Assembly (NCBI GenBank): GCA_018817515.1
Contig: JAHIUD010000044.1
Coordinates: 7,031 to 71,030 of the forward strand
DNA from: Pseudomonadota bacterium
Lineage (GTDB): Bacteria; Desulfobacterota; Desulfovibrionia; Desulfovibrionales; Desulfovibrionaceae
DNA: 64,000 nucleotides
Direction of reading: 5' to 3'
Shown: one piece after another, positions 1 to 64,000 of the stretch
How positions within the stretch are numbered: the first letter of the stretch is position 1
How the letters are laid out: each line of letters begins with the position of its first letter
Program-made: the position numbers and the translations under genes
Notes under the pieces: generated by a model
The model's database searches: none
Seen by the model: only the letters and a program-made list of their open reading frames with translations
Told to the model about the DNA's origin: nothing

Positions 1-620
1 GCGCCGTGGAGCAGAAGCAGTCCGAGCGCGTGGGCGGTAATAAGCCTCTGCACTTCGACGTGCGCATCATCGCCGCCACCAACGTGGACTTGGCCCGGCG
101 CGTGGCCGACAAGGCTTTCCGCGAGGACCTGTACTATCGTCTGAACGTGGCCGCCATCCACCTGCCCGCCCTGCGCGAGCGCAAGGAAGACATCCCGCTC
201 CTGGCCGCGCATTTCGTGCGCCAGTTCAACGAACGCACCGGCGCGGACATTCCGCCTCCGGGCCAGGCCGCTCTGGACAGGCTCATGGCTCAGAGCTGGC
301 CGGGCAATGTGCGCCAGTTCGCCAACGTGGTGGAGCGCGCGGCCATCTTCAGCCGCTCGGGCACCATCACCGCCGCCGATGTGGAACTGGCCCTGGCCGA
401 GGGCGCGCAGGTGCTCACCGCAGGCACGGACGGCCAGCCCCTGTCCCTGCGCCTGACCTTGAACGAGGTGGAGCGCAGCCTGATCCTGGCCGCCCTGCGC
501 CAGGCTGGCGGGGTGCAGACCCGCGCGGCCAAGGCCCTGGGCATCACCCCCACCAATCTCTGGAACAAGCTCCAGAAGCACGCCATCGACCCCTCAGAAC
601 TATTATCGCCGTCGTTGTAA
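1..620 (+). CDS. sigma-54-dependent transcriptional activator (enhancer-binding protein), C-terminal fragment; N-terminus outside window
   Basis: Frame is open to the window start. It shows the tail of the AAA+ sigma-54 interaction module (RIIAATNVDL, FREDLYYRLNV, LRERKEDIPLL, WPGNVRQ), then a Fis-type HTH (QTRAAKALGITPTNLWNKLQKH). Confidence 0.9.
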   Translation, partial: AVEQKQSERVGGNKPLHFDVRIIAATNVDLARRVADKAFREDLYYRLNVAAIHLPALRERKEDIPLLAAHFVRQFNERTGADIPPPGQAALDRLMAQSWPGNVRQFANVVERAAIFSRSGTITAADVELALAEGAQVLTAGTDGQPLSLRLTLNEVERSLILAALRQAGGVQTRAAKALGITPTNLWNKLQKHAIDPSELLSPSL

Positions 621-622
621 TT

Positions 623-639
623 ATCCATTATTTATGGAT
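623..639. promoter_or_regulatory. AT-rich inverted repeat ATCCA-N7-TGGAT; a related TAATGGAT half-site recurs at 786..793
   Basis: Read directly: atccattatttatggat. It lies in the only strongly AT-rich stretch upstream of the pilin promoter, so it is a candidate UAS/IHF-type site. Confidence 0.25.
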
Positions 640-915
640 TGACATGTTTTTGCGAGGGTATAGTACACGAATCATGTATTTATTGTAATGAGCCAATTAT
701 ACAGGATTATTTAGTTGAATCGCTCCTTTCTGTCTGCCCGTGTCTTGTTCTGGGGTATGGGGCGCGTGCAGACACCCACCACAAATAATGGATTTTTGCT
801 CTCTAGGGTTCTCCCTCTATAGCTCTGTCTTGGGACCGAATCATCGTTCGTAATGCGCTATGATGTTGCGCTATATTTTGTGCGCCACGCTGTTTCTCGC
901 AGTTTGGCTCAGAGC

Positions 916-931
916 TGGCACGCCTGTTGCT
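916..931 (+). promoter_or_regulatory. sigma-54 (RpoN) -24/-12 promoter for the flp pilin gene
   Basis: TGGCACGCCTGTTGCT matches TGGCACG-N4-TTGCW at every conserved position. It lies about 69 nt upstream of the flp ATG and downstream of a sigma-54 activator gene. Confidence 0.75.
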
Positions 932-999
932 CAATGGGAGATCAGGAATCGGTCGCTGGACCGCAACAAACATCGAAACACAAACCCCAGGAGGACACC

Positions 1000-1164
1000 A
1001 TGTTGACCAGACTGCTGCAGCTGACCCGTGACGACGAAGGCGCAACCGCTCTTGAGTATGGACTGATCGCCGCCCTCATCGCCGGCGTCATCGTGATCTC
1101 TGTCACCGCCCTGGGCGGCAAGGTGTCGACCACCTTCGACACCATCACCAAGGCCATGCCGTAA
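1000..1164 (+). CDS. flp: Flp family type IVb pilin (prepilin)
   Basis: Internal ATG of ORF 853..1164, preceded by GGAGGA. The 54-aa product has the Flp motif G/ATALEYGLIAALIAGVIV. Confidence 0.88.
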   Translation: MLTRLLQLTRDDEGATALEYGLIAALIAGVIVISVTALGGKVSTTFDTITKAMP

Positions 1165-1245
1165 ACGAGACCGGTCACTCACCGCCACGGAGAGAGTCCA
1201 GTCCAAGACAAGAACTCGGCACAGCAGGCGGGCGAACCGCCGGAA

Positions 1246-1287
1246 CCGGACGGGGAGCGTGGGACCAAGCGCCACGCCCCCGTCCGG
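1246..1287 (+). terminator. strong GC hairpin after the pilin gene (attenuator or mRNA stabiliser; no clear U-tract)
   Basis: ccggacgggg-a-gcgtgg / loop gaccaagcg / ccacgc-ccccgtccgg gives a 16-bp stem with a one-nt bulge. Confidence 0.4.
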
Positions 1288-1374
1288 ACCCAGCCCCCCC
1301 CGAAAGCCGACACGAATCCGGTACGGAATCAAGACACGAAACAGGTCACGTAACAGGACACGAGGGAGAGCGCT

Positions 1375-1929
1375 ATGGACCCCATCATTTTCGCAACAGT
1401 CGCCCTCTCCCTGGCCGTGGCCACCGTCATCGACCTGCGCTGTCAGCGCATCCCCAATGCCCTCACCATTCCCACCGCCCTTGCGGCGTTGGCCTACCAC
1501 CTGCTGATCCAGGGGCCTGACGGCCTCTGGGCCAGTCTTTCCGGGCTCGGCCTAGGCCTTGGCCTCATGCTCGCGCCCTATCTTTTCCGGGTCATGGGCG
1601 GCGGCGACGTCAAGCTCATGGCCGCAGTAGGCGCCTGGGTCGGCCCGCAAATCGTGCTGGTGGCCTTCTTGCTGACCAGCCTGGCTGGCGGCCTGTATGC
1701 CCTGGTGGTGCTTGCCGGGCGCTCGGACGCACTGCGCAGCACGTTCGCGCGCCTGCGTCCGGCCCTGTACGCCGCCTGCGCCACCGGTGAATTCCACTAC
1801 CAGCCCGCGCCGGCATCTTCGATGGGAACCGCCGGTCTGCCGAAGCTCTGCTACGGCCTGGCCATCGCCGCGGGAACCCTGGCCGCCATGCTTCGCGCCG
1901 TGTCCAGCTCCGGCTGGCTGGTCGGGTAG
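1375..1929 (+). CDS. cpaA: prepilin peptidase CpaA/TadV (A24 aspartic peptidase)
   Basis: Polytopic membrane protein with VIDLRCQRIPN and GGGDVKLMAAVGAWVG motifs. RBS GGGAGAG. Confidence 0.85.
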   Translation: MDPIIFATVALSLAVATVIDLRCQRIPNALTIPTALAALAYHLLIQGPDGLWASLSGLGLGLGLMLAPYLFRVMGGGDVKLMAAVGAWVGPQIVLVAFLLTSLAGGLYALVVLAGRSDALRSTFARLRPALYAACATGEFHYQPAPASSMGTAGLPKLCYGLAIAAGTLAAMLRAVSSSGWLVG

Positions 1930-1937
1930 GGGGCCTT

Positions 1938-2738
1938 ATGAGCGGCTCGCTCAAGTCAATCATCCAACTGGGGCTGGCCCTGCTGCTCGCGCTTTGCGCG
2001 GGCGTTCTCGTCTTCCAGTGGCTGCAGGCCAAGTCCACTGCCGGTCGCGGCCTGGCCGTGAAGACCGCCCCCCTGGTGGTGGCCTCGCGCGAGCTGCCCG
2101 CCGGAACCAAGCTGGCCCCGGACATGCTGCGCATCCAGAACTATCCCGAGGCCATGATGCCCGCCCAGCGGTACGCCACGGTCAAGGAGGTCGAGGGCCG
2201 CATCCTGGCCTCGAGCATGTCGGCCAATGAGCCCCTGACGCCGTCGCGCCTGGCGGGCGAGGCCGCCGCCGGGGGCATCAGCGCGGTCATCACCCACGGC
2301 AAGCGCGCCATGGCCGTCAAGGGCAACAAGGTAATGGGCCTGGCCGGCCTGATCCGCCCGGGCAACATGGTCGACGTGCTGGTGACCCTGGCCCAGGACA
2401 ACGATGCCTCCAAGACCATGACCAAGGTGGTGCTGGAGAACGTGCCCGTGCTGTCCGCCGGTTCGCAGCTGGCCGTGGGCGCGGACGAGGCCGCGCAGGT
2501 GGCGGACATCTACACCCTGGAATTGACCCCGCAGGAGAGCGAGAAGGTGGCCTTGGCCTCTACTCAGGGAACTTTGCACTTCGCCCTGCGCAATGCCTCC
2601 GATACCGAGACCGTGCTCACCGAGGGCGCCAACGCCCGCACGGCCCTGGCCTCCTACCGCACCCAGCGCGTGGCGCGCGGCCCTGGCACCTCCGTTGAAA
2701 TCATCACCGGCTCCAAGCGCAGCCAGGTGACGTTCTAA
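1938..2738 (+). CDS. cpaB: Flp pilus assembly protein CpaB/RcpC
   Basis: N-terminal TM segment followed by a SAF-like/RcpC-type region. Position between cpaA and the secretin supports the call. Confidence 0.82.
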   Translation: MSGSLKSIIQLGLALLLALCAGVLVFQWLQAKSTAGRGLAVKTAPLVVASRELPAGTKLAPDMLRIQNYPEAMMPAQRYATVKEVEGRILASSMSANEPLTPSRLAGEAAAGGISAVITHGKRAMAVKGNKVMGLAGLIRPGNMVDVLVTLAQDNDASKTMTKVVLENVPVLSAGSQLAVGADEAAQVADIYTLELTPQESEKVALASTQGTLHFALRNASDTETVLTEGANARTALASYRTQRVARGPGTSVEIITGSKRSQVTF

Positions 2739-2754
2739 CCAAGGCAGGTCTCCC

Positions 2755-4245
2755 ATGCGCGCCGCTCAAACTTTCCGCACCGCCCTCGCCAGCCTGGCGC
2801 TGCTGCTTTTGGCCCTGTCGTCGTCGACCCCGGCCCAGGCCCAGCCCCGCCAGCCCCAGCAGGCCGTGCCCAATGTCACCGTATCCCATGCCCCGCAGGC
2901 CCTGGAGCTGGCCGTGGGCCGCTCCATCATCGTCAACAGCGACCAGGACATCCGGCGCATCTCGCTCGCCGCGCCGGACACCGCCGATGTGCTCCTGCTC
3001 TCCCCGCGCCAGGTGTACCTGACCGGCAAGGCCCCCGGCGCCACCAACCTGACCCTTTGGGGCGCGGGCGAGGCCGTCATGGCCATCTTTGACCTGGACG
3101 TGTCCCCGGACCAGACCCAGCTCAAGCGCATGCTCGCCAGCGTTCTGCCCAACGAGCGCGGCATCCGCGTGGTCTCAAGCGGCAAGACCATCCTGCTCAC
3201 CGGCAGCGTGTCCAGCGCGCCCAGCCTGGCCACGGCCCTGTCCCTGGCCGAGACCTTCGCCCCGGGCAAGGTCCAGAACTTGCTCAGCGTGGGCGGTGTG
3301 CAGCAGGTCATGCTGGAGGTGCGCGTGGCCGAGATGAGCCGAAACGTGCTGCAACGCCTAGGCATTGACTTCAATCTACTTGCCGGCGGCAATATCGTGC
3401 AGTCACTGCTCGGCCAGTTCACGACAGAAGCCTCGGACGGAAAGATCTCGCCGACGAAGAGTGTGGGCGCCATCGTGAAGCCAAACCTGGGCGGGGGAAA
3501 TATCCTGAATGCTTACATCGACGCCCTTAAGGAAAACGGGCTCGTGAAGGTGCTGGCCGAGCCGAACCTCATCTGCATCTCGGGCAAGAGCGCCAGCTTC
3601 CTGGCCGGTGGCGAGATCCCCATCCCCATCCCGCAGGCGCTGGGCACCGTGGCCATCGAGTACAAGCCCTTCGGCGTGGGCCTCAATTTCACGCCCATGG
3701 TGCTGGACTCCGGGCGCATCAGCATCCAGGTGAATCCTGAGGTCTCCGAGCTCGATTACTCGCTTGGCGTGACCATCAACAGCTGGCAGATCCCGGGCCT
3801 GACCACCCGCCGGGCCAGCACCACGGTGGAGCTGGCCAGCGGCCAGAGCTTCGCCATCGCCGGGCTCATCAAGGACTCCACGCGCGAGAGCATCAAGAAG
3901 TTCCCCGGCCTGGGTGACCTGCCCGTGCTGGGCGCGCTGTTTCGCAGCAGCGAGTTCCGCAAGAACGAGACGGAGCTTGTGATCATCGTGACCCCGCACC
4001 TGGTGAAGCCGCTGGACATGGCCAAGCAGACCCTGCCCACCGACGGCTTCAAGGAGCCCACGCCCTACGAATTTTTCGTCACCGGCCAGCTGGAGGGCAA
4101 GCCCGGCGCGGCACGTCCGTCTCAGACCAGCCCGTCTCAGGCCAGTCCTTTGTCCCAGACCCCCGGCCAGGGGCGTGAAGGCAGGCCCACGGGGTCCGCC
4201 GGTTTCGATGGTCCCTTTGGCGCGGCCCTGCCCGCAGGCGAATAG
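2755..4245 (+). CDS. cpaC: Tad secretin CpaC/RcpA (type II/III secretion secretin family)
   Basis: Signal peptide, BON-like N-domain, and secretin core (LAEPNLICISGKSASFLAGGEIPIP, GLTTRRASTTVEL, PGLGDLPVLGALFRS, ELVIIVTPHLV). Confidence 0.92.
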   Translation: MRAAQTFRTALASLALLLLALSSSTPAQAQPRQPQQAVPNVTVSHAPQALELAVGRSIIVNSDQDIRRISLAAPDTADVLLLSPRQVYLTGKAPGATNLTLWGAGEAVMAIFDLDVSPDQTQLKRMLASVLPNERGIRVVSSGKTILLTGSVSSAPSLATALSLAETFAPGKVQNLLSVGGVQQVMLEVRVAEMSRNVLQRLGIDFNLLAGGNIVQSLLGQFTTEASDGKISPTKSVGAIVKPNLGGGNILNAYIDALKENGLVKVLAEPNLICISGKSASFLAGGEIPIPIPQALGTVAIEYKPFGVGLNFTPMVLDSGRISIQVNPEVSELDYSLGVTINSWQIPGLTTRRASTTVELASGQSFAIAGLIKDSTRESIKKFPGLGDLPVLGALFRSSEFRKNETELVIIVTPHLVKPLDMAKQTLPTDGFKEPTPYEFFVTGQLEGKPGAARPSQTSPSQASPLSQTPGQGREGRPTGSAGFDGPFGAALPAGE

Positions 4246-4257
4246 GAGAAGGACACC

Positions 4258-4557
4258 ATGAACGCCCGCACCCTGACCTTCATCGCCGCGCTGTCGGCCC
4301 TGGCTCTGCTTTCGGGCTGCGGCATGGAGCCGACCCGTCCGGCCCTGGACGCCACCTGGGGCATGTCCGTGCGCATGGCCGTGGAGAATCAGAAGCTTGA
4401 TCCGACCCCTGCCAGCGACCGTGCCGTGGTCGGCCTGGACGGGGTCTACGCCAGGAACGCCCTGGAAGCCTATCGCAAGAGTTCGGACCCTGAATCCAAG
4501 GACAGCAAGGACAAGCTGCCCGATGCCATCCTCTTCACCAAGAAGGAGGGAAAGTGA
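4258..4557 (+). CDS. small lipoprotein of the tad locus (possibly DUF3613-like)
   Basis: Lipobox LLSGC. RBS GGAGAAGG. Stop overlaps the next start. Family assignment is tentative. Confidence 0.6.
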   Translation: MNARTLTFIAALSALALLSGCGMEPTRPALDATWGMSVRMAVENQKLDPTPASDRAVVGLDGVYARNALEAYRKSSDPESKDSKDKLPDAILFTKKEGK

Positions 4558-4964
4558 TGAATGCTCCCCAACGAAACAGACGCGCCAGGGGCCAGCGGGG
4601 AGGGATCTCCGTGGAGGCCGCGCTGCTATTGCCCATCTTCATGCTGCTGCTGCTGGCCTTTGTGGATTTCGGCCGGCTCATGTGGACCCAGACCGTGGTC
4701 AACTCCGCTGCGGCTGAGGCCGCGCGCCTGGCCGTGCTGCCCGAGCCCAGCGATGCGCAGGTGGCCGACCTGGCCACCAAGCGTGTGCTGGACGGCGGCA
4801 TCAAGACCTTGCCTTCGGTGTCTGTGGGCGCCCGCAGCGCCAACACCCCGGTGTCCGTCACCGTGAGCGTGGCCTTCGATTTCCTGGTCCTGGCCGACTT
4901 GGCCCCGGAGATCCTGGCCCACAGGGTGCTTTCCTCCACTTCCGTCATGGTTCACCAACCCTAG
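4554..4964 (+). CDS. TadE-like pseudopilin
   Basis: N-terminal TadE motif GGISVEAALLLPIFMLLLLAFVDFGR. ATGA-type overlap with the upstream gene. Confidence 0.8.
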   Translation: MMNAPQRNRRARGQRGGISVEAALLLPIFMLLLLAFVDFGRLMWTQTVVNSAAAEAARLAVLPEPSDAQVADLATKRVLDGGIKTLPSVSVGARSANTPVSVTVSVAFDFLVLADLAPEILAHRVLSSTSVMVHQP

Positions 4965-4974
4965 GGAGGACGCC

Positions 4975-5364
4975 ATGGACACCAAGAACAAGCGCGAGAA
5001 GGGTTCCGCAACGTTGGAGTTCGGCCTGGCAGTGGCCCTGGTGCTGGCACCGATGCTGCTCGGCCTGGTCGACTTCGGCCGCTACCTGGACGTGAGCCAC
5101 ACGGTGTCGCGCGCAGCCCACGAGGGCGTGTTCGAGGCCTCGCGCGGGCACGACCCGTTGTTCAGCGTGCAGAACTACGTGCAAAGCTCCGGGCTCGATC
5201 CGGCCAAGGTCAGCGTGAGCCTGACCCCGCCCCTGGACGGCTCCACGCGCGGCCAGGCCATGCAGATCACCGTTTCCTACAATCTCTCCGGCTATGCCCT
5301 GGCCACCTGGGGAGGTCTCTTTCCGGAGGCCTTCTCCACCAAGGCCACGGCGCGGCGCGAGTGA
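4975..5364 (+). CDS. TadE-like pseudopilin (second copy)
   Basis: GSATLEFGLAVALVLAPMLLGLVDFGR. RBS GGGAGGA. Confidence 0.8.
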   Translation: MDTKNKREKGSATLEFGLAVALVLAPMLLGLVDFGRYLDVSHTVSRAAHEGVFEASRGHDPLFSVQNYVQSSGLDPAKVSVSLTPPLDGSTRGQAMQITVSYNLSGYALATWGGLFPEAFSTKATARRE

Positions 5365-5377
5365 GCGGGAGGACATC

Positions 5378-6565
5378 ATGAACACCACCACTGCGCGATC
5401 CCTGTACGCCAATGAGCGCGGCTCCGTGGGCCTGGTCCTGGCCCTGGTCATGGCCACCCTGGCGGGCGTCGCCGCTCTGGCCCTGGACCTTGGAGCCATG
5501 CACGTGCGCCGCAGCAGCCTGCAGACCTCCGCCGACTCCGCGGCCCTGGCCGGGGCGAATGCGATCATTTCCTACGGCTCGGACCTGACCAAGGTGCGCA
5601 CCGTCATCCTGGACTTCGCCAAGGCCAACCTGGACGGCCAGGACCAGCCCGACACCGCTGTGCAGGCCTCGGACATCGTTTTCTACAAGAACGGCGTGCC
5701 GGACACCACCTCGCCCAACCAGGTGGAGGTGACGGTGCGCCGGGCCCAGGTGCGCGGCAACCCCATGGAGCTGTTCTTCGGCAAGGCGGTGAACGTGAAC
5801 TCCGCCGACATCTCGGCCAAGGCGCGCGCAGGCGTGGTGACCGCCGACTCCAGCCGGAACCTCAAGCCTTGGAGCGTGGCCACCAAGTTCACCTGGAACG
5901 ACTACGCGGACTGTCGCTACAGCGGCAACTACGGCAACGGCGTGCTCGACGTGGACAGCGCCAAGGAGATGGCCTCCGTGGTGGTGCAGGGCTATGGCAC
6001 GGCGGATCTGGGCGTGAAGGTCGTGCTCAAGGTCGGCGACCCCCACGACGTCATCGTGCCCAGCCAGTATAACGCCATCGACTACCCGCCGCTGAACAAG
6101 GGCGTGCCGGTGGTGGGCGCCGCGGAATATCGCGAGAACATCGACGGCAGCGGCGGCTCCAACGTGGTGCTCGTGGAGCCCGGCGACCAGCTCCAGACCG
6201 AGCCGGGCGACAAGCTTGGCCCCACCAAGCAGGGCGTGCAGAACCTCATCGCCCAGGACCCCGGTGCCTACTGGGACGCGGGCACCCGGTCCATCAAGGG
6301 CAGCGCCTACAAGGACCCGCTCTTGAGCCCGCGCGTGGCCATCATCCCCTTCTACGACCCGCGCTTCCCGCCGGTCTCCGGCCGCAGCTACGTCACCGTG
6401 GTGCACCTGGGCGCGGTGTTCATCGAGGGCATCGACTGCAAGACCAACGTCACCGGCCGGTACATCACCACCGTGCCCGTTATGCCCAAGGGCGCCGACA
6501 GCGGCAACGGCATGCTCGCCGTGGCCAGGCTCATCCAGGACTCCAGCCGGGGCGCCAGCAACTAG
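5378..6565 (+). CDS. TadG-like protein (Tad_N / putative Flp pilus-assembly)
   Basis: Internal ATG at 5378 with RBS GGGAGGA. N-terminus ERGSVGLVLALVMATLAGVAALALDLGAMHVRRSSLQTSADSAALAGA. Confidence 0.75.
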   Translation: MNTTTARSLYANERGSVGLVLALVMATLAGVAALALDLGAMHVRRSSLQTSADSAALAGANAIISYGSDLTKVRTVILDFAKANLDGQDQPDTAVQASDIVFYKNGVPDTTSPNQVEVTVRRAQVRGNPMELFFGKAVNVNSADISAKARAGVVTADSSRNLKPWSVATKFTWNDYADCRYSGNYGNGVLDVDSAKEMASVVVQGYGTADLGVKVVLKVGDPHDVIVPSQYNAIDYPPLNKGVPVVGAAEYRENIDGSGGSNVVLVEPGDQLQTEPGDKLGPTKQGVQNLIAQDPGAYWDAGTRSIKGSAYKDPLLSPRVAIIPFYDPRFPPVSGRSYVTVVHLGAVFIEGIDCKTNVTGRYITTVPVMPKGADSGNGMLAVARLIQDSSRGASN

Positions 6566-6606
6566 GAACAGGTCCAGGACCAAGTGAAGCAGCCAGGAGA
6601 CGCGCC

Positions 6607-7854
6607 ATGAACAGCCGGAAGATCACCGTCACAGTGGAAGCCGTGCTGGAGCCGCGCCGCGAGGAAATGCTCCTGGCCCTGGCCGCCCTGGAAGGGGTCG
6701 CGGTCCTGCCGGACGCCGCCGCGCGTCATTCTGATTTACCCGATTTGTCTGGCCTGGCCGACTTGATCATTCTGGCCCTGGGCACGGACCCCGCAGCGGA
6801 CATGGCCCTGGCGGCGTTGTTGTCTGGGCCGGTGGTGCTGGTCGGGTCCGCTCCTGCCCCGGAGCTGCTGCTCTCGGCCATGCGCGCGGGCATCACCGAA
6901 TACCTGGCCGAGCCCATTGTCGAGGCCGAGTTGCAGGCTGCCCTGGAGCGTATGCAGGAGCGCCGCCGCCCGCTCATGGCCTGGACTCCCTCTGTGGCTC
7001 AACCCCAGCCTCAGGGCCAGGGCGGACGCATCGTGCTGGTGCTGGGCGCCAAGGGCGGCATCGGCACCACCACCATGGCCGTGAATCTGGCCGACGCGCT
7101 GACCCGCCAGGGCTCCGGCCGTACGGCGCTTCTGGACCTGGCCCAGCCCCAGGGCGAGACCCCCATCTTCCTGGACCTGGAGCACGCGTACACCTGGGCC
7201 GACGTGGCCGCCAACATCGACCGCCTGGACGCAACCTATCTGGAGAGCGTCATGGCCCGGCACCATTCCGGGCTGGCCGTGCTGCCCGCGCCGGACTACA
7301 GCGCCGAGGCCTGCCTGGACCCCGCTGTGCTGCGCCAGATCCTGGAGCTGCTGCGCCGCGGCTACGCCCAGGTGGTCATAGACGGAGGCACCGGTCAGGG
7401 CGAGGCCACCCTGGAGGCCCTGGACATGGCCGACGACGTGCTGCTGGTCATGGATCTTTCACTGCCGTGCCTGGCGCGGGCCAAGCGTTTTCTGGAGGCG
7501 GTGCGGGCCACGCAGCCGCACCTGCTGCCGCGCCTGCGCCTAGTGGCCAACCGCAAGACCTCGGAGTCCGACATCGGCACGGCCGAGGCCGAGGGCATCC
7601 TGCAGCAGCCCATCGCCTGGGCCGTGGTCAACGACTACCAGGCTGCGCTTTCGGCCATCAACCAGGGCAAGACCCTGGCCGAGGCCGACCCCCGTTCGGC
7701 CATGGCCAAGGGCTTGGCCGCCATGGCCCGGGGCCTGTGCCGCGAGGTGCCAACCCCGGCAGGCAAGGCCGCCCAGGCCAGGGCCTCGGGTTCGCTTTGG
7801 GCGCGCCTGCGCAACTCTCCGCTCGGCCTCTCCCTGGCCCAGCGCAGCGCGTGA
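6607..7854 (+). CDS. cpaE: CpaE/TadZ: atypical receiver-like N-domain plus MinD/ParA-type ATPase
   Basis: Deviant Walker A GAKGGIGTTTMAVNLA, and position immediately before the CpaF ATPase. Confidence 0.85.
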   Translation: MNSRKITVTVEAVLEPRREEMLLALAALEGVAVLPDAAARHSDLPDLSGLADLIILALGTDPAADMALAALLSGPVVLVGSAPAPELLLSAMRAGITEYLAEPIVEAELQAALERMQERRRPLMAWTPSVAQPQPQGQGGRIVLVLGAKGGIGTTTMAVNLADALTRQGSGRTALLDLAQPQGETPIFLDLEHAYTWADVAANIDRLDATYLESVMARHHSGLAVLPAPDYSAEACLDPAVLRQILELLRRGYAQVVIDGGTGQGEATLEALDMADDVLLVMDLSLPCLARAKRFLEAVRATQPHLLPRLRLVANRKTSESDIGTAEAEGILQQPIAWAVVNDYQAALSAINQGKTLAEADPRSAMAKGLAAMARGLCREVPTPAGKAAQARASGSLWARLRNSPLGLSLAQRSA

Positions 7855-7862
7855 GGTGACCC

Positions 7863-9335
7863 ATGGATCTTGCCGCACGACTGCAAAAGACCGCGCCGAG
7901 GCCGTCCGCACTGGGGGCTCCCGCGTCGAGGGCCCCCGACCACGGTACAAGCGCCCCGGCCCTGCGTCCCTCCCTGGGCTCGCGTCTCGTCGCGCCTGGA
8001 GCCGAGGGGGCGGTTGGCGACAAGGGCGAGCGGGCCAAGGCCGAACATGTCCGGAGCGACCAGTACCACGAGATCAAGAACAGCATCCACGACCGGCTCA
8101 TCGATGTGCTGGACCTCGCGCTCCTGGACGCCCTGCCCAGGGAGGAGATGCGCCAGGAGATCAACCGCGTGGTGGAGCGCATCCTGCGCGAGGACTTCGC
8201 CCAGGCCCCGCTGAACCTAAGCGAGCGCAAGAGCCTCTTGGGCGAGATCGAGGACGAGGTGCTGGGCCTGGGGCCGCTTGAGCCCTATGTCAAGGACCCC
8301 ACGGTCAACGACATCCTGGTCAACGGCTACCGCAACATCTACGTGGAGCGAAAGGGCATCCTGGAGCTCACCCCGGCCCGGTTCAAGGACGACGACCACC
8401 TGCGCAAGATCATCGACCGCATCGTCTCCCGCGTGGGCAGGCGCGTGGACGAGTCCTCGCCCATGGTCGACGCGCGCCTGGCCGACGGCTCCCGCGTGAA
8501 CGCCATCATCCCGCCGCTGGCCATCGATGGCCCCTCGCTGTCCATCCGCAAGTTTTCCAAGGACCCGCTGGAGCTGGACGACCTGATCCGCTTCGGCGCG
8601 CTGCCCCCGGAGATCGGCACGGTACTCATGGGCATCGTGCAGTGCAGCCTGAACGTGCTCATCTCCGGCGGCACGGGCTCGGGCAAGACCACCATGCTGA
8701 ACGTGCTCTCGCGCTTCATCCCCGAGGAGGAGCGCATCGTGACCATCGAGGACGCCGCGGAGCTGCAGCTCAAGCAGGCCCACGTGGTACGCCTGGAGAC
8801 CAGGCCCATGAACATCGAGGGCCGGGGCGAGGTGACCCAGCGCGAGCTGGTGAAGAACTGCCTGCGCATGCGCCCGGACCGCATCATCATCGGCGAGGTG
8901 CGCGGGGCCGAGGCGCTGGACATGCTTCAGGCCATGAACACCGGCCACGACGGCTCCCTGGCCACCATCCACGCCAATACCCCGCGCGACGCCCTCATGC
9001 GCCTGGAGACCATGGTCGCCATGGCGGGCCTGAATATCTCCGACGTGTCGCTCAAGCGCTACGTCAGCTCGGCCATCGATGTCATCATCCAGGTCTCGCG
9101 CCTCATGGACGGCAGCCGCAAGCTCATCAGCTTCCAGGAGATCACCGGCATGGAGGGTGAGATGATCACCATGCAGGAGATCTTCGCCTTCGAGCAGACC
9201 GGCCTGGACGAGGGCGGCAAGGTCAAGGGACGCTTCGTGTCGCGCGGCATCCGGCCCAAGTTCTCCGAGCGCCTGGCGGCCCGGGGCGTGGCCCTGGACC
9301 AGCACCTTTTCGCCCCCATGAACGGGGCCGCCTGA
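7863..9335 (+). CDS. cpaF: CpaF/TadA secretion ATPase
   Basis: Walker [10 protein letters not shown], then [26 protein letters not shown] and [12 protein letters not shown]. Confidence 0.95.
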
Positions 9336-9345
9336 GGAGGCTGCC

Positions 9346-10311
9346 ATGCCCGGCCTCATCGCCCTGATCCTGGCCCTGGCCACCCTGTTCTTCGTGCTGT
9401 TCGTCATGAACGCCGTGGGTGCTGCGGCGCGCAAGCGCCACGAGCGCGTGGGCGAGCGGGTAAAGGCCCTGGCCCTGGCCGGGCCGGATGTCTCAAGCCA
9501 GGACATCGTGCGCCGCTCGGTCTTAAGCGAGGTGCCCTGGTTCCACCGCCTGCTGGCCGACATGAACTGGATCCGCGACTTTGAGCGCGTCATCCGCCAG
9601 GCCAAGATGACCGGCACCCCCGGCATGTACGTGCTGCTCTCCGCCGTCCTGGCCGTGGCGGGCTTTGGGGCGGCGCATCTCTTCACGGGCTCGTCCCTGG
9701 CCGCCTTGATAGCGGCATCGCTCCTCGGCCCGCTGCCCGTGGTGCGTGTGTACCGTCGCCGTGCGGCGCGCATGCAGAACCTCCAGCGCCAGCTGCCCGA
9801 CGCGCTGGATTTGATCGCCCGCGCCCTCAAGGCCGGCAACACCTTTGCCGGGGGCATGCGCATGGTGGCCGACGAGTTCGCCGACCCCATCGGCCCGGAG
9901 TTCGGCATCACCCTCGATGAGATCAACTTCGGCATGGACACCGAGAAGGCCCTGCACAACCTCATGGAGCGCGTGGACTCACTCGACCTCAAGTTCTTCG
10001 TGGTTTCGGTGAACATCCAGCGCGAGACCGGCGGCAACCTCTCGGAGATCATCGGCAACACGGCCGCGCTCATCCGCGAGCGCTTCAAGATATATGGCCG
10101 CATCCGCATCCTTTCGGCGGAGGGCCGTATCTCGGCCATCGTGCTCCTGGCCATGCCCTTTGCGGCGGCGGGCGTCTTGTACCTGATCAAGCCCGACTAC
10201 ATGCTGCAGCTCGTCACCGAGCCCTTGGGCCAGCTCATGGTCAAGTCCGCCCTGGTGTCCATGACCATCGGCTATTTCATCATCCGGCGCCTGGTCAATT
10301 TCAAGGTCTAG
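9346..10311 (+). CDS. tadB: TadB inner-membrane platform protein (T2SSF family)
   Basis: LPDALDLIARALKAGNTF and ETGGNLSEII motifs. RBS GAGGAGG. Confidence 0.9.
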   Translation: MPGLIALILALATLFFVLFVMNAVGAAARKRHERVGERVKALALAGPDVSSQDIVRRSVLSEVPWFHRLLADMNWIRDFERVIRQAKMTGTPGMYVLLSAVLAVAGFGAAHLFTGSSLAALIAASLLGPLPVVRVYRRRAARMQNLQRQLPDALDLIARALKAGNTFAGGMRMVADEFADPIGPEFGITLDEINFGMDTEKALHNLMERVDSLDLKFFVVSVNIQRETGGNLSEIIGNTAALIRERFKIYGRIRILSAEGRISAIVLLAMPFAAAGVLYLIKPDYMLQLVTEPLGQLMVKSALVSMTIGYFIIRRLVNFKV

Positions 10312-10321
10312 GAGGCGCGCC

Positions 10322-11284
10322 ATGAACAACGGCATGCTCATCCCGCTTTTGGCCTCGGTCCTGGCCTTCGCCTCGGTGCTGCTCCTGGGCTTCGGCGTGC
10401 TCAGCGCCCAGCGCGAGGCCGAGCGCTTTTCGCGCCTGCGCCAGAAGGTGGCCGGGTACGCGGGGGTCAACGATGCGCTTGCTCCCGCCGAGTCCGTGGC
10501 GGTTCGCCTGGGCCGCATGCTGGCCGAACTGGTCCGCGGCCTGGGCGCGCGCCTGGGCCCGAAGGAACAGGAAAGCCTGGGCCAGACGAAGCTCGACCTC
10601 ATCCGCGCGGGTCTGCGTGGGCCGGGCGCGGTGCAGGCCTTTCATGGGGCCAAGGCCGCGCTCATGCTCATCCCGCCCAGCCTGTACCTCGGCGTGGTCT
10701 GGATCATGCCCAAGGCCCCGTCCGTGCAGGTCGTTGTCATCGGGGCGCTGGCCCTGGCCAGCCTGGGCGCGGTGCTGCCGGGCATGTGGCTGCGCCGCCG
10801 CATGGCCGCCCGGCGCTTGTCGCTGCTTTGCGAGCTGCCCGACGCGCTCGACCTGCTGGTGGTCTGCGTGGAGTCCGGCATGGGCCTGGACCAGGCCATC
10901 CACCGGGTCAGCGAGGAGCTGCGCGAGTCCGCCCCGGTGATCAGCGGTGAGCTGCGCACCATGACCCTGGAGATGCGCGCCGGACGCCAGCGCCAGCAGG
11001 CCCTGAAGGATCTGGCCGAACGCACGGGCATCGAGGACGTGCAGAGCCTGGTGACGCTGCTCGTACAGGCCGACACCTTCGGCATCAGCGTCGCGCGCAC
11101 CCTGCGCGTGTATTCCGACACCTTGCGCACCAGCCGGTTCCAGCGCGCCGAGGAGACCGCCGCCAAGCTGCCCACCAAGCTCATGTTCCCGCTGGTGCTG
11201 TGCATCTTCCCGGCGCTGTTCGTGGTGCTCATCGGCCCGGCGGTGTTGCAGCTTTCCCACGTCTTCGCCCGCATGGGCCAGTGA
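10322..11284 (+). CDS. tadC: TadC inner-membrane platform protein (T2SSF family)
   Basis: LPDALDLLVVCVESGMGLDQAI and AAKLPTKLMFPLVLCIFPALF. Confidence 0.9.
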   Translation: MNNGMLIPLLASVLAFASVLLLGFGVLSAQREAERFSRLRQKVAGYAGVNDALAPAESVAVRLGRMLAELVRGLGARLGPKEQESLGQTKLDLIRAGLRGPGAVQAFHGAKAALMLIPPSLYLGVVWIMPKAPSVQVVVIGALALASLGAVLPGMWLRRRMAARRLSLLCELPDALDLLVVCVESGMGLDQAIHRVSEELRESAPVISGELRTMTLEMRAGRQRQQALKDLAERTGIEDVQSLVTLLVQADTFGISVARTLRVYSDTLRTSRFQRAEETAAKLPTKLMFPLVLCIFPALFVVLIGPAVLQLSHVFARMGQ

Positions 11285-11296
11285 AAGGAGGCCCTC

Positions 11297-12463
11297 ATGC
11301 GCTTGATATTACGTTTCTGGAGAGGCCTCGGCCCGCTGCCGCTCATTGCCGCCCTGGCGCTCCTGCTCCCGGCCTGCGCCGCCCGGCAGGACAACGCCAG
11401 CGCGGATCTGCTTGATCCTGCCAATTCGGCGCGGCAGGAGTTCGTGGCCGACGTCCAGTTCAACGCAGGCCGCCTGCTGCTGGCGGTGCGGGGCTACGAC
11501 AAGGCCCTTGTGGCGCGGCCTGGCGATGTCGGGCTGCTGGTCAAGAAGGGCCAGGCTCTGTTGCGCCTGAACCGACTCGACGAGTCCTTGGAGGCCTTCC
11601 GCTTGGCCGTGGCTGCCAGCCCGGAGTCTTCCGGCGCGCACTACGGGGCAGGGCAGGCCAGCGAGCGGCTGGGCAGGCGCGACGAGGCCCGGCAATCCTT
11701 TGAGCGCGCCGTGGCCCTGGCTCCGGGCAGTTGGCGCGCGCGCTGCCATCTGGGCGTGCTGTTCATGAACCAGGGCCAGCCGGACAAGGCCGAGGAACAG
11801 TTTCTGGCGGCTCTGGCCACGCCCAGATTCCAGGCGCAGGCCGTGGCCCAGGCTGGAACATCTTCCGGAGCCCAGGCCGTGCCAGGACGCGAGGAACTGC
11901 TGAACAACCTGGCCGTGGCCCAGGTCTTGGCTGGGCGGCCTGAAACGGCGGTAAAGACCTTCCGCCTGGCCATGCAGGGCTCCCGCGATCCTGAGCGCAG
12001 CGCCAACAACCTGGGCCTGCTGCTGGTGCGCCTGGGCCGCCCGGCAGAGGCCCTGGACGCCTTCCGCGCTGGCGGCAGCGACGCCCGCGCCCTGAACAAC
12101 CTGGGCTACGCCTTGTACCTCCAGGGCGAGGTTGTCCGGGCCCAGGCCCTGTTCGAGAAGGCGCTGGACCTCTCGCCCGCGTATTACGTAACCGCAGGCG
12201 AGAACCTGAAGCAGGCGGTTGGCGGCGCACCGGCCGCTCCGACTAATATCGGCCTGGGTGCAGGGCAAAGCGCCGGAAGCCCTGGCGAGGCTGCTGCCCA
12301 GGGCAGGCCCAAGGACCGTGGCCACGGGGTCAGCACCACCAGCGAGGCCGCACCCCGTCTGGATTTGGAGCGCCTGTCGCTGACTGGGCGGGACGGAGAA
12401 GACCAGCATTTCGGCCAAGCCAGGCTGCTTGGCGAGGGCGCGGGACGGCAGTGGGCGTACTAG
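11297..12463 (+). CDS. tadD: TPR-repeat lipoprotein, TadD-like
   Basis: Lipobox LLLPAC and multiple TPR units. It is the terminal gene of the tad cluster. The C-terminal ~120 aa are low complexity. Confidence 0.72.
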   Translation: MRLILRFWRGLGPLPLIAALALLLPACAARQDNASADLLDPANSARQEFVADVQFNAGRLLLAVRGYDKALVARPGDVGLLVKKGQALLRLNRLDESLEAFRLAVAASPESSGAHYGAGQASERLGRRDEARQSFERAVALAPGSWRARCHLGVLFMNQGQPDKAEEQFLAALATPRFQAQAVAQAGTSSGAQAVPGREELLNNLAVAQVLAGRPETAVKTFRLAMQGSRDPERSANNLGLLLVRLGRPAEALDAFRAGGSDARALNNLGYALYLQGEVVRAQALFEKALDLSPAYYVTAGENLKQAVGGAPAAPTNIGLGAGQSAGSPGEAAAQGRPKDRGHGVSTTSEAAPRLDLERLSLTGRDGEDQHFGQARLLGEGAGRQWAY

Positions 12464-12530
12464 ACATGGCTGACCGGCAGCCTTGTGCCTCGGGCTATAG
12501 CTGTGATACAAAATGGAGGAAGTTGAGCGG

Positions 12531-15059
12531 ATGCTGTTTTTGGATCACCAATTTGAGGCCGGAAAACAAAGACTCATGCCGAAACCGTCGAAACGCACCA
12601 GCCTGGGCACCGCCGCGCCGCGAGCCACCAGCTCCCGTGGGGCTGACGCATCGTTGCGCCTGGCGCGGGGTCTGGCGGCCTGCTCGGACCTGCTGCACGG
12701 GGCCCGGCGCAACGGAGGCACTCTGGCCCGCGCCCTGGCGGCTCTGGCGCGCAAGGGCGGACTCTCCCGCGCAGCGATCTTCCTGAACCATGACGACCCC
12801 GAACATGGCCTGGGCTTGAGCCTTTTTGCCGAGGCCCAGGGCAACGGCACCCAGCCGTTGACGACCCCTGCGCCCGGGGAGCAGGTGGGCTACGCCGCCA
12901 TGGGCCTGGGCCGCCTGGCGCAGGACCTGTTCAAGGGCAATGTCCTGCACGGCTCCAGTACGGATTTTCCCGAGTCCGAGCGCCCCTTCCTTGAACAGGA
13001 CGGACCCGTGGCCACCGTGCTTCTGCCCATGCGCCACGACGGGGCCTGGCTGGGCTTTTTGCGTGTCGATGGGGCGGCCTCGCGCCGCTGGACCCTGGAG
13101 GAGCTGGCGCTTTTGCGGGTGTTGGCCGACCTCGTGGGTGGCCGGGTGGGCCGGGATCGCGCCGAGGCCTCGCTGCTTGTGGGGGCCCAGGCCCTGCGCG
13201 GCATGGTGGAGAACATGCCGGTGCTGGTGGTGGCCTTTGACGCCCACGGCGAGATCGTCTTCTGGAACCGCGAGTGCGAGCGCGTCTCCGGCTACTCCGC
13301 GGACGAGGTGCTGCACGATCGCGCCACCCCGGCACGCCTGTTCCCGGACGAGGCCTTCCGCCGCAGCCTGCGCGGCCGTGGCCAGGACCACCGCGATCTG
13401 GAAAGCCGCCTGACTTGCAAGGACGGAAGCGAGCGCATCATCGCCTGGTCCGACATCTCGCGCCAGTATCCGCTGCCGGGCTGGAAGGCCTGGCGCATCG
13501 GCGTGGACATGAGCCAGCGCCTGCTGGTGGAGCAGGCCGTGATCCAGGCCAAGCAGGAGTGGGAGAGCACGTTTGACTCCGTACCCGACCCCATCCTGCT
13601 TTTGGATGCGGATATGCGCGTGCGGCGGCTGAACATGGCCCTGGGCAGCCGTCTGGGCGTCCATCCGCGCAGCCTGGTGGGAAAATTTCTGGTGGAGGTG
13701 GCCGAGGAGGCCGGAGCCAACGAAGTCGCCGAGCGTATCCAGACCATGGCGGCCAGTTCGTTCTGCTCGTCCGAGGAGTTGACCATCCCGCGCTGGGGCG
13801 GGCACTTCCTGGTGGCTGTCTCGCCCTTCCATGGACGCGACGCTGCGCGCAGCGGATCCATCGTCGTGGCCCACGACATTTCGCACTGGAAGGAGCTGGA
13901 GCGTCAGCTCGAGCAGGCGCGTCGGCTGGAGGCCCTGGGCACCCTGGCCGGGGGCATCGCGCATGATTTCAACAACATCCTTGGCGTCATGCTGGGCTAT
14001 GCGGAGATGCTGGAGGTTTCGCTGCGTGGCGGGCCGCAGGAACGCCGCGTGGAGGAGATCCTGCGCGCCGGGACCCGCGCCAAGGAACTCATCGCCCAGA
14101 TCCTGACCTTCAGCCGCCAGGGCGAGGGCAACCCGGTTCCCCTGCGTCTGACGCCGCTGGTCAAGGAGGTGCTCCAGCACCTGCTGGTGTCCATGCCGCA
14201 GGGCATCAGCATACGCCGCCGCTTCGACAGCGCGGCCGATCTGGTGCTGGGCGACCCGACCCTGGTGCACCAGGTGGTGCTCAACCTGTGCACCAACGCC
14301 GTGCAGGCCATGCGCGACTCCGGCGGCATCCTGGAGGTCGCCGTGGACGAGCTGTACCTGGGCGCGGACCGTGCGCCGGACCTCTCGACCCTGGACCCCG
14401 GCACCTATGTGCGGCTGCGCGTGCGCGACACCGGACCGGGCATCCCGCCGGCCATCGTCGAGCGCATCTTCGACCCCTTTTTCACCACCAAGCGTCCGGG
14501 CGAGGGCACGGGCATGGGCCTTGCGGTGGTCCACGGCATTGTCCACAAGCTCGGCGGACGGATCAGCGTGGAGAGCGTGGCGGGTCTTGGCACCACCATG
14601 CGCGTGCTGTTGCCGCGCGCGCGCGGCGGCGAGGCCCAGGCCCAGCCGGAGGCCCAGACCACGGCGCCGGGCCAGGCACACATCCTGCTGGTGGATGACG
14701 AATTGCCCCTTGTGGACGTCTGGCGCGAGGCGCTGACCGGCCTGGGCTACCAGGTCACCACGGCAACCAGCGGCGAGCAGGCCTTGACCCTCTTTGCCGC
14801 GAGCCCGGATGGCTTTGACCTGGTGCTCACGGACCAGATCCTGCCGGGCCTGTCCGGCACGGATTTCGTGGGGGGAGTGCGGGCGCTTCGCCCCGCCTTG
14901 CCGGTCATCGTGTGGACGGGCCACAGCGATGCCGCCGCGCGGGAGGCCGCAGCGGGCCTGGGCGTGTTTGAGATTTTGTCCAAGCCTGTGCGCCAGGCCG
15001 ATCTTGTCCGCAGCCTGGAGCGCGCCATGGCGCCGGAAAGCCTTCCCCTGGAAGGATGA
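12531..15059 (+). CDS. hybrid sensor histidine kinase (GAF-like, PAS, PAS, HisKA, HATPase_c, receiver)
   Basis: H-box GGIAHDFNNIL. ATP-lid boxes NLCTNAVQA, DTGPGIP and GTGMGLAVV. C-terminal REC (ILLVDDE, LVLTDQILPG, SKP). The ATG at 12531 has GGAGGAAG upstream; the alternative ATG at 12513 lacks an SD. Confidence 0.9.
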   Translation: MLFLDHQFEAGKQRLMPKPSKRTSLGTAAPRATSSRGADASLRLARGLAACSDLLHGARRNGGTLARALAALARKGGLSRAAIFLNHDDPEHGLGLSLFAEAQGNGTQPLTTPAPGEQVGYAAMGLGRLAQDLFKGNVLHGSSTDFPESERPFLEQDGPVATVLLPMRHDGAWLGFLRVDGAASRRWTLEELALLRVLADLVGGRVGRDRAEASLLVGAQALRGMVENMPVLVVAFDAHGEIVFWNRECERVSGYSADEVLHDRATPARLFPDEAFRRSLRGRGQDHRDLESRLTCKDGSERIIAWSDISRQYPLPGWKAWRIGVDMSQRLLVEQAVIQAKQEWESTFDSVPDPILLLDADMRVRRLNMALGSRLGVHPRSLVGKFLVEVAEEAGANEVAERIQTMAASSFCSSEELTIPRWGGHFLVAVSPFHGRDAARSGSIVVAHDISHWKELERQLEQARRLEALGTLAGGIAHDFNNILGVMLGYAEMLEVSLRGGPQERRVEEILRAGTRAKELIAQILTFSRQGEGNPVPLRLTPLVKEVLQHLLVSMPQGISIRRRFDSAADLVLGDPTLVHQVVLNLCTNAVQAMRDSGGILEVAVDELYLGADRAPDLSTLDPGTYVRLRVRDTGPGIPPAIVERIFDPFFTTKRPGEGTGMGLAVVHGIVHKLGGRISVESVAGLGTTMRVLLPRARGGEAQAQPEAQTTAPGQAHILLVDDELPLVDVWREALTGLGYQVTTATSGEQALTLFAASPDGFDLVLTDQILPGLSGTDFVGGVRALRPALPVIVWTGHSDAAAREAAAGLGVFEILSKPVRQADLVRSLERAMAPESLPLEG

Positions 15060-15073
15060 GCAGCAGCGCCTGC

Positions 15074-16294
15074 CTAGAGCGCTTGCTTGAGCAGGGGCAG
15101 GCGGCGCAGCACGAAGTGTGTCAGCGGGAAGGTCAGGCCGATGCCAAGCGCCGTCACCGCGAAGAACGACTGAAGCGGGCCCAGGCTGGTTCCGGCCAGC
15201 GCATACTGGAGCAGCGTCACCACAGGCACGTGGAAGACGTAGACCGCAAATGCATTGTCCGACAAGATCTTCATCAGCCTTGTCTGCTGGGGAAAGCGCT
15301 CCCTGGTCAGGGTCAAGAGCCCGGCGCAGAAACCCACGCAGAGCACGCTCTCCCACACCGCGCGGTTGGCTGCGGCAATGGAGAACCCGCCGATCCTGAT
15401 GGGCAGGGGCAGCCCCGCGCCGCGTGCCATCCAAACAACCACACAGGCCGCCCCGATGCCGAGCCAGGTCCAGCCCGCGCGGGCCGGGAAGCGTTCGAAC
15501 CAGTCGCGGCGCGCAGCCACAATGCCGAGCACGAACATGGTCACGTACTGCGGCATGTGCGCGAACTCGATCTCCCAGATGCCCAGCAGCACCTTCCAAT
15601 CGTCCACGCTCCACCAGATGCGGATGAGAAACGTGCTGGCCGCGAGCCAGAGCGTCAGCCCGGCCAGGGCCAGATGCGCCGTGTGCGCGGCGATGGGCTC
15701 GGTTGGGCGTTTTGATGGGGCCGTGTCACGTCCGCCGGCCAGGAGCCGGTACAGCGCGTACACGCCGCCGAAGATGAACAGGTTCTCGATGAACCAGAGG
15801 TGGATGAACTCAAGATGGATGCCGGGGTCGCCGGGCCAGCCCAGCGGCCTGTCGGCGATGCCCAGGTACACGCCCTGGAAGAAATCCCAGTAGGGTACGG
15901 CGGGCAGGTGCTTGAAGAGCACCTCGTGGTAGTAGATGAAGATGGGGGTGATGCCCAGGACCATGAGCGCGGCGGGCACGCCGAAGCGCCACAGGCGGTC
16001 CAGCACGAAGCGGCCCGGCCCCTTGCGGTCCACGCTGCCGGGGTGGAAATACCCGGCCATGAGGAAGAACAGGCCCATGAAGAAGGCCTCGTTGACGCCG
16101 AAGAAGAGGTGGATCCAGTGCGAGCGCAGCGGCGACTGGAACAGCCACCAGCCATCGCTGCCGTAGGGCTGGCCCGCGTGGTGCGCTACCACCAGCATGG
16201 ACAGGAAGACGCGCACGTTGTCGATGTAGGCCAGACGGCTGCCGGGCTTGGCCGGTGGGATCAGGGCCGGTGGGATCAGGGCGGATGCGCTCAC
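15074..16294 (-). CDS. acyltransferase family 3 membrane protein
   Basis: YIDNVRVFLSMLVVAHHAG N-terminal signature and about 10 TM segments. Confidence 0.85.
   Translation of the reverse strand: MSASALIPPALIPPAKPGSRLAYIDNVRVFLSMLVVAHHAGQPYGSDGWWLFQSPLRSHWIHLFFGVNEAFFMGLFFLMAGYFHPGSVDRKGPGRFVLDRLWRFGVPAALMVLGITPIFIYYHEVLFKHLPAVPYWDFFQGVYLGIADRPLGWPGDPGIHLEFIHLWFIENLFIFGGVYALYRLLAGGRDTAPSKRPTEPIAAHTAHLALAGLTLWLAASTFLIRIWWSVDDWKVLLGIWEIEFAHMPQYVTMFVLGIVAARRDWFERFPARAGWTWLGIGAACVVVWMARGAGLPLPIRIGGFSIAAANRAVWESVLCVGFCAGLLTLTRERFPQQTRLMKILSDNAFAVYVFHVPVVTLLQYALAGTSLGPLQSFFAVTALGIGLTFPLTHFVLRRLPLLKQAL
16252..16281. repeat. perfect 15-bp tandem duplication (2 copies) in the acyltransferase 5' end
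   Basis: ccggtgggatcaggg occurs twice in tandem and encodes ALIPP-ALIPP. Confidence 0.9.
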
Positions 16295-16317
16295 GTGATG
16301 CTCCTAAAGGGTGCGGC

Positions 16318-17784
16318 CTATTTCTGCGGCGCGATGCCTGCCCCTTGCAGAATGGCCAAGGCTATCTGCTCATATTCCTTGTTGAAATGATGTCCGCCGG
16401 GCAGGACCAAGTTCTTTACGTTGGGAGCCTGGTAGTTCTGGCAGAGCGTGCCTTGCTCCTCGCTGCCGCAGACCAGCAGCACCGGGGTCTTGGCGAGTTT
16501 GGGCATTTCCGGGATCAGGGCGTGGCCCTCGGGCCGGTTCTCTTCCGTCAGCCAGTTGGACAGGCGGAACTCGAACTCCGTGTGCGTGCCCGGTCCGAGC
16601 ATGGCCACCAGGGTCAGCTTCTCGCGGGTGGGCGCGCTCATGCGCCCGGCCATGAAGGGCATGACGTCCGCGCCGATGGAGTAGCCCACCACGATGAAGC
16701 GCTCGGCACCCCACTGGGCGGCGTAGTGCGTCAGGGTGCGCTCCAGGTCATAGGCCATTTCGTCGGCTTCGCGCTTGTTCCAAAAATATTTCAGGGAGTT
16801 GAATCCGACAACATTGACGCCGTGAGCGGCCAGGATGTCGCCGATCTGCTGGTCGATGCCCGCCCAGCCTCCGTCGCCGGTGACGATGACGGCCAGCGTC
16901 TTGCCGGGATTGGCCGCCGGGAGCTCCACCAGGGGCAGGTCGCTGGCGTCGGCGTGGGGCGAAGCCGCAGTCCCCGCAGTCTTGGCCGGGGCCATGGCGT
17001 TGAGGGATTCCAGAAAGGCCGCGCGCCACAGGCCTGGATCGGCCAGCTTGCTCCCGCCCTTATCGAGCTCGACCACGCGCGCGCCCGGCACCTGGCTGGT
17101 GAAGGCCCTGGCCGCGTCCGGGCTGAAGGTCTCGTCCTTGCCGCCCTGGAGCAGCACCAGCGCGCCGAAGGGTTTGCTGACCGGAAACAGGATTATGCCG
17201 GGAGTCGCGCCCGGAGCTGTTTCGGGGGCGCTTTCGAACTTGAGGCCGTTGGCCGCGCAGAAAGGCTTGCCCAGGGCCAGCCGGGGCGAGAAGCCGAGGG
17301 TGATGGCCCCGCTGAAGGTCTCCTTGGGGGCCTGGGCAAAGGTGGCGTAGGCCACGGCGGCGCCCTCGCCGAAACCGGCCAGCACGGGCAGGTGGTAGCC
17401 CTTGAAGCCCAGCGTCTTCTGCACGATCTTGCTCAGGCCCTCGAACTCCCAGGCCTGGTAGAAGCAGCCCTCGGCCTTGGCGCGCTGGGGCGCGATGAGC
17501 CGGGCCGTGTCGATGCCCACCACCGTGGCGTCCATGTCTGCGATGGTGCGCGCGGCGCGGTCCATCTGTGCGTCCCAGCCGCCCTCGGACAAGAGCAGCA
17601 CGGTGCGGCCGGGCTCGCCCCCGTTGTGGTCCTGGTCGCGGTAGATGAGCACCTCGCCGAACACGCCGAAGCTGAGCTTCTCCGGGGCCTTCTCCGGCTT
17701 TGCGCAGGCTGTGCCCGCCAGACAAAGGGCCAGAAGCAGCAGGGCCAGGCAGGACGCGAAAAGGGATGTGGTGGACCGTTTCAT
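16318..17784 (-). CDS. AcvB/VirJ-family protein (virulence-factor family; lysyl-PG hydrolase type)
   Basis: Start at MKRSTTSL (signal peptide), with an ATGA overlap onto the MprF stop. VirJ-type motifs VIVTGDGGWAGID and VVGYSIGADVMPF. The 860-aa ORF in the track was trimmed. Confidence 0.85.
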   Translation of the reverse strand: MKRSTTSLFASCLALLLLALCLAGTACAKPEKAPEKLSFGVFGEVLIYRDQDHNGGEPGRTVLLLSEGGWDAQMDRAARTIADMDATVVGIDTARLIAPQRAKAEGCFYQAWEFEGLSKIVQKTLGFKGYHLPVLAGFGEGAAVAYATFAQAPKETFSGAITLGFSPRLALGKPFCAANGLKFESAPETAPGATPGIILFPVSKPFGALVLLQGGKDETFSPDAARAFTSQVPGARVVELDKGGSKLADPGLWRAAFLESLNAMAPAKTAGTAASPHADASDLPLVELPAANPGKTLAVIVTGDGGWAGIDQQIGDILAAHGVNVVGFNSLKYFWNKREADEMAYDLERTLTHYAAQWGAERFIVVGYSIGADVMPFMAGRMSAPTREKLTLVAMLGPGTHTEFEFRLSNWLTEENRPEGHALIPEMPKLAKTPVLLVCGSEEQGTLCQNYQAPNVKNLVLPGGHHFNKEYEQIALAILQGAGIAPQK

Positions 17785-20336
17785 TTGACCATGACTCCGC
17801 GCACGCCGCCCGACACGAGGGTGGCGATGTTGGCCAGCACGCGCGGCGGCACGGTGCCGCCTGGGCAGGCCAGGTATTTGGATTCCCAGATGGGGTCGAA
17901 CTTGTCCTTGAACCGTCTTAAGCCCTGGAAATTGTAGAGCGTTCCACCATAGCTGTAAAGCATTCCGCCCAGGCGCGTCCAGGTGGGCGCAAGAAAGTGC
18001 CGCTCCAGGCCGGAGAAGGGCGCCATGCCCAGGTTGAACCACTGGTAGCCCTGCTCGCGGCCCCAGAGCATGAGCATGATGTAGAGGTACTCCATGACGC
18101 TGGTGGGCGCTTCCGGCGCGTAGCGCATGAGGTCCACGGAGAGCTCCTCGCGGCCGTCGCACTCCCACAGGTTGGCGAAGGCGACTATGCGGCCCTCCCG
18201 GCGCACCAGGGCGATGGCGCAGCCCTTGAGGTATTCCACGTGGAAGAAGCCCAGGGAGAACTTCTTTTCGCGCGCGTTCTTGGAGGCCAGCCAGGCGTCG
18301 GACACGGCGCGCAGCTCGGGCATAAGCCCGGGAACGGCGCTGGCGGGCGCGAGTTCGAAGACGCAGCCTTCCTTCTCGATCATGTTGCGCGTGTAGCGCA
18401 GGCCCTTGCGCGCCTGCCCGGCCAGGGAGAATTCCTGCAGGTTCACCCGCGCCTCCTCGCCGATCTTGACGATGGCCAGGCCCAGGTCCAGGTACAGCGG
18501 CAGGTTTTCCTTGCCAGCCTGATAGAAGGCGGTCCACCCGGCGTAGAGGTCCACCATCTCCCGGAAGCGCCAGGCCAGCTCCTCGCGCGCGGCGGCCGGG
18601 CCCACGGGGTCGCCCATGCAGACCCAGCTGCGTCCGGCCACGGCGTACATGAGAAAGCCCGTGCCGTCCTGGCTCACCAGAAAGCTCTTGTCGCGCAGCA
18701 TGGCCAGGTGGGCGAAGGTGTTGGGCGACTTGGCCACCACCGCGCGCACGGTCTGCATGTCGCCTTCGCTGGCAGGCACGTAGCGGGGCCGGGCGGAGCG
18801 CATGAGGCGCAGCGCGGCCACGAAGACCACGCCCACCAGGATGCCCACCGTGGCGCGCATGAAACGGCTGGCCTCGTCCTCGAAGGTGAACACCCACCAC
18901 AGCGAGCGGTCCAGGGCGTCGTCGCCGTAGGCCATGACGCCCAGGAGCATGGAGCAGCCCAGCGCCAGCACGATGGCCGTGATCCAGCCCAGGGTGAAGC
19001 CCTCGGACAGCAGCGAGGCCCTGCGGTAGAAGAACTTGTGGCAGGGCAGAAGCGCCAGCAGGAGCACGGTGAGGAAGAAAGCCTCCTCGTAGTCCAGGCC
19101 CTTGAGCAGGCTGGCGATGATGCCCATGAAGAGCACCATGGCGGTGACGTAGTAGGCCGCGTCCAGGCGCTTGTGCAGGCCGCGGGCCAGGATGAGCAGG
19201 CCCAGGCCCGCCAGGCTGCCCATGAAGTGCGAGGCCTCCAGCACCCCCAGGGGCAGGAAGTTCTCAAGCCAGTTCAGGCGCGAGGACACCGAAGGAGTGG
19301 CGCCGGAGAAGAGCAGGATCGCCCCGGCCAGGAAGGTGGTCACGGCAAGGGCGCGCGGGGCCACCACGGGCAGCCAGTCGCCCAGAAAGGCCAGGATGCC
19401 CTTGAGCGTGTTTTTGGCGGCGATTGTCTCGCGGATGCCGAGCAGCGCGCCAGCCACGGCCAAAGGCGCGGCGTAGTAGACCAGGCGGTAGGTCACCAGG
19501 GTGGCGAAAAGCGTGGGCGCGGGGATGCGCGGGGTCAACAGGAAGATCAGGCAGGACTCGAACACGCCCAGCCCGCCGGGCACCTGGCTGATGAGGCCCG
19601 CGATCTGCCCGAGGAGGAAGGCCCCCAGCACCAGCGGAAAGTTCGGGCTGACCCAGGGCGGCAGCAGGGCGTAGAACACCGCCGCCGCCAGCGCCCAGTC
19701 CAGCGAGGCCACGGTGACCTGGAGCAGCGCGCTCTTGAACTCCGGCAGCAGCAGCTCGAACTTCCCGATGCGCCAGGTGGGCTCCTTGCGCGATGCGGCC
19801 AGGAGGTAAACGAAAGGTGGCAGGAGCAGGAGGAAGCCCAGGGGCCGCGTGGTGTGGAAGGGCAGGCTGACCCAGTCCGGCAGGGGCAGGGGCTGCACGG
19901 TGAAGATGATGCCGCCGATGGAGAACAGCCCCAGCCACAAGGTCAGGGTGGTGAAGACCACGATTTTGGCGATCTCCGCCGGGCTGAGTCCCCAGGAGGT
20001 GTACAGCCGGTAGCGCACCGAGCTTCCGGCCAGAGTGGACAGCCCGATGGTGTTGCTGAAGGCGTTGCCCGCAAAGGAGGCGAAGGCCGCGCGCACGTGG
20101 GCCAGGGGGTGGCCGATGTAGTGCAGGGCCAGGATGTCGTAGCCCGCCAGCACGGCGAAGTTCACCGCCGTGAGCCCGAAGGCCAGGAGCAGGTCGTGCT
20201 GGGTCTCCGAGGCCAGGGTGTCCAGGATTTCCTGGAGGCTGTGCCCCGCGAGCTGCGCGGAAAGCGCCCAGCCCGCTGCGGCGAGCAGGGCCAGGGCCAG
20301 GGCAGGTCCGAAGAATGGCTTAAGCCGCTTGAGCAT
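17781..20336 (-). CDS. mprF: MprF-type bifunctional aminoacyl-phosphatidylglycerol synthase/flippase
   Basis: 851 aa with a large polytopic N-domain and a C-terminal LPG-synthase (DUF2156-type) domain (KKFSLGFF..., YNFQGLRRFKDKF). RBS GGGGAG. Confidence 0.9.
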   Translation of the reverse strand: MLKRLKPFFGPALALALLAAAGWALSAQLAGHSLQEILDTLASETQHDLLLAFGLTAVNFAVLAGYDILALHYIGHPLAHVRAAFASFAGNAFSNTIGLSTLAGSSVRYRLYTSWGLSPAEIAKIVVFTTLTLWLGLFSIGGIIFTVQPLPLPDWVSLPFHTTRPLGFLLLLPPFVYLLAASRKEPTWRIGKFELLLPEFKSALLQVTVASLDWALAAAVFYALLPPWVSPNFPLVLGAFLLGQIAGLISQVPGGLGVFESCLIFLLTPRIPAPTLFATLVTYRLVYYAAPLAVAGALLGIRETIAAKNTLKGILAFLGDWLPVVAPRALAVTTFLAGAILLFSGATPSVSSRLNWLENFLPLGVLEASHFMGSLAGLGLLILARGLHKRLDAAYYVTAMVLFMGIIASLLKGLDYEEAFFLTVLLLALLPCHKFFYRRASLLSEGFTLGWITAIVLALGCSMLLGVMAYGDDALDRSLWWVFTFEDEASRFMRATVGILVGVVFVAALRLMRSARPRYVPASEGDMQTVRAVVAKSPNTFAHLAMLRDKSFLVSQDGTGFLMYAVAGRSWVCMGDPVGPAAAREELAWRFREMVDLYAGWTAFYQAGKENLPLYLDLGLAIVKIGEEARVNLQEFSLAGQARKGLRYTRNMIEKEGCVFELAPASAVPGLMPELRAVSDAWLASKNAREKKFSLGFFHVEYLKGCAIALVRREGRIVAFANLWECDGREELSVDLMRYAPEAPTSVMEYLYIMLMLWGREQGYQWFNLGMAPFSGLERHFLAPTWTRLGGMLYSYGGTLYNFQGLRRFKDKFDPIWESKYLACPGGTVPPRVLANIATLVSGGVRGVMVK

Positions 20337-20495
20337 TCAATTCTCCCCGCCAATGGGGGGCGGCAGGTGTGGTTCTGCCGCTGTGGGGTGTGCATCCCGA
20401 AGCCTGAATCCCGCCTGCAACGCCGGATGATACGTCGGACGCCAAGTCGTCTCCTTGGCGCAACTGAAAAGCATACTTTGCGAGGCCAGTGCTCG

Positions 20496-21224
20496 TCAAA
20501 TACCGAGTGGCCCGGTGGCGGCCATTTTTGTCGGGAACTCGGCCCCGGAGAAAATGACCTGCCACAAGCGCTCGAAAGCGTGCCCGGTGTTGTCCGCATC
20601 GTCGGGGTCGGCCAGCACAAGGTCCAGGGCGTGGCGGTAGAAGGCCTCGGGCCGCGCTTGGATGCGCTCGGCGCGCACGAGCATGTTGCCTGTGGAGGCC
20701 CGGGCGATGAACTCCTGGGGCGCCGGGGCCTGGAACAGCGCCTCAAAGGTCTTGGCCACGGGGATGTCCTTGCCCCAGCCCTTCCAGCGGCCTTCCTTGG
20801 CCGGGTCGGCCAGGTCGTGCGGGCGGCCCAGGCCGTCGCAGCGCAGGCGGAACCAGGCCAGCCCGGCAAAGGGGGTGTCCTTGGCCGTCAGTTCCAGCAG
20901 GCGCAGGCGCAGACCCTCGGGTGTGGCTTGCGGCCGCTCTTCGTTTCGAGGGGGCGGGGCCAGATGCGCGAAGGGGTTGCCCTGCACGAAAGCCGTGTAG
21001 CGCGGCAGGCCGTGGTAGCGCGCCAGGATGTGCGTCAGGTACGTGTGCGCCTCGCGGCCCAGGTTGGGCAGGGCACGGACCTCGGCCCCCGGCGGCAGGC
21101 TGGACAGGTCCAGCTCCGGCCCCTTGTTGTAGACCACGCAGGGCAGGCCGACCTCGCGCAGCCACGAGAGGTCTTCGCGGTAGCGCGCCACCACGAGCTG
21201 AATATCTGCGGTGCTAGTCGTCAT
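20496..21224 (-). CDS. DUF3431-like protein of unknown function
   Basis: Start at MTTSTADI overlaps the larC stop by 11 nt. Motifs VVARYREDLSWL and NLGREAHTYLTHI resemble DUF3431 as I recall it. Not verified. Confidence 0.5.
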   Translation of the reverse strand: MTTSTADIQLVVARYREDLSWLREVGLPCVVYNKGPELDLSSLPPGAEVRALPNLGREAHTYLTHILARYHGLPRYTAFVQGNPFAHLAPPPRNEERPQATPEGLRLRLLELTAKDTPFAGLAWFRLRCDGLGRPHDLADPAKEGRWKGWGKDIPVAKTFEALFQAPAPQEFIARASTGNMLVRAERIQARPEAFYRHALDLVLADPDDADNTGHAFERLWQVIFSGAEFPTKMAATGPLGI

Positions 21225-21978
21225 GTCCGTGGCAGGCCTCGCATTCGTCGCCTTCCTCCCCGTCCTCGATGAGGTACGCACGCAGGAAGGTCGGGTAGGC
21301 GCCGTTTGAGTAGGTGCCGGAGCCGTAGCCCACGGCCAGCACGCTGCCCAGCGGCAGCGGCCCGTAGGAAGCGGCCATGGTCTTGACCAGGCAAAGGCCC
21401 GTGGGCGTGGCCAGCTCCATGCCGGACTCGGTGGCGAAGGTGCGCATGCCCTTGGCCAGCTCGGCGCAAGCCGGGGCAGGCACCGGGAAGCGTCCGTGGG
21501 AGAACTCCACGAACCCGGAGCCCAGGTTCACGGGCGAGGCCACAACGCGGTCCGCGCCGCTGGCCTCGGCCAGCAGGATGGCGCCCAGCACGTCGACCAC
21601 GGTGTCCACCGCGCCCACCTCGTGGAAGTGGATGCGTTCCAGCGGCTCGTTGTGGACCGTGGCCTCGGCGATGGCCAGGCGCGTCAGGGCCTCGATGCTG
21701 CCTTCCTTGACGCGCTGCGGCAGCTCCGCCGTGCCGACGATGCGCGTCAGGTCGGCCAGGTGGCGCAGGGGCTGGGGGCATTCGTCCAGCACTTCCACAC
21801 GGCGCGTGCGGATGCCCTGGATCATCTGCTCGGAAAAGCGCACGGACACGCCGGGCAGGCCAAGCGCGGCCACGGCCTCGGTAAGCAGCTGCGGGCCGTC
21901 CTCGAACATGTCCGAAAGGGCGGCCAGGAGCATGTCGCCGGAGACGCCCAAGGCGCATTCAAGATAGAGAGTTTTCAC
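21214..21978 (-). CDS. larC: LarC-family nickel insertion protein, N-terminal (LarC1-like) domain only
   Basis: MKTLYLECALGVSGDMLLAAL, HFHEVGAVDTVVDV and GRFPVPAPA. It ends in a Cys/His-rich tail (ECEACHGHDD) at the usual domain boundary. No LarC2 domain. Confidence 0.8.
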   Translation of the reverse strand: MKTLYLECALGVSGDMLLAALSDMFEDGPQLLTEAVAALGLPGVSVRFSEQMIQGIRTRRVEVLDECPQPLRHLADLTRIVGTAELPQRVKEGSIEALTRLAIAEATVHNEPLERIHFHEVGAVDTVVDVLGAILLAEASGADRVVASPVNLGSGFVEFSHGRFPVPAPACAELAKGMRTFATESGMELATPTGLCLVKTMAASYGPLPLGSVLAVGYGSGTYSNGAYPTFLRAYLIEDGEEGDECEACHGHDD

Positions 21979-21984
21979 GCAGGG

Positions 21985-22737
21985 TTATCCTTTGCTTGCG
22001 GTCACGCACTGGGCGTTGATGATATGGGCCATGTATCCGGCCCCGAAGCCGTTGTCGATGTTCACCACGGTGACGCCCGGGGCGCAGGAGTTGAGCATGG
22101 TCAACAGCGCGGCCAGGCCGCCGAAGCTGGCGCCATAGCCCACGCTGGTGGGCACGGCGATGACCGGCGCGGCCACGGCCCCGCCCACCACGGACGGCAG
22201 CGCGCCGTCCATGCCCGCCACAGCCACCACGGCGCGGGCGTCCAGAAAGTCGTCCAGCACCGAGAGGAAGCGGTGGATGCCCGCCACCCCGCAGTCGAAG
22301 TGGCGCACTACACGGCTGCCCAGGTGCTCGGCCACGCGCGCGGCTTCCTCGGCCACTGGCATGTCCGCCGTGCCCGCGCTGACCACGATGACCTTGCCCA
22401 CCAGCTCCACGGGCTCGCGCGTGACGCTCAGCACGCGGGAGATGGGGTCGTAGTGTGCGCCGGGCAGGTGCCGCACGGCTTCGAAATGCGCGGCGTTGGC
22501 GCGGGTGCCCAGCACACGGCCATTGGCCTGGGCCAGCTCCTGAAAGATGTGCGCCACGTGCTCCGGGGTCTTGCCCTGGCAGAACACCACCTCGGGCTGG
22601 CCCTTGCGCAGCAGGCGGTGGTGGTCCAGCCGGGCGAACCCGGCGTCGGCGTAGCTGTGGCCGGTCAACTGGCGCTTGATCTCCTCAGCCGTGACCCGCC
22701 CCTGGCGGAATTCCTCAAGCAGCGCGTCCACGTTCAC
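21985..22737 (-). CDS. larB: LarB, nickel-pincer cofactor biosynthesis carboxylase/hydrolase (PurE-like)
   Basis: PurE-like core VIVVSAGTADMPVAEEA and AVAGMDGALPSVVGG. Confidence 0.85.
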   Translation of the reverse strand: MNVDALLEEFRQGRVTAEEIKRQLTGHSYADAGFARLDHHRLLRKGQPEVVFCQGKTPEHVAHIFQELAQANGRVLGTRANAAHFEAVRHLPGAHYDPISRVLSVTREPVELVGKVIVVSAGTADMPVAEEAARVAEHLGSRVVRHFDCGVAGIHRFLSVLDDFLDARAVVAVAGMDGALPSVVGGAVAAPVIAVPTSVGYGASFGGLAALLTMLNSCAPGVTVVNIDNGFGAGYMAHIINAQCVTASKG

Positions 22738-23561
22738 AGGCGTTCTCCCAGATCAAAGTGTGCAAAACCGATGAATCGCGCCCGTTCCGCCAGCCGCGCG
22801 GCCAGGCTCTGGGCCAGCAGAAGCTGGGCCGGGCGCACCAGCAGTTGCACTCCGTCTTGCCCGCCATTCGTACAGCCTTTGGGGCCACCATTTTGGCAGG
22901 CCACCAGCCGCGCGCGCAGGTCGACAAGCCCCAGCTCCCGCGCCGTGCGCTCCAGGGCCTCGATGGCCGTGAGGCGCTTGAAGGTCAGCGCGACGCCCTC
23001 GGGCACCCGGGTGGCTAGGCAGGAGTTGGACGGGTCCTCGGCGTTGGGCAGGCCCACCAGCCGCGCCAACTGGCGCACCCCGGCCTTGTCGATGCCACAA
23101 GCGGCAAGCGGCGAGTGCGCGCCGTATTCGGCCACAGCCCGCCTGCCCGGACGCGCCGGGTCGTCGTCGGCGTTGGTGCCCTCGGCCAGGGCCACATCCG
23201 GCCCCAGGTTTTCCAGCGCCGCAGCGCGAACTTCAGAGAGCACCAGCCCCTTGCACAGGTAGCAGCGCTCCGGCCCGTTGGCCCGCAGGCCCGCGTCGGC
23301 CAGGGCCGACATGCTGCGCACCAGCACCCGCGCGCCGCGCTCGCGTCCGAGGAACATGGCCAGCCGGTCGGCGCGCTCGCGCTCCGCCGCGCAGACGAAT
23401 TCCGAACGCACAGCCACGCCCACGGCCCGCTGGCCAAGCGCCACAGCCGCAGCCCAAAGCGCCAGCGAGCTGTCCACACCGCCGGAAAAGGCCACAGCCA
23501 CCGGACGGTCTGAGCCGATGGCGCGGAAGGCGTCGATGAGTCTGGTCAGTCGTGGGTCCAT
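22734..23561 (-). CDS. larE: LarE, PP-loop ATP-dependent sulfur transferase
   Basis: PP-loop AFSGGVDSS, then ERCYLCKG and SCLATR. Start at MDPRLTRL. 4-nt overlap with larB. Confidence 0.85.
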   Translation of the reverse strand: MDPRLTRLIDAFRAIGSDRPVAVAFSGGVDSSLALWAAAVALGQRAVGVAVRSEFVCAAERERADRLAMFLGRERGARVLVRSMSALADAGLRANGPERCYLCKGLVLSEVRAAALENLGPDVALAEGTNADDDPARPGRRAVAEYGAHSPLAACGIDKAGVRQLARLVGLPNAEDPSNSCLATRVPEGVALTFKRLTAIEALERTARELGLVDLRARLVACQNGGPKGCTNGGQDGVQLLVRPAQLLLAQSLAARLAERARFIGFAHFDLGERL

Positions 23562-23648
23562 GTATGTGCTCTGTCCATGCTTTGCCGAGCTGGCCACCCA
23601 GGAAGGGGGCGTGGGCATCTACTGTTTCCCGGCAAGGTCCATGTTCCC

Positions 23649-24062
23649 TTAATCTTCGTCCCTGGGCTGGGCCTTGCGCGGCTGTGGGCCGAAAAGCACG
23701 TCCATGTTCTCGGCGTCCATGGCCTGATACCCGAGAATATTGGACGCGGGCAGGAAAAAGGCTTCCTCGACGAGGGGTTCAAACCCGCCCTGTCCATCGC
23801 TTAGTTCAATGAACGGTGTGAGAAAGGCGCCAAGCGCGTTCAGGCCGCACAGATGGAGCATGGTGAAGCCTTTGGACGTGTCACGGTGCTTGGGCGTCTG
23901 GTAGGCGAGCAGCCCTTCCGGGATGGCTTTCAAATAAATCCGCAGGCCGGTGAAGGGCTCGATGAAATCGCGCAAGGCCAAGGCTTCCGCGAATTCCGCA
24001 CCGATCCAGTTGTCAAAGGCCTGCGGAATTTTCACGTCCAGATATGTTACGCAAAGCTCCAT
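23649..24062 (-). CDS. hypothetical protein (137 aa), no recognisable family
   Basis: Good RBS (AAGGAG) and non-repetitive composition. It is embedded in the same-strand operon between the MATE gene and larE. Confidence 0.6.
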   Translation of the reverse strand: MELCVTYLDVKIPQAFDNWIGAEFAEALALRDFIEPFTGLRIYLKAIPEGLLAYQTPKHRDTSKGFTMLHLCGLNALGAFLTPFIELSDGQGGFEPLVEEAFFLPASNILGYQAMDAENMDVLFGPQPRKAQPRDED

Positions 24063-24144
24063 TTTGCCTGGCTCCTTGGTCTGTCGGGGCTTGGCGCCGC
24101 CCGCCCGCCATAGGACGTCACCTTCGCCAAGGCCCCAGGCGCTG

Positions 24145-25575
24145 TCAAGGACAAGCGTGCGGCGTTTCTTCGATGACCTTGATGCGCTGCCAGTGGCCGC
24201 TGCGGAAGCGCAGGGAGAAGGAGAGCGCCAGGGTGGCGATGTAGGCCGTGAGGCAGAGCCACGGGCCGTGGATGCCGCCGGTGCCGGTCTGGACGAGGAG
24301 CCAGGTGGGCAGGATGAGTACGCCCATGCTGGCGGCGAGCATGGTCAGCATGACGAAGCGGGTGTCGCCCGCGCCTTTGAGCGCGCCGAAGTAGATGATG
24401 GAGACGCCGTCAATGAGGCTGTAGAGCGCCACGTAGCGCAGCAGCACCACGCCCATGTCCTTGATGTCGGCGAAGGCCGGGGTGCCGGGCAGCGGAGCGA
24501 CGCCGGGCGTGGTCTCAAAGAGGTTGAGCAGCGGGCCGGGCAGCAGCACGAAGATGAGGCCAACGGCCCACATCCAGGCAAGGGACAGGCGCAGGATGTT
24601 GCCCGTGGCGCGCTGGGCGATGTCCGGGCGTTTCTGGCCCTGGCTGCGGCCCACGAGGATGCTCGTGGCGATGGACATGCCGATGATGGGCAGATAGGTC
24701 AGCGAGTTGATGGAGAAGGCGATGTTCGTGGCCGAGAGCGCCACCAGCCCCAGGCGGCCGACCAGCAGCGAGAACCCGGTGAGAGCCAGGATGTCGAGGA
24801 AGAACTGCACGCCCGCAGGGGCGCCGATGCGCATGAGCCGGAGCAGCATCTCCGCGTCCGGGCGGGGCATGGCGGCGATCTTGTGGCGCGCCCTGGCCTC
24901 TGGCGAGAGCACGATGAGCGCCACGAACAGCAGGCAGATTATGGCGCTGCCCGCCACCGTGGCCATGGCCGCGCCGCGCAGGCCCAGTTCCGGCGCGCCC
25001 CATTTGCCGAAGATCAGCGCGTAGTCCAGCGGGATGTTCAGCGCGGCTCCGGCCAGGTTCACCAGCATCACCGGAACCGTGCGCTCCAGCCCGGAAAAGT
25101 ACGACGAAAGCGTGGTGGACAAAATCATGAAGCCCCCGCCCAGGGTGAGGATGAAGAAGTAATCGGCCTCCAGGGCGCGCACCTCCTCCGGGTGGCCGGC
25201 CCAGGCGAACAGCGGCCCGCCGAGGAAGGCCAGGCCCGCAAGGATGAGCGCCGCAGCCAGGCTGAACCACACGCCCTGCCACAGCGCCGGGCCCACGCGC
25301 TCCGGGCGGCAGGCCCCGGCATATTGCGCCACCAGCACGCTGACGCAGCTGGCCACGCCCATGAAAAAGCCCAGGAACATGAAGGAAGTAAGGCCCGCAG
25401 GCACCGAGGCGGCGATCTCGGCCACGCTGTGGCGGCCCAGAAACACACGGTCCGTGAACTGCATGAGGGTCATGGTGCCCATGCTGACCATGAGCGGCGT
25501 GCCGATGGCCAGGGCCTCGCGGATGCCGCCGGGGCCTTGCCATCTGCTGGTCCAGCTTTCCTTCACTGCGTTCAT
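24145..25575 (-). CDS. MATE family efflux transporter
   Basis: 12-TM protein with a MATE-like N-terminus (IREALAIGTPLMVSMGTMTLMQFTDRVFLG). ATGA overlap with the upstream gene. Confidence 0.88.
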   Translation of the reverse strand: MNAVKESWTSRWQGPGGIREALAIGTPLMVSMGTMTLMQFTDRVFLGRHSVAEIAASVPAGLTSFMFLGFFMGVASCVSVLVAQYAGACRPERVGPALWQGVWFSLAAALILAGLAFLGGPLFAWAGHPEEVRALEADYFFILTLGGGFMILSTTLSSYFSGLERTVPVMLVNLAGAALNIPLDYALIFGKWGAPELGLRGAAMATVAGSAIICLLFVALIVLSPEARARHKIAAMPRPDAEMLLRLMRIGAPAGVQFFLDILALTGFSLLVGRLGLVALSATNIAFSINSLTYLPIIGMSIATSILVGRSQGQKRPDIAQRATGNILRLSLAWMWAVGLIFVLLPGPLLNLFETTPGVAPLPGTPAFADIKDMGVVLLRYVALYSLIDGVSIIYFGALKGAGDTRFVMLTMLAASMGVLILPTWLLVQTGTGGIHGPWLCLTAYIATLALSFSLRFRSGHWQRIKVIEETPHACP

Positions 25576-26801
25576 ACCGCCTGCCCGGCGCAGAACCCGG
25601 AGGCCCAGGCCCATTGCAGGTTGTACCCGCCGAGTTCGCCCGCCACGTCAAGCGCCTCGCCGATGGCGAAGAGCCCGGGCAGCTTGCGGCACTCGAAGGT
25701 CTTGGGCGAAAACTGCGTGGTGCAAAGCCCGCCGCTGGCGGCCTCGGCCCGGGTCATGCCCAGCGTGCCCGAGGGCGATACGCGCCAGGCGTGCACGATG
25801 TCGGCCAGGGCCTGCATCTGCGCCTTGGACAGCTCCGCGCACTTGCGCTGGGCCAGGGCGGTGAGCTCCGGCGTCAGCGCGCTTATGAGGGCGTCCGCCA
25901 GCCTGCGCGGCACGAGGCCCGCCAGCACGGTCCGCGCCTGGAGCCTGCCATGGGCCGGGTCGCGCAGGAGCTGCTTCAGGTCGGCTGCGGGCGCGAGGTC
26001 GATGGTCAGGGCCTCGCCCTTGCGCCAGTGTGACGAGATCTGCAGCACCGCCGGGCCGGACAGGCCCTGGTGGGTGAACAGCAGGCCGTCGGTGTAGGTT
26101 TTGCCCAGGCTTGACACGGCGGCGCTGGCGACGCTCAGGCCCGAGAGCTCCCGGCACAGGGCGAGCATGGATCCGGTGCAGGTGAGCGGCGTCAGCGCGG
26201 GCCGGGCCGGGAGATGCGTCAGGCCCAGGGCCCCGGAGAGCCGGGCGATGGAGTCCGAGCCGCCCAGGGCGGGCCAGGCCGGGCTGCCCAGGGCGAGGAC
26301 CACGCGCGGGGCGCTGAGCGTGCCCTTGTCCGTGTCGACGATGAAGCCGGTACCGTCAGGCGTTTGGGTCGGGGTGACGGCCTCCACCCGGTGGTTCAGC
26401 AGGAAGCGGCATCCGGCCTTGCGGCAGGCCCCTTCCAGGGCGTCGGTCAGCGGGGTGGCCCCCTGGTCGCAGAACATGCGGCCAAAGTCCTCCTTGCTGG
26501 CCGAAAGGCCGAGCCCTTCCAGCAGGGTCAGGAAATTCTGCGGGGTAAAGCGCTTGAGCGCCTGGGCCGCGAACTTCGGGTTGGCCGAGAGGTAGTGCGC
26601 CGGGGAGGCGTCCAGGTTGGTGCAGTTGCAGCGCCCGCCGCCCGAGGCGCGAAGCTTGCGGGCAGTGATCTCGGAGGCGTCCACCAGGGTCGCGCGGCGG
26701 CCCCTGCGGGCTGCGGCGAGGGCGCAAAGGAGCCCGGCCGGGCCAGCCCCCAGGATGAGGACGTGCGGCTGGAAGTCGGTGTATGATTTGGGTTGGCGCA
26801 T
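25572..26801 (-). CDS. HI0933/BaiN-family NAD(P)/FAD-dependent flavoprotein
   Basis: ILGAGPAGLLCA dinucleotide fold, GGGRCNCTN signature and C-terminal GEALDVAGELGGYNLQWA. Confidence 0.85.
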   Translation of the reverse strand: MRQPKSYTDFQPHVLILGAGPAGLLCALAAARRGRRATLVDASEITARKLRASGGGRCNCTNLDASPAHYLSANPKFAAQALKRFTPQNFLTLLEGLGLSASKEDFGRMFCDQGATPLTDALEGACRKAGCRFLLNHRVEAVTPTQTPDGTGFIVDTDKGTLSAPRVVLALGSPAWPALGGSDSIARLSGALGLTHLPARPALTPLTCTGSMLALCRELSGLSVASAAVSSLGKTYTDGLLFTHQGLSGPAVLQISSHWRKGEALTIDLAPAADLKQLLRDPAHGRLQARTVLAGLVPRRLADALISALTPELTALAQRKCAELSKAQMQALADIVHAWRVSPSGTLGMTRAEAASGGLCTTQFSPKTFECRKLPGLFAIGEALDVAGELGGYNLQWAWASGFCAGQAV

Positions 26802-26928
26802 GGCGCGGTTGTAGGGGATGCGCGCCGGGAACACAAGCCGCGCAACCGGCTCCCCCTTCCCATCCGCCGCAGACTGTGCTAGGAACACGGCTGGAGCGCG
26901 GCTCCGAAAACTTCAAGAGGGGTGGGTC

Positions 26929-27018
26929 ATGGATTTCACTTTCTTTTTCGCCGGATTGTTCAGTGTCATCGCGGCTCTGTTGGTCATCAAGAAGACGACC
27001 CCGAACGGACACCACTAG
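26929..27018 (+). CDS. candidate 29-aa single-TM peptide
   Basis: MDFTFFFAGLFSVIAALLVIKKTTPNGHH. SD-like GAGGGGTGGG upstream and an intrinsic terminator downstream. Unverifiable by homology here. Confidence 0.35.
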   Translation: MDFTFFFAGLFSVIAALLVIKKTTPNGHH

Positions 27019-27092
27019 GCCCTGAGCCTCGCGCCGTTCGTTCGTTTACGTTCCTTGCCGGTCTTTTTGGGCGGTGAGGGGCACGGCTTTTC

Positions 27093-27117
27093 GGCCCGCT
27101 TCGGCGGGCCTTTTTTA
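27093..27117 (+). terminator. rho-independent terminator
   Basis: ggcccgc-ttcg-gcgggcc followed by tttttta. Confidence 0.65.
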
Positions 27118-27137
27118 TGGCGCCGCTCTTGTTGTGA

Positions 27138-28301
27138 TCACTTTGGCGGGGTAAGTCCGGTGGTCCAGCCCAGCTCGCGCAGGCGCATGGCAATCGCGCG
27201 GGCGGCCAGGGCGTGGGCGTGGGCGTTCCAGTGGCCGTCGGTTTTGAAGGCAAAGGGCTGGTGGTGCTGTCCGAAGTCCCTGCTGAACACCGGGTGCAGG
27301 TCCATGAAGGGGATGGAGAGCCGCGCGGCCTCCTCTGCCGCCATGCGGTTCAGGCGGAGCGCACCTGTGGTGTAGTCCTGGGCCTGGGCGCTGCCCGCTT
27401 CACCCCGCTCGATGGGTCCGCGCACGCCGTCCATGACCAGGAGCAACCTAACCCCGGCCTGGGCTGTTTCCGCAGCCAGCCGCCCGAAGAGATACGCCGT
27501 GGCGCGGCGGTCCAGGGCCTCGCGCCCGGCCAGGTCGCTGATGTCGATGTTGGCCTGGTACTTGCCTGGCTGTTCCTGCTGCAGGAAAAGTCGGCGCAAG
27601 CCCTCGAAGCGCACCTGCCGCCCGTAGGCCAGGTAGCGCCAAGTGGCGCTCAGGTCGCGGATGCGTGAGGTCAGGCCCTGCCGGTACGACGCTGGCGTGA
27701 GCTCCGTCACGGAACCACCGGCTCCCTCGCCCTGTTCCAGGCGCAGGTGCAGAAAGCTCTTGGTGTACATGCCCGGCACGTCGCGCCAGGATTCGTCAAA
27801 GTCATTGTGCACCAGAAGCACCACGAGCACGTCCGGCCTGGCTGGCAGGGCGGCCTTGCGGGCCATGTGCAGATACTGCGAGAGCGGCGCGCCGCTTGCG
27901 CCGTAGCGGTACACCTCCGTGCCCGGGCCCAGGTCCCGTTCGAGGTCTTCGGCCATACTCTGATCCGGCGGCACCTGCAGGGCCTCCACGAACGAGTCGC
28001 CAACCAGGGCGATGCGCTGCTGGCCGGGAGTGCGTGCAAGCGGATAGTCCGCGCGGGCCGAGTTCCAGCCCTGGGCGTTGATGCTGAAGGGCGCGCGCAC
28101 GTCTCCCGACCAGTACGTGCCGCGCTGGCCGGGCCTGTGGCGCAGCACGCCGTCGATGAAGGCTGGTGCAGGCAGGTCCGGGGCCGGGACCACGAAGCGG
28201 AAGAACAGCTCCGCAGCCAGCAGCAGCACGAGCAGGCTGGCGGGAACGAGCAGGAGGCTTGTGAGCAGCTCGGAATGTTTGCGGGCGAAGCTCTGGGACA
28301 T
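27138..28301 (-). CDS. membrane-anchored SGNH/GDSL-family hydrolase or acyl-esterase
   Basis: Start at MSQSF with an N-terminal TM anchor. SGNH blocks VGDSF, GASGAP, HNDFDE and DGHWN. The 693-aa ORF in the track was trimmed. Confidence 0.65.
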   Translation of the reverse strand: MSQSFARKHSELLTSLLLVPASLLVLLLAAELFFRFVVPAPDLPAPAFIDGVLRHRPGQRGTYWSGDVRAPFSINAQGWNSARADYPLARTPGQQRIALVGDSFVEALQVPPDQSMAEDLERDLGPGTEVYRYGASGAPLSQYLHMARKAALPARPDVLVVLLVHNDFDESWRDVPGMYTKSFLHLRLEQGEGAGGSVTELTPASYRQGLTSRIRDLSATWRYLAYGRQVRFEGLRRLFLQQEQPGKYQANIDISDLAGREALDRRATAYLFGRLAAETAQAGVRLLLVMDGVRGPIERGEAGSAQAQDYTTGALRLNRMAAEEAARLSIPFMDLHPVFSRDFGQHHQPFAFKTDGHWNAHAHALAARAIAMRLRELGWTTGLTPPK

Positions 28302-28484
28302 GAAACCTCTGGGTCGCGGCTTTCTTGGAGGGCGGCCAGGGCGTGGGCTGGGCGCTTGCGTTCCCGGCCCGCCACCCTGTACATGGGGATGTCGGCGCCT
28401 TTGATGGCGCGAATTGTCTATACGAAAGACCAGCACCGCAGGCAAGGCCTGGGACACGGCCTGGGCCTGGGTCAGGGAGGATTC

Positions 28485-29246
28485 ATGCGCATCATCTCGT
28501 GGAACGTCAACGGCTACCGCGCCGTGCTCCAGAAGGGCTTTGTGGACTGGCTGGCCGCCTGCGGGGCGGACGTGGTCATGCTCCAGGAGACCAAGGCCGA
28601 GCCGGAGCAGATCTCCGAGGCCGAGCGCGGCCCGGCGGGCTACGAGGGCCTGTGGAACTGGTCCAAGGGCCGCAAGGGCTATTCCGGCACGGCCTGCCTG
28701 TACAAAACCGAGCCTCTGGCCCACTCCTTTGGCCTGGGCGACCCGCGCTACCGGGGCGAGGGCCGGGTGGTGCACCTGGAGTACCCGGACTTCCACCTGT
28801 TCAACATCTACTTCCCCAACGGGCAGAAGGATGAGGAGCGCCTGGGCTACAAGCTCGGCTTTTACGACGCCTTTCTGGCCCAGGCCGAGGAGCTGCGCAA
28901 GGACAAACCCATCGTGGTCGGCGGCGACTTCAACACCGCGCACACCGCCATCGACCTGAAGAACCCCAAGGCCAACGAGAAGACCTCGGGCTTTTTGCCC
29001 ATCGAGCGCGCCTGGCTCGACAAGTTCGTGGCCCACGGCTACGTGGACACCTTCCGGCTGTTTGAGCCCGGCCCAGGGCATTATTCGTGGTGGAGCTACC
29101 GCTACAACGCCCGCATGAACAACGCCGGGTGGCGCATCGACTATTTTTTCGTGTCCGAGGAGCTGCGGGACCGGGTCAAGCGTGCCTGGATCGAGCCGGA
29201 TGTGCAGGGCTCGGACCACTGCCCGGTGGGTGTGGAGATCGTTTAG
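28485..29246 (+). CDS. xth: exodeoxyribonuclease III
   Basis: MRIISWNVNGYRA, VVMLQETK, GGDFNTAHT and SDHCPV. RBS GGAGGA. Confidence 0.93.
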   Translation: MRIISWNVNGYRAVLQKGFVDWLAACGADVVMLQETKAEPEQISEAERGPAGYEGLWNWSKGRKGYSGTACLYKTEPLAHSFGLGDPRYRGEGRVVHLEYPDFHLFNIYFPNGQKDEERLGYKLGFYDAFLAQAEELRKDKPIVVGGDFNTAHTAIDLKNPKANEKTSGFLPIERAWLDKFVAHGYVDTFRLFEPGPGHYSWWSYRYNARMNNAGWRIDYFFVSEELRDRVKRAWIEPDVQGSDHCPVGVEIV

Positions 29247-29269
29247 GGGTTCGGTTCGCTGGGAGGCAG

Positions 29270-29288
29270 GCCCGGCGCACGGCTGGGC
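29270..29288 (-). promoter_or_regulatory. candidate bacterial SECIS-like hairpin
   Basis: On the minus-strand RNA: UGA CAC GUC UAA GC-GCCCAGC-CGUGC-GCCGGGC. The stem has 6 pairs plus one A/C mismatch. The 5-nt loop places G and U at +23/+24 counted from the U of the UGA. Confidence 0.4.
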
Positions 29289-29290
29289 GC

Positions 29291-29524
29291 TTAGACGTGT
29301 CAGGCCCCGCGCTTGAAGCCGATCTCGACCTCGCAGTCCTTCACGACGACCGGGATGCGCCGCACACCATTGGTGAGCCGGAGCATTTCCTCAAGCAGCA
29401 GCGGGTCGGCCAGGACGTCAAGGAACACCGCCTCAGGCCAGGCCTCGCGGGCGCGCCTGGTGTGCGGGCAGCCGTCCTTGCCGTAGATGCGAATGGCGTC
29501 CTTGCCGATGGTGTCCTTGGGCAT
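29291..29524 (-). CDS. glutaredoxin-like protein, probable Uxx-stop selenoprotein (UGA at 29300..29302 read as Sec, true stop TAA at 29291..29293)
   Basis: Thioredoxin-fold ORF (IRIYGKDGCPHT ... RRIPVVV ... IGF). The annotated stop is TGA, followed in frame by CAC GTC TAA, giving a C-terminus ...KRGA-U-H-V. A SECIS-like hairpin follows. Confidence 0.55.
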
Positions 29525-29529
29525 GGCCC

Positions 29530-30417
29530 CTAAATAGTCTTGAGCAGGCTCGATGTATAGCTGTTGATGGTGCTGCTGGAGATATTATTCGCATAGTAGG
29601 TCTTGTAATTGCTTTCCTTGGCCTTGATGGCCGCCTGCACTTCGCTCAGCTCGAGCGTGCCATCCTTGTCCGTGTCCAGCTTGTCGAAGGCTGTGGTTGA
29701 AAGGGCGGCCTCGGTGCGGGACAGACTTCCGTCCTTGTCCGCGTCCTTGTTCGTGACGAAGCTGACTGCGGCCTTTGCGGAATACGTGCTGTCGCTTGCC
29801 GCGGGCGTGAGCTTGGTGTTCTCAAGCAGGCTTGCCAGCGTGTTGGAAATGCTGCTGCTGGTGCCATTGGTCTCGTAGAAGGCCTCTACGGTCGACTCCT
29901 GGTCCGTAAGGCCGGCGCGGATTTCCTTCTGGCTGAGCACGCCGTTGCCGTCCGTGTCCAGCTTGTCGAAGGCTTTCGCGGAGAGGCCTGCCTCGGTGCT
30001 GGAGAGAGTGCTGTTCCCGTCCTTGTCGTTTTCCTTGATGTACTTTGCGGCGGCGAGGTTGGCGTAGGTGTCCGTGAGCGAGCCTGCCGAGTCCTCGAGC
30101 AACGACGTGGTATTGTCGTTTTTGCTGCTGGCCTTCCTGTTCGTGTAGTATGCCTGGATGGCGGCATCCTGGCCCTTGAGGCCGTCCTTCATCTCCGAAA
30201 GGTCGATCTTGCCGTTCTTGTCGGCGTCGAGCTTGTCAAAGGCCTCCTGGGAAAGGGTGACCTCGTCGATGGTCAGGCACTTGTCCTTGTCCTTGTCGTT
30301 GTCCTTCACGTATTTGGCGGCGGCCAGATTGGAGTACGTGCCTTCGGGCAGGCCCGAGGTCGCGTCACCGTTGGCGTACATATACTGCAAGTTGGCCAGC
30401 TTGGGATTGATGCGCAT
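29530..30417 (-). CDS. EF-hand repeat protein (three ~80-aa tandem units, each with two DxDxDG-type loops)
   Basis: Start at MRINPK with GGGGGGAAAA upstream. Loops DNDKDKDKCLTIDE, DADKNGKIDLSE, ENDKDGNSTLS, DTDGNGVLSQKE, NKDADKDGSLS and DTDKDGTLELSE. The 608-aa ORF in the track was trimmed. Confidence 0.75.
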   Translation of the reverse strand: MRINPKLANLQYMYANGDATSGLPEGTYSNLAAAKYVKDNDKDKDKCLTIDEVTLSQEAFDKLDADKNGKIDLSEMKDGLKGQDAAIQAYYTNRKASSKNDNTTSLLEDSAGSLTDTYANLAAAKYIKENDKDGNSTLSSTEAGLSAKAFDKLDTDGNGVLSQKEIRAGLTDQESTVEAFYETNGTSSSISNTLASLLENTKLTPAASDSTYSAKAAVSFVTNKDADKDGSLSRTEAALSTTAFDKLDTDKDGTLELSEVQAAIKAKESNYKTYYANNISSSTINSYTSSLLKTI

Positions 30418-30561
30418 AATTTTCCCCCCTGGATGTTTGCTGCGTAGCGTGCAGAATTCGGGCCAGGGCGTGCGGCGGCAGAAAGCTCCCTTGCCAGCTT
30501 TGGCACGGCGGGCTATGTTTCGAGGTACCGTGCTAAACCCCATACCCAAGCGGAGCCTGTC

Positions 30562-31308
30562 ATGAAACGAGCGATGGTCCTGACCCTGGCGCTGAGCGTA
30601 TTTTCCACCCCGGCCCTGGCTGGCTGGGCCGATATGCTGGACAAGGTGCAGACGCAGCTGCCTGCGGCCTCTTCGTCCTCTTCCAGTGGCATCAACGCCA
30701 ACCTGTCCGAGCTCGACGCCAGCAAGGGGCTCAAGGAAGCCCTGGCCAAGGGCACCCAGAAGGCCGTGGCCGCGCTGGGCAAAAGCGACGGTTATTTCGG
30801 CAACCAGGCCGTGAAGATTCTGCTGCCCGAGTCGCTGCAGAAGCTGGAGACGCCCCTGCGCCTGGCCGGACAGGGCAAGCTTGTGGATGACCTTGTGCTG
30901 GCCATGAACCGCGCGGCGGAGAAGGCCGTGCCCCAGGCTGCGAACATCCTGGGCGATGCCGTGAAGAACATGAGCGTGCAGGACGCCAAGGGAATTCTCT
31001 CCGGACCGCAGGACTCCGCCACGCAGTATTTCCGCAAGTCCAGCGGAACGAAGATCGGCGAGATGATGCAGCCCATCATCACCAAGGCCATGGACAGCGT
31101 GGGCGTGGGCAAGGCCTTCAACAAGCTGGCCGCCAACCCGCTGGCCGCGGGCCTGGCCCAGAACTACGGCCTGGACCTGAACGGCTACGTCAACGCCAAG
31201 GCCCAGGACGGGCTGTTTACGCTCATCGCCCAGGAGGAGAAGAGCATCCGCGAAAACCCGGCTGCGCGCACCACGGAGATTCTGAAGAAGGTCTTCGGCG
31301 GGAGCTAG
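30562..31308 (+). CDS. DUF4197-like periplasmic protein
   Basis: Signal peptide MKRAMVLTLALSVFSTPALA. Composition and length match DUF4197 as recalled (GLKEAL...). Confidence 0.65.
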   Translation: MKRAMVLTLALSVFSTPALAGWADMLDKVQTQLPAASSSSSSGINANLSELDASKGLKEALAKGTQKAVAALGKSDGYFGNQAVKILLPESLQKLETPLRLAGQGKLVDDLVLAMNRAAEKAVPQAANILGDAVKNMSVQDAKGILSGPQDSATQYFRKSSGTKIGEMMQPIITKAMDSVGVGKAFNKLAANPLAAGLAQNYGLDLNGYVNAKAQDGLFTLIAQEEKSIRENPAARTTEILKKVFGGS

Positions 31309-31321
31309 GGGATAACAACAC

Positions 31322-31349
31322 GGCGGCCCGGACATCCGCCCGGGCCGCC
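31322..31349. terminator. GC hairpin between convergent genes (possible bidirectional terminator, weak U-tracts)
   Basis: ggcggcccgg-acatccgc-ccgggccgcc. Confidence 0.4.
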
Positions 31350-31369
31350 TCAACATTTGAAGTCAATCC

Positions 31370-32680
31370 CTACCAGTACAGGCCGGTGACGGGCACGTCC
31401 ACGCCCGCGAGGTCAAGCCTGCCGTTCAAATCCATGATGCTGTGCCCCGCGCGCCAGGGCAGGTCGCGCCAGGCGAGGCCGGGGAAGGAACGCGAGATGA
31501 CGATGGTGTCGCTCTCGCCGATGACCTTCGGAGCGTTGTCGGAGATCATCCGGCGCAGGTCCGGCAGGTGCTCCAGGGCATAGGCCATGTGGCTGCCGCT
31601 GTAGGCCACGGCGTAGATGGCCGGGTCGTAGATGCGGATCTGCACGCCCGCCTTGTCCAGTAGCGAACCAAGGATGACCAGGGGCGAGTCGCGCAGGTCG
31701 TCGGTGCGCTCCTTGAAGGCCAGGCCGAAAAGCCCCACGGACTTTGTGCCCGTGGCCATGATGCGCTCGGCCACGGCGCGTATCTGGGCCAGGTTGGATT
31801 CCTCCACGTGGGCCAGCATGGGCACCTTGACGCCAGCGCGGCGGCCATAGGTGTTCATGGCTGCGAGGTCCTTGCCCAGGCAACTGCCGCCGTAGGCGAA
31901 GCCGGGCTTGAAATACACCGGCGAGATGTTCAGCTTGGTGTCCAGGCAGAACACATCCATCACCGGCCGCGAGTCCACGCCCATGGACTTGCACAGCGCG
32001 CCGATCTCGTTGGCGAAGGTCACCTTCACCGCGTGGAAGCAGTTGTCCGCGTATTTGGCCACCGCCGCCGTGAGCGGGTCGGTGAAGACCACCGGGGCCT
32101 CGATGCCGGGATACAGGCTCTCGCAGAACTGTCTGCCGCAGCTCCCGCTGCAGCCGAAGACGATCTTGGACGGGTGGAAGAAGTCCTCGATGGCGTTGCC
32201 CTCGCGCAGGAACTCCGGGTGCACCACGTAGGCCGGGCTCTGGCGGCCCGCCAGGCGTTCCTCCAGCTTGGCGAGGATGTCCTGGTGTACCACGGGCAGG
32301 GCCGTGGAGCGCACCAGCATGGGACAGGTGCGTCCGCTCTCCAGGCGCAGGTCGGCGATCTCCAGGACCACCTTCTCCAGCACGCGCTGGTCCACGAAGC
32401 CGTCCGCCGCAGGCGGGGTGCCCACGCACAGCAGGCAGGCGTCTACGTCCTTGAAGGCCTCACGGCCATCAGTGGTGGCGCGGATGCGGCCCGTGGCCCG
32501 GTGCTTGTGCAGCATCTCCGGCAGTCCGGGCTCGACCATGGGGCTCTTGCCGGCGTTGATGAGCTCAACCTTGCCGGGGTTGGGGTCCGTGCCGACCATC
32601 TCGTGGCCCATCTCCGCCAGGCAGGCCATGGTGGTGCTGCCCACATAGCCAAGTCCGTAAACCGCGATCTTCATAAACAA
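31370..32680 (-). CDS. algD: GDP-mannose 6-dehydrogenase (AlgD-like nucleotide-sugar dehydrogenase)
   Basis: About 436 aa. GLGYVG Rossmann fold, KSPMVEPGL, VHPEFLREGNAI, KVTFANEIG, PGFAYGGSCLGKD, FKERTDDLRDSP and a C-terminal GLYW, close to P. aeruginosa AlgD as recalled. Confidence 0.82.
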   Translation of the reverse strand: MFMKIAVYGLGYVGSTTMACLAEMGHEMVGTDPNPGKVELINAGKSPMVEPGLPEMLHKHRATGRIRATTDGREAFKDVDACLLCVGTPPAADGFVDQRVLEKVVLEIADLRLESGRTCPMLVRSTALPVVHQDILAKLEERLAGRQSPAYVVHPEFLREGNAIEDFFHPSKIVFGCSGSCGRQFCESLYPGIEAPVVFTDPLTAAVAKYADNCFHAVKVTFANEIGALCKSMGVDSRPVMDVFCLDTKLNISPVYFKPGFAYGGSCLGKDLAAMNTYGRRAGVKVPMLAHVEESNLAQIRAVAERIMATGTKSVGLFGLAFKERTDDLRDSPLVILGSLLDKAGVQIRIYDPAIYAVAYSGSHMAYALEHLPDLRRMISDNAPKVIGESDTIVISRSFPGLAWRDLPWRAGHSIMDLNGRLDLAGVDVPVTGLYW

Positions 32681-32714
32681 TCCGATGATTTTGCGAAGCT
32701 CCCCTCCGCTTGCT

Positions 32715-34280
32715 TCAGGAGGCGGTGGAGAAGCCCAGGATGCTCATCAATGTGCCAAAGGCTGGCGGCCTCAGCACGCCTATATATATCAATATAACAA
32801 ATAGGAACGTCATAACATAGAATACCGTCAGGTAGAGTGCAATGGAATTCTTGACCATCCATTTGAGGCCCTCTGCGGGCGAGTAGCGTTGATCCTGGCG
32901 GTTTGCCCAGCGTTGGTTGGGCAGCCGGAAGAGCAGGTAGACCTTCACCGCGGCGTTCACCATTTGGTTGATGTACAGCACGAATGGATAGCTCATTTCG
33001 ATGCGTCGATCATGGTAGAAGATGAGGCAGGCCAGGAACAGGCGCGTGAGCATGACCCAGAGCAGGTACGAGGTCCAGTAGGCCTTGCTGACGATGAACC
33101 CGGCAAAGAGCAGGGCCAGGGGCGCGGCCAGGGAAGTCCACATGGCGATGCGCTGGTCCATGATGCACCACCAGATGAAGAAGCCCACGCGCCGGGGCCC
33201 CAGGGCGATGGCCCGGGCGCCGTTGCGGAGCATGTTGCCGCTCCAGCGCAGCAGGTTCTGGACCATGCGGCTGTACATGTCCTCCGCGCGGATGGTGTCC
33301 ACGGTCCAGCACATGGCGTCGGGCACGTAGAGCATTTCCGCGCGGTCCTTCAAGAGCGCGTACCAGGTGCTTTTGTCGTCGCCGGAGAGGAAGCGGAAGC
33401 GGCCCCACAGCCAGTGGTCAAGGCTGTCGGCCTCGATAAGGCGGATGAACTGGAGGTCCGTGACCTTCTTGGCGCGGAAGATGGACAGCCGCCCGGTGAG
33501 GGTGAGCACCTTGCCCGCCAGGGCGTGGGACTGCATGGCCATGTGCCGCTGGGCGAAACGCAGGTCGAACCAGCGGCGCAGCAGCTTCGGCCCATAGAGG
33601 ATGGGCTGCTCGTCGGTGGTCAGGGCGTGCATGTTCGGCCTGAGGGCGAACAGCGGCAGGCAGCGCTTGAGGCAGCCGGGGCCCAGGATGGTGTCGCCGT
33701 CGATGAAGACCACGGGCGTGTCGCGGCCGATCTTCTGGCGCGAGATGGCCCGCAAGGCCAGTCCGATGGCGATGCGCTTGCCCGGCTGGTTCTGGCGCAC
33801 GAAGACCACCTCGAGCTTGATGTTCCTGCCGAAGCGGTTGACGCTCTCCTGGATGATCTTTTCGTCCGCTGTGGTGCCGGACCCTACGAAGATGCGCGCG
33901 GGCACGCCGATGCGCTGAACCTCGTGGATGATGGCCAGGATGACCTTCTCGGTGACCACGCGCTCCTCGTAGAAGGTGGTCATCATGAACACGACTTCCT
34001 CGGGCCGCCAGCCGTGGTTCCAAAGGTAGTCGGCCTTGCCGCGCAGCTTGGGGAAGACGACCCTGCCGTAGATGATGGCGCGCACGAAGTGGGTGGTCCA
34101 CCAGACATAGCGCCAGATGCCCAGGTAGGCCATGACCAGGATCCACTGGCCCCGGTCCGCGTCCCAGATGTTGTTGGGGAGGTTGAGAAAGCCCACGACC
34201 ATGACGCCGAAGTACAGGAAGAGCTTGAGCAGCTCCTCCGCCTTCCAGCGGAAGGGACCCTGGTGTGCTACCCGTGCCAT
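32715..34280 (-). CDS. alg8: Alg8-like family-2 glycosyltransferase (polymannuronate/alginate synthase catalytic subunit)
   Basis: Blocks shared with P. aeruginosa Alg8 as recalled: GIWRY, THFVR, LRFAQRH, LTGRLSIFRAK, DSLDHW..FRFLSGDDKSTW, YVPDA, DQRIAMWTSL, YINQ..KVYLLFRL. Confidence 0.85.
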   Translation of the reverse strand: MARVAHQGPFRWKAEELLKLFLYFGVMVVGFLNLPNNIWDADRGQWILVMAYLGIWRYVWWTTHFVRAIIYGRVVFPKLRGKADYLWNHGWRPEEVVFMMTTFYEERVVTEKVILAIIHEVQRIGVPARIFVGSGTTADEKIIQESVNRFGRNIKLEVVFVRQNQPGKRIAIGLALRAISRQKIGRDTPVVFIDGDTILGPGCLKRCLPLFALRPNMHALTTDEQPILYGPKLLRRWFDLRFAQRHMAMQSHALAGKVLTLTGRLSIFRAKKVTDLQFIRLIEADSLDHWLWGRFRFLSGDDKSTWYALLKDRAEMLYVPDAMCWTVDTIRAEDMYSRMVQNLLRWSGNMLRNGARAIALGPRRVGFFIWWCIMDQRIAMWTSLAAPLALLFAGFIVSKAYWTSYLLWVMLTRLFLACLIFYHDRRIEMSYPFVLYINQMVNAAVKVYLLFRLPNQRWANRQDQRYSPAEGLKWMVKNSIALYLTVFYVMTFLFVILIYIGVLRPPAFGTLMSILGFSTAS

Positions 34281-37081
34281 GCCTGCTGCCGGATCAGGAA
34301 GAAGAGGTTCACGGGCGTGACCTCGCCGCCCAGCAGGCCGGTCATGGCGGGAGTCTCCTCCTTGCCGTTCAGCGTTTCATAGACCAAGAGGGAGCGCACG
34401 GCCTTCTGGGTGTCGAAGGTGCCGCCCTTCTTGGCGTACTCGAACCCGGCACGGGCCCGTTTCTCATCGATGGGGGCCGTGGACTTGGCGAACTCGTAGT
34501 GGATGTCGCTCTTGGCGATGTGCTCGCGCAGGAAATCGTAAGCCTTGAGCACGGGCTCCTTGAACTGCCCGGTGATGAGCGCAATCTCCAGCCAGGACTC
34601 CAGGCCGTAGGCCTGGTAGTGCAGCGAGTTGCGCTCCTTGTGGTCCAAGGTCTCGCCCGTGGTCGCGTCGATGTTGGTCTTGAGGTGCGCCTGGGCCTCG
34701 GCCAAGGCCTTGTCGTAGGTGGCGTGGTCGTCCAGGGCGCGCGCCAGGAGCAGAAGCATCTTGATCTGGTGGGTGCGGTAGTTGTTGAACTGGCTCTTCT
34801 CGCCGTACTTCCAGGCCAGCTTGGCGTCGCGCATGCGCGCGAACCAGCCGAGCACGCTGGCGCGGTCCTGCTCGCTCATGTCGCAGCGCGCCAGGTCAAA
34901 GGCGTAGACCATCTTGTCCAGGCGCGTCTCGTCGATGGGATGTCCGGTGGGCTTGTTGGTCTTGGCCCAGGCCAGCAGGATGGCCGTGGCCCGGTCCAGG
35001 TACTTGCGCTCGCCCAGGACCCGGAAGGCCAGGGCCAGGTTCGCGGCGTTGTCGGCGTCCTGGAAGGCGCGGCGCGAGGCCATGAAGTCCGGGTCGTTCT
35101 TGTCCGTCTGGCCTGCGCTTTTGAGCGTGGCCACCGGGACCGGGGCCTTGTTCACGGCCTTTTCGGCCTCTGCGGCCAGTTGGGCGCGCGCGGGTGCGCT
35201 CAGGCTCTCGGGCTTGATCTGTGTGGAGAAGTGGCCCGGCCAGAGCAGGGACAGGTTGTCCTTGCAGGAGGTGGCGGCATCGGGCCAGACAGCGGCCCTG
35301 GTTGCGTTCTGCTGCCCGGACACGGGCACCAGCACTTGAGTTCCGGCCTCGGTCCGCTTGCTGGTGGGGCCCTGCATGCGCACAACCTCCCGGTATTCAT
35401 AACTCATGGCCTGGTTGACGGCCTTGGCTTCCTCGGCCTTGTCTGCGTCGGAGCGGAAGAAATTGAACAGGCTGGCCAGCAGCCGGTTCGAAGGGTTGCG
35501 GGAGAAGTTCACGGTGCACGGGGTGCCGGTCTCGATGTCCTTGACCTCGACATTGCGCCCGTCCTTGACGAAGAACAGCGTGGCCACGGCGGTGCGGTCC
35601 ACGGTGGTGCGCCAGTGATAGCGGCTGTCGGTTTCGTTGATGAACCCTCGCGAGCGGTCGATCTGGATGACCCGGGCCTCACGCTCGATGTTGAGCGAGG
35701 GGATGAAGACCTTGGCCACGGAGCCCAGGCGCACCTGGGTGGACTCGGCCTGGGTCAGGAATACCTCCAGGTAGCGGCTGTCGGAGCGCTCGAGCACGGC
35801 CAGATTGTCGCCGCGGTCCACGGTGTTGCCGGGGGTCTTGAGCACGCGCACCACATGGCCGTCAAAGGGCGCGCGCAGGATGAGCTCGCCGCCATTTTCG
35901 CCGTCATTCGGGCCGCCGTTCCCGCCGCCGACTCCACGGCCTGCGTTGCCCAGGCCGCTTTCCAGCTCGGCCACGCTTTTGCGCGCGGCCTCGATCTCGC
36001 CATTGAGGCCATAGCCCCGGCCCTCGATGCGGTCGCCGGAGAAGAACAGCCCGGAGCGGTTGAGTCCGCTTATGGCGACATGCGCGACACGCAGGTCGTT
36101 CTTGGCCAGGGCCAGGTCGTTCTCCAGCTTCTCCACCAGCTGCTGTGAGGATTCCAGCTCGGACTTGCTGATGACTCCCTGAGACTCCAGGGCCCTTTTT
36201 CGCTTGAGGTCATTCTTGGCCAGGGCGAGGTCCTGGCCCACGGCGGTGACGCGGTCCGAGGCGCTGGTCAGGCGCGAGTCGCCGACCTTGCCGTAGATGC
36301 CGCGGGCGGCATGTTCCGCGTTGCGTTGCGCCAGCAGGGTCTCCAGGCGGTAGCGGGCCGTGTTCAGGGCGATGAGGGCGTTGTAGCCAGCGCCGCCGTT
36401 GTTGGCGCCCTGCCCCATGAGCTTGATGACCGGCTCGCCCAGTTTGACGCTGCGGTCCACCGGGATAATGAGCCGTTCGAAGATGCCCGACACCGGAGCC
36501 ACAAGGGGTTCTGTGGGGGCAACGACGACCCCTGCCTCCACTTCGATGCGCATGAAGTTGGCGTAGAGCGTGATGCCGATGTAGGTGAGGATGCCGCCGC
36601 CCAGCAGCAGGTACATGAGCAGGATGAGCATGCGCTTGGTGCTGCGGTGTGCCGGAACGGTATTGGCCTCTTCCACGAGGTCCATGTCCACGGGGGTGAC
36701 GGGCATGTCCACCCGACGGATGGCGTCCTGGAAGCAGGCCATCTCGCCGGCGAGCAGCCCTTCGCTGAAGTACTTGAGCAATTCGAGGTTTTCTTCGCTG
36801 ATGTCCTCGAACTGCACCGCCAACATTCCGTCACCGTCGCGCGGTGCGCGGACCACCTTGGAGGCCTGGCTGAAACTGATGTTGAAACCGCGAAAGTCGA
36901 TGAGTAGCTTGGGATTGAAGATCTCGTCCTTCTTCAATATCCCTTGGTAGCCATCCAGGCGGAAGCCACCCATGCTCCAGTCCGCAGCCTTGTACAGCTT
37001 CCCCTCGACCTCCACGTGAATGGGCACGGAGAGGCGGTAGTGGAGCCGCTGGCTGGGTGTTTCTCGCGTTACTTCAGGCAC
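34268..37081 (-). CDS. Alg44-like PilZ / TM / HlyD-type periplasmic adaptor fused to a C-terminal alginate-lyase-like (PL5/AlgL-type) domain
   Basis: PilZ motifs RLHYR and DWSMGG, plus LLKYFSEGLLAGE as in Alg44. One TM segment, then a coiled-coil/HlyD-like region. The C-terminal ~300 aa carry LLAW, FNNYRTHQ and ERNSLHYQAYGLESW, resembling the Alginate_lyase family. 13-nt overlap with alg8. Confidence 0.78.
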   Translation of the reverse strand: MPEVTRETPSQRLHYRLSVPIHVEVEGKLYKAADWSMGGFRLDGYQGILKKDEIFNPKLLIDFRGFNISFSQASKVVRAPRDGDGMLAVQFEDISEENLELLKYFSEGLLAGEMACFQDAIRRVDMPVTPVDMDLVEEANTVPAHRSTKRMLILLMYLLLGGGILTYIGITLYANFMRIEVEAGVVVAPTEPLVAPVSGIFERLIIPVDRSVKLGEPVIKLMGQGANNGGAGYNALIALNTARYRLETLLAQRNAEHAARGIYGKVGDSRLTSASDRVTAVGQDLALAKNDLKRKRALESQGVISKSELESSQQLVEKLENDLALAKNDLRVAHVAISGLNRSGLFFSGDRIEGRGYGLNGEIEAARKSVAELESGLGNAGRGVGGGNGGPNDGENGGELILRAPFDGHVVRVLKTPGNTVDRGDNLAVLERSDSRYLEVFLTQAESTQVRLGSVAKVFIPSLNIEREARVIQIDRSRGFINETDSRYHWRTTVDRTAVATLFFVKDGRNVEVKDIETGTPCTVNFSRNPSNRLLASLFNFFRSDADKAEEAKAVNQAMSYEYREVVRMQGPTSKRTEAGTQVLVPVSGQQNATRAAVWPDAATSCKDNLSLLWPGHFSTQIKPESLSAPARAQLAAEAEKAVNKAPVPVATLKSAGQTDKNDPDFMASRRAFQDADNAANLALAFRVLGERKYLDRATAILLAWAKTNKPTGHPIDETRLDKMVYAFDLARCDMSEQDRASVLGWFARMRDAKLAWKYGEKSQFNNYRTHQIKMLLLLARALDDHATYDKALAEAQAHLKTNIDATTGETLDHKERNSLHYQAYGLESWLEIALITGQFKEPVLKAYDFLREHIAKSDIHYEFAKSTAPIDEKRARAGFEYAKKGGTFDTQKAVRSLLVYETLNGKEETPAMTGLLGGEVTPVNLFFLIRQQAWHG

Positions 37082-37582
37082 TTGAATGAAACCTCATGTT
37101 GCTGCTAAACGTACCTTCATGTGGGGCGGAGGTGATGTCCTGTCGCCCGAGGAAATGCTAAGCAATAATCATTCCGAAGAATATGCCAGTGTTGCGGATG
37201 CCCTTACCAAACATATGCGCAAGCAGAGTGTGCGATATCCAGCCTGACCCCTGTCAAATTGTTATCGGCAGAAGCGGTGGCGACATTAGTCTTGCTGATC
37301 GATTGGCGCAAGCTGGTGGGGACCCCTCGTGCCGGAAGATTACCCGAAAGATGTGCTGCACATCCAGCTGCTGTCAAGAGGGGCTGCCGAATTCCTCTTG
37401 ACGGCGAGGCTTGGCGTGGATAAGCAACATCTTCGTAACCGCCCTGCGTGACTGGCGAACGTGGAAGAAACCACGAGGAAGCGCAGGGTGCCCTAAGCCG
37501 CTCGCCTGGGCTTGCATCCCTCGAAACAGAGGGGTGCAACACCGACACCCTCCATCCGTTGGAGGCCCATTCGGAGGCGCCC

Positions 37583-38785
37583 ATGCGACAATTCGCCCAA
37601 GCCACCACAGCCACCTTCACTGACCTGCGCCGCGACTTCTCGGTGTCTGCCGCCGTTGCCGGACTCATCGCCGTCGTCGTTTCCTATGGCGGTCCGGCAG
37701 CCATCATCTTCCAGGCCGCAGACAAGGCGGGCCTGTCCTCCGGCCAGGTCGCCAGCTGGATCTGGGCCATCTCCATCGGTTCCGGCCTGGCCGGGGTGGG
37801 TTTGAGCCTGCGCTACCGCGTGCCGGTCATCGTGGCCTGGTCCACCCCCGGCGCCGCGCTCTTGGCGGCAGGCTGGGCCGCATACTCCTACCCCGAAGCC
37901 ATCGGGGCCTTTCTGCTGGCAGGCGTCGCCATCACCATCTTCGGGGCCACGGGGCTGTTCTCCGCGCTCATGGAGCGCATCCCCAGCGCCGTGGTCGCGG
38001 CCATGCTGGCGGGCATCCTGTTTCGCTTCGGGGTGGATGTGTTCACCTCGCTGCGCGGTGCGCCCCTGCTCGTGACGCCCATGCTGGCCTGCTACCTGGC
38101 CATGAAGCGCCTCAAGCCCCGCTACGCCATCCTGACAACCCTCTGCACCGGACTGGCCGCCGCCGCCGCCCTGGGCCTGCTGCACCTGGACAGCCTGGAC
38201 GCCGCCCTGGCCCGGCCCGAGCTCACCACTCCGGTCTTCAGCCTGGGCGCGCTCATCGGCCTGGGCGTGCCGCTGTTCATGGTGACCATGACCGGCCAGA
38301 ACGCTACCGGGCTCGGCGTATTGCGCACCGCAGGCTACAAGACGCCCGGCGGACCGCTCGTGGCCGCCACCGGTATCCTGTCCACGCTGCTTGCACCCTT
38401 TGGCGCGCACGGCATCAACCTCGCCGCCATCACCGCCGCCATCTGCACCGGACCCGAGGCGCACCACAGTCCCGACCGGCGCTACGTGGCCGGCGTGGTC
38501 TGCGGACTGGCCTATCTCGTCATCGGGCTTTTCGGCGCCACGCTGGTGGGAATCTTCGCCGCCCTGCCAGCAGCGCTTGTGGCCGCCATCTCCGGGCTCG
38601 CCCTCTTCGGGGCGCTCATGGCCGGACTCACTCAGGCCATGGAGGTAGAGGCACAGCGCGAGGCCGCGCTGGTGACCTTCCTGATCACCGTGTCCGGGGT
38701 CACGCTCTGGGGCATCGGCTCGGCCTTCTGGGGACTCGTCGGCGGCGTGCTCGCCAATGCCGCCCTGACAGCGCGCCGAGGCTAG
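37583..38785 (+). CDS. benE: BenE-family benzoate/aromatic-acid membrane transporter
   Basis: Start at MRQFAQ (RBS GGAGG). About 12-TM protein with a BenE-like N-terminus (FTDLRRDFSVSAAVAGLIAVVVSYGGPAAIIFQAA). Confidence 0.82.
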   Translation: MRQFAQATTATFTDLRRDFSVSAAVAGLIAVVVSYGGPAAIIFQAADKAGLSSGQVASWIWAISIGSGLAGVGLSLRYRVPVIVAWSTPGAALLAAGWAAYSYPEAIGAFLLAGVAITIFGATGLFSALMERIPSAVVAAMLAGILFRFGVDVFTSLRGAPLLVTPMLACYLAMKRLKPRYAILTTLCTGLAAAAALGLLHLDSLDAALARPELTTPVFSLGALIGLGVPLFMVTMTGQNATGLGVLRTAGYKTPGGPLVAATGILSTLLAPFGAHGINLAAITAAICTGPEAHHSPDRRYVAGVVCGLAYLVIGLFGATLVGIFAALPAALVAAISGLALFGALMAGLTQAMEVEAQREAALVTFLITVSGVTLWGIGSAFWGLVGGVLANAALTARRG

Positions 38786-38860
38786 ACGGGAGAGAGAAAG
38801 AGAAGAAGAATAACCTCCGGTGGCCGGGGGGCCTGAGGCCCCCCGGACCCCCCCCATTAA

Positions 38861-38905
38861 GCCGAAAGGGCTGTTTCAGGAGGAACCTGAAACAGCCCTT
38901 TCGGC
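38861..38905. repeat. perfect 20-bp-stem hairpin inside the element
   Basis: gccgaaagggctgtttcagg-aggaa-cctgaaacagccctttcggc. Confidence 0.9.
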
Positions 38906-38976
38906 ATTCATTGGGGAAGCCACGGGAGAGAGTTTTCTTCCTGGCTCTTGGCTTTGTTTCCCAAAAGGGGCCAACC

Positions 38977-39018
38977 GTGTTCGGATTTTTGAGGGTCTCC
39001 CCTCGAAAATCCGAACAC
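38977..39018. repeat. 19-bp-stem hairpin (one G-U position) inside the element
   Basis: gtgttcggatttttgaggg-tctc-ccctcgaaaatccgaacac. Confidence 0.85.
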
Positions 39019-39130
39019 ATTGCCAGGGCCAAGCCAAACTGAGGCCTCTGCCCCGGCCGCCCCGGCCTGAGGCCATGCGGGGGGTCCGGGGGGACGTGTT
39101 CCCCCGGCCGCCGGAGGCTCTTGGCTCTTG

Positions 39131-39376
39131 CTAGTAGGGCAGGGAGCGCGAGCCTGGGGGAGCGATTTCCTCCCAGTCGGCGACGGGCGCGAGGTCTTGG
39201 GGCACGAATTCCCAGCGTTCGCCTTCGCGCAGGGAGTCTTCGGGGTTGTCGTCGTGGATGACGCGGTCAAGGGCTTCGGCTGCGGTGGGCAGGTCTTCTT
39301 CGACCATGGCCATGATGGTTTCGGGGTGGCGTTCGCCTTCTGGGGTGACGCGGTAGACGAGATAGAGCGTGCGCAT
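39131..39376 (-). CDS. hypothetical acidic protein (81 aa)
   Basis: Start at MRTLYLVY with RBS GGAGGGA. No recognisable family. Confidence 0.5.
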   Translation of the reverse strand: MRTLYLVYRVTPEGERHPETIMAMVEEDLPTAAEALDRVIHDDNPEDSLREGERWEFVPQDLAPVADWEEIAPPGSRSLPY

Positions 39377-39535
39377 GGTCCCTCCGGTGTGGTGTGTGTT
39401 GATCATGCCCCAGAACCGCCCCGCACGTAAAGCCCTGGGTGCTGGGCACTTGACGCATGCCACCCGGGGCTTCTAGTGTGCGCCGGACGTGTCCAGCGCC
39501 AGCGTGGTTTTGGCGCGCCAACCCTTGGAGCCCAC

Positions 39536-40672
39536 ATGCGTTTCTACGTCGTCTTCACCCTCATCTTCATGTTCATGCTCCTTGTGGTTTTGGCCCAGGT
39601 CCACCGCCAGGCCAGGCAGTCGCGGCGGGCCTATGTGCTGACGCTTCTGGGCGGGCTTTTTGTCAGTATGTTCTTGGCCAGCACCCGGCTCATGCCCGAG
39701 ACCTGGCCCATGGCCCTGGCCCGCCCGGCCTGGTGGCTGGGCTATGGGACTTTTGGCCTGGTGGCCTACATGTTTCTGTTCCAGGTCGTACTGTTTGGCA
39801 TCGAGCAGGTCTCACGGCTGGTCTTTCCTCCTTTGGCGCCTCGCTTGCGTTCGCCGCGGGCCCTGCTGGCGGTGATCGTCCTGACGCTGCTGACGGTGGG
39901 CTGGGGCGTGTTTGAGGGGGGCGATGTGCGCGTGCTCTCGCGGCAGATCAGCTCGTCCAAGGTGCTGCGGCCCGTGCGGGTGCTGGTCATCAGCGACCTG
40001 CACCTGGGCGCGCTGACCCTGGACTCCCGGCTGGAGTCCCTGGTGCGGCTGGTGAAGGGCCAGGACCCGGATCTGGTGCTGCTGGTGGGCGACATCGTCA
40101 ACGACCATCCCGAGTCTTTGGAGCCGCAGGCCGCCATGTTGCGGAGCCTGAAGCCGCGCCTGGGCATGTTTGGTGTGTTCGGCAATCATGAGCGCTACGA
40201 GGGTGACGCCAGAAGCGCCCAGGTCTTCCGCTGGGCCGGGGCCGAGCTGTTGCGCGGTCGGCTGGTCGATCTGCCGGGCACGGGTATGGAACTGCTGGGC
40301 GTGGACGACCCGGGCCGTTCGGGCGACGTCGGCGGGGTCGTCGCGCAGGAGATCCGCGCCCTGGCGCGGGACATCGACCCGGCGCGCTTCCACATCCTCA
40401 TGAACCACCGGCCCCTTGCCTGGCGCGAGGCCGTGCAACCGCTGGGCATCGAGGTCATGTTCTCGGGCCATACCCACCGGGGCCAGCTCTATCCGTTCTA
40501 TCTCGTGGTGAAGCTGTTCAACCCCTACATGGGCGGCTGGTACGAGGAGGGCGGCCTGCTTCTGGGTGTGAGCGCGGGCGCGGGCTTCTGGGGTCCGCCC
40601 ATGCGCGTGCTGGCCCCGCCGGACGTGCTTGTGCTCGACGTGCTTCCTGCCGCCCCGGCCGCGGTGCAGTGA
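39536..40672 (+). CDS. membrane-anchored metallophosphoesterase (YkuE/YaeI-like)
   Basis: N-terminal TM segments, then the calcineurin-like motifs ISDLHLG, GDIVND, GNHE and GHTHRGQ. Confidence 0.85.
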   Translation: MRFYVVFTLIFMFMLLVVLAQVHRQARQSRRAYVLTLLGGLFVSMFLASTRLMPETWPMALARPAWWLGYGTFGLVAYMFLFQVVLFGIEQVSRLVFPPLAPRLRSPRALLAVIVLTLLTVGWGVFEGGDVRVLSRQISSSKVLRPVRVLVISDLHLGALTLDSRLESLVRLVKGQDPDLVLLVGDIVNDHPESLEPQAAMLRSLKPRLGMFGVFGNHERYEGDARSAQVFRWAGAELLRGRLVDLPGTGMELLGVDDPGRSGDVGGVVAQEIRALARDIDPARFHILMNHRPLAWREAVQPLGIEVMFSGHTHRGQLYPFYLVVKLFNPYMGGWYEEGGLLLGVSAGAGFWGPPMRVLAPPDVLVLDVLPAAPAAVQ

Positions 40673-40713
40673 CCCCCGGGCATGGACCACGGCCGCGTTG
40701 TCGAGTAGGGTGC

Positions 40714-42186
40714 ATGTTCAAACGGTGCAACCTCCCACCTGGAGTCCCTGTGGACAGACCCGTCTCCCGACGCCTCGGCATCACCGGCAAGCTGCTGGTC
40801 TGGTGTTTGGTGCTTGTGACGATATTCTACGTCACCACCAGTCTGCTGTTCTTGCGCATCAAAAGCCTGGTCGAGGTCTCAAACGCCATCGTCAACGTCA
40901 ACTATGACATCGACAAGTCCGCCCAGCGCATGATCCAGCAGCTTTTGTCCATGGAGGAGAACCGCAAGCGCTTCGAAATATTGCAGAAGGACGCCTACAT
41001 GGAGTCCTTCCTGGCGGACATGAAGGATTTCGGCAAGACCCTGTCCAGCGTGCTGGAGCGTCACCCGGACTATCGCAAGCCCTGGCAGGAGCTCACCCAG
41101 GAGTTCACCATCGTGCTTTCACGCAGCGGCAACCCGGAAGTCGGCACCCTGCCGGACAAGACCATCACCCGCTGGCTTGAGATCCTCTCGGAAACGCGCC
41201 AGGCCAACCAGGAAGACATGGAAGAGCGCCTGACCGAGCTGGGCGCCAGGAGCCAGACGGCGGTGCGGCTGGGCTTCATCGGACTGGTGGCCAGCATCAC
41301 CATCGGCGTGCTGGGCAGCCTGCTCATCGCCTATCGTCTGAACCTCTCGCTATCGGAGATCCGCCGGGGCATCCGCGAGCTTGGCCGGGGCGAGCCCGTC
41401 CGGCCGGTGCAGGTCACCTCAACGGACGAATTGGGCGACTTGGCCCAGGCCTTCAACAGCATGACCGGCCGGCTCCAGGAAGAGGAGCGCATGCGCCAGG
41501 ATTTCATCGCCATGCTCTCGCACGAGATACGCACGCCGCTCACCAGCATCCGCGAGTCCGTGGCTCTCGTGGCCGATGGAGTCTTTGGCGAGGTCAACGA
41601 GAAACAACACCATTTTTTGGACATTTCCCGGCAGGAGGCCCTGCGGCTGACCAACCTGCTGGAGCGGTTGATGAAGGTCTCCAGCCTGGAGTCCCAGCGT
41701 CTGCGCCTGGTCACGGCGCCGCTGGATGCCTCGGCCCTGGCGCGTGGCGCCGTGGAGCGCTTGCAATCCACGGCTTTGGCCAAGAACATCACGCTGAAGA
41801 CCGAGCTGCCGGACCAGTTCGTTTTCGTGGAGGCCGACCAGGAGCATGTGACCCAGGTGCTGGCCAACCTGCTGGGCAACGCCGTGAAGTTTTCGCCCCC
41901 GGACTCCCTGGTGCGCCTGAGCGTGACGCCGGAGCCCACGGGCAACGCGGTGATCTTCTGCGTGGTCGACGAGGGGCCGGGAATAGCTGCGGAGGAGCAG
42001 GAACGCATCTTCCTCAAGTATTACCGCGAGCCCTCGGTGCGTGGCAGCGTCGCAGGCCTTGGCCTTGGCCTGTCCATCGCCAAGGGCATCGTGGAGGCGC
42101 ATGGCGGGACAATGTGGCTCAACAGCGCGCCGGGCTGCGGGTCGAGCTTTTGCTTTTCCCTTCCCAAGCCGCAGGCGATGGTATAG
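40714..42186 (+). CDS. sensor histidine kinase (2 TM, HAMP, HisKA, HATPase_c)
   Basis: H-box MLSHEIRTPLTSI, plus NLLGNAVKFS, DEGPGI and GLGLGLSIAKG. Start codon is uncertain (40714 versus 40669). Confidence 0.85.
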   Translation: MFKRCNLPPGVPVDRPVSRRLGITGKLLVWCLVLVTIFYVTTSLLFLRIKSLVEVSNAIVNVNYDIDKSAQRMIQQLLSMEENRKRFEILQKDAYMESFLADMKDFGKTLSSVLERHPDYRKPWQELTQEFTIVLSRSGNPEVGTLPDKTITRWLEILSETRQANQEDMEERLTELGARSQTAVRLGFIGLVASITIGVLGSLLIAYRLNLSLSEIRRGIRELGRGEPVRPVQVTSTDELGDLAQAFNSMTGRLQEEERMRQDFIAMLSHEIRTPLTSIRESVALVADGVFGEVNEKQHHFLDISRQEALRLTNLLERLMKVSSLESQRLRLVTAPLDASALARGAVERLQSTALAKNITLKTELPDQFVFVEADQEHVTQVLANLLGNAVKFSPPDSLVRLSVTPEPTGNAVIFCVVDEGPGIAAEEQERIFLKYYREPSVRGSVAGLGLGLSIAKGIVEAHGGTMWLNSAPGCGSSFCFSLPKPQAMV

Positions 42187-42190
42187 AAAT

Positions 42191-42838
42191 ATGGGCATGA
42201 CGAAACGTCCTTTTTTGCCTTGGCTGCCGCTTTGTCCCTCCCTTTCGGCCGCCTTTCCGGCCGTCCTGCTGGTGCTCGTCCTGGGCCTCGCGGGCTGTTC
42301 GTTTTTCGCCCCCAGGCTGGGCGAGGGCACCCAGCAGTCTGGTCCGCGTGCGGACTACGTGCTGGCCGTGGACTCGTACCTGGCCGGACAGTATGAGAAG
42401 GCCGCCAGCATTTTCCAGCGTCTCGCCGGAGAGGAGTCCGCCCCGGTGCTGGCGCGCAAGGCCTATTTCGGTCTTGCTTGCGCGCGCCTGGCCATGGCCA
42501 AGACCCCGGAAGACCTGCGCGCGGGCCTGACCCTCTGGAACACCTGGGTGCAGATGACCCCGGAGAGCCTGACCTCCGAGGACCCGCGCCTGATCACCCC
42601 GCTTTTGCCGCGCCTGTCCGCCTCAAGCAGCCAGTCCAGCCCGCCATTGCTCTCCGAGGCTGAAATCGACCGCGAGCTGGCGCGCTCCAAGCGTTTGGCC
42701 GGATGCCAGGAGGAGAGCGGCAAAACCAAGGATCTGCTGCGCCGGAAGACGGCCGAGGCCGAGGCCCTGCGCAGCCAGCTCAACGCCCTGGAGCGTTTGC
42801 ACCAGGAGATCAGCCACAAGAAGAAGGGCCTGGAGTAG
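42191..42838 (+). CDS. lipoprotein with TPR-like and coiled-coil regions, inserted between kinase and regulator genes
   Basis: Lipobox GLAGC. Start at MGMTKRP, 5 nt after the kinase stop. The C-terminal coiled coil ends 13 nt before the regulator gene. Confidence 0.65.
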   Translation: MGMTKRPFLPWLPLCPSLSAAFPAVLLVLVLGLAGCSFFAPRLGEGTQQSGPRADYVLAVDSYLAGQYEKAASIFQRLAGEESAPVLARKAYFGLACARLAMAKTPEDLRAGLTLWNTWVQMTPESLTSEDPRLITPLLPRLSASSSQSSPPLLSEAEIDRELARSKRLAGCQEESGKTKDLLRRKTAEAEALRSQLNALERLHQEISHKKKGLE

Positions 42839-42851
42839 CCTGCGCACGCCT

Positions 42852-44330
42852 ATGGAAAACTCCAAACAGCCCGTGATCCCCTCCGGCCGGCCCGGCGCCA
42901 CCATCCTCGTGGTGGACGACGACAAGAACATCCTGCAAGTGCTGGAGGCGCGGCTGGCCTTCGCCAAGTACAAGACCCTCACCGCCAGAAGCGCCGAGGA
43001 GGCCGTCGAGGTCCTGGCCGCTCAGCCGGTGGATCTGGTGGTCTCGGACGTGAAGATGCCTGGCATGGGCGGGGTGGGCCTGCTGCGCGAGGTGCTGGCC
43101 CAGTGGCCCCAGGTGCCGGTGATCCTGCTCACCGCCTATGGCAGTATCCCCGACGCCGTCAGCACCATCCGCTCCGGCGCGGCGGACTACCTGACCAAGC
43201 CCTTTGACGGGCACCAGCTTCTGGCCAAGATCGCCGATCTGCTGGGCCGGAGCACGGAAAAATCAGCACCCAAGGCCAAGCACCACAAGTCGTGCTTGAG
43301 CGAGCAGCTCTGGGGCGGCAAAAGCCCGGCCATGCGCGATTTCTACGCCCTCATGGAGCGCGTGGCGCCAACAGACGTCGCCGTGCTCATCCTGGGCGAG
43401 TCCGGCACGGGCAAGGAGCTCATCGCGCGCATCCTGCACGACCAGGGCCCGCGCGCCAAGGGGCCGTTTGTCATAGTGGACTGCGGCTCGACCCAGCCGA
43501 CCCTGCTTGAGAGCGAGCTTTTCGGCCACGTGAAGGGCTCCTTCACCCACGCCGTGCGCGACAAGAAGGGGCTCATGGAGGAGGCCGACGGCGGCACCCT
43601 GGTGCTGGACGAGATCGGCAACATCAGCCCGGAGATGCAGACCCGTCTGCTGCGCTTCCTGCAGGAGCGCACCATCCGCCGCGTCGGCGACACCCGCGCC
43701 ATCCCTGTGAACTGCCGGGTCATCGCCGCCACAAACGCCGATCTGCCCGCCCTGGTCAAGAAGGGCGAGTTTCGCGAGGACCTCTATTTCCGCCTCAAGG
43801 TGGTGACCCTCAAGGTGCCGCCCCTGCGCGAGCGCAAGGAGGACATCCCGCTGTTGACCGAGCGTTTCCTGGAGGCCTTCAGCCAGGATCAGAAGCGGCC
43901 CAAGGTGACGGCCTCGCCCGAGACTCTGCAGGTACTCATGGCCCACAGCTGGCCGGGAAACGTGCGCGAGCTCAAGCACGCCCTGGAGAGCGGCGTGGTG
44001 TTCTGCCGGGGGCAGGTGCTGGAGCCGAAGGATATTCAGCTGGAGCGGGCCGAGACCCTGCACGAGGCGGCCTTGGAGCCCGGTCCCGTGTCCGGTGCCG
44101 GGTCCTCTGGGGCTGGGCCTGGAGTCGGCCAGACCGAGGCCGCCTCTGCCGCCAGCGCGGATTCGCTTTCCCTTGAAGACAACGAGCACCAGGCCATCAT
44201 CCGCGCCCTGGAGCGCACTGCCTGGGTCAAGAAGACCGCCGCCGACCTGCTCGGCATCAGCCGCCGGGCCATCCACTACAAGATCAAGAAGTACAACATC
44301 CAGATTCCCGGCAAGGATCAGGACGAGTAG
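42852..44330 (+). CDS. sigma-54-dependent response regulator (NtrC family: REC, AAA+, Fis HTH)
   Basis: REC (ILVVDDD, VVSDVKMPG, TKP). Walker A GESGTGKE, GAFTGA-variant GSFTHA, and ELFGH. HTH TAADLLGISRRAIHYKIKKY. Confidence 0.93.
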   Translation: MENSKQPVIPSGRPGATILVVDDDKNILQVLEARLAFAKYKTLTARSAEEAVEVLAAQPVDLVVSDVKMPGMGGVGLLREVLAQWPQVPVILLTAYGSIPDAVSTIRSGAADYLTKPFDGHQLLAKIADLLGRSTEKSAPKAKHHKSCLSEQLWGGKSPAMRDFYALMERVAPTDVAVLILGESGTGKELIARILHDQGPRAKGPFVIVDCGSTQPTLLESELFGHVKGSFTHAVRDKKGLMEEADGGTLVLDEIGNISPEMQTRLLRFLQERTIRRVGDTRAIPVNCRVIAATNADLPALVKKGEFREDLYFRLKVVTLKVPPLRERKEDIPLLTERFLEAFSQDQKRPKVTASPETLQVLMAHSWPGNVRELKHALESGVVFCRGQVLEPKDIQLERAETLHEAALEPGPVSGAGSSGAGPGVGQTEAASAASADSLSLEDNEHQAIIRALERTAWVKKTAADLLGISRRAIHYKIKKYNIQIPGKDQDE

Positions 44331-45832
44331 CCCGAGCCTCCTTCCTCCCCGCCTTTGGCGAGGCCTGCCTCGAAGACAGGCTTGAGAACTGGCGCGCTTC
44401 CCGGCAACACGGCCTCCAGGTATTCCAGAAACTCCGGCAGCAGCCCGAGCATCTTGGCGTTGCAGATCCAGCCCACCACGGCCGCCCCCTGTATCTCGCG
44501 CGGGGCGCGCACCACGGCGTTGAGAACGGAACTCAGGCGCTCCAGGTGGTTTTGCGCCAGGGGCAGGGTGGCCTCGTCCGTCTGGCGGGCCTTTTTGCTG
44601 TGGGCCAGCAGCACGTGTGAAAGCCAAGGTGCGTAGGGTCCGGGCCCGTCGTGACGATGGGCGTCGGCCATGGCGTCCAGGGGTACGGAAAAGGGCCTGG
44701 CCTGGTTGGCGCGGAAGTAAAAGGCTCCCATGCCCAGAGGGACGCTTGATATCTCGGTGTTGCGGCCCGATTCCCGCGCCGCCAGGAACCAGTCCGACAG
44801 AAATATCTGGGTGTTGCTGGGCAGGACCAGGCTGAAGGGGAAGTCCCAGAACAGGTGGGATTCCTCGGCTCGGCAGTGGTTCAGCAGCAGGCCATCCTGG
44901 GTCAGCAGCCCGAAGAGTTCGCGCGCCGAGCCCAACTGGTCCTGGGCATAGGGCAGGGCGTTGGTGGACGCGATGAGGTCCACGCTGCCCGGGGCGAAGC
45001 AGAGGGGCCTGGAGAAGTCCACCGCATCGAAGCGCAGGTTCGGTAGCTGGAAGGCCCGGGCAGCCACGGCGATGGCCTCGGCGCTGGCGTCCAGGCCCAC
45101 CACCTGCGCCTGGGGATAACGCAGGGCCAGGGTGCGCGTGATCTGCCCCAGGCCGCAGCCCAGGTCCAGAATCAGGCGGGGCGTGCTTGGGGCCAGGCGC
45201 GTCAGGGCCTCGTCAAAGAGGAACGCCTGGTCCGCTGTGTTGGAGATGCCCGCCTCGTGCCAGCGCTCTTCCGGCAGGGCGAGCAGTTTTTCAACGCTGT
45301 TCTGCCAGGCGGGCTGGTTGAAGTTCTCGCTGCTTTTGCGGAACGTGAAGCGCGTGTCGCCCTCCGCAGGCTCCTGGGGCAGCGGGCCCGTGAGGCTGGC
45401 GTAGGGCGTCACCCGCAGCACCGGCCGTTCGCCGTTTTCCCTTCTCGCCTTGAGAGCCTGGGCCACCAGACGGCCCAGGTCGTCGCCCTTGCCGCCGAGC
45501 ACCAGCCAATCCGGGCCGGGCAGAGTGTGGACAGCGCGGCACTGGGGGGCGAAGTTGAAGCTGTCCGTGCGCACGAGGGGAAACACCAGGGGCGTGCGGA
45601 CATGCTCGCCAGAGCCGTGCATGGTGATGGACAGGCAGCGCAGGGACGCGAGGTCCAGGCTGACAATGGGCCTGTTGCGGAGGATTTTGGCCCGGCCCAG
45701 AGCCGCCTGCTCCAGGTAAGGGTATAGACCAGCCGTTCGTGCCGCAGGGATGAAGATGTCGAGTTCTGTGTCCATGCCTTTCCCAGAATCTGGATGCAAT
45801 TTCGTCTGGACAGCAATGGATGGACGGGGCAT
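44318..45832 (-). CDS. large class I SAM-dependent methyltransferase with uncharacterised N- and C-terminal domains
   Basis: Central motif I ILDLGCGLGQIT and VVGLDAS. Start is uncertain (ATG 45832, TTG 45841 or the internal MDTELD). The 3' end overlaps the convergent regulator gene by 13 nt. Confidence 0.72.
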   Translation of the reverse strand: MPRPSIAVQTKLHPDSGKGMDTELDIFIPAARTAGLYPYLEQAALGRAKILRNRPIVSLDLASLRCLSITMHGSGEHVRTPLVFPLVRTDSFNFAPQCRAVHTLPGPDWLVLGGKGDDLGRLVAQALKARRENGERPVLRVTPYASLTGPLPQEPAEGDTRFTFRKSSENFNQPAWQNSVEKLLALPEERWHEAGISNTADQAFLFDEALTRLAPSTPRLILDLGCGLGQITRTLALRYPQAQVVGLDASAEAIAVAARAFQLPNLRFDAVDFSRPLCFAPGSVDLIASTNALPYAQDQLGSARELFGLLTQDGLLLNHCRAEESHLFWDFPFSLVLPSNTQIFLSDWFLAARESGRNTEISSVPLGMGAFYFRANQARPFSVPLDAMADAHRHDGPGPYAPWLSHVLLAHSKKARQTDEATLPLAQNHLERLSSVLNAVVRAPREIQGAAVVGWICNAKMLGLLPEFLEYLEAVLPGSAPVLKPVFEAGLAKGGEEGGSGYSS

Positions 45833-46033
45833 GTCTGTCAAGCGAGACTGAAGAATTTTTGTTTCAATCTCTAAGGTTTTCGTGTAATAAATCCGATAGG
45901 AATTCGAGATGATGGCTAATACTCGCCCCGAAAGTGGGGGGGGATTTCAGGATAATGTGAAAATTCGCACAATCATGGGTTGCGACCCGGGCATAGGCGT
46001 TTGTCCGGCGTACGTCCCTGGCAGGAGGTCATC

Positions 46034-48061
46034 ATGCGCTTCACCTTGCTCAAAAAGATTCTTGGACTGGTGTTCCTTGCCGTTGTCCTTGTGGGCGGCG
46101 GAAACTATCTCTCCAGCCGATATTTCCTGAATAATACCCTGGATGAGCAGAACGTCAGGGAGATCAACAGTCGCGCGGACCTGGTGGCTGCCCAGTTCGA
46201 GGAAATGAAAAAGTCGCTGACCTCAAACGGTTTTCACATGGCCACCAACCCCCAGGTGGTGAGCAAGATCGCCGAGAAGGATACCCCCTGGCTGCAGGCC
46301 TACGCCAAGAAGGTCATGGAGGAGACGGGCCTTGAGTCCATCACCATCGCCGATGCCCAGGGCGTGTGCATCGCGCGCGGACACTCGGACAAGTCCGGAG
46401 ACAGCGTCGGCTCGCAGGTCAACATCCAGAACGCCTTCAAAGGCGAGACGACCGTTGGCGTGGAGCAGGGCACGGTGGTCAAGTTCTCCCTGCGCGCAGG
46501 CATTCCGGTGAAGCAAGGCGGCGCAATCATCGGCTGCATCACGCCTGGCTTCACCCTCTCCAGCGAGCGTTTTGTCGATCAGGTCAAGAAGAACCTGGAT
46601 CTTGAATGCACCATCTTCCAGGGCGACATGCGCGTCTCCACCACGATCATGAAGCAGGGCAAGCGCGCCGTCGGCACCAAGATGGACAACCCCAAGGTGC
46701 TGGAGGAGGTCCTTCAGAAGGGCAAGCGCTTCCTGGGGTATAATGTCATCCTGGGCGCGGCCTACAACACCGCCTATTGGCCGGTCGTCGATGTACACGG
46801 CAAGGCCGCGGGCATGTTCTTCATCGGCCAGCGACGCGACTTCATCGAGCGGGTGCTCTCCGAGACCAACCTGACCACCCTCGGCTCCACCGTGGCGGTG
46901 GGCCTGCTCATGCTCCTTATCGGGTACCTCTTCTCCAAGGCCCTGGTGCGGCCCATCCTGCAGACCATCGACTTCGCCAACCAGCTGGCCCAGGGCAACC
47001 TTGACGGTGAGCTGCACGTGGCCTCAAACGATGAGACGCACACCCTGGCCGAGGCCCTGCGGGTCATGGCCAAGAACCTCAAGATCAAGATTCAGGAGGC
47101 CGAGAGCAGCTGCTCCCAGGCCGACCTGAAGACCAAGGAGGCCGAGCAGGCCACCCAGGAGGCCCTGGAGGCCAAGCTCCAGGCCGAGTCGGCCAAGCGG
47201 GAGGGCATGCTCGATGCCGCGGACAAGCTTGAAGAGATCGTGGAGCGCATAACCTCCTCCTCCGAAGAGCTCTCCTCCCAGGTGGAGGTCATGAGCCGGG
47301 GCATGGACCTGCAGCGCGACCGCGTGGGCGAAACCGCCACCGCCATGGAGCAGATGAACGCCTCGGTGATCTCCGTGGCCCGCCAGGCCGGAGAGGTCGC
47401 CGGGAGCTCGGACAACGCCAAGGACAAGGCCGCTGGCGGCGCGGAGGTCGTGCGCCGGTCCCAGCTGGCCATCGGCCACGTGAACAGCATCTCCGTACAG
47501 CTCAAGGAGAACATGCTGCAGTTGGGCAAGCAGGCCGAGGCCATCGGCCAGGTCATGAACGTCATCAACGACATCGCCGACCAGACCAACCTCCTGGCCC
47601 TGAACGCCGCCATCGAGGCCGCTCGCGCTGGCGATGCCGGGCGCGGTTTCGCGGTGGTGGCTGACGAGGTGCGCAAGCTCGCGGAAAAGACCATGGGCGC
47701 CACCAAGGAAGTGGGCGAGAACATCCGCGCCATCCAGGACTCCAGCCGCAAGAACATCGACAGCATGGACAAGGCCGCCCAGGCCATCGGCGAGGCCACC
47801 AGCCATTCCGACGAGTCGGCCAAGGCCCTGGATGAGATCGTGGTCATCGCCAAGACGAACGCCGACATGGTGCAGCTCATCGCGGGCGCGGCCGAGGAGC
47901 AGTCTGGCGTGTCCGAGAAAATCAGCTCGGCCATCGAGGAAGTCAACCGCGTGGCCGCAGAGACCGCCGAGGGCATGGCCCAGTCCGTGCTGGCCATCAG
48001 CGAGGTGGCGCACATGGCGTCGCAGCTCCGCACCATCATCGGGGAGCTCAAGTCTTCCTAA
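46034..48061 (+). CDS. methyl-accepting chemotaxis protein with a large periplasmic (Cache-type) sensor domain
   Basis: RBS AGGAGG. TM1, a ~270-aa sensor region, TM2 and HAMP, then the highly conserved MA domain ([38 protein letters not shown]). Confidence 0.93.
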
Positions 48062-48085
48062 GCGCACCTGCAATTGGAATTCGAG

Positions 48086-48119
48086 AGAGGGGAGGCCGTG
48101 CGGCTTCCCCTCTTTTTTT
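48086..48119 (+). terminator. rho-independent terminator of the MCP gene
   Basis: agaggggaggcc-gtgc-ggcttcccctct followed by ttttttt. Confidence 0.75.
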
Positions 48120-48355
48120 GTGCGCCGGGCATTGGGGACATGCGGTTTCGTCAGAGGCCAGACTTTGGCGGCCGCTGCCCTGTGGGACGCGAGGCGACGT
48201 TGGTCAGGGCGAGGCCAGAAGGTGTGCATTCGTTGTCGGAGCCGAGCAGCCTGCGTATCTCGTCTGCGCCAAGTAGTCTGGGCCAAGGGTTCTGAGCTGG
48301 GTGGGCAGGGGCGCATTCGTGGCTGGGCGAGGGCTATGGGGCTTGGTCCGAAAGC

Positions 48356-48414
48356 CTGGCGGCAGGGCCAAAAAGACGGCAGGGCCAAAGAAAAGACGGC
48401 AGAGCCAAAGAAAA
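48356..48414. repeat. about 2.8 tandem copies of a 20-nt unit (GACGGCAGRGCCAAAGAAAA)
   Basis: Read directly. It abuts the ppiD terminator hairpin. Confidence 0.8.
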
Positions 48415-48440
48415 GGGGGGAGACCATACGGCTCCCCCCT
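48403..48440 (-). terminator. rho-independent terminator of ppiD (minus strand)
   Basis: Minus-strand RNA: GGGGGGAG-CCGUAUGG-UCUCCCCCC followed by UUUUCUUUGG. Confidence 0.65.
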
Positions 48441-48473
48441 TGATGTCATCTGATGCCGCGTGATTCGCGCTGG

Positions 48474-50384
48474 CTAGTTCAGCAGGTCCTGTCGCACGAT
48501 CTCGACCTTGACGCTCTCGCGCAGGTTGGTCAGCAGGGCGTTGAACAGCTCCTGGCTGAAGGCCTGGGCGCCCTGGCTGATCCAGATGCGTTTTTCCTTC
48601 TCCCAGGTGGCTTCGGGCGCGGGAATGCGTTCGGCCAAGCGGGCCAGGGCCACGCCGGCAGGGACCTCGTAGGGCTGCTTCAGCCAGTTGTGGTCGCCAG
48701 CGGCGAAGATGGCCGCAAGCATCTGCGGGTTGCTGCCGGGCTGCGTCTGGGCGGCCTGGCGGTCCAGCGGCGGGGTGGTCTTGAAGTCGGCCTTGACCGA
48801 AGCCAGGGCCTTGGCCTGAGTCTCAGGGTTCTGCAGCTCGGCCAGGACCTTCTGGGCCTTCTCCATGGCCAGCTTGCGCGCCTCCTGGACCTTGACCTCG
48901 GCCACGACCTTGTCGCGCACCTTGTCCAGGGGCAGGATGGCCTCCGGCGTGCCCTCGATCTTCTCGGCCAGCAGGTAGCCGCGAGCGGGCTCCATGGCCA
49001 GGGGGGTCTTGGCCCCGCTGCCGGGAGCCAAAGCGAACATGGTGTCCACGGCCTCCTTCTTGAGGCCGAAGGTGCGCTGCACCTCCTGCTGGTCCATCAT
49101 CTCGCTCTTGCGCGTGGTGAGCCCCAGCCCCTGGGCGATCTTGGCAAGCTTCACTCCGGCCGCGATCTGGTCCATGCTCTGGTCCAGGATCTCGTTGCTC
49201 TTCTCCGAGGCTTTCTCCTCGGCCAGGCGCTTCTTGATGTCATCCTTGACCTGGTCGAAGGGCACGGTGCCCGCCGGGCGGTTGCCCATGAGCTTGATGA
49301 TGTGCCAGCCGTACTGGGTGCGCACGGGTTCGCTGACCTGGCCGGGCTTGAGGGTGAGCGCCGCATCCTCGAAGGGCTTGACCATGGTGCCCTGCGAGAA
49401 CCAGGGCAGCTCGCCGCCCTTGGCTGCGCTGACGGGGTCCTGGGAATACTTCTTGGCCAGGGCCTCGAAGCTGGCGCCCTTCTTCAACTGGGCCTGGATA
49501 TCCTTGATCTGGGCCTGGGCCTTGTCGGCCACTTCCTGGGGCGCGGAGGGCTGCACCAGGAGCAGGATGTGCCGGGCCTGCATCTGCGCCGGGTGTTTGA
49601 AGTTTTCGATGCCGGCGTCGTAGTCCTTCTTGATGTCCTCGTCGCTGACCTTCACGGTGGAGGCCAGTTCGGCCACGGTGACGGGCAGGTATTCAAGGCG
49701 GATGCGCGCAGGCTCCTTGTACTTTTCCTTGGTCGCCTCGTAGAGGTCGGCCACCTGCTGGTCTGTGGGCTTCACCAAGGCCTCGAAGTCCTTGGCGGGG
49801 AAGAGCACGTAGTCCATGCGCACAGTCTCTCGCGCCCACTGGTACAGGCCCTTGGCCTCGGGCTCGGTCAACAGCGCGGAGATGGTTGTGTAGCCCTGGA
49901 GCTTCTGGATGATCTGGTTGTCCTTGAGCTCGGCCTCGAAGCGCGCCGGGGTGGAGTGGTTCTGCGCGAGGGCGTTTTTGTAGATGCCAGGATCAAAGGT
50001 GTTCTGGGCGTTGTGGAAGGCCGGGATTTTGCTGATGACGGAACGCAGCTCGGCCGGGGACACCGTGATGCCCATCTTGGCAGCGGCGGAAAGCATGAGC
50101 CTCGTGTTCACCAGTTGGCCCAGGATGGCCTGCTTGAACTGTGGGGTGTTCAGCTCCTCGGCGGAGATGCCGGGATTCTGGCGGCGCATGGCTGTGATGG
50201 AGTCCTCAAAGGCCCTCTGAAATTCGCGGGCGCTGATGGGCTCGCCGCCCACATAGGCCACCACGGGCTCCTTCTTTTCGGTGAAGCTGCCCATGCCGAA
50301 GGCGAAGACAAAGACCACGATAATGATGCCAAAGGCGATCTTGATGCCCCAGCTTCCGGCGTTTCTACGTAACATTTCGAGCAT
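48474..50384 (-). CDS. ppiD: periplasmic chaperone/peptidyl-prolyl isomerase PpiD
   Basis: N-terminal anchor MLEMLRRNAGSWGIKIAFGIIIVVFVF, SurA_N-like region, parvulin domain (ARHILL..., GGELPWFSQGTMVKPFEDAA, SEPVRTQYGWHIIK). Confidence 0.88.
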   Translation of the reverse strand: MLEMLRRNAGSWGIKIAFGIIIVVFVFAFGMGSFTEKKEPVVAYVGGEPISAREFQRAFEDSITAMRRQNPGISAEELNTPQFKQAILGQLVNTRLMLSAAAKMGITVSPAELRSVISKIPAFHNAQNTFDPGIYKNALAQNHSTPARFEAELKDNQIIQKLQGYTTISALLTEPEAKGLYQWARETVRMDYVLFPAKDFEALVKPTDQQVADLYEATKEKYKEPARIRLEYLPVTVAELASTVKVSDEDIKKDYDAGIENFKHPAQMQARHILLLVQPSAPQEVADKAQAQIKDIQAQLKKGASFEALAKKYSQDPVSAAKGGELPWFSQGTMVKPFEDAALTLKPGQVSEPVRTQYGWHIIKLMGNRPAGTVPFDQVKDDIKKRLAEEKASEKSNEILDQSMDQIAAGVKLAKIAQGLGLTTRKSEMMDQQEVQRTFGLKKEAVDTMFALAPGSGAKTPLAMEPARGYLLAEKIEGTPEAILPLDKVRDKVVAEVKVQEARKLAMEKAQKVLAELQNPETQAKALASVKADFKTTPPLDRQAAQTQPGSNPQMLAAIFAAGDHNWLKQPYEVPAGVALARLAERIPAPEATWEKEKRIWISQGAQAFSQELFNALLTNLRESVKVEIVRQDLLN

Positions 50385-50417
50385 GATCTCTCCGATTGTT
50401 CTTGATATGCCGGGCTG

Positions 50418-52346
50418 TTAGCCCTTGGGCGCGCGCACGGTGTTCAGCAGTCCGCCCGATTGGATAATCTCCAGCTCGTGGTCCGTCAAATCATTTGTCA
50501 CCATGACCTTGGCGGAAGAACCCACGCTCACCCCCACGGGCTTGCCCGGCTGGATGTCTTTGGCGTTGATTTCAAGCTCAGCGCCCTGGGCCAGGGTTTC
50601 GTAATCGTCCTTGTTCACCAGCAGCAGCGGCAGGATGCCGAAGTTGACCAGGTTGGCGCGGTGGATGCGGGCCAGGCTCTTGACGATGACGGCCTTGACG
50701 CCCAGGTGGCGCGGGGCCAGCGCGGCGTGCTCGCGGCTGGAGCCCTGGCCGTAGTTCTCGCCGCCCAGAATGAACCCGCCGCCGAGTTCCTTGATGCGGC
50801 TGACGAACTGCGGGTCCACCTTGGTGAACACATGCTCGCTGATGGCCGGGATGTTTGAGCGCAAGGCCATGATGGCCGCGCCTGCGGGCATGATGTGGTC
50901 GGTGGTGATGTTGTCGCCGACCTTGAGCGCGATCTTGCCGGTGATCTTTTCCGGCAGGTTGGAAAAGCGTTCCAGGGCCACGATGTTCGGTCCGCGCAGC
51001 ACCTCGACGTCAGCGCCCTTTTCGGGTGGGTAGACGAAGAGCTTGCGGATGCTCGGGCATTTCTTCGGCAGCTCGGCCTTCTTGGGCGGGGTGCCCCAGG
51101 TGGCCGGGTCGGTGAACTTGCCGTTCAGCGCGGCCTGGGCGGCGGTGAGGGGGCTCACCAGGTACACCTGGGCGTCCTGGGTGCCGCTGCGGCCTTCGAA
51201 GTTGCGGTTGAAGGTGCGCGCGCACACGCCCTTGCTTGCCGGCGAGCCGCCGATGCCGATGCACGGCCCGCAGGCGCATTCCAGGATGCGCGCCCCGGCG
51301 TCGAGCAGGGGATCGAGCAGGCCCTCGGCGGTGAGGAGCTTCAGGACCTGCTTGGAGCCCGGCGCGATGAGGAGGTCTGTGGCCGGGTTGATGCGCTTGC
51401 CCTTCAGGAGTTCGGCCGTGGCCTTGAGATCGGTGTAGGAGGAGTTGGTGCAGGAGCCGATGGCCGCCTGGTCCACCTGCATGCCGTCCAGGTCCTTGAT
51501 GCGCACCATGCGGTCGGGCATGTGCGGGGCAGCGGCCAGGGGCTCCAGGGCCGAGAGGTCGATGGTCACCTCTTCATCATAGGTGGCCTTGGGGTCGGCG
51601 GTCAGGGCGGTGAAGTCTTCGGGGCGGCCCATGCGCGACAGGAACTTCTTGGTCTGGGCGTCGCTGGGGAAGATGCTGGTGGTGGCGCCCAGCTCCGCAC
51701 CCATGTTGGTGATGGTGGCGCGCTCCGGCACGGTGAGGGTGGCCACGCCCGGCCCGGCGAATTCCATGACCTTGCCCACGCCGCCCTTGACGCTGAGCAT
51801 GCCCAGCAGGTGCAGGATGACGTCCTTGGCGCTGGCCCAGCCCTTGAGCTCGCCGGTCAAGAGCACGCGCACGACCTTGGGCATGGGCAGCATGTAAGGC
51901 ATTCCGGCCATGGCCAGGGCCACGGACAGACCGCCCGCGCCGATGGCCAGGCTGCCCACGCCGCCCGCGGTGGGGGTGTGGGAGTCGGAGCCGATGAGGG
52001 TGCGGCCCGGCTTGGCGAAATTTTCCAGGTGCAGCTGGTGGCAGATGCCGGTGCCAGCGGGCGAGAACACGATGCCGTACTTGGCGGCGATGGTGCGCAG
52101 GTAGCGGTGGTCGTCGGGGTTGCGGAAGCCGGTCTGCAGCGTGTTGTGGTCCACGTAGCTGACCGAGAGCTCGGTCTTGACGCGCTCGATGCCGATGGCC
52201 TCGAACTGCAGGCAGGCCATGGTGCCGGTGGCGTCCTGGGTCAGGGTCTGGTCGATCTTGAGGCCGATCTCGGAGCCCGGGGTCATCTTGCCGGAGACGA
52301 GATGCTGGGCGATGATCTTCTGGGTGATGTTGCGGGCCTTGGCCAT
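50418..52346 (-). CDS. acn: aconitate hydratase (~640-aa type)
   Basis: Fe-S cluster ligand regions IGSDSHT, GSCTNSS and CGPCIG, plus a C-terminal swivel domain GENYGQGSSREHAA. Confidence 0.92.
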   Translation of the reverse strand: MAKARNITQKIIAQHLVSGKMTPGSEIGLKIDQTLTQDATGTMACLQFEAIGIERVKTELSVSYVDHNTLQTGFRNPDDHRYLRTIAAKYGIVFSPAGTGICHQLHLENFAKPGRTLIGSDSHTPTAGGVGSLAIGAGGLSVALAMAGMPYMLPMPKVVRVLLTGELKGWASAKDVILHLLGMLSVKGGVGKVMEFAGPGVATLTVPERATITNMGAELGATTSIFPSDAQTKKFLSRMGRPEDFTALTADPKATYDEEVTIDLSALEPLAAAPHMPDRMVRIKDLDGMQVDQAAIGSCTNSSYTDLKATAELLKGKRINPATDLLIAPGSKQVLKLLTAEGLLDPLLDAGARILECACGPCIGIGGSPASKGVCARTFNRNFEGRSGTQDAQVYLVSPLTAAQAALNGKFTDPATWGTPPKKAELPKKCPSIRKLFVYPPEKGADVEVLRGPNIVALERFSNLPEKITGKIALKVGDNITTDHIMPAGAAIMALRSNIPAISEHVFTKVDPQFVSRIKELGGGFILGGENYGQGSSREHAALAPRHLGVKAVIVKSLARIHRANLVNFGILPLLLVNKDDYETLAQGAELEINAKDIQPGKPVGVSVGSSAKVMVTNDLTDHELEIIQSGGLLNTVRAPKG

Positions 52347-52391
52347 GTGACGGTGCTCCTTGTGCTTCCTTTAGTATTCTTGTGCGCCGGG

Positions 52392-52685
52392 CTAGAACAG
52401 AAGTCCGCCAGCGTCGGGTCCGCCAGGGTCGTCAGAGAAGCCCTTGCGGATGCGGTTGATCTTGTTGGTCCGAAACTGAATTTCCACCTCCAGGCGCAGC
52501 TTGTCGCGCTGGAGCAGGAATATCTCCTCCGAATGGAAGATGCCCTTGGCCATGTCCTCGGCCGCCATGAGCTCACGCACCCGGCGCACGCAGTGGTCGC
52601 GCTGGGCGGTGAAGTCGGCGATTTCGGTCTCGCACAGGGCGATGGTCTCAGACTCGGACGCGTTGTTTTCTGGACTTTGCGACAT
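52392..52685 (-). CDS. hypothetical coiled-coil protein (97 aa)
   Basis: Start at MSQSPENN. It overlaps the upstream gene's 3' end by 38 nt. No recognisable family. Confidence 0.4.
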   Translation of the reverse strand: MSQSPENNASESETIALCETEIADFTAQRDHCVRRVRELMAAEDMAKGIFHSEEIFLLQRDKLRLEVEIQFRTNKINRIRKGFSDDPGGPDAGGLLF

Positions 52686-54291
52686 TTTTCTCGGGTTCCT
52701 TGGGCGCGGGGGCATGCTCTCGCACCACCGGCAGGGCGTTGTACACGGACCAGAATCTCGGCCACAGGAAGGCCAGGCCGCCGGGGTTGTCGATGGCGAT
52801 GCCCGGCCGCAGGAAGGAGAACAGGGCCAGTGCCAGGGTGGTGTGCGGGTCGGGGCTGGTCCAGACGCCGTCCCAGCCCTGCAGAACTCCGGCCTGCACC
52901 ACCAGGACGTCGCCCTGGACCTCGTGGTCCACGGCCAGGCGCTCCAGCAGGTCCACGGCGCGGGCGCGGGCGGACACATCCAGCGGCAGCATCACGCGCG
53001 CGCCGCCGGACTTCACGGCCAGGGTCAAGGCCAGGGGCAGGTATTCAGGCTGTCTGCCCATGAACAGGTCGACGCCTGCTTTCAGCGTGTCGTTGCGTGA
53101 CTCGGCCACGGCCACCTCGATGTTCAGCGGCAGGCCCAGGGCCTCGAAGTCGTCCCGCACGAACTGCGGCAGTTCCAGTCTGCCCGCAAGGCGCGTCACG
53201 CCGCCTGCCAGCGCGGGCAGCGCCAGCAGATAGGCCGAGAGGGTGGGGTCCAGAGGCAGCACCGGGGCGGCCGGGACCTTCGGGCTGCACGAAGGGATGA
53301 TGTACTCGTTGCCATGGCGGCGGGCGGAGACCTGGCAGAGGTTCAGAGCCTCCAGGGCCTCGTCCAGAGCCAGTGCCTGGCCTGCGGCGGCGATGGGCTC
53401 GGCGCAGAGCGCCAGGCGCAGCCCCTCGGGGTAGCTCCAGGCGGCCAGGGCCAGGGCCTGGGCGAACAGCGGCGGGGTCTCGGGCGTGAGCTCCAGGCGC
53501 GAAGCCATGCGTCCGCCGGACTCCAGTCTGGCGGGCAGGCCTCGGCTGCGCGGGTTCATGGGCGCCAGGCGCGCGCCCAGGTGCGGCAGCAGCGCGTCCA
53601 GGTGGCGCAGGTCCAGGAACTTGAGGTTCGGGCCGCCCGCGAACTTGGAGCGCCCGGCCTCGCGCAGGGCGAGCGCCAGCAGCACATAGAGCGTGAAGGG
53701 CTCCTCTCCGGCGAAGACGAGGACGTCCTCGAAGCGCAGGGGGGAGTCCTCGGCCTTGGCCTGGGTCGCGGAGCTGGTGAGCTCGTCGGTGGTCCAGGAC
53801 AGGTGCGCCCCGGCCTGGTTCAGGGCCTTGACCAGCTCCACCAGGGGGTCGTTTAAGACCACGCCGGACAGGCGCATGGGCGCGCCGGTGGCGGCGGCGA
53901 GCACGGCCAGCATGCGCGTGCGCGCCAGGGAACGCGGCCCCAGGATGTCGATGTCCGCAGGCTCGGAGCGCGGTATGAGGGCAAAGGGCTTGTCCGAGGA
54001 GCGCCGGGCTTCCTGGGGCTCAAGGCCGAAGGCGTTCAGCACCGGGAAGAGCTGGCGCGCAACGCGCGGGTCCAGGTCCTGCTGCTTGGCGGCCTGTTCG
54101 AAGCCCAGGCGAAGCTGTTTCTCCAGCTCGCGGTCCAGGACTTGGCGTCCCCTGGCCGCGCGTTGCACTATGCGGCAGCGCCGGGCCACCATGGACAGGA
54201 GCTTGGAGTCCAGGTCGAGAAGATCCTCAAGAGGGGAAAGCCTGGGCTTTGACTCGGCATTGCGGTCGAATTTGATGGGTCTGTCGGTCAT
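52648..54291 (-). CDS. chorismate-mutase-like N-domain fused to a divergent EPSP-synthase-fold (enolpyruvyl-transferase-like) domain
   Basis: The N-terminus resembles CM type II (LSPLEDLLDLDSKLLSMVARRCRIVQRAA). The remainder aligns block by block with AroA as recalled, but canonical motifs are altered (GPRSLARTR for GSKSxSNR, AGEEPFTL for GNAGTAMR, DVSAR for KETDR, DPHTTL for DHRMAM). Confidence 0.55.
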   Translation of the reverse strand: MTDRPIKFDRNAESKPRLSPLEDLLDLDSKLLSMVARRCRIVQRAARGRQVLDRELEKQLRLGFEQAAKQQDLDPRVARQLFPVLNAFGLEPQEARRSSDKPFALIPRSEPADIDILGPRSLARTRMLAVLAAATGAPMRLSGVVLNDPLVELVKALNQAGAHLSWTTDELTSSATQAKAEDSPLRFEDVLVFAGEEPFTLYVLLALALREAGRSKFAGGPNLKFLDLRHLDALLPHLGARLAPMNPRSRGLPARLESGGRMASRLELTPETPPLFAQALALAAWSYPEGLRLALCAEPIAAAGQALALDEALEALNLCQVSARRHGNEYIIPSCSPKVPAAPVLPLDPTLSAYLLALPALAGGVTRLAGRLELPQFVRDDFEALGLPLNIEVAVAESRNDTLKAGVDLFMGRQPEYLPLALTLAVKSGGARVMLPLDVSARARAVDLLERLAVDHEVQGDVLVVQAGVLQGWDGVWTSPDPHTTLALALFSFLRPGIAIDNPGGLAFLWPRFWSVYNALPVVREHAPAPKEPEKNVAKSRKQRVRV

Positions 54292-54486
54292 GGGGTCTCT
54301 TTTCTGGTGTGATGTTAAAAAAGTCTCTTAGCCGGAAATCCGCCGACCGGCAAGTGCGCGTGCAGGCCGCCACGGACCCTGCCGCCGGACGCCGAATAAT
54401 ATTCTGCGGTCAAGCCTTCTGCATCTGAAAATCCGCGCCCAGCATGGGATAGCGCCATGCGCCACGCATTTCGGCCATCTTCGAGC

Positions 54487-54516
54487 TTGATTTTATTCGC
54501 CGGAGTTCTGTATACT
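54487..54516 (+). promoter_or_regulatory. sigma-70-like promoter candidate (TTGATT-N18-TATACT) abutting the livG start
   Basis: Read directly. The -10 element ends 2 nt before ATG 54519 and 11 nt before ATG 54528. No SD precedes either ATG. Confidence 0.3.
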
Positions 54517-54518
54517 CT

Positions 54519-55283
54519 ATGGCACTTATGGCAATTTTGGAACTTTCCGACATCAGCGTGCGCTTCGGCGGATTGCAGGCGCTCACGGATGTCTCCTTTC
54601 GCGTGAGCGAGGGTGACATCGTGGGCCTCATCGGTCCCAATGGAGCAGGCAAGACTACGGTCTTTAACGTCATTACAGGCGTTTACCAGACCTCGTCCGG
54701 GCAGGTGAGCTACGACGGCAGGCCGCTTAGGGCCCTGCGGCCGCACAAGATCCTTGCGCTCGGCGTGGCCAGAACCTTTCAAAACATCCGGCTGTTCCAG
54801 AATATGACAGCTTTGGAAAATGTCATGGTGGCCCAGCACAGCCGCACCCGCGAGGGGGTGTTCGGAGCCATTCTGCGCACCCGCGCCCAGAAGCGTGAGG
54901 AAGAGCGCATCCGCGAAAAAGCCATGCAGGCCCTGGTGTTTATGGGCCTGGAGGATTTCGCCGACGAGGTGGCCTCGAACATGGCCTACGGCCTGCAACG
55001 CAGGCTGGAGATCGCCCGGGCCCTGGGCAGCGATCCGCAGACCCTGCTGCTGGACGAGCCCGCTGCGGGCCTGAACCCGGCCGAGAGCCTGGAGCTCATG
55101 AACACCATCGGACGCATCAGCGAACTCGGCGTCAGCATCCTCATGGTGGAGCACGACATGAAGGTCGTCATGGGCATCTGCCGCAGCATTGTCGTTTTGG
55201 ATCATGGTGTTATGATCGCCGAGGGCAAGCCTGAGGAGATTCAGCGCGACGCCCGGGTGATTGAGGCGTATTTAGGCCAGTAG
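54519..55283 (+). CDS. livG: branched-chain amino acid ABC transporter ATP-binding protein (LivG type)
   Basis: Walker A GPNGAGKTT, LivG-specific region TFQNIRLF, signature YGLQRRLEIARAL, and Walker B LLLDEPAAG. Confidence 0.9.
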   Translation: MALMAILELSDISVRFGGLQALTDVSFRVSEGDIVGLIGPNGAGKTTVFNVITGVYQTSSGQVSYDGRPLRALRPHKILALGVARTFQNIRLFQNMTALENVMVAQHSRTREGVFGAILRTRAQKREEERIREKAMQALVFMGLEDFADEVASNMAYGLQRRLEIARALGSDPQTLLLDEPAAGLNPAESLELMNTIGRISELGVSILMVEHDMKVVMGICRSIVVLDHGVMIAEGKPEEIQRDARVIEAYLGQ

Positions 55284-55310
55284 ATTAATCTAAACAGGGG
55301 GAAGATTGAG

Positions 55311-56477
55311 ATGAAACGCGCGTTGTATTTCCTGTCCTTGTTGCTGCTCGTTTCGTTCGTGGCCGTTGGCTGCGGCGGCGAGAAGAAGGAAGAGAAGAAA
55401 GCCGAGGCTCCCAAGGCCACGGGCATCAAGATCGGCAGCTTAAGCCCCCTGACCGGCCAGTACGCCGCTGACGGCAACGACATCAAGAACGGCGTCCTTG
55501 CCGCCATTGAGGTCATGAACCCCGAGATGGGCGCCCTGGGTCCCGTGACCCTGCAGGCTGAAGACACCAGCTGCGACCCGCGCCAGGCCGTGGCCGCCGC
55601 CAACAAGCTCATCAGCGAGAAGGTCACCGCCGTCATCGGCGCGTACTGCTCCAGCGCCACCATCCCGGCCGCAGAGCCGCTCATGGCCGCCAAGATCTTC
55701 ATGATCACTCCCGCCTCCACCAACGAGAAGGTCACCGAGAGCGGACACAAATACATGTACCGCACCTGCGGACGTGACGACGACCAGAGCAAGGCCGCCG
55801 TGAAGTTCACCCAGGAGTACCTGAAGGCCAAGACCATCTACCTCGTGGACGACAAGACCACCTACTCCCAGGGCCTGGCCGACAACGTCGAGAAGCTCGC
55901 CTCCGCCGCCGGCCTCAAGGTGCTGGGCCACGAGCACGTGAACCAGGGCGACAAGGACTTCTCCGCCGTGCTGACCAAGGTCAAGGCCGCCAAGCCCGAC
56001 GTCTTCTACGTCAGCCTGCAGAACTCCGCCGCCGCCGCCCCCATGCTCATCCAGATCGCCCGCATGGGCATCAAGACCAAGATCCTGGCCCAGGACGCCG
56101 TGTACCATCCGCAGCTGATGGAGCTGGCCAAGAAGGACGCCGAGGGCGTGTTCCTGACCTTTGGCTACACCGACAAGGAAACCGCTTCCTACAAGAAGTT
56201 TGCTGACGCCTACAAGAAGCTGGGCGAGCCCGGCGCCTACTCCGCCTATGCCTACGACTCCGCCGTCGCCTACCTGAAGGCCGTCAAGGCCGCTGGCAGC
56301 ACCGACCCCGAGAAGGTCAAGGCCGAGCTCATGAAGCTCGACTTCGCCGGCGCCTCCAAGCAGATCAAGTACAAGGAGAACGGCGATTCCGGCTCCAACT
56401 ACGTGATCCAGGTGGTCAAGGACGGCAAGTTCGACAACTTCTGGAACCCCGAGACCGGCCAGCTCTACAAGAAGTAG
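55311..56477 (+). CDS. livK: branched-chain amino acid ABC substrate-binding protein (LivK/LivJ family), lipoprotein-anchored
   Basis: Lipobox AVGC and Peripla_BP_6-like sequence (IKIGSLSPLTGQYAADG, VIGAYCSSATIPA). Confidence 0.9.
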   Translation: MKRALYFLSLLLLVSFVAVGCGGEKKEEKKAEAPKATGIKIGSLSPLTGQYAADGNDIKNGVLAAIEVMNPEMGALGPVTLQAEDTSCDPRQAVAAANKLISEKVTAVIGAYCSSATIPAAEPLMAAKIFMITPASTNEKVTESGHKYMYRTCGRDDDQSKAAVKFTQEYLKAKTIYLVDDKTTYSQGLADNVEKLASAAGLKVLGHEHVNQGDKDFSAVLTKVKAAKPDVFYVSLQNSAAAAPMLIQIARMGIKTKILAQDAVYHPQLMELAKKDAEGVFLTFGYTDKETASYKKFADAYKKLGEPGAYSAYAYDSAVAYLKAVKAAGSTDPEKVKAELMKLDFAGASKQIKYKENGDSGSNYVIQVVKDGKFDNFWNPETGQLYKK

Positions 56478-56504
56478 ATCGTCCAACACGCATCGAAAGC
56501 ACAG

Positions 56505-56534
56505 GCGGGGGCCTCTATGGCCCCCGCTTTTCAT
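56505..56534 (+). terminator. intra-operon hairpin with a short U-tract after the binding-protein gene (partial terminator)
   Basis: gcgggggcc-tctat-ggcccccgc followed by ttttcat, 15 nt before the livH start. Confidence 0.55.
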
Positions 56535-56548
56535 AAGGCGCACATCAC

Positions 56549-57451
56549 GTGGAAGTTTTTCTCCAGCAGCTGGTCAACGGAATCACCCTGGGCGGTGTTT
56601 ACGCCCTGGTGGCCCTTGGCTACACCATGGTCTACGGCATCATCCAGCTCATCAACTTCGCCCACGGCGAGATCTTCGCCGCTGGCGGCTACATGGGCGT
56701 CATCCTCATCAGTTGGATGGTGGCCCAGGGCTACCCGCCCTTTGTCTGCCTTGGCGTGGCCCTGGTGCTGGCCATGGGGTACTGCGCGCTTCTGGCCATG
56801 GCCGTGGAGAAGCTGGTCTACAAGCCGCTGCGTTCCTCCTCCCGACTATCCGTGCTGCTCTCGGCGCTCGGCATGTCCATATTTCTGCAAAACGGCCTCA
56901 TGCTCACCCAGGGCGTGTACGACCGCGCCTATCCCGGCGAGATGGTCCGGGGCGGCTTTGAGATCGGCGGGGCCATGGTGTCCTACATGCAGATCGTCAT
57001 CGTCGGCATCACGGTGGTGCTGCTCGTGGGCCTGAACACCCTGGTCTTCAAGACGCGCGTCGGCAAGGCCATGCGCGCCACGGCCCAGGACAAGACCATG
57101 AGCGCGCTGGTGGGCATCAACGCCAGCCGCATCATCAGCATGACCTTCGCCATCGGCGCGGCCCTGGCCTGCGCCGCGGGCATCATGGTCGGCATGTACT
57201 ACGGCAGCGTGCGCTACGACATGGGCTTCGTGCTCGGCGTGAAGGCCTTTTCGGCGGCGGTGCTGGGCGGCATCGGCAACATCACCGGAGCCATGCTCGG
57301 CGGGCTGATCATCGGCATGATCGAGGTCTTCGCCGCAGGCTACATCTCCAGCGAATACAAAGACGTGTTCGCCTTCATCATCCTCATCGGAGTGCTTTAT
57401 TTCATGCCCACAGGCATCATGGGAGAGAACGTTGACGATACCCGCGTCTAG
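56549..57451 (+). CDS. livH: branched-chain amino acid ABC permease LivH
   Basis: GTG start. FLQQLVNGITLGGVYALVALGYTMVYG and INFAHGE. Confidence 0.9.
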   Translation: MEVFLQQLVNGITLGGVYALVALGYTMVYGIIQLINFAHGEIFAAGGYMGVILISWMVAQGYPPFVCLGVALVLAMGYCALLAMAVEKLVYKPLRSSSRLSVLLSALGMSIFLQNGLMLTQGVYDRAYPGEMVRGGFEIGGAMVSYMQIVIVGITVVLLVGLNTLVFKTRVGKAMRATAQDKTMSALVGINASRIISMTFAIGAALACAAGIMVGMYYGSVRYDMGFVLGVKAFSAAVLGGIGNITGAMLGGLIIGMIEVFAAGYISSEYKDVFAFIILIGVLYFMPTGIMGENVDDTRV

Positions 57452-58646
57452 GAAGCTCTGGCTCGGCTACGCCGTGGCCATGCTCTGGCTCTATGTGCTC
57501 CTGTGGCCGCTTATCGGCATCAAGCCCGAGGGCCTGGAGTTCGCCACAAGCACCGAAATCTGGGCCAAGCTGGCGGTGGTTTCGGCCATCCTGCTGGCCC
57601 TGTGGCAGCTCAAGCAGCGCGGGGTCTTCGACTTCGTGTCCCGCCCGGCCCAGGCCGCTTCCCAGGTCTTCACCAAGGCCGCGGACCGCGTGCCCACCTG
57701 GATATGGCTGGTGTTCGTCCTTGCCGGCGCGCTGGTCTTCCCGTTTCTGACCGAGCGCTACGCCCACGACGTGGCCATCAGCGTGCTGGTGTACATCTGC
57801 CTGGGCCTGGGGCTCAATGTGGTCGTCGGCATGGCCGGGCTGCTCGACCTCGGCTACATCGCCTTCTATGGCGTGGGCGCCTACACGTACGCGCTCTTGT
57901 CCGTGCACTTCGGCCTGTCCTTCTGGCTCTGCCTCCCCCTGGCCGGTGCGTTCGCTGCGGTGGCCGGGTGCATCATCGGCTATCCCACGCTGCGCATGCG
58001 CGGCGACTACCTGGCCATCGTCACCCTGGGCTTCGGCGAGATCGTGCGCATCGTGCTGAACAACTGGATGAGCCTGACCAACGGCCCCAACGGCATCCTG
58101 GGCATCAAGGCCCCGGGCGTCTACTGGTGGCAGGACGGGAAGGTCGAGCATATCTGGCTCGGCAGCCTGGAGCAGTTGTACTACGTGATCCTGGGCTTGG
58201 CAGTGTGCACTGTGGTGGCCGTGTACCGCATCAACAATTCGCGCATCGGGCGCGCCTTTGAGGCCGTGCGCGAGGACCAGACCGCGGCCGAGCTCATGGG
58301 CGTGAACACGCTCGGCATCAAGCTTCTGGCCTACGCCATGGGCGCCATCTTCGGCGGACTGGCCGGGGCCTTTTTCGCCTCGCGCATGCGCTTCGTCAGC
58401 CCGGAGTCCTTCACCTTCATCGAGTCGGCCATGGTGCTGGCCATGGTGGTGCTGGGCGGCATGGGCTCCATCCCCGGCGTGATCCTGGGTGCGCTGGCGC
58501 TCATCGCCCTGCCCGAGATCTTCCGCGGCTTCGAGCTCTACCGCATGTTCGTCTTCGGCGGAGTCATGGCCATGATGATGCTCTTCCGGCCCAAGGGCCT
58601 GTGGCCCGCCAAGCGCATGGGTGTGCGCAGCGAGGAGAAGGACTAG
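57432..58646 (+). CDS. livM: branched-chain amino acid ABC permease LivM
   Basis: The TTG start at 57432 overlaps the livH end; the alternative ATG is at 57480. GLNVVVGMAGLLDLGYIAFYGVGAY and LRMRGDYLAIVTLGFGEI. Confidence 0.88.
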   Translation: MTIPASRKLWLGYAVAMLWLYVLLWPLIGIKPEGLEFATSTEIWAKLAVVSAILLALWQLKQRGVFDFVSRPAQAASQVFTKAADRVPTWIWLVFVLAGALVFPFLTERYAHDVAISVLVYICLGLGLNVVVGMAGLLDLGYIAFYGVGAYTYALLSVHFGLSFWLCLPLAGAFAAVAGCIIGYPTLRMRGDYLAIVTLGFGEIVRIVLNNWMSLTNGPNGILGIKAPGVYWWQDGKVEHIWLGSLEQLYYVILGLAVCTVVAVYRINNSRIGRAFEAVREDQTAAELMGVNTLGIKLLAYAMGAIFGGLAGAFFASRMRFVSPESFTFIESAMVLAMVVLGGMGSIPGVILGALALIALPEIFRGFELYRMFVFGGVMAMMMLFRPKGLWPAKRMGVRSEEKD

Positions 58647-58649
58647 GCC

Positions 58650-59372
58650 ATGACGCAGCAACCCATCCTCGAACTGAAGAACGTCTCGGCCGCCTATGGC
58701 CGTATCAAGGCCATCAAGGACATCTCGCTCAAGGTGTATCCCGGCGAGGTGGTCAGCATCATCGGCGCCAACGGGGCGGGCAAGTCCACCACGCTCATGA
58801 GCATCAGCTGCGTGCTGCCCATCACTGGCGGAGAGATCCTCTACGACGGCGTGCGCATCGACGGCACCGCACCCGACCTCCTGCCCGCGCGCGGGCTGTG
58901 CCAGGTGCCCGAGGGACGGCGCATCTTCCCGCGCCTGACGGTTGAGGAGAACCTGGACATGGGCGCCTTCTTCCGCAAGGACAAGGCGGGCATCCTGCAC
59001 GATATGAACCGCGTGTTCCAGCTCTTCCCCATCCTCCAGGAGCGCCGCAGGCAGCACGGCGGCACGCTCTCCGGCGGCGAGCAGCAGATGCTGGCCATGG
59101 GCCGCGCGCTCATGAGCCGCCCGCGCCTGCTTTTGCTCGACGAGCCGAGCCTGGGCCTGGCACCGCTCATCGTGCAGCAGATCTTCCGCATCATCCGCGA
59201 GATCAACGAGTCCGACGGCGTCACCGTGGTCCTGGTGGAGCAGAACGCCAATCTGGCTCTCCAGGCCTCCAACAGGGGCTACGTGCTGGAGACGGGCAAC
59301 GTCATCATGGAGGACGACGCCCAGGCCCTGCTCGCCAACCCGGACATCCGCAAGGCCTACTTGGGCGAATAG
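58650..59372 (+). CDS. livF: branched-chain amino acid ABC transporter ATP-binding protein LivF
   Basis: GANGAGKSTT, LSGGEQQMLAMGRAL and LLLDEPSLGLAP. Confidence 0.92.
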   Translation: MTQQPILELKNVSAAYGRIKAIKDISLKVYPGEVVSIIGANGAGKSTTLMSISCVLPITGGEILYDGVRIDGTAPDLLPARGLCQVPEGRRIFPRLTVEENLDMGAFFRKDKAGILHDMNRVFQLFPILQERRRQHGGTLSGGEQQMLAMGRALMSRPRLLLLDEPSLGLAPLIVQQIFRIIREINESDGVTVVLVEQNANLALQASNRGYVLETGNVIMEDDAQALLANPDIRKAYLGE

Positions 59373-59407
59373 CCCCGCGTATTCCACATGTCTGTTCAAA
59401 CAGGGCA

Positions 59408-59438
59408 AACCCCTGGAGCCCAAGCGGTTCCAGGGGTT
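59408..59438. terminator. hairpin between convergent livF and the kinase gene (likely bidirectional terminator)
   Basis: aacccctgg-N13-ccaggggtt. It is followed by atttcg on the plus strand and by tttgccctgtttg on the minus strand. Confidence 0.5.
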
Positions 59439-59549
59439 ATTTCGCGTGCTGGGCGCAATGCCCTGCATCCTGCAGGGCTATCACCACACCATGAAGGGGG
59501 GGCCTGATTCAAGCGGAGAGGGCGCGTGTCTCGGGTGGAGCGGTCCCGG

Positions 59550-60770
59550 CTACAGGGGCGGGGTGAGGCCCACGGCCTGGGCCACGGGCAGGCGCACAGT
59601 GACCCTGGTGCCCTGGCCCGGCTGGCTGTCCACAAGGATGTCGCCGCCCATGCCCTTGATTATGCCGTAGCTGACGGACAGGCCGAGGCCCGTGCCCTGG
59701 CCCACGTCCTTGGTGGAGAAGAAGGGCTCGAAGATGCGCGGCAGGTGCGCCGGGCTGATGCCGTGGCCGGTGTCCCTGATCTCGATGACGATCTCGCCAG
59801 CCTCGGCGCGGGTGGAGACGTCGAGGCGGCCGCCAAAGGTCATGGCGTCCAGGGCGTTGTCCAGGATGTTGCCCAGGGCGGTGCCCAGGTTTGCGCCCGG
59901 AAGGGCCACCTGGGGCAGGTTCAGGGCGCTCAGGGCAGGGGCGAGGTCAGGCGTCGCGGTGATCCGCGACTCGGCCATGCGGGGCGCCCGTTCGGCCAGC
60001 AGGTCCTGGAGCAGGGCGCTCAGATCGGACTCTGGAGCAGGAGAGCCGGGCTGCTGCGCGGCGGAGGTGTCGTTTACGCCGGTGTCGGACTTGTGGCATA
60101 GGCAGAGCAGCTTGGCCGTGAGTTGCTTCACGCGTAGGCCGTGCTCGTGGAGCTTGGCCGCGCTTTGGGCGAGTTCGGTAAGCGTGCCGGAGACGCCGTC
60201 CGCGTCTGCAGCGTGCGCGCCCCCTTGCTGATCGATCTGTTGCTCAGTCAGATGGTCGGCCAGGTCGGCCACAAGGTCGTCCATCCACCCGGCCAGGGAG
60301 ACCATGACGTTGACGGGGTTGTTGATCTCGTGGGCCACGCCCTCGGCCATCTGGCCCAGGGCGGCCATCTTCGCCGTCTCGGCCATGCGCAGGCCTTCCT
60401 GGCGCTCTATGCGGCGGTCCTGGGCGCGTGTGATGGCTTCCACCAGCCGTTCGATGGGCACGGGTTTGACGAGGTAGTCCGTGGCGCCGAGCTTCATGCC
60501 CGCCACTGCGGTGGCCAGATCGTTCTGGCCGGTGAGCATGAGGGCCTCGGCCTGGGGCCGCACGAGCTTGAGCTCGCGCAGCAGGGCGAGGCCGTTCATT
60601 CCCGGCAGGTTCACATCGAGGACGGCCACGTCGATATCAAATCCGGCGGCCAGACGCAGGGCCTCCTCGCCATCGTAGGCGGTTCGGACCTCGAAGCCCC
60701 GCGCCTGGAGCCGCTCGGCAAGAATATCGGCGAAGTCACGCTCGTCGTCGACGAGCAGGACAGCGTTCAT
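59550..60770 (-). CDS. response-regulator receiver fused to a histidine kinase (REC, HisKA, HATPase_c)
   Basis: REC (VLLVDDE, AVLDVNLPG, VKP). H-box GVAHEINNPVN, plus NILDNALDA, DTGHGI and GTGLGLSVSYG. Confidence 0.88.
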   Translation of the reverse strand: MNAVLLVDDERDFADILAERLQARGFEVRTAYDGEEALRLAAGFDIDVAVLDVNLPGMNGLALLRELKLVRPQAEALMLTGQNDLATAVAGMKLGATDYLVKPVPIERLVEAITRAQDRRIERQEGLRMAETAKMAALGQMAEGVAHEINNPVNVMVSLAGWMDDLVADLADHLTEQQIDQQGGAHAADADGVSGTLTELAQSAAKLHEHGLRVKQLTAKLLCLCHKSDTGVNDTSAAQQPGSPAPESDLSALLQDLLAERAPRMAESRITATPDLAPALSALNLPQVALPGANLGTALGNILDNALDAMTFGGRLDVSTRAEAGEIVIEIRDTGHGISPAHLPRIFEPFFSTKDVGQGTGLGLSVSYGIIKGMGGDILVDSQPGQGTRVTVRLPVAQAVGLTPPL

Positions 60771-60784
60771 GGCTGCCCCCCGGC

Positions 60785-61243
60785 TTACTTTTTGTCGCCC
60801 TCGTGGATGACCTGGTCGGCGTCGTCAAAGTCCCCAGCCTGGGCGAAGGTGGCGGCCACCATCATGTCTTCCATCTTCTGGCGGTAGGCGCCCTTGATGC
60901 TCTTGACCAGGCGGTCGATGTCCACAGGCTTCTTGTGGTACTCAAACGCGCCGAGCTGCATGCACAGCTCCTGGTCCTGCTCGCTTCCGTGGCCGGTCAG
61001 GATGATGACCTGGACGTGCGGGTGCGCCTTCTTGACATTGCGCAGCACTTCCACGCCGTCGATGCCGGGCATGCGCAGGTCGAGGACCATGACGTCGGGC
61101 GCCTCGTCCTTGACCATCTCAAGCGCCGTCTCGCCGTCGTGGGCCACATTGGAGCCCATGTCGCGCATCTTCATGCGCTCGGCCAGGGTGTTGATGAAAT
61201 TTTCCTCGTCGTCGACCAGCAGCAGCTTGATCTTCTTGCTCAC
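60785..61243 (-). CDS. stand-alone response regulator (REC) with a ~30-aa acidic C-terminal tail
   Basis: GTG start with AAGGAG. LLLVDDE, MVLDLRMPG and HKKP. Tail MEDMMVAATFAQAGDFDDADQVIHEGDKK. Confidence 0.88.
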   Translation of the reverse strand: MSKKIKLLLVDDEENFINTLAERMKMRDMGSNVAHDGETALEMVKDEAPDVMVLDLRMPGIDGVEVLRNVKKAHPHVQVIILTGHGSEQDQELCMQLGAFEYHKKPVDIDRLVKSIKGAYRQKMEDMMVAATFAQAGDFDDADQVIHEGDKK

Positions 61244-61282
61244 GGTGCACTCCTTGTTTCCGCGCGTCAGCGCGATTCCGGG

Positions 61283-61319
61283 GGCCGGGACGGGGCGTCA
61301 TGGTCTGACGGTCCCGGCC
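61283..61319 (-). terminator. strong hairpin between the small-protein gene and the next regulator gene (attenuator or processing site; no clear U-tract)
   Basis: ggccgggac-gggg-cgtca-tggtc-tgacg-gtcccggcc (plus-strand reading). Confidence 0.35.
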
Positions 61320-61340
61320 ACCCGGTGTTTGGCTCTCCGG

Positions 61341-61628
61341 CTAGGCTTCGGCCAGTCCGTAAGCTACGCGCACTCCCGAGAGTCCAACGGATTCCAGGAA
61401 TCCGCAAACCTTGGGCGTGGGCATGAGCCGTACGGGTCGAATCCCCAGCAAATCGCGGGCCTCGGCCTCGCAGCCGGCTTCGGCAAAGGCGACGGCGGCG
61501 AAAACGTCCGAAACGGACACCGACATCTCCTTCACCCCAGCCATCTGCATGGCTTCCTGCCTCTCCCCGGCGTCGGCAAAAGCCAGCGCCGCGAAGGTGT
61601 CCTCAAGTGACTTGAGCATCCCGAGCAT
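61341..61628 (-). CDS. small protein (95 aa) with two internal FAAxAFA[DE]AG repeats
   Basis: Start at MLGMLK with a strong RBS (AAGGAGG, 5-nt spacer). Repeats are LEDTFAALAFADAGERQEA and VSDVFAAVAFAEAGCEAEA. Confidence 0.55.
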   Translation of the reverse strand: MLGMLKSLEDTFAALAFADAGERQEAMQMAGVKEMSVSVSDVFAAVAFAEAGCEAEARDLLGIRPVRLMPTPKVCGFLESVGLSGVRVAYGLAEA

Positions 61629-61690
61629 AGTGACCTCCTTGGTGTCCGCAGAGGGCGTGCACTCCGCCTGCGTAACATGGTGATTCAAGC

Positions 61691-61710
61691 TGCTACTCTT
61701 GATGCTACTC
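61691..61710. promoter_or_regulatory. direct repeat TGCTACTC-N4-TGCTACTC upstream of the small-protein gene
   Basis: Read directly. 12-bp phasing, about 65-85 nt upstream of the 61628 start on the minus strand. Confidence 0.2.
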
Positions 61711-61745
61711 TACTTCTCCTGAAAATCAATACCCCTCGTCGGGCC

Positions 61746-62372
61746 TCAGGCTGCGGGCCTCGGCAGGGCAAGAACCACGCCCATGCCGCCGGGACCAGCG
61801 CTGACGCCGATGCCCAAGGCGGCGGTCACCTCGGCCAGATTGCCCCAGGCCGGGGTGGCGCGCAATGCCTCGAAGCCCGGAGAATCCAGCCGCACCACGC
61901 CCAGTCCGCCCTGTTCCTCTACGGAGAGCATGAGCTGCGTGCCCATGGGCAGGGCGACAAGCGCCGCATCCAGGGCCGCGCCAACGGCGTCCATGACCTC
62001 CACGGCGCGCAAGGATGTGCGCAGTCCTGTGCGCCCCGGGGCCAGCACCAGGGTGATCTTGCGCCGGGCGGCGTCCCTGCGCGAGAGCCCAACCAGGGCG
62101 CGCACGGCCTCGTTGATGTCGGCCCCGGCGGGGCTTTTCTCCGGCGCGTGGGCGCAGAAGTTGAGCTGCTCGGTGAGGACCATGCCGCGCTCCACCTGTT
62201 CGGCCAGAACGGTGAGCCCCTTCTTGAAGCGCTCGGCGTGGGCAAAGCCCTCGCTGCTCATGGCCAAAAGGTCGTCCATGAGCCCGGAGGACTCGCGGAT
62301 GGTCGCAAGGATGTTCTGCAACTCGTGGGTGGCCGAGGCCGTCACCCGGCCCATGAACAGCGCGTCGCGCAT
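61746..62372 (-). CDS. soluble histidine-kinase-like protein with an intact H-box and a degenerate ATP-binding domain
   Basis: H-box SATHELQNILATI. No input domain or TM segment. No clear N-box Asn or DxGxG G1 box; only GPGGMG. Confidence 0.68.
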   Translation of the reverse strand: MRDALFMGRVTASATHELQNILATIRESSGLMDDLLAMSSEGFAHAERFKKGLTVLAEQVERGMVLTEQLNFCAHAPEKSPAGADINEAVRALVGLSRRDAARRKITLVLAPGRTGLRTSLRAVEVMDAVGAALDAALVALPMGTQLMLSVEEQGGLGVVRLDSPGFEALRATPAWGNLAEVTAALGIGVSAGPGGMGVVLALPRPAA

Positions 62373-62384
62373 GGCTTGCCCCTC

Positions 62385-62798
62385 CTACTGCCCGTCGGTC
62401 TTGCCCGCCAGGGTGGCGGCCTTCTTGGCGTAGTCGATGGCCGATTCCATCTTCTCGATGAGCGTGTCGATGTTCAGCGGCTTCATCATGTAGTCATACG
62501 CACCCAGGCGCATGCCCTCGATGCCGTCGCGGGTGCTCCCGTGGCCGGTGAGGAGCAGCACCTGGACCAGAGGGTTGGTGCGCTTGACGCGCTCCAGCAC
62601 TTCCAGACCCTTGATGCCGGGCATGAGCACGTCGAGGATGACCACGTGGGGCTCCTCGGCGGCGATGGCCTCAAGCGCGCTCTCGCCATCAAAGGCCACA
62701 CGGGCGGGGATGCCGCGCAACTCCAGGCGTTCGGCCAGGGTGGTGATGAACTCGCGTTCGTCGTCCACGAGCAGGATCTTCCAGTCTTTTGCGTTCAT
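62385..62798 (-). CDS. stand-alone response regulator (REC only)
   Basis: Start at MNAKDWKILLVDDE with an ATGA overlap onto the upstream kinase stop. VILDVLMPG and MKP. Confidence 0.9.
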   Translation of the reverse strand: MNAKDWKILLVDDEREFITTLAERLELRGIPARVAFDGESALEAIAAEEPHVVILDVLMPGIKGLEVLERVKRTNPLVQVLLLTGHGSTRDGIEGMRLGAYDYMMKPLNIDTLIEKMESAIDYAKKAATLAGKTDGQ

Positions 62799-64000
62799 GC
62801 CAGTGCCTCCCGCTGCCCCTTGGGCAGGGTGATGGTGAGCGTGGTGCCCACGCCTTGCTCGCTCTCGACGGCGATGTCGCCGCCCAGGCGTTTGATGATG
62901 CCGTAGGTGATGGACAGGCCAAGCCCGGTGCCCTTGCCCTTCTTGGTAGTGAAGAACGGCTCGAAGATGTGCTTCAGGGTGTCGTCGGACATGCCGCAAC
63001 CGTTGTCCCGCACGATGATCTCCACGTTTTCCCCTGCATCGCGGGCCATGGCCACGATGCGCCCGCCATCGGCCACGGCGGCCAGGGCGTTGTTGAAAAG
63101 GTTCAGGAAGACCTGCTGGAGCTGGCTTCGGTCGGAGAAGATGCGCGGCAGCTCGGGGTCGACCTCCAGGCGCACATCGACCTTGCGGTGCATGGCCTCA
63201 TTGGAGAGGAAGCCAGCGGTCTCCTTGATGATCTCGCCCACATCCAGGTCCTCGATGCTCACGTCCATGCGCCGGGCAAAGCCGAGCATGCGGTGGGTGA
63301 TGCCCCGGCAGCGCTCCACGGAGCGCAGGATGCTCTCCACCTGGGCGTCGATCTTGGCCTTGGCCGGGAAGTCCTCCTCCCGGGCCATGATGTCCTTCAT
63401 CAGCCCGGCCTTCTCGTTGATGATGGCCAGGGGGTTGTTGATCTCGTGGGCCACGCCCGCGGCCAGCCGCCCGATGCTGGAGAGCTTCTGGGAGTGCTCC
63501 ACCTGCCGCAGCGCCATCTCGCGGCGCTCCTCGGACTCCTTCATGCGCCCGATGAGCACGTCGGTGACGCGGTAGGCGGCCACGAACACGGCCACCACGC
63601 CCAGGGCGAAGATGAACAGCAGGTCCCCGCGCACGGTGTACCAGGTCTTGAGCACGGAGCCCTGCGGCTTCACGGCGATGAGCGCGAAGTCGGCATCGGG
63701 GAAGTAGGCGTAGGACACGTAGACGTCACGCCCCAGCGGGTCGACCATGGTCAGCACCGCAGGCTCGTAAGTCTGGGGCGGCAGGGCGAAGGTCATTTTT
63801 TCCAGCACCTTGCCGTAATTGCTGGAACTGGTCTGCATGATTCCCTGGCTGTTGACCAGGAAGGCGTCGGCGTCGGGCTCCAGGCTCATGCTCGCGATGA
63901 TGCGCTCGAACTGGTGGGTGTCCAGTGTGGCGCGGAGGATCCAGGTGCGCCCGTCCTCGGTCATGTGCTGCACGGCCACGATGACGTGGGGGAACTTGCG
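62795..64000 (-). CDS. membrane sensor histidine kinase, partial (N-terminus outside window)
   Basis: Frame is open to the window end. Periplasmic sensor-like region, TM segment (LLFIFALGVVAVFVAAY), H-box GVAHEINNPLA, then NLFNNALAA, DNGCGM and GTGLGLSITYG. Confidence 0.88.
   Translation of the reverse strand, partial: RKFPHVIVAVQHMTEDGRTWILRATLDTHQFERIIASMSLEPDADAFLVNSQGIMQTSSSNYGKVLEKMTFALPPQTYEPAVLTMVDPLGRDVYVSYAYFPDADFALIAVKPQGSVLKTWYTVRGDLLFIFALGVVAVFVAAYRVTDVLIGRMKESEERREMALRQVEHSQKLSSIGRLAAGVAHEINNPLAIINEKAGLMKDIMAREEDFPAKAKIDAQVESILRSVERCRGITHRMLGFARRMDVSIEDLDVGEIIKETAGFLSNEAMHRKVDVRLEVDPELPRIFSDRSQLQQVFLNLFNNALAAVADGGRIVAMARDAGENVEIIVRDNGCGMSDDTLKHIFEPFFTTKKGKGTGLGLSITYGIIKRLGGDIAVESEQGVGTTLTITLPKGQREALA

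Follow-up and report, generated by a model that had tools for sequence, protein, structure and literature searches.

The UXX-star families comprise small glutaredoxin-like (seleno)proteins, and they reportedly received their name in a paper by Haft and Tolstoy that appeared in mSystems in 2025. NCBIfam covers them with a parent model (NF041212, "Uxx-star family glutaredoxin-like (seleno)protein") and an equivalog (NF041114, "UXX-star selenoprotein family 1"), the latter having a curated cut-off of 72 bits. The NF041114 family is called "Distant Grx-like protein 1" in a 2026 review of the selenoproteome, where it is listed with a UxxT motif and two Sec per protein (PMC13188914). For the signal that directs Sec insertion in bacteria, the closest described system is the SECIS element of E. 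coli fdhF, which serves as the reference for bacteria and is located inside the coding region and possesses a bulged U17 and a GGUC loop. SelB contacts G23 and U24 of the SECIS loop, both in E. coli and in Moorella. As far as is known, termination competes with Sec insertion in all bacterial selenoproteins.

The window analysed here is a stretch of 64,000 nucleotides (contig C101, positions 7031-71030) from a Humidesulfovibrio-type groundwater MAG, the assembly of which totals 3.6 Mb in 114 contigs. It harbors a genuine member of this already catalogued selenoprotein family, truncated by routine ORF calling. The ORF, on the minus strand, is 74 residues long (29524..29300) and terminates in TGA (29302..29300). 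Continuing in frame, one reads CAC (29299..29297), GTC (29296..29294), and TAA (29293..29291), so that the read-through product would end in ...F-K-R-G-A-U-H-V. The full coding sequence, supported by the profile match and the AF2 model described below, occupies positions 29294..29524 of the minus strand and would run from Met1 to Ala74-Sec75-His76-Val77. The UGA at codon 75 (29300..29302), which ordinary gene callers treat as a stop, is the predicted Sec codon, and the TAA two codons past it (29291..29293) is the predicted true stop. A preliminary description of this locus had reported an end in TGA followed by CAC GTC TAA, a hairpin, and a gap of 5 nt to the preceding gene, all of which are present. 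The ORF list also contains a 148-residue frame antisense to the selenoprotein gene (29087-29533, plus strand), which looks like a high-G+C open-frame artefact. The sequencing runs holding the gene sequence are DNA metagenomes only; RNA runs with this sequence were searched for, and none was found.

The family assignment relies on a profile search against NCBIfam. The 74-residue form scores 77.9 bits against NF041114, and the 77-residue form, scored with U written as C, reaches 85.6 bits. The latter spans positions 1-70 of the 70 positions of the profile, the three residues past the TGA aligning to the profile end and raising the score by 7.7 bits. The second NCBIfam match is the parent model NF041212, while the Pfam Glutaredoxin model gives a marginal match (23.1 bits for a cut-off of 22.9). 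The family of glutaredoxin-like proteins with a Uxx-stop C-terminus, to which the preliminary description had referred, is thus real, being embodied in NF041212 and its equivalog NF041114, with the protein above the cut-off of the equivalog. Its close database relatives are from Humidesulfovibrio genomes and MAGs, and some near-identical Humidesulfovibrio proteins already carry the NCBI name "UXX-star selenoprotein family 1". Despite this name, their stored sequences end at the TGA. That the gene product is a selenoprotein of the NF041114 family, with 77 residues and a minimal glutaredoxin fold, is assigned a probability of about 0.9.

The AF2 model of the protein (mean pLDDT of 82) displays secondary structure elements in the order β-α-β-α-β-β, of the thioredoxin/glutaredoxin type. 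It is devoid of the final helix of ordinary glutaredoxins, and the tail (residues 74-77) is unstructured, with low model confidence. The top Foldseek matches are glutaredoxins and NrdH, namely an archaeal glutaredoxin, NrdH-redoxin, and clostridial glutaredoxins. NrdH-redoxin and the short clostridial and archaeal glutaredoxins (PDB ID: 1h75, 7c10, 3ic4), the nearest solved folds with TM values of 0.62-0.70, are likewise small thioredoxin-fold redox proteins, of 75-90 residues. They possess a CxxC dithiol and a C-terminal helix, whereas the UXX-star protein exhibits a CxxT motif, no final helix, and a Sec-containing tail.

With the NF041114 family, the protein shares the length class (about 70-77 residues), the glutaredoxin-like fold, the C-terminal G-x-U-x-x-stop, and a SECIS hairpin right after the stop codon. 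The difference resides in the active-site-type motif, G-C-P-H-T (residues 18-22), where Cys replaces the Sec of the N-terminal U-x-x-T listed for the family. Since all same-genus members share C-P-H-T and NCBI still names them family 1, this motif is a Cys variant and no ground for exclusion from the family. Two-Sec members from other genera display G-U-P-Y-T ... U-G-V-stop, whereas the present protein and about 20 same-genus relatives display G-C-P-H-T and the C-terminal Sec only. The same-genus members conform to G-C-P-H-T ... R-G-[AS]-U-[HRQSL]-[VILA], with tails U-H-V, U-H-I, or U-R-L in this protein and its relatives. The other-genus members mostly conform to G-U-P-Y-T ... G-G-[TSA]-U-G-[VCI], with the second Sec in the first motif and U-G-V as their tail. 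Loci L012, L014-L022, and L024 belong to other genera or families of the same order, and most members found outside the genus have two in-frame TGAs. Locus L013 carries a Cys in the first motif together with a U-G-C tail, and a paralogue (L045) combines a C-P-F-C dithiol motif with a U-M-V-stop tail.

Sixty related genomes were searched with the family model, reading through stops, and 31 of them yielded a match over the family cut-off. G002, a single 3.0-Mb contig, is the sole case without a family-model match among 21 same-genus genomes. The endings were counted over the 33 family members having a readable 3′ end. All 33 show a TGA at the aligned position, then exactly two sense codons, then a stop, which is TGA in 15 of them, TAG in 12, and TAA in 6. 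At the C-terminal position, the residue remains small and in most cases aliphatic, 31 of the 33 members having Val, Ile, or Leu, and nine different codons, among them all four for Val, are used there. As a background, the next in-frame stop falls at codon +3 in 1.7% of 3,451 long TGA-terminated frames of this genome. This uniform ending, reached with varied stops and synonymous codons, indicates that the two codons are selected as codons and the stop as a stop. The homologues, therefore, do not simply end at the TGA, and the earlier proposal that read-through adds Sec-His-Val gains support from the codons at 29302..29291 and from the same layout in the 33 homologues. No Cys aligned to the C-terminal Sec was found among the 33 family members, and the weaker matches of the family model are ordinary CxxC glutaredoxins in which the tail is absent. 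With no Cys-for-Sec homologue among the relatives examined, the classical Sec/Cys pair is lacking at the C-terminal site. Such a pair is present at the N-terminal motif, U-P-Y-T in other genera versus C-P-H-T here. Taken at the level of sequence comparison, the TGA of this glutaredoxin-like gene is almost certainly read as Sec, with a predicted product ending in Sec-His-Val.

The genome was examined for the selA, selB, selC, and selD genes, and it is equipped for Sec decoding. The selA (576 bits, C61:14663-16087) and selB (381 bits, C61:17569-19470) matches are both over the cut-off and lie on the same strand of contig C61, about 1.5 kb apart. A selD gene (324 bits) is also over the cut-off and contains one in-frame TGA, and a tRNA-Sec with the anticodon UCA is found on contig C77 (aragorn: tRNA-SeC(tca)). 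As selA, selB, selD, and tRNA-Sec are all in the genome, the organism can decode UGA as Sec. The selD gene is located outside the window (C31:12708-13640, locus L009), its TGA being embedded in the context ...GVRAAG-U-AAKVAPGDL.... Given this in-frame TGA, SelD is itself a selenoprotein here. The hairpin 3′ of the selD TGA, GCUCCAGG-GGA-CCUGGAGC, has a G-rich loop without G-U, which suggests that loops of more than one type are tolerated by SelB in this organism.

Past the TAA, the 3′ untranslated region contains a hairpin (29270..29288, minus strand) that is predicted to be the SECIS element on the grounds of covariation, geometry, energy, the published bSECIS constraints, and comparison with fdhF. 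It reads GCCCAGC / CGUGC / GCCGGGC and spans +15..+33, counted from the U of the UGA. The stem joins +15..+21 with +27..+33 through six Watson-Crick pairs and an A·C mismatch at +19/+29, and the loop CGUGC occupies +22..+26, with G at +23 and U at +24. Two possible extra pairs, A12-U35 and G13-C34, would extend the hairpin (29268..29291). Concerning the SECIS-like hairpin of the preliminary description, the fold and the coordinates were correct, but the A·C mismatch went unmentioned. Its statement that G and U occupy the same positions in E. coli fdhF agrees with a direct count on the K-12 gene (UGA CAC GGC CCA UCG GUU GCA GGU CUG CAC C). Both elements, hence, have a stem starting at +15 and a loop G-U at +23/+24, and in both a CAC codon directly follows the UGA. 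In contrast with the fdhF element, that of the window is wholly in the 3′ untranslated region and displays a CGUGC loop and a GC-rich, seven-position stem with the A·C mismatch.

According to the bSECIS model, the apical loop comprises 3-9 nt and tops an upper stem of 4-16 bp, one of its first two nucleotides is a G, with G or U as the usual next nucleotide, 16-37 nt separate the UGA from the loop, and the MFE does not exceed -7.5 kcal/mol (PMC13188914). When these constraints, taken from Fig. 2 of that review, were applied by hand, the hairpin was found to lie within all of them. It possesses a 5-nt loop, a seven-position stem (six pairs and the A·C), and a G at position 2 of CGUGC with U next; the spacing is 18 nt (+4..+21), and the MFE amounts to -8.3 kcal/mol for the 19-nt hairpin, -9.7 kcal/mol for 25 nt, and -10.5 kcal/mol for a 35-nt local segment. 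Covariation was evaluated at the seven pairs of the window hairpin in an alignment (A1) of 29 loci, each represented by the 40 nt starting at the UGA. Standard pairs fill 87.1% of the cells, whereas sliding the 3′ partner by 1-3 columns leaves 28-48%, and compensatory changes, affecting both sides, are seen at five of the seven pairs. The covariation score is 0.495 versus 0.166 ± 0.028 in shuffles, and none of the 500 shuffles reaches it. An apical loop G-U is found at +21..+27 from the U of the UGA in 27 of the 29 sequences, the loops being CGUGC in the same genus and mostly GGUC elsewhere.

This genome contains 189 hairpins that have the same loop and at least six of the seven pairs, which, over 7.2 Mb, corresponds to one per roughly 38 kb of strand. 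Among these 189, only that at 29288..29270 is found at SECIS distance behind a TGA closing a plausible protein. A genomic repeat was considered as the source of the hairpin and rejected, the five other hairpins located behind open frames having low-complexity, antisense-type translations. In run X2, a contig of a related strain lacks 13 nt at 29250 and 1 nt at 29265 and has gained 1 nt after 29289. The 3′ untranslated region, therefore, varies in length between strains, the gene being kept.

One alternative is that adopted by gene callers and most database entries, namely that the TGA is a plain stop. The product would then be a 74-residue monothiol glutaredoxin-like protein ending in ...KRGA, and the hairpin, located where the selenoprotein gene and the convergent xth gene are separated by 44 nt, would be an mRNA-stabilising or terminator-type stem-loop. 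The downstream xth gene is present in only some loci. A terminator is difficult to reconcile with the absence of a U-tract 3′ of the hairpin and with a terminator scan that finds nothing there. Folding of the single sequence 29240..29305 gives an MFE no better than shuffles (z = 0.6), and an Rfam scan of 28900..29900, with E up to 10, returned no SECIS family, its only output being a chance lncRNA match (E = 3.9). These two results fit a plain stop, and on their account the SECIS case rests on the comparison with relatives and not on folding energy; short bacterial SECIS hairpins are evidently not captured by Rfam. The MFE alternative, in which the His-Val codons (CACG) pair with the loop (CGUG), was discarded, relatives with CACAUC, CGCCUC, or CGCAUC breaking it and keeping the hairpin. 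It is this comparison that a plain stop leaves unexplained: a TGA-two-codons-stop ending in 33/33 members for a chance level of 1.7%, two codons conserved as amino acids with synonymous variation, and a fixed distance between hairpin and TGA, with a loop G-U, across several bacterial families. Moreover, the curated model itself contains the three extra positions, with which the score increases by 7.7 bits. A plain stop is, accordingly, regarded as highly improbable.

Another reading retains the family selenoprotein and questions its expression in this species: the SECIS, crippled by the A·C mismatch, would leave the 74-residue form as the main or only product, the selenoprotein being on its way to loss. 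The pair at +19/+29 is G-C in 26 of 29 relatives, and the nearest of them (L031) differs in its stem only by a G at +19. Compared to L031, the mismatch costs about 6 kcal/mol, bringing the hairpin from -14.5 to -8.3 kcal/mol. An assembly error is ruled out as the source of the A·C, as runs X1, X2, and X4, each from a different study of groundwater or other metagenomes, contain contigs that are identical over this stretch. The mismatch is, therefore, a real allele, fixed in these contigs, and its persistence in three independent samples says little either way about the fate of the selenoprotein. Even so weakened, the hairpin passes the -7.5 kcal/mol threshold of the bSECIS model, and its stability exceeds that of the 17-nt minimal element of fdhF (-4.2 kcal/mol), which is functional. 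An A·C mismatch is also seen in the relative L038, where it affects another pair. Furthermore, no change affects the loop or the two closing pairs presenting G23-U24, and the two codons past the TGA and the stop are undamaged. A selenoprotein on its way to loss is, hence, considered quite unlikely. Sec insertion is, accordingly, probably retained despite the mismatch, although possibly less efficient, given the cost to the stem.

For the 77-residue selenoprotein, a decoding route modelled on that of fdhF may be proposed. With the ribosome at UGA75, the hairpin, 11 nt further, would still be folded at the mRNA entrance, as in fdhF, and its loop would present G23-U24 to SelB·GTP·Sec-tRNA(Sec), the UGA being in the A site. 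Sec would then be inserted, followed by His and Val, and termination would occur at the TAA, the hairpin being situated in the 3′ untranslated region, just past this real stop. We infer that SelB binds the hairpin and that Sec-His-Val is added; a 74-residue product, arising from termination at the UGA, would be expected to compete with Sec insertion.

As to the function of the Sec residue, the second Cys of the usual CxxC is replaced by Thr, yielding C-P-H-T, and Sec is located on the tail, directly preceded by the last strand and by a conserved glycine, which forms part of R-G here and of G-G in other genera. Because C-P-H-T lacks the second Cys, the final helix is absent, and Sec is on a flexible tail, it is this tail (G-A-U-H-V) that probably supplies the second redox partner. 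The motif and the fold suggest a redox pair in the form of a Cys19-Sec75 selenenylsulfide. The arrangement is reminiscent of the Gly-Cys-Sec-Gly tail of animal thioredoxin reductase, in which Sec is also 2-3 residues from the C-terminus of a flexible tail and is believed to exchange redox equivalents with a buried thiol centre. Thioredoxin reductase, however, is an unrelated large flavoenzyme with a eukaryotic SECIS, and its partner Cys is adjacent in the tail, whereas that of the UXX-star protein would be in the CxxT motif, about 55 residues away. The likeness is, thus, a mechanistic analogy and not homology. Ligation of a metal or metalloid by the Cys/Sec pair is a published alternative, the 2026 review having speculated on metal binding (PMC13188914).

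Upstream, the ATG at 29524 starts 5 nt (GGGCC) past the TAG stop (29532..29530) of a gene encoding an EF-hand triple-repeat protein of 295 residues (29530..30417, minus strand), the probable first gene of a two-gene operon. An EF-hand homologue is found directly upstream and on the same strand in 19/19 same-genus loci (the window, L023, and L025-L041, with 37-68% identity) and in none of the 12 other-genus loci. The 5-nt gap and the same gene order in all 19 loci make it likely that the EF-hand and UXX-star genes are co-transcribed. Outside the genus, no conserved neighbours of the family were found within ±1.5 kb in the 12 loci. A 608-residue frame listed in this region (29530-31356, minus strand) looks like another high-G+C open-frame artefact, the real EF-hand gene starting at 30417 and a separate plus-strand gene occupying 30562-31308. 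The adjacency of the two genes in all same-genus loci and in none elsewhere raises the speculative idea, held to be rather doubtful, that the single-Sec protein of Humidesulfovibrio (Cys-P-H-T ... Sec-His-Val) serves the EF-hand protein as a dedicated partner, the two forming a possible calcium- or metal-linked redox pair or a selenium-handling pair. If true, such a pair would be undescribed for the UXX-star family. The EF-hand neighbour may in any case be taken as a genus-specific lead to function.

Little is new in the identity of the family, since it has a curated model, appears by name in NCBI annotation, and figures in the 2026 review. The locus matters mainly for annotation, since the Sec, which is probably the active residue, is lost when ordinary gene callers, like most database entries for the family, stop the protein at the TGA. 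It also illustrates cleanly how a bacterial SECIS can lie entirely beyond the coding region and, being thus unconstrained, display textbook covariation at the spacing of E. coli fdhF. To the family as known, the analysis adds the Cys variant of the first motif in the genus, the covariation evidence for a wholly 3′ untranslated SECIS, a species-specific stem mismatch, and a conserved EF-hand neighbour. The EF-hand neighbour and the Cys-for-Sec exchange at the first motif are leads, and they leave unchanged the picture of a catalogued family served by the standard Sec machinery.

Follow-up and report, generated by a model that had tools for sequence, protein, structure and literature searches.

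A compact Alg8-type synthase operon with an Alg44-lyase fusion in a sulfate-reducer-type genome

Why should a polymer-cutting enzyme be fused to the partner protein of a polymer synthase, in a sulfate-reducer-type genome, and what would such a machine make? The question is posed by three genes at positions 31370-37081 of a 64-kb stretch of Desulfovibrionaceae DNA (the window, meaning the whole stretch analysed). An initial annotation had recognised an Alg44-like protein with a fused lyase, an Alg8-like glycosyltransferase and an AlgD-like dehydrogenase, and this identification is borne out by Pfam, BLAST, PDB matches and canonical HMMs. Our preferred reading, of moderate confidence, is that the trio forms an operon whose synthase, gated by c-di-GMP, makes a uronic-acid polymer; polymannuronate, the unmodified alginate backbone, is the most likely product.

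An open-reading-frame check places the genes co-directionally on the minus strand in the order alg44(-lyase)-alg8-algD, with a 13-nt overlap where the fusion gene stops and the glycosyltransferase gene starts. The fusion gene begins with GTG, with GAGG approximately 10 nt upstream, and the likely start of the dehydrogenase is an ATG at 32674. The operon and its flanks comprise:

34268..37081, minus strand: Alg44-like co-polymerase with an alginate-lyase-type domain, 937 aa (Pfam, NCBIfam, PDB, BLAST, HMM, AF2)
32715..34280, minus strand: Alg8-like processive GT2 synthase, 521 aa (Alg8 BLAST, canonical HMM, Pfam)
31370..32680, minus strand: AlgD-like nucleotide-sugar 6-dehydrogenase (Pfam, NCBIfam, PDB, AlgD alignment)
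31322..31349, minus strand: GC-rich hairpin of 12 bp, 11 of them G-C pairs, 20 nt past the dehydrogenase stop
30562-31308, strand opposite to the operon: DUF4197 gene, the next gene beyond the dehydrogenase
37082..37437, minus strand: upstream non-coding region of the operon, divergent from a BenE-type gene

The three-gene transcription unit probably ends at this hairpin. Upstream, the sole promoter-type match is a weak sigma-54-like sequence at 37161-37176 (CGGAATGATTATTGCT), which is only a hint of a promoter because it carries three mismatches and shuffled sequence yields matches of this kind at least as often as the window does. All three genes are under purifying selection (dN/dS of 0.28-0.31 for each), and the lyase module is likewise constrained. 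Recent acquisition is not indicated by base composition; the earlier suggestion that a lower G+C points to acquisition fails, given that the cluster (0.645 versus 0.661 for the window, with 19% of equal-sized windows equally low or lower) lies within normal variation and that the GC3 of its genes (0.88-0.92) resembles that of their neighbours. Synteny extends over the entire neighbourhood in a relative with 78% identity.

The dehydrogenase carries all three UDPG_MGDP_dh domains, and its top PDB match is AlgD (1mfz) at 307 bits, versus 222 bits for the highest-scoring UDP-glucose dehydrogenase. Its reported closeness to AlgD, down to the C-terminal G-x-x-W, holds: the two proteins are 40% identical, GLYW corresponds to AlgD GICW, and the catalytic Cys is kept within FAYGGSCLGKD. 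On these resemblances the enzyme is probably a GDP-mannose 6-dehydrogenase; NCBIfam recognises it at the subfamily level only, its scores for the UGDH equivalog falling far under the cut-offs. The glycosyltransferase (Glyco_tranf_2_3, E 1e-30) aligns with P. aeruginosa Alg8 across 444 aa, with one gap and 38% identity (E 2e-99), and scores 384 bits against the canonical Alg8 HMM, while PDB glycosyltransferases, including BcsA and HAS, gave no match at E<=0.01. DGD, SGDDKS and RW motifs are invariant across 13 homologues, and homologues of about 50% identity carry the JGI name 'glycosyltransferase Alg8 / mannuronan synthase'. The protein is therefore related to Alg8, as annotated, but it belongs to a sister clade: the tree places it outside the canonical Alg8 clade with 100% bootstrap support, at 35-38% identity to canonical members, so that its substrate and linkage could be different.

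In the fusion protein, Pfam detects PilZ (aa 11-105), HlyD_3 (aa 402-496) and Alginate_lyase PF05426 (aa 631-838; 64.5 bits versus a cut-off of 22.2). The layout runs from the PilZ domain (~11-105) through a transmembrane helix (~143-177) to an HlyD/EmrA-type adaptor, in which a long coiled-coil hairpin (~225-380) precedes a beta-barrel (~400-526), and then through a low-confidence linker (~528-600) to a lyase domain with an (alpha/alpha)-toroid fold (~600-937); AF2 models the full length with only moderate confidence (pLDDT 62). The periplasmic part matches EmrA, HlyD and RND-adaptor models of NCBIfam. The top PDB match of the PilZ part is Alg44 itself (4rt0), and similarity of the whole protein to Alg44 is weak (BLAST E 7e-9 to PaAlg44; canonical HMM E 6e-10). 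The c-di-GMP motifs are intact and directly legible in the sequence: RxxxR (R12-LHY-R16) and DxSxxG (D34-W-S-M-G-G). Against our preferred reading, the BLAST alignment shows no conservation of Alg44 R95, which is required for binding dimeric c-di-GMP (PMC8461298).

Modelled alone, the lyase domain reaches a pLDDT of 88. Its top-ranked Foldseek matches are PL38, PL17 and PL5 alginate lyases, including AlgL (4ozv), and 29 of the 29 are alginate lyases or PL5 relatives. These similarities to solved structures are distant (TM 0.5-0.6, identity 13-18%) and extend to chondroitin and GAG lyases; a direct sequence match to solved lyases was sought, and none was found. N766/N767, H771, R817 and Y822 are invariant, and the motifs align with AlgL NNH and RxxxxYxxY. 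The position aligned with the AlgL catalytic His202 is a Tyr, a substitution that could leave the lyase weakened or altered; an invariant His follows after one turn of the helix.

The initial annotation had further described the cluster as stripped-down. The missing components stand, in that AlgK, AlgE, AlgG, AlgI and AlgA equivalents are lacking from the window, but reduction from the Pseudomonas operon is unsupported, because the glycosyltransferase lies in a separate clade with its own gene order and Alg44 architecture. That clade is a large, environmental, deep sister of canonical Alg8/Alg44; its presence in at least 557 species genomes rules out a one-off stripped-down operon, and a literature search found no characterised member. 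Its gene order is alg44-(lyase)-alg8, and its Alg44-like proteins bear a ~150-aa coiled-coil hairpin missing from canonical Alg44. The lyase-linked, AlgK/E-less arrangement constitutes the basal grade, and derived members have Sel1 (AlgK-like), MBOAT and other accessory genes beside alg8. An Alg44-like gene lies immediately upstream of the Alg8-like gene in approximately 75 of 80 species loci. Within 10 kb, an AlgD-like gene occurs in 35 of the 80 and a gene for ManC (GDP-mannose pyrophosphorylase) in 20, a recurrence that supports a putative GDP-mannose-derived substrate across the family. In 17 loci a lyase stands between alg44 and alg8; at least four independent taxa have it fused, and the others have it as a separate gene, which argues, as Rosetta-stone evidence, that lyase and co-polymerase cooperate. 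The fusion is uncommon, amounting to about 12 clusters at 50% identity, and recurs in Desulfovibrionales, Acidobacteriales and Eisenbacteria, with a separate lyase between alg44 and alg8 in related genomes. The D. oxyclinae and Salidesulfovibrio relatives have only the trio within 10 kb, one with a faint beta-helix match, and several unrelated lyase-linked loci are likewise without AlgK/E over that distance.

Canonical HMMs, built from approximately 45-80 canonical Pseudomonas operons, detect AlgD and Alg8 in the window, with a weak match to Alg44; in its six-frame translation, they yield no match to AlgK, AlgE or AlgG at E<=10. Profiles for MBOAT, Sel1, ManC and beta-helix proteins, drawn from families of related loci, have no window match at E<=1. 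The 64 kb contain no gene for outer-membrane export, for an epimerase or MBOAT, or for GDP-mannose supply, and Pfam scans covering nearly all the other called genes point to unrelated functions. The accompanying claim of no recognisable acetylation gene was too strong, in view of one neighbour:

27138..28301, minus strand: SGNH protein anchored in the membrane, its C-terminal part bearing an AlgX/AlgJ-like D-x-H-W motif (Pfam, AlgX HMM)

This protein matches PF16822 ALGX (E 1e-11), Lipase_GDSL_2 and the canonical AlgX HMM (E 1e-6), its FKTDGHWN aligning with FKGDHHWT of AlgX, and it may be a polysaccharide O-acetyl-transferase or esterase. The claim survives to the extent that there is no MBOAT and that the SGNH gene sits in a separate transcription unit 3 kb from the operon, beyond a terminator-like hairpin and two genes on the other strand. 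The gene is nearby in the close relatives L001, L006 and L009, was not detected near the L007 locus, and is absent in D. oxyclinae and Salidesulfovibrio; a tie to the operon is putative. An Acyl_transf_3 gene lies 15 kb from the operon.

The pathway that we infer, from sugar nucleotide and polymer to c-di-GMP activation, lyase activity and outer-membrane route, would begin with the dehydrogenase oxidising GDP-mannose, which gives GDP-mannuronate. The Alg8-like synthase would polymerise this precursor and pass the chain across the inner membrane, switched on by c-di-GMP binding to the cytoplasmic PilZ domain of its Alg44-like partner. The HlyD-type adaptor of the partner, with its long coiled-coil hairpin, would reach into the periplasm, presenting the lyase at its periplasmic end, adjacent to the emerging chain. 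By analogy with free Pseudomonas AlgL, the fused lyase probably clears polymer built up in the periplasm; setting chain length is a possible second role.

Could the same machinery make another acidic polymer, from a different nucleotide sugar or with a different linkage, and with a lyase specific for that product? We consider this unlikely, though the strongest of the alternatives. It would accommodate the position of the glycosyltransferase outside the canonical clade at ~35% identity, the remoteness of the lyase from solved relatives, with chondroitin and GAG lyases among its matches, and the subfamily-level recognition of the dehydrogenase. It sits poorly, however, with a dehydrogenase clearly nearest AlgD, with the ManC and AlgD-like genes recurring beside clade members, and with a lyase whose top-ranked structural matches are uniformly alginate lyases or PL5 relatives and whose motifs align with those of AlgL.

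Two further alternatives turn on the missing exporter. With a lyase on every synthase complex and no outer-membrane exporter encoded, nascent chains might be cut to unsaturated oligomannuronates, retained in the periplasm or released through general porins, and no exopolysaccharide would form. The covalent tether to the co-polymerase and the lack of AlgK/AlgE-type genes, locally and across the whole basal lyase-linked grade, are in keeping with such a machine, which we nonetheless regard as quite improbable: the argument is purely inferential, Pseudomonas exports high-molecular-weight polymer even with AlgL present (PMC8829089), the His-to-Tyr change may reduce lyase activity, and export genes may lie outside the window. 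The last point leads to the least probable reading, an ordinary split system in which AlgK/E-like export, epimerase and acetylation genes elsewhere complete an alginate pathway of which this operon is the core. The view is limited to 64 kb of the genome, derived clade members do carry accessories beside alg8, and the AlgX-like SGNH and Acyl_transf_3 genes are at hand; against it stand the solitary trios of D. oxyclinae and Salidesulfovibrio and the unrelated lyase-linked loci without AlgK/E.

The polymannuronate operon that we favour shares with the P. aeruginosa AlgD/Alg8/Alg44 core a GDP-mannose-dehydrogenase-type enzyme, a GT2 with DxD, GDDKS and RW motifs, and a PilZ-TM-adaptor co-polymerase with RxxxR and DxSxxG, at 38% identity to Alg8 and 40% to AlgD. 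It differs in the separate clade of its GT2, in its gene order (algD-alg8-alg44 in the P. aeruginosa algD operon), in an Alg44-like protein only 21% identical to Alg44, with its added ~150-aa hairpin and fused lyase, and in having no adjoining algK, E, G, X, L, I, J, F or A. The lyase has the (alpha/alpha)-toroid fold and PF05426 signature of AlgL/PL5 (4ozv; A1-III, 1qaz), PL38 and PL17 enzymes, from which its TM values and lack of a direct sequence match set it apart; its NN(H) and R...Y..Y motifs line up with those of AlgL, with which it also shares a predicted periplasmic location and a coding position adjoining the synthase genes, but it is joined to the co-polymerase and has Tyr in place of His202. 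Unlike the HlyD/EmrA adaptors of tripartite exporters, with which it shares a predicted ~70-residue helical hairpin and beta-barrel, the adaptor is attached to PilZ and paired with a glycosyltransferase instead of an ABC, MFS or RND pump, and no TolC-type partner was identified.

A 2020 survey of 1733 genomes (Bundalovic-Torma et al.; PMC7112194) described 'atypical' alginate operons without algKE and/or algGXLIJF in environmental bacteria, among them Nitratiruptor, Dinoroseobacter, Thermovibrio and Tolumonas. Its retrieved entries for Desulfovibrio list Pel only and no alginate, and the survey reported neither an occurrence in Desulfovibrionales nor an Alg44-lyase fusion nor the coiled-coil insertion. 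Atypical operons lacking AlgK/E are already known, and it is these that the present locus resembles, with its divergent Alg8/Alg44/AlgD set and its missing algKE and algGXLIJF genes.

The operon comprises three open reading frames on the minus strand, whose positions agree with those of the initial annotation:

34268-37081, minus strand, fusion gene (937 aa; PilZ, HlyD_3, a lipoyl motif and Alginate_lyase by Pfam)
32715-34280, minus strand, GT2 gene (521 aa; start overlaps the fusion-gene stop by 13 nt)
31370-32680, minus strand, dehydrogenase gene (three UDPG_MGDP_dh domains by Pfam)

A GC-rich hairpin of 12 bp lies 20 nt past the dehydrogenase stop, and the next gene, encoding a DUF4197 protein (30562-31308), lies on the opposite strand; the unit is therefore delimited as a three-gene operon. 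For comparison with canonical alginate systems, P. aeruginosa AlgD was rebuilt from its PDB alignment and used to fetch canonical alg operons from metagenomes, and HMMs of 41-80 Pseudomonas-type sequences per protein were searched on the six-frame translation of the 64 kb.

The initial description of the dehydrogenase as close to AlgD is borne out by its three-domain architecture, its catalytic Cys, and its scores against PDB entries (307 bits for AlgD vs 222 bits for the best UDP-glucose dehydrogenase). It shares 40% identity and equal length (436 aa) with the P. aeruginosa enzyme, the catalytic Cys and the C-terminal GxxW being present in both, and the canonical AlgD HMM recovers it at 322 bits from the six-frame translation of the window. 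Specificity for GDP-mannose is suggested indirectly, by the ManC genes that lie beside members of the wider clade.

The GT2 aligns with P. aeruginosa Alg8 (PaAlg8) over 444 aa at 38% identity with 1 gap (E 2e-99), and the canonical Alg8 HMM (75 sequences) awards it 384 bits in the same translation. Its IDGDT, SGDDKS, and LLRW motifs align with their PaAlg8 counterparts and are invariant in 13 homologues; as Remminghorst et al. are said to have described in 2009, the DxD, (G)DDK, and xxRW elements correspond to D188/D190, D295/D296/K297, and the LxxRW motif of Alg8. Identity and motifs thus uphold its designation as Alg8-like, but its placement is outside the canonical Alg8 clade. A neighbor-joining (NJ) tree of 508 aligned columns and 100 bootstraps, drawn without an outgroup, splits into one clade of canonical Alg8 sequences (100% bootstrap support) and another of all 78 environmental loci, the window included; the GT2 shares about 35% identity with canonical sequences and about 49% with the other members of its clade. 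We know of no solved structure of Alg8, which explains why phmmer against PDB sequences returns nothing at E<=0.01 for the GT2 (the same holds for the full fusion protein), so that neither a solved Alg8 nor a closer GT2 was usable as an outgroup. Other GT2s are distant (NodC, 29 bits in NCBIfam; no PDB match), and it is because neither PDB nor NCBIfam holds a closer GT2 that we read the environmental sequences as a sister clade of canonical Alg8. By its likeness to Alg8, the GT2 would make beta-1,4-polymannuronate from GDP-mannuronate. Separately, two metagenomic loci (L103, L119) form a deep branch within the canonical clade and pair an AlgD 83% identical to that of P. aeruginosa with an adjoining Alg8 just 54-55% identical to PaAlg8.

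In the fusion protein, Pfam assigns PilZ to aa 11-105 and HlyD_3 to aa 402-496, together with a Biotin_lipoyl-like lipoyl motif, and NCBIfam adds EmrA/HlyD/RND-adaptor matches over aa 181-477. The PilZ segment, whose top PDB match is the Alg44 PilZ domain, carries R12-x3-R16 (RLHYR, RxxxR) and D34-W-S-M-G-G (DxSxxG), which are nearly invariant across the fusion family and are the motifs by which PilZ domains bind c-di-GMP (PMC8461298). A single TM helix and a periplasmic membrane-fusion-protein domain follow, and the gene adjoins the alg8-like gene. The proposed resemblance to Alg44 holds in PilZ motifs, TM helix, and adaptor, but does not extend to sequence-level orthology: identity to PaAlg44 is 21% over the PilZ-TM-early adaptor portion (E 7e-9), the canonical Alg44 HMM scores 34 bits (E 6e-10; six-frame translation of the window), a 150-aa insertion is present, and the position of R95, the Alg44 residue for binding the c-di-GMP dimer, is not Arg according to a BLAST-level alignment at 21% identity. 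AF2 predicts aa ~225-380 to form a long helical hairpin (helices 230-300, 306-342, and 356-377) as in HlyD/EmrA adaptors; since the confidence of the full-length AF2 model is low to moderate, that model was used for secondary-structure layout alone.

The lyase domain (Alginate_lyase PF05426, aa 631-838) scores 64.5 bits vs a cut-off of 22.2. Modeled by AF2 from 22 sequences (pLDDT 88), it adopts an (alpha/alpha)-toroid fold, and 29/29 top-ranked Foldseek matches are alginate lyases or PL5 relatives, with PL38, PL17, and PL5 at probability 1.0 (PL38 BoPL38, PL17, PL5 A1-III, AlgL, and Smlt1473; TM 0.5-0.6, identity 13-18%). By sequence, phmmer yields no match of the domain to AlgL or A1-III at E<=10 and direct search no solved relative, the canonical AlgL HMM is without a match at E<=10 in the window translated in all six frames, and the hhalign match to the AlgL family is weak (E 0.0015, probability 17%); by phmmer and hhalign the sequence falls outside PL5. 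Invariant in the lyase family are N766/N767, H771, R817, and Y822 (full-length numbering), and the weak profile alignment pairs NN(H) with AlgL NNH202 and the invariant Tyr with AlgL Y256. The position aligned with AlgL His202, aa 768, is Tyr in the window protein and its relatives of 85% identity or more; most other family members have His there, and a few have Leu or Trp. His771, which is invariant and lies one helical turn past aa 768, may serve as the functional base.

The best-supported reading of the operon is a c-di-GMP-gated synthase of the polymannuronate type, which would command its own GDP-mannuronate supply and carry a lyase attached to the co-polymerase at its periplasmic end. 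The initial annotation had further seen no separate alg genes in the window, and this stands for AlgK, AlgE, AlgG, MBOAT, and ManC. The canonical AlgK, AlgE, and AlgG HMMs find nothing at E<=10 when run on the 64-kb window translated in six frames, and Pfam scans and accessory profiles from related loci find in it no Sel1/TPR lipoprotein and porin pair, beta-helix epimerase, MBOAT, or ManC. AlgJ and AlgF are also missing from the window insofar as Pfam scans of its called genes can tell. The claim is qualified by an SGNH protein with a weak AlgX-family match, which is listed here with two further genes:

27138-28301, minus strand, SGNH/AlgX-like protein (canonical AlgX HMM weak, E 1e-6; separate transcription unit)
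29530-30417, minus strand, EF-hand repeat protein (three ~85-aa repeats, a canonical EF-hand in each)
15074-16294, minus strand, Acyl_transf_3 (AT3) membrane acyltransferase (11 kb from the SGNH gene, 15 kb from the operon)

The N-terminal part of the SGNH protein contains a TM segment and a GDS block, and its C-terminal TDGHWN lines up with the catalytic D-x-H-W motif of AlgX; the protein's catalytic blocks follow a permuted order relative to AlgX/AlgJ, and no kinship is detectable to the 434-aa family following alg8 in Roseibium-type loci. Its 693-aa ORF is an over-extension, the start being probably the methionine of MSQSF..., and so is the 608-aa ORF of the EF-hand protein, which matches lanmodulin and XopAW-type models and has no obvious signal peptide. 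AT3 proteins O-acetylate polysaccharides with SGNH partners. The suggested tie of the SGNH and EF-hand proteins to the polymer finds no support beyond synteny in close relatives, the only genomes in which the EF-hand gene is kept adjoining the operon; this extends to the DUF4197 gene, and none of the three stands beside more distant homologues.

Several other readings of the operon were weighed. A different polymer would be compatible with a GT2 placed outside the canonical Alg8 clade; the dehydrogenase, closest to AlgD, speaks against it, and we regard this alternative as unlikely. Less likely again is a more far-reaching proposal, namely, that lyase-linked, AlgK/AlgE-less Alg8/Alg44 systems constitute a distinct class of synthase-dependent secretion, in which an HlyD/EmrA-type adaptor would dock through its coiled-coil hairpin onto a TolC-like or unrelated outer-membrane channel and the lyase would edit the chain. 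If true, this would amount to an efflux-pump-like route of polysaccharide export that dispenses with the TPR-lipoprotein and porin pair, which to our knowledge is thought universal for synthase-dependent secretion. The hairpin also occurs in clade members with an AlgK-like gene, and therefore is not a specific replacement for AlgK/AlgE. Below this proposal ranks an oligosaccharide or periplasmic product, an improbable outcome that would suit a window with neither AlgK nor AlgE. The least probable is an ordinary split operon with its export genes elsewhere in the genome: the searches of the window would accommodate it; against it, four lyase-linked gammaproteobacterial loci (L011, L013, L016, and L023; at about 7-17 kb in each) show no AlgK/AlgE-like genes.

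The region had also been judged lower in G+C than its neighbors, which was taken to suggest acquisition. The computed values are ordinary: G+C is 0.645 in the cluster vs 0.661 in the window, as low or lower in 19% of equal-sized windows; GC3 of the three operon genes (0.88-0.92) is the same as that of neighbors; and the flanking order BenE, DUF4197, EF-hand, Exo_endo_phos, SGNH, HI0933, MatE is syntenic in L001, a close relative of 78% protein identity. Recent transfer of the operon is rejected on these grounds. Relative to the L001 orthologues, dN/dS is 0.28-0.31 for each of the three genes and, by fusion-protein module, about 0.06 for PilZ, 0.35 for the adaptor, and 0.40 for the lyase, which indicates that the operon genes are maintained. 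Pfam scans covered nearly all other called genes of the window and identified a Tad/Flp pilus cluster (1.4-12.5 kb), sensor kinases, MprF and LarB/C/E-type genes, a MatE gene and an HI0933-type flavoprotein gene, an Exo_endo_phos protein, a BenE-type transporter, a metallophosphoesterase, a histidine kinase, a sigma-54 response regulator, an MCP, PpiD, aconitase, and a Liv-type ABC transporter.

As to regulation, a sigma-54 promoter 5′ of the operon is a hint only, resting on a single 3-mismatch match of a kind that is rarer than chance expectation. An Rfam scan ties no c-di-GMP riboswitch or other RNA element to the operon. Its sole find is a ZMP/ZTP riboswitch at 37438-37518 on the plus strand (RF01750, 66.9 bits vs a gathering score of 39), which serves the BenE-family gene directly 3′ of it (ATG about 37583, end 38785), in divergent orientation to the operon; it is unusual for a ZTP riboswitch to precede a gene for a BenE-type transporter. 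A perfect sigma-54 consensus, TGGCACGCCTGTTGCT, lies at 916-931 on the plus strand, just ahead of the complete Tad/Flp pilus cluster (1375-12463: prepilin peptidase, RcpC, secretin, TadE/G, TadZ, TadA, TadB, TadC, and a TPR protein), and the 3′ end of a sigma-54 activator gene occupies 6-620. In 21/80 species loci (L006-L085), NtrC-type sigma-54 response regulators lie no more than 10 kb from the alg8-like gene, immediately adjoining it in Rhodoplanes and Halopseudomonas, a neighborhood reminiscent of AlgB/KinB control of alginate; the nearest in the window, 42852-44330 on the plus strand, lies 5.8 kb upstream of the operon.

Relatives of the GT2 are numerous. A word-indexed protein search returned 1749, of which JGI labels the ~50% identical ones 'glycosyltransferase Alg8' or 'mannuronan synthase', and at least 557 genomes encode one when one genome per species is scanned. 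The nearest belong to Desulfovibrionales bacterium GWA2_65_9 (90%), an uncultured Desulfocurvus (85%), Salidesulfovibrio brasiliensis (60%), and Desulfovibrio oxyclinae (59% in the protein search), followed at ~50% by Roseibium/Labrenzia, Pelagibius, Defluviicoccus, Bermanella, Colwellia, Planctomycetota, Acidobacteriales, Ca. Eisenbacteria, and Myxococcota. Judged by these relatives, the source of the window is most likely a Desulfocurvus-like member of the Desulfovibrionaceae. An Alg44-like gene directly precedes the Alg8-like gene in about 75/80 loci. Its product has a median length of 540 aa vs 384 aa for canonical Alg44, and 88-97% of clade members carry ~150 extra residues (window aa ~225-380) with no counterpart in canonical Alg44. 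Within 10 kb of the Alg8-like gene, 35 loci have an AlgD-like gene and 20 a ManC gene. In the basal grade, alg44 and alg8 flank a lyase gene. The four gammaproteobacterial MAG loci, for instance, run alg44-lyase-alg8-algD-manC, followed by a gene for an ~800-aa Beta_helix/NosD/CBM96 protein, possibly an AlgG-like epimerase or a second lyase. A large derived subclade (Roseibium and others) adds Sel1 (AlgK-like), MBOAT, an RTX/DUF4114 protein, and two unknown families. Among these Roseibium/Labrenzia-type loci (within L020-L085; about 30-36 species), the conserved block after alg8 encodes a 434-aa protein with a faint DUF1574 match, Sel1, MBOAT, and a 649-aa protein without a Pfam match, with genes for an RTX and DUF4114 protein and for a large histidine kinase of the PAS type nearby; the 649-aa family is a candidate for the outer-membrane component.

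A lyase-domain homologue sits between adaptor and GT2 in 17 loci. A fusion was counted solely where PilZ, adaptor, and lyase matches share one frame, a strict rule adopted because the ambiguous long open frames of four high-G+C loci (L010, L012, L024, L071) are probably spurious. By this rule fusions are found in a Desulfovibrionales clade (the window, L001, L007, and L009), the metagenomic contig L005, an Acidobacteriales MAG (L059), and an Eisenbacteria MAG (L072); the lyase is its own gene in six loci (L011, L013, L016, L017, L023, L033), and L006 is truncated at a contig end. An exhaustive search of 1.84 billion representative proteins yielded about a dozen clusters of full-length fusions (868-1047 aa) and many unfused forms, namely, Alg44-like proteins of 510-560 aa and free lyases of 340-370 aa; the word-indexed protein search gave only 11 fusions. 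The fusion is therefore rare but recurrent. Whether AlgL is a member of the biosynthetic complex or a free housekeeping enzyme is debated. For this lineage, the recurrent fusion of lyase to co-polymerase and the conserved alg44-lyase-alg8 order argue for the two acting side by side; the fusion is gene-fusion evidence of the classical kind.

A survey of 1733 genomes describes 'atypical' alginate operons without algKE or algGXLIJF, for example in Nitratiruptor, Dinoroseobacter, Thermovibrio, and Tolumonas, and those of its entries that were retrieved for Desulfovibrio list only Pel (PMC7112194). Divergent sets of Alg8, Alg44, and AlgD from environmental bacteria have thus been published before. 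As this core idea is published and every function assigned to the operon is one that we infer, the findings are moderately, not highly, surprising. The literature searched contains no description of the clade's size, the reversed order, a hairpin-bearing Alg44, or an Alg44-lyase fusion, and nothing relevant on alg8/alg44 in Desulfovibrio or in MAGs.

Alginate-type synthases are treated as a Pseudomonas/Azotobacter trait. The sister clade spans at least 557 species genomes, including sulfate reducers, marine Alphaproteobacteria (Roseibium/Labrenzia), the wastewater genus Defluviicoccus, Acidobacteriales, Planctomycetota, and Myxococcota, and its systems are candidate sources of the 'alginate-like' polymers reported from environmental biofilms. 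The three-gene operon offers a compact, testable unit for the heterologous production of a defined uronan, and permits a direct test of how the outer membrane would be crossed without AlgK/AlgE. Set beside the Pseudomonas system, the environmental clade places alg44 before alg8, the reverse of the Pseudomonas order, and whereas Pseudomonas Alg44 is about 389 aa long, has no long hairpin, and carries R95, the fusion protein differs in its length, in its predicted hairpin, and, by alignment, at R95.

Follow-up and report, generated by a model that had tools for sequence, protein, structure and literature searches.

Fusion of an Alg44-like PilZ co-polymerase with a PL5-like lyase domain in a compact, predicted polyuronate synthase operon of Desulfovibrionaceae

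Introduction

Whether the lyase of alginate biosynthesis is a part of the synthetic machine or a free periplasmic housekeeper is a long-standing question. It is raised anew by a locus in a 64,000-nucleotide stretch of DNA (hereafter, the window) from the genome assembly of a sulfate-reducer-type member of the Desulfovibrionaceae. According to a preliminary description of this locus, made from the sequence alone, a single 937-residue polypeptide joins the architecture of the Alg44 co-polymerase to an AlgL-type lyase domain, in which the PL5 motif NNH reads NNY. Is this fusion genuine and, if so, how widespread is it, what are its parts, is the lyase still a lyase, and which polymer might the system make?

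Results

The fusion is genuine. The open reading frame lies at exactly 34268-37081 of the minus strand and does encode both the Alg44 architecture and a lyase, in the order PilZ domain, transmembrane helix, membrane-fusion protein (MFP) region, linker and lyase (Table 1). Neither a stop codon nor a frame change interrupts its 2814 nucleotides; the plus-strand translation of the same stretch contains stops throughout and was rejected. That the long frame results from an assembly or sequencing error joining an alg44-like gene to a lyase gene might be argued from the adjacent split versions found in other lineages and from the linker, which is poorly conserved and predicted to be disordered. This explanation is, however, effectively refuted by the unbroken frame and by the occurrence of the same single-frame fusion in about 30 independent assemblies (NCBI, ENA, JGI and Logan) spanning 39-66% GC. 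In addition, the linker has a dN/dS of 0.19, and the N-terminal signal peptides carried by free lyases are missing from the fused form. Full-length orthologues of the fusion protein are known at 61-92% identity.

Table 1. Features of the fusion gene and its operon (window positions; residue numbers refer to the 937-aa protein)
Feature	Position	Strand	Basis and remarks
Divergent intergenic region, presumed promoter	37082..37447	.	Separates fusion gene from BenE-family transporter gene (plus strand, 37448-38785; Pfam BenE 7.9e-139)
Fusion gene, PilZ-TM-MFP-linker-lyase, 937 aa	34268..37081	minus	GTG start at 37081, TAG stop 34268-34270; ORF list and translation
Cytoplasmic Alg44-type PilZ domain, aa 9-113	36743..37057	minus	Pfam PilZ 22.4 bits and family profile A3
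RxxxR c-di-GMP motif, R12-L-H-Y-R16	37034..37048	minus	Direct reading; aligns to Alg44 QRQFAR
D/NxSxxG c-di-GMP motif, D34-W-S-M-G-G39	36965..36982	minus	Direct reading; aligns to Alg44 DLSAGG
Single TM helix, aa 150-173	36563..36634	minus	Kyte-Doolittle, sole segment >1.6
Periplasmic HlyD/EmrA-type MFP region, aa 180-545	35447..36544	minus	Pfam HlyD_3 and Biotin_lipoyl; lipoyl/beta-barrel halves flank long alpha-hairpin
Predicted long alpha-helical hairpin of MFP	35939..36391	minus	Helices aa 231-300, 306-343, 359-381; AF2 secondary structure, local pLDDT 58-87
Fusion linker, aa 546-605, ~60 aa	35267..35446	minus	Predicted disordered; length varies among orthologues
Periplasmic PL5-like (alpha/alpha)-toroid uronate-lyase domain, aa 606-937, ~330 aa, all-alpha	34271..35266	minus	PF05426 and AF2/Foldseek
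N766-N767-Y768, PL5 'NNH' motif with Tyr for His (AlgL H202, A1-III H192)	34778..34786	minus	HMM alignment to Smlt1473 and PanPL
H771, near-invariant His three residues past the NNH position	34769..34771	minus	H in 40/43 core and 82/~103 aligned distant representatives
R817...H821-Y822...Y825	34607..34633	minus	Y822, catalytic-Tyr equivalent (AlgL Y256); Y825, substrate-binding-Tyr equivalent (AlgL Y259); HMM alignment to PL5 'R..ALHYH'
13-nt overlap, fusion gene end / GT2 gene ATG	34268..34280	minus	Read directly
Alg8-like membrane GT2, 521 aa	32715..34280	minus	Pfam Glyco_tranf_2_3 E 1.3e-30; DGD, GDD, LLRW motifs; N- and C-terminal TM segments
AlgD-like GDP-mannose 6-dehydrogenase, 436 aa	31370..32680	minus	Best PDB match P. 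aeruginosa 1mfz/1mv8, E 1.5e-90
Terminator-like GC-rich hairpin, 12 bp stem, 11 GC pairs	31322..31349	minus	Terminator scan; just past dehydrogenase stop, closes operon

Database searches found the same domain combination repeatedly, so that it is not unique to the window. Fusions make up 11-12 of the approximately 43 core-family clusters at 50%, and all ten that were tested carry both HlyD and Alginate_lyase domains. An in-frame fusion followed by a GT2 gene is present in a distant relative sharing 28% identity (P0011), and 19 metagenome loci with 39-64% GC have an in-frame fusion together with a GT2, mostly in the order dehydrogenase, fusion, GT2. Almost all members found come from MAGs and metagenomes. 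The split form (L003 and L008-L011) has an Alg44-like gene, a lyase gene with a signal peptide and a GT2 gene side by side. The same operon in Desulfovibrio oxyclinae encodes a lyase-free co-polymerase of 564 aa, which aligns to residues 1-563 only. Neighbor-joining trees, which carry no support values, suggest at least four fused clades. The fusion is thus a recurrent architecture, a new arrangement of known parts and not a new kind of system.

As single-sequence phmmer searches against the PDB returned no match for either the lyase or the PilZ part, family profiles were needed to relate these parts to known structures. The Pfam PilZ match (residues 11-105) scores 22.4 bits, 0.1 bit below the cut-off of 22.5. 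This sub-threshold assignment is rescued by profile A3: in a search of the whole PDB its sole significant matches, all full length, are the Alg44 PilZ structures 4xrn, 4rt0 and 4rt1 (E 6e-9 to 1.4e-8), and no other PilZ structure appears at E <= 1. Both c-di-GMP motifs had been described as intact, and both indeed are: RLHYR (residues 12-16; alignment A3 shows no variation at R12 or R16) and DWSMGG (residues 34-39) each align with their Alg44 counterparts. Together with the adjacent Alg8-like GT2 gene and the AlgD-like dehydrogenase gene next to it, the profile match substantiates the Alg44-like identity of the N-terminal domain. Hydropathy and Pfam likewise agree with the earlier reading of one transmembrane segment followed by an HlyD-like region. 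The basic residues HRSTKR lie on the N-terminal, cytoplasmic side of the segment, and the full-length AF2 model, which is of low confidence (pLDDT 64) and was used for secondary structure alone, has a helix at this position (residues 146-176). Within the MFP region, Pfam HlyD_3 covers residues 402-496 (E 2e-8), and profile A2 matches EmrA (4tko, E 1.2e-9, residues 195-446) as well as LipC and HlyD; the NCBIfam EmrA, RND_mfp and HlyD subfamily models also match, all under their cut-offs. The predicted hairpin helices (residues 231-381) sit between beta regions. The linker, with pLDDT below 50 over residues 528-598, is the least conserved stretch of the protein and has indels among orthologues.

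The C-terminal region had been proposed to resemble alginate lyases, and both HMM and structure comparisons agree. Pfam Alginate_lyase (PF05426), a family that takes in several PL families, matches residues 631-838 with an E-value of 1.4e-17 and 64.5 bits, the cut-off being 22.2. The AF2 model of the domain (pLDDT 92, pTM 0.91) is all-alpha, and every one of its 44 Foldseek matches in the PDB at E<1e-3 is a PL38, PL5, PL17, PL15 or GAG-lyase toroid, with TM-scores of 0.57-0.67 to AlgL, A1-III, Smlt1473 and PanPL and 0.64 to PL38. The more specific AlgL-type, or PL5, label is less firmly supported. PL5 enzymes are the best matches of the family profile in the PDB (Smlt1473, PanPL and A1-III at E 0.005-0.16, with Smlt1473 the best), but the relationship is distant (E 0.005 at best, 14-19% identity) and the fold is equally near PL38. 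No NCBIfam equivalog for Alg8, Alg44 or AlgL was matched. The top Foldseek matches (E 4.6e-6, TM 0.64/0.59) are in fact to the PL38 enzyme BoPL38 of Bacteroides ovatus (BACOVA_01668), which shares the (alpha/alpha) barrel and, judging from its H297N and Y298F mutant structures, a catalytic His-Tyr pair. Nevertheless, identity to PL38 is 13-16% and the sole sequence-profile match is 3nfv at E 0.44; moreover, PL38 members are degradative gut and marine enzymes that are not linked to a synthase, unlike the lyase in the window.

All motif blocks quoted in the preliminary description were located: LLAW at residue 702, FNNYRTHQ at 765 and ERNSLHYQAYGLESW at 816. The family NNH superposes on the NNH of PL5 in HMM alignments with Smlt1473 and PanPL, and the window protein does have a tyrosine, Y768, at the histidine position. 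This tyrosine is confined to its immediate clade (P0001, P0002, P0010 and P0018), the family consensus being NNH. The position varies among core representatives (H 29, Y 4, L 4, W 4, Q 2) and is mostly W in distant relatives. N767, R817 and Y822 are invariant across the family (Y822 in 43/43 core representatives), H771 is invariant in alignments A2 and A4, and the position of Y825 holds Y or F. In AlgL, Y256 is catalytic and Y259 binds substrate (PMC8829089), and R249, seven residues ahead of the Tyr, neutralises the C-5 carboxylate. Y822 aligns with the catalytic Tyr (AlgL Y256, A1-III Y246), so this residue has its counterpart, but the His does not, and the invariant Arg (R817) is at Tyr-5, not at Tyr-7, where the window protein has K815 and the family varies. 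The equivalence to the PL5 active site is therefore inexact. Within the NNY clade, a codon alignment gives the lyase domain a dN/dS of 0.20 and the MFP region, which carries compensating indels, one of 0.15, both indicative of purifying selection; the linker has 0.19. Relaxed selection on the NNY-clade lyase was not seen, nor has the clade evolved faster than its NNH sister.

The fusion gene is the first of three minus-strand genes in an operon that continues with the Alg8-like GT2 and the AlgD-like dehydrogenase and ends in a terminator-like hairpin, beyond which lies a convergent plus-strand DUF4197 gene (30562-31308). The reported 13-nt overlap with the alg8-like gene could be read directly (ATGGCACGGGTAG, 34268-34280; GT2 gene 32715-34280). 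Gene calls in L001, L015, L016 and L018, the relatives with identical synteny, show an overlap of the same length; the divergent BenE/fusion layout is also found in L001, L015 and L018. For the GT2, 1749 homologues were found; it is called Alg8-like because JGI labels the ones sharing about 50% identity 'glycosyltransferase Alg8' or 'mannuronan synthase'. Two further minus-strand frames, of 608 aa (29530-31356) and 693 aa (27138-29219), were rejected as operon members; they are over-extended, because they overlap the real plus-strand DUF4197 and EEP genes and have short versions in the syntenic L001.

From the canonical alg set (algD-alg8-alg44-algK-algE-algG-algX-algL-algI-algJ-algF-algA), AlgD-like, Alg8-like and Alg44-plus-lyase proteins alone are present. 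Genes for AlgA, an epimerase and AlgI/J/F are absent from the window operon. No AlgK/AlgE-like gene lies beside the operon, either among the window ORFs scanned with Pfam or in the annotated loci of relatives, with the exception of a Sel1 protein encoded in L012, an unfused cluster. A TPR protein at 11297-12463 belongs to a distant Tad locus, and an SGNH/ALGX-like gene is located four genes from the operon. Since AlgK and AlgE are missing and the MFP has a long EmrA/HlyD-type hairpin, the system is not a canonical alg operon. An adjacent TolC-family gene was likewise not found among the scanned window ORFs or by probing the 19 metagenome fusions; the flanks of four fused metagenome loci consist of housekeeping genes. 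One fused relative, L017, does have a TolC-family OEP gene directly upstream, and tblastn with this OEP as query matched none of 80 metagenome loci. Some related clusters also hold AlgA-like (GMP/PMI), beta-helix (epimerase-like) and PL7 alginate-lyase genes, which supports an alginate-type polymer.

Discussion

Taken together, the domain composition and the operon suggest, with a probability that we put at roughly 0.7, that the gene product serves a minimal polyuronate synthase, gated by c-di-GMP and most likely producing polymannuronate (alginate-type), as its inner-membrane subunit with regulatory and periplasmic functions, and that the lyase is covalently attached to this subunit. By homology, the AlgD-like dehydrogenase would supply GDP-mannuronate, which the Alg8-like GT2 would polymerise while moving the chain across the inner membrane. 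The Alg44-type PilZ domain, with its two motifs in place, is expected to bind c-di-GMP and so license polymerisation. The long-hairpin HlyD/EmrA-type adaptor that follows the transmembrane helix would span the periplasm and probably couple to a TolC-family outer channel. We propose this coupling because AlgK and AlgE are absent; the length of the hairpin, the gene order in L017 and the precedents discussed below support it. One copy of the PL5-like lyase per co-polymerase, on a flexible linker of about 60 residues, would be held near the polymer exit site. By analogy with AlgL, it might degrade chains escaping into the periplasm and/or trim or release the product. The fusion itself probably originated by the joining of two genes that in other genomes are adjacent yet separate.

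The substitution in the NNH motif makes it necessary to consider that the lyase of the NNY clade is catalytically dead and does no more than bind, guide or chaperone the polymer, passing the growing chain on from the synthase towards export. Tyr768 replaces the PL5 His that stabilises the anionic intermediate, and it could impair catalysis, since AlgL H202A has no detectable activity in vitro; the NNY clade has also exchanged the vicinal Cys pair of the family (TGCC to TGQF), and purifying selection would fit a binding role equally well. On the other hand, the same H202A mutant behaves like the wild type in vivo, the His position is naturally variable, Tyr822, Arg817, Asn767 and His771 are all kept in the window protein, and evolution of the clade has not accelerated relative to its NNH sister. 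We therefore regard a dead lyase as rather unlikely. The earlier suggestion that NNY signals altered or lost catalysis is weakened accordingly. With the position variable and the tyrosine restricted to one clade, N767, R817 and Y822 invariant, H771 near-invariant and a dN/dS of 0.20 for the domain, inactivation of the window lyase is not indicated; the NNY change most likely modifies lyase function without abolishing it.

The identity of the polymer deserves similar scrutiny, for its assignment as alginate-type, although the most likely one, rests on homology and gene neighbourhood. The product might instead be another polyuronate, or a different polymer altogether, and the Alg names merely family-level analogies: the GT2 has neither a curated NCBIfam Alg8 match nor a solved relative, the lyase fold is as near PL38, which acts on alginate and glucuronan, as PL5, its best sequence match, Smlt1473, is a multi-functional polysaccharide lyase according to its PDB entry, and epimerase and acetylation genes are absent from the window operon. 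Yet the PilZ domain matches Alg44 alone among solved PilZ structures, homologues of the GT2 at about 50% identity carry Alg8 or mannuronan synthase names at JGI, and the dehydrogenase is nearer GDP-mannose 6-dehydrogenase (1.5e-90) than the best-matching UDP-glucose dehydrogenase (1.6e-64). The latter comparison, together with the GMP/PMI (AlgA-like) and PL7 alginate-lyase genes and the beta-helix proteins encoded in related clusters, also disfavours a UDP-glucose dehydrogenase and a glucuronan product. A polymer other than alginate or mannuronan thus appears unlikely.

Compared with known systems, the polymannuronate synthase proposed here combines familiar features in an unfamiliar way. Like Alg44 of P. 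aeruginosa, the window protein begins with a PilZ domain bearing RxxxR and DxSxxG motifs, continues with one transmembrane helix and a periplasmic membrane-fusion-type region, and is encoded beside a GT2 and a dehydrogenase, here Alg8-like and AlgD-like. However, Alg44 is about 389 aa long, whereas the window protein has 937 aa, a far longer EmrA/HlyD-type hairpin and a C-terminal lyase; its gene is located ahead of the GT2 gene rather than behind it, and AlgK/AlgE partner genes were not found. The lyase domain shares with the PL5 enzymes AlgL, A1-III, Smlt1473 and PanPL a single all-alpha toroid of about 330 aa, the PF05426 assignment, a superposed NNH motif and the catalytic Tyr, and, as with algL, it is encoded inside a polymer-biosynthesis cluster. 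It differs from AlgL in having Tyr for the NNH His, Arg at Tyr-5 instead of Tyr-7 and H771 where AlgL has W205. AlgL is also a free protein, reported not to be associated with the biosynthetic proteins in P. aeruginosa, whereas the window lyase is covalently tethered; such tethering is therefore not a general requirement.

Precedents for the proposed export route come from glucan synthesis. The BgsA/BgsB/TolC mixed-linkage glucan system is an MFP-dependent, TolC-linked synthase (PMC13438883), and the model proposed for cyanobacterial cellulose comprises XcsA, the HlyD-like XcsB, the endoglucanase XcsC and TolC (PMC12430437). Like Bgs and Xcs, the window system pairs a GT2 synthase with an HlyD-like adaptor, is predicted to be under c-di-GMP (PilZ) control and lacks a dedicated TPR/beta-barrel exporter; like Xcs operons, it includes a glycan-cleaving enzyme. 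The differences are that its predicted polymer is a uronate and not a glucan, that PilZ is on the adaptor whereas the c-di-GMP module of Bgs and Xcs is on the synthase, that cleavage is assigned to a lyase forming part of the adaptor polypeptide, and that the TolC link is here a prediction. A bolder interpretation would be that compact modules of dehydrogenase, Alg8-like GT2 and PilZ-MFP-lyase constitute a separate type of synthase-dependent secretion, in which the long-hairpin adaptor leads directly to a TolC-type channel without AlgK/AlgE, and the tethered lyase is obligatory, setting chain length and releasing the product instead of housekeeping. We consider this doubtful. If it were true, Rosetta-stone logic would lead one to expect that co-polymerase and lyase make functional contact in the split systems as well.

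No new principle is involved, every part belonging to a known family. What the locus offers is a co-polymerase with a built-in lyase, a union that apparently came about repeatedly and is found in very small clusters (two or three genes) without a dedicated outer-membrane exporter, and hence a genetically simple system for asking whether the role of a synthase-associated lyase is clearing, chain-length control or release. It would also extend alginate-type synthesis to Desulfovibrionales and other little-studied lineages, in whose biofilms such polymers of uronate could influence how metals and calcium are bound, and the compact three-gene cassette might be portable for defined polymannuronate production. 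The Alg44-lyase fusion is apparently hitherto undescribed: literature searches of incomplete coverage found neither such a fusion nor alginate genes in Desulfovibrio, which is absence of evidence only. The survey by Bundalovic-Torma et al. 2020, which covered 1733 genomes from 2015, yielded no passage that mentions an Alg44-lyase fusion (PMC7112194). The same article does report 'atypical', alginate-like operons without algKE and/or algGXLIJF in environmental bacteria, and it describes BcsZC of Zymomonas, in which a component of the secretion apparatus carries a fused hydrolase (PMC7112194).

Fusion gene and its N-terminal half

The protein represents a conserved, recurring fusion of domains and forms part of a compact alginate-type module. 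Its gene is one 937-codon ORF with a GTG start, as seen in both the ORF listing and the translation. The preliminary description had the coordinates and the single 937-aa polypeptide right; the strand is minus, the plus-strand translation of 34268-37081 having many stops. The motifs it quoted are all present (RLHYR at aa 12-16, DWSMGG at 34-39, LLAW at 702, FNNYRTHQ at 765 and ERNSLHYQAYGLESW at 816), its single TM segment agrees with the sole strongly hydrophobic stretch (aa 150-173), and its 13-nt overlap is real: the fusion gene ends 13 nt into the next gene on this strand, covering its ATG.

A profile built from twelve N-terminal domains of the fusion-protein family and run against every PDB chain matched solely the Alg44 PilZ structures 4xrn, 4rt0 and 4rt1 (E 6e-9 to 1.4e-8), with no non-Alg44 PilZ structure at E <= 1. 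The alignment extends end to end, including RxxxR, DxSxxG and the subsequent 'LxYfxxxLxxGE' helix. By profile, then, the N-terminal domain is specifically Alg44-like with both c-di-GMP motifs aligned, as had been proposed. The middle region of the full-length family profile matches EmrA (1.2e-9), LipC and HlyD; the NCBIfam matches of the protein itself (EmrA, RND-adaptor and HlyD subfamilies) are all sub-threshold. The full-length AlphaFold model, poor overall (pLDDT 64) and coherent in secondary structure, is consistent with an intracellular PilZ domain and a periplasmic location of everything beyond aa 176.

Features of the fusion protein and its operon
Feature	Position	Strand	Remarks
Fusion gene	34268-37081	minus	first of three operon genes
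GT2 gene, 521 aa	32715-34280	minus	Glyco_tranf_2_3; DGD, GDD, LLRW motifs; multiple TM segments
Dehydrogenase gene, 436 aa		minus	third operon gene; closest solved relative AlgD
PilZ	aa 11-105		Pfam, 22.4 bits (cut-off 22.5)
HlyD_3	aa 402-496		Pfam, E 2e-8
Alginate_lyase PF05426	aa 631-838		Pfam, E 1.4e-17
PilZ beta-barrel	aa 21-91		full-length AlphaFold model
TM helix	aa 146-176		same model; beta strands come next
Three long helices	aa 231-300, 306-343, 359-381		same model
Further beta strands	aa 399-527		same model
Disordered stretch	aa 528-598		same model; helical domain after
N767			AlgL N201 (profile alignment; PMC8829089)
Y768			AlgL H202, stabilises anionic intermediate (same sources)
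Y822			AlgL Y256, acid/base (same sources)
Y825			AlgL Y259, substrate binding (same sources)

The C-terminal lyase domain

A separate model of aa 590-937, built with 17 homologues, is confident and all-alpha (pLDDT 92, pTM 0.91). Each of its 44 Foldseek matches in the PDB at E<1e-3 is an (alpha/alpha)-toroid lyase of the uronate or GAG type. PL38 BoPL38 is the best (E 4.6e-6, TM 0.64/0.59), and the others include PL17 N-domains, PL15 and the PL5 enzymes A1-III (TM up to 0.62/0.62), Smlt1473 (0.60/0.67), AlgL (0.58/0.60) and PanPL. By sequence profile, the closest solved relatives are of PL5 (Smlt1473, E 0.005; PanPL, 0.009; A1-III, 0.16), and the alignments superpose the family NNH and 'L-[HY]-Y-H' on PL5 NNH and on the 'L-H-Y-H' that holds the catalytic Tyr. 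The invariant R817 lies 5 residues ahead of that Tyr, whereas the PL5 Arg lies 7 ahead. Given the toroid folds, the weak PL5 profile matches and this Arg offset, the domain falls within the alginate-lyase toroid superfamily as a PL5-like but distant member; the AlgL-type region suspected earlier is thus borne out by both HMM and Foldseek similarity. Of the cysteines conserved in the family, Cys606 and Cys733 are kept in the NNY clade (the window protein together with P0002, P0010 and P0018), and the vicinal pair TGCC reads TGQF there (aa 837-838, window 34568-34573; family alignments A1/A2).

The preliminary description also held that NNH reads NNY, which is confirmed, and that the lyase might be catalytically altered or act by binding only. 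Unlike PL5, with which it shares fold and catalytic Tyr, the lyase of the window protein has no NNH His, and alanine at this position (H202A) inactivates AlgL in vitro; the same mutant is wild-type-like in vivo, whereas Y256F and R249A/E are deleterious (PMC8829089). The position is also naturally variable. Tyr is found only in the window protein and in its nearest relatives, P0002, P0010 and P0018 (>=84% identity); His stands there in every other orthologue, in the distant fusions and in nearly all free homologues. The core representatives divide into 29 with H, 4 each with Y, L and W, and 2 with Q. More distant relatives have mainly Trp, and marine PL5 homologues have Lys and Gln as natural variants (PMC11890756). 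N767, H771, R817, Y822 and W705 are essentially invariant across the lyase family. The NNY-clade domain shows no speed-up (divergence to outgroups 41.8% vs 41.3%), and its dN/dS within the clade, 0.20, is similar to those of the MFP (membrane-fusion-protein adaptor) region (0.15) and PilZ (0.075). Because the position is variable, the near-invariant residues are kept and the domain evolves under constraint, and in view of AlgL H202A, we rate a lyase that is still functional, probably catalytic and possibly attenuated or retuned, above a binding-only domain.

Recurrence of the fusion

A word-indexed search returned nine full-length orthologues (61-92% identity) and one 889-aa protein, 28% identical, of identical architecture. 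The cluster's members belong to MAGs of Desulfovibrionales (Desulfovibrionales bacterium GWA2_65_9, Humidesulfovibrio sp., Desulfovibrio sp.), and the genome loci are those of a Desulfocurvus MAG and others. An exhaustive lyase-domain profile search of 1.84 billion representatives gave 648 relatives. Clustered at 50% identity, their high-scoring core falls into about 43 groups, of which 11-12 contain 868-1047-aa proteins with a C-terminal lyase. Ten of these long proteins were scanned: every one has HlyD/lipoyl and Alginate_lyase domains, the PilZ cut-off is reached in three, and one carries an AMIN domain as well. In metagenomes, 19 loci have the N- and C-parts in one frame with no intervening stop (GC 39-64% in the five inspected). 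The gene is thus single, as first described, and not two genes separated by a frameshift or stop; the fusion is neither an artefact nor unique to the window.

Separate adjacent genes in different frames occur at L003, L008-L011 and 9-12 metagenome loci, the free lyases having N-terminal signal peptides. In Desulfovibrio oxyclinae the operon is the same except that its co-polymerase, 564 aa long and alignable to aa 1-563, lacks the lyase. At L014, a fused gene (1-2199) is followed by a free lyase paralogue, P0019 (2187-3407, 65% identical), showing that the module was duplicated; P0019 has an apparent N-terminal signal peptide, and GT2 (Alg8-like glycosyltransferase) and dehydrogenase genes come next. 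In rough NJ trees without support values, fused proteins fall into four or more clades interspersed among the free ones, which suggests repeated fusion or fission.

In P0164 (1047 aa), the AMIN domain (aa 583-670) lies between adaptor and lyase. AMIN domains are associated with peptidoglycan, and the insertion hints at a lyase positioned at the cell-wall layer. Three distant fusions, P0011, P0171 and P0182, have lost the RxxxR arginines (KELYLK, TALHLQ, KDLYLN), keep the remaining PilZ fold and may be c-di-GMP-independent.

Public annotations of the fusion proteins read 'alginate lyase family protein', 'hypothetical protein' or 'multidrug resistance efflux pump'. Neither a full-text search, incomplete in its coverage of the literature, nor a survey of 'atypical' alginate operons (PMC7112194) yielded a description of an Alg44-lyase fusion.

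Operon, polymer and export

The dehydrogenase is closer to P. aeruginosa GDP-mannose 6-dehydrogenase AlgD (1.5e-90) than to the best solved UDP-glucose dehydrogenase (1.6e-64). Beyond its stop come a GC-rich hairpin of 12 bp and then a convergent DUF4197 gene; a divergent BenE transporter gene lies upstream of the fusion gene. The layout is identical at L001, L015, L016 and L018. Among 1749 GT2 homologues, several at ~50% identity are labelled 'glycosyltransferase Alg8' or 'mannuronan synthase' by JGI, and split-type relatives (separate co-polymerase and lyase genes) additionally carry AlgA-like GMP/PMI genes, 1-2 beta-helix (epimerase-like) proteins and PL7 alginate lyases. Together with the AlgD-like dehydrogenase, these genes point to a mannuronate-based, alginate-type polymer. 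The simplest guess for the window is plain polymannuronate, since its own operon has no AlgA, AlgI/J/F or epimerase functions.

Functionally, the module would work like Alg8/Alg44 plus AlgL. The fusion protein resembles Alg44 in its PilZ domain, TM helix and adaptor region, and its gene adjoins one for a putative Alg8-type GT2; it differs in size, hairpin, gene order and the lack of AlgK/AlgE association. Binding of c-di-GMP by the PilZ domain would license the GT2, and the adaptor region would span the periplasm. In the reading we prefer, the chain would exit through a TolC-type channel, because no AlgK/AlgE-type genes lie near any fused locus examined, the adaptor hairpin is long, like those of TolC-docking adaptors, and a TolC-family outer-membrane efflux protein gene lies immediately upstream of a fused MFP-lyase gene and GT2 at L017 (8559-9883). 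That gene is split over two ORFs, both matching PF02321, and L017 is the sole locus seen with an outer-membrane component. There are also precedents: TolC is essential in a GT2/MFP-dependent mixed-linkage glucan system (PMC13438883), and a GT2/HlyD-like/endoglucanase/TolC model has been proposed for cyanobacterial cellulose (PMC12430437).

Because MFP polypeptides come back to the membrane-proximal barrel at their C-terminus, a flexible linker of 60 residues would keep the lyase close to the inner membrane, at the point of chain emergence. Thus tethered, and fixed at 1:1 with the co-polymerase, it could clear stray polymer (the AlgL 'homeostasis' role) or trim and release chains.

Genomic surroundings

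Conserved synteny places an EF-hand gene and an SGNH/ALGX-like gene a few genes from the operon, each within an over-extended minus-strand ORF. The first, 29530-31356 (608 aa), contains the real plus-strand DUF4197 gene (30562-31308, Pfam 1e-73); its gene-like part is the 3' ~200 aa, with EF-hand repeats and a sub-threshold lanmodulin-like match, and corresponds to a 202-aa EF-hand gene in the syntenic L001. A calcium-binding protein conserved beside a polyuronate operon may be meaningful. The second, 27138-29219, overlaps a plus-strand endonuclease/exonuclease/phosphatase-family gene (27747-29246); its 3' ~400 aa are an SGNH/GDSL protein with an AlgX-type domain (402 aa in L001), which, from outside the operon, could modify (acetylate) the polymer.

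A sigma-54-like GG-N10-GC candidate element, GGAATGATTATTGCT, lies at ~37154-37168 (minus), some 75-90 nt ahead of the GTG. Genes for a histidine kinase and a sigma-54-dependent response regulator are found at a distance of 3.6-7 kb (40669-44330, plus). A Tad/Flp-type pilus assembly locus (2755-12463, plus) comprises a secretin, a TadZ/ParA-like ATPase, a CpaF-type ATPase, two T2SSF proteins and a TPR protein; with the polysaccharide module, it suggests a surface-attachment genome region. Genes for an MprF-like lysyl-phosphatidylglycerol synthase, LarC/LarB-like nickel-pincer cofactor proteins and an Acyl_transf_3 membrane acyltransferase (17781-20336, 21214-22737 and 15074-16294, all minus) appear unrelated to the operon.

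The split-type clusters L009 (5830-20475) and L003 (15654-20122), from Pseudomonadota MAGs, are far richer than the bare 2-3-gene fused-type modules, containing a PL7 lyase (with MopE or F5/8-type-C modules), an AGE-family epimerase, two beta-helix proteins, GMP and CotH; fusion seems to accompany cluster minimisation.
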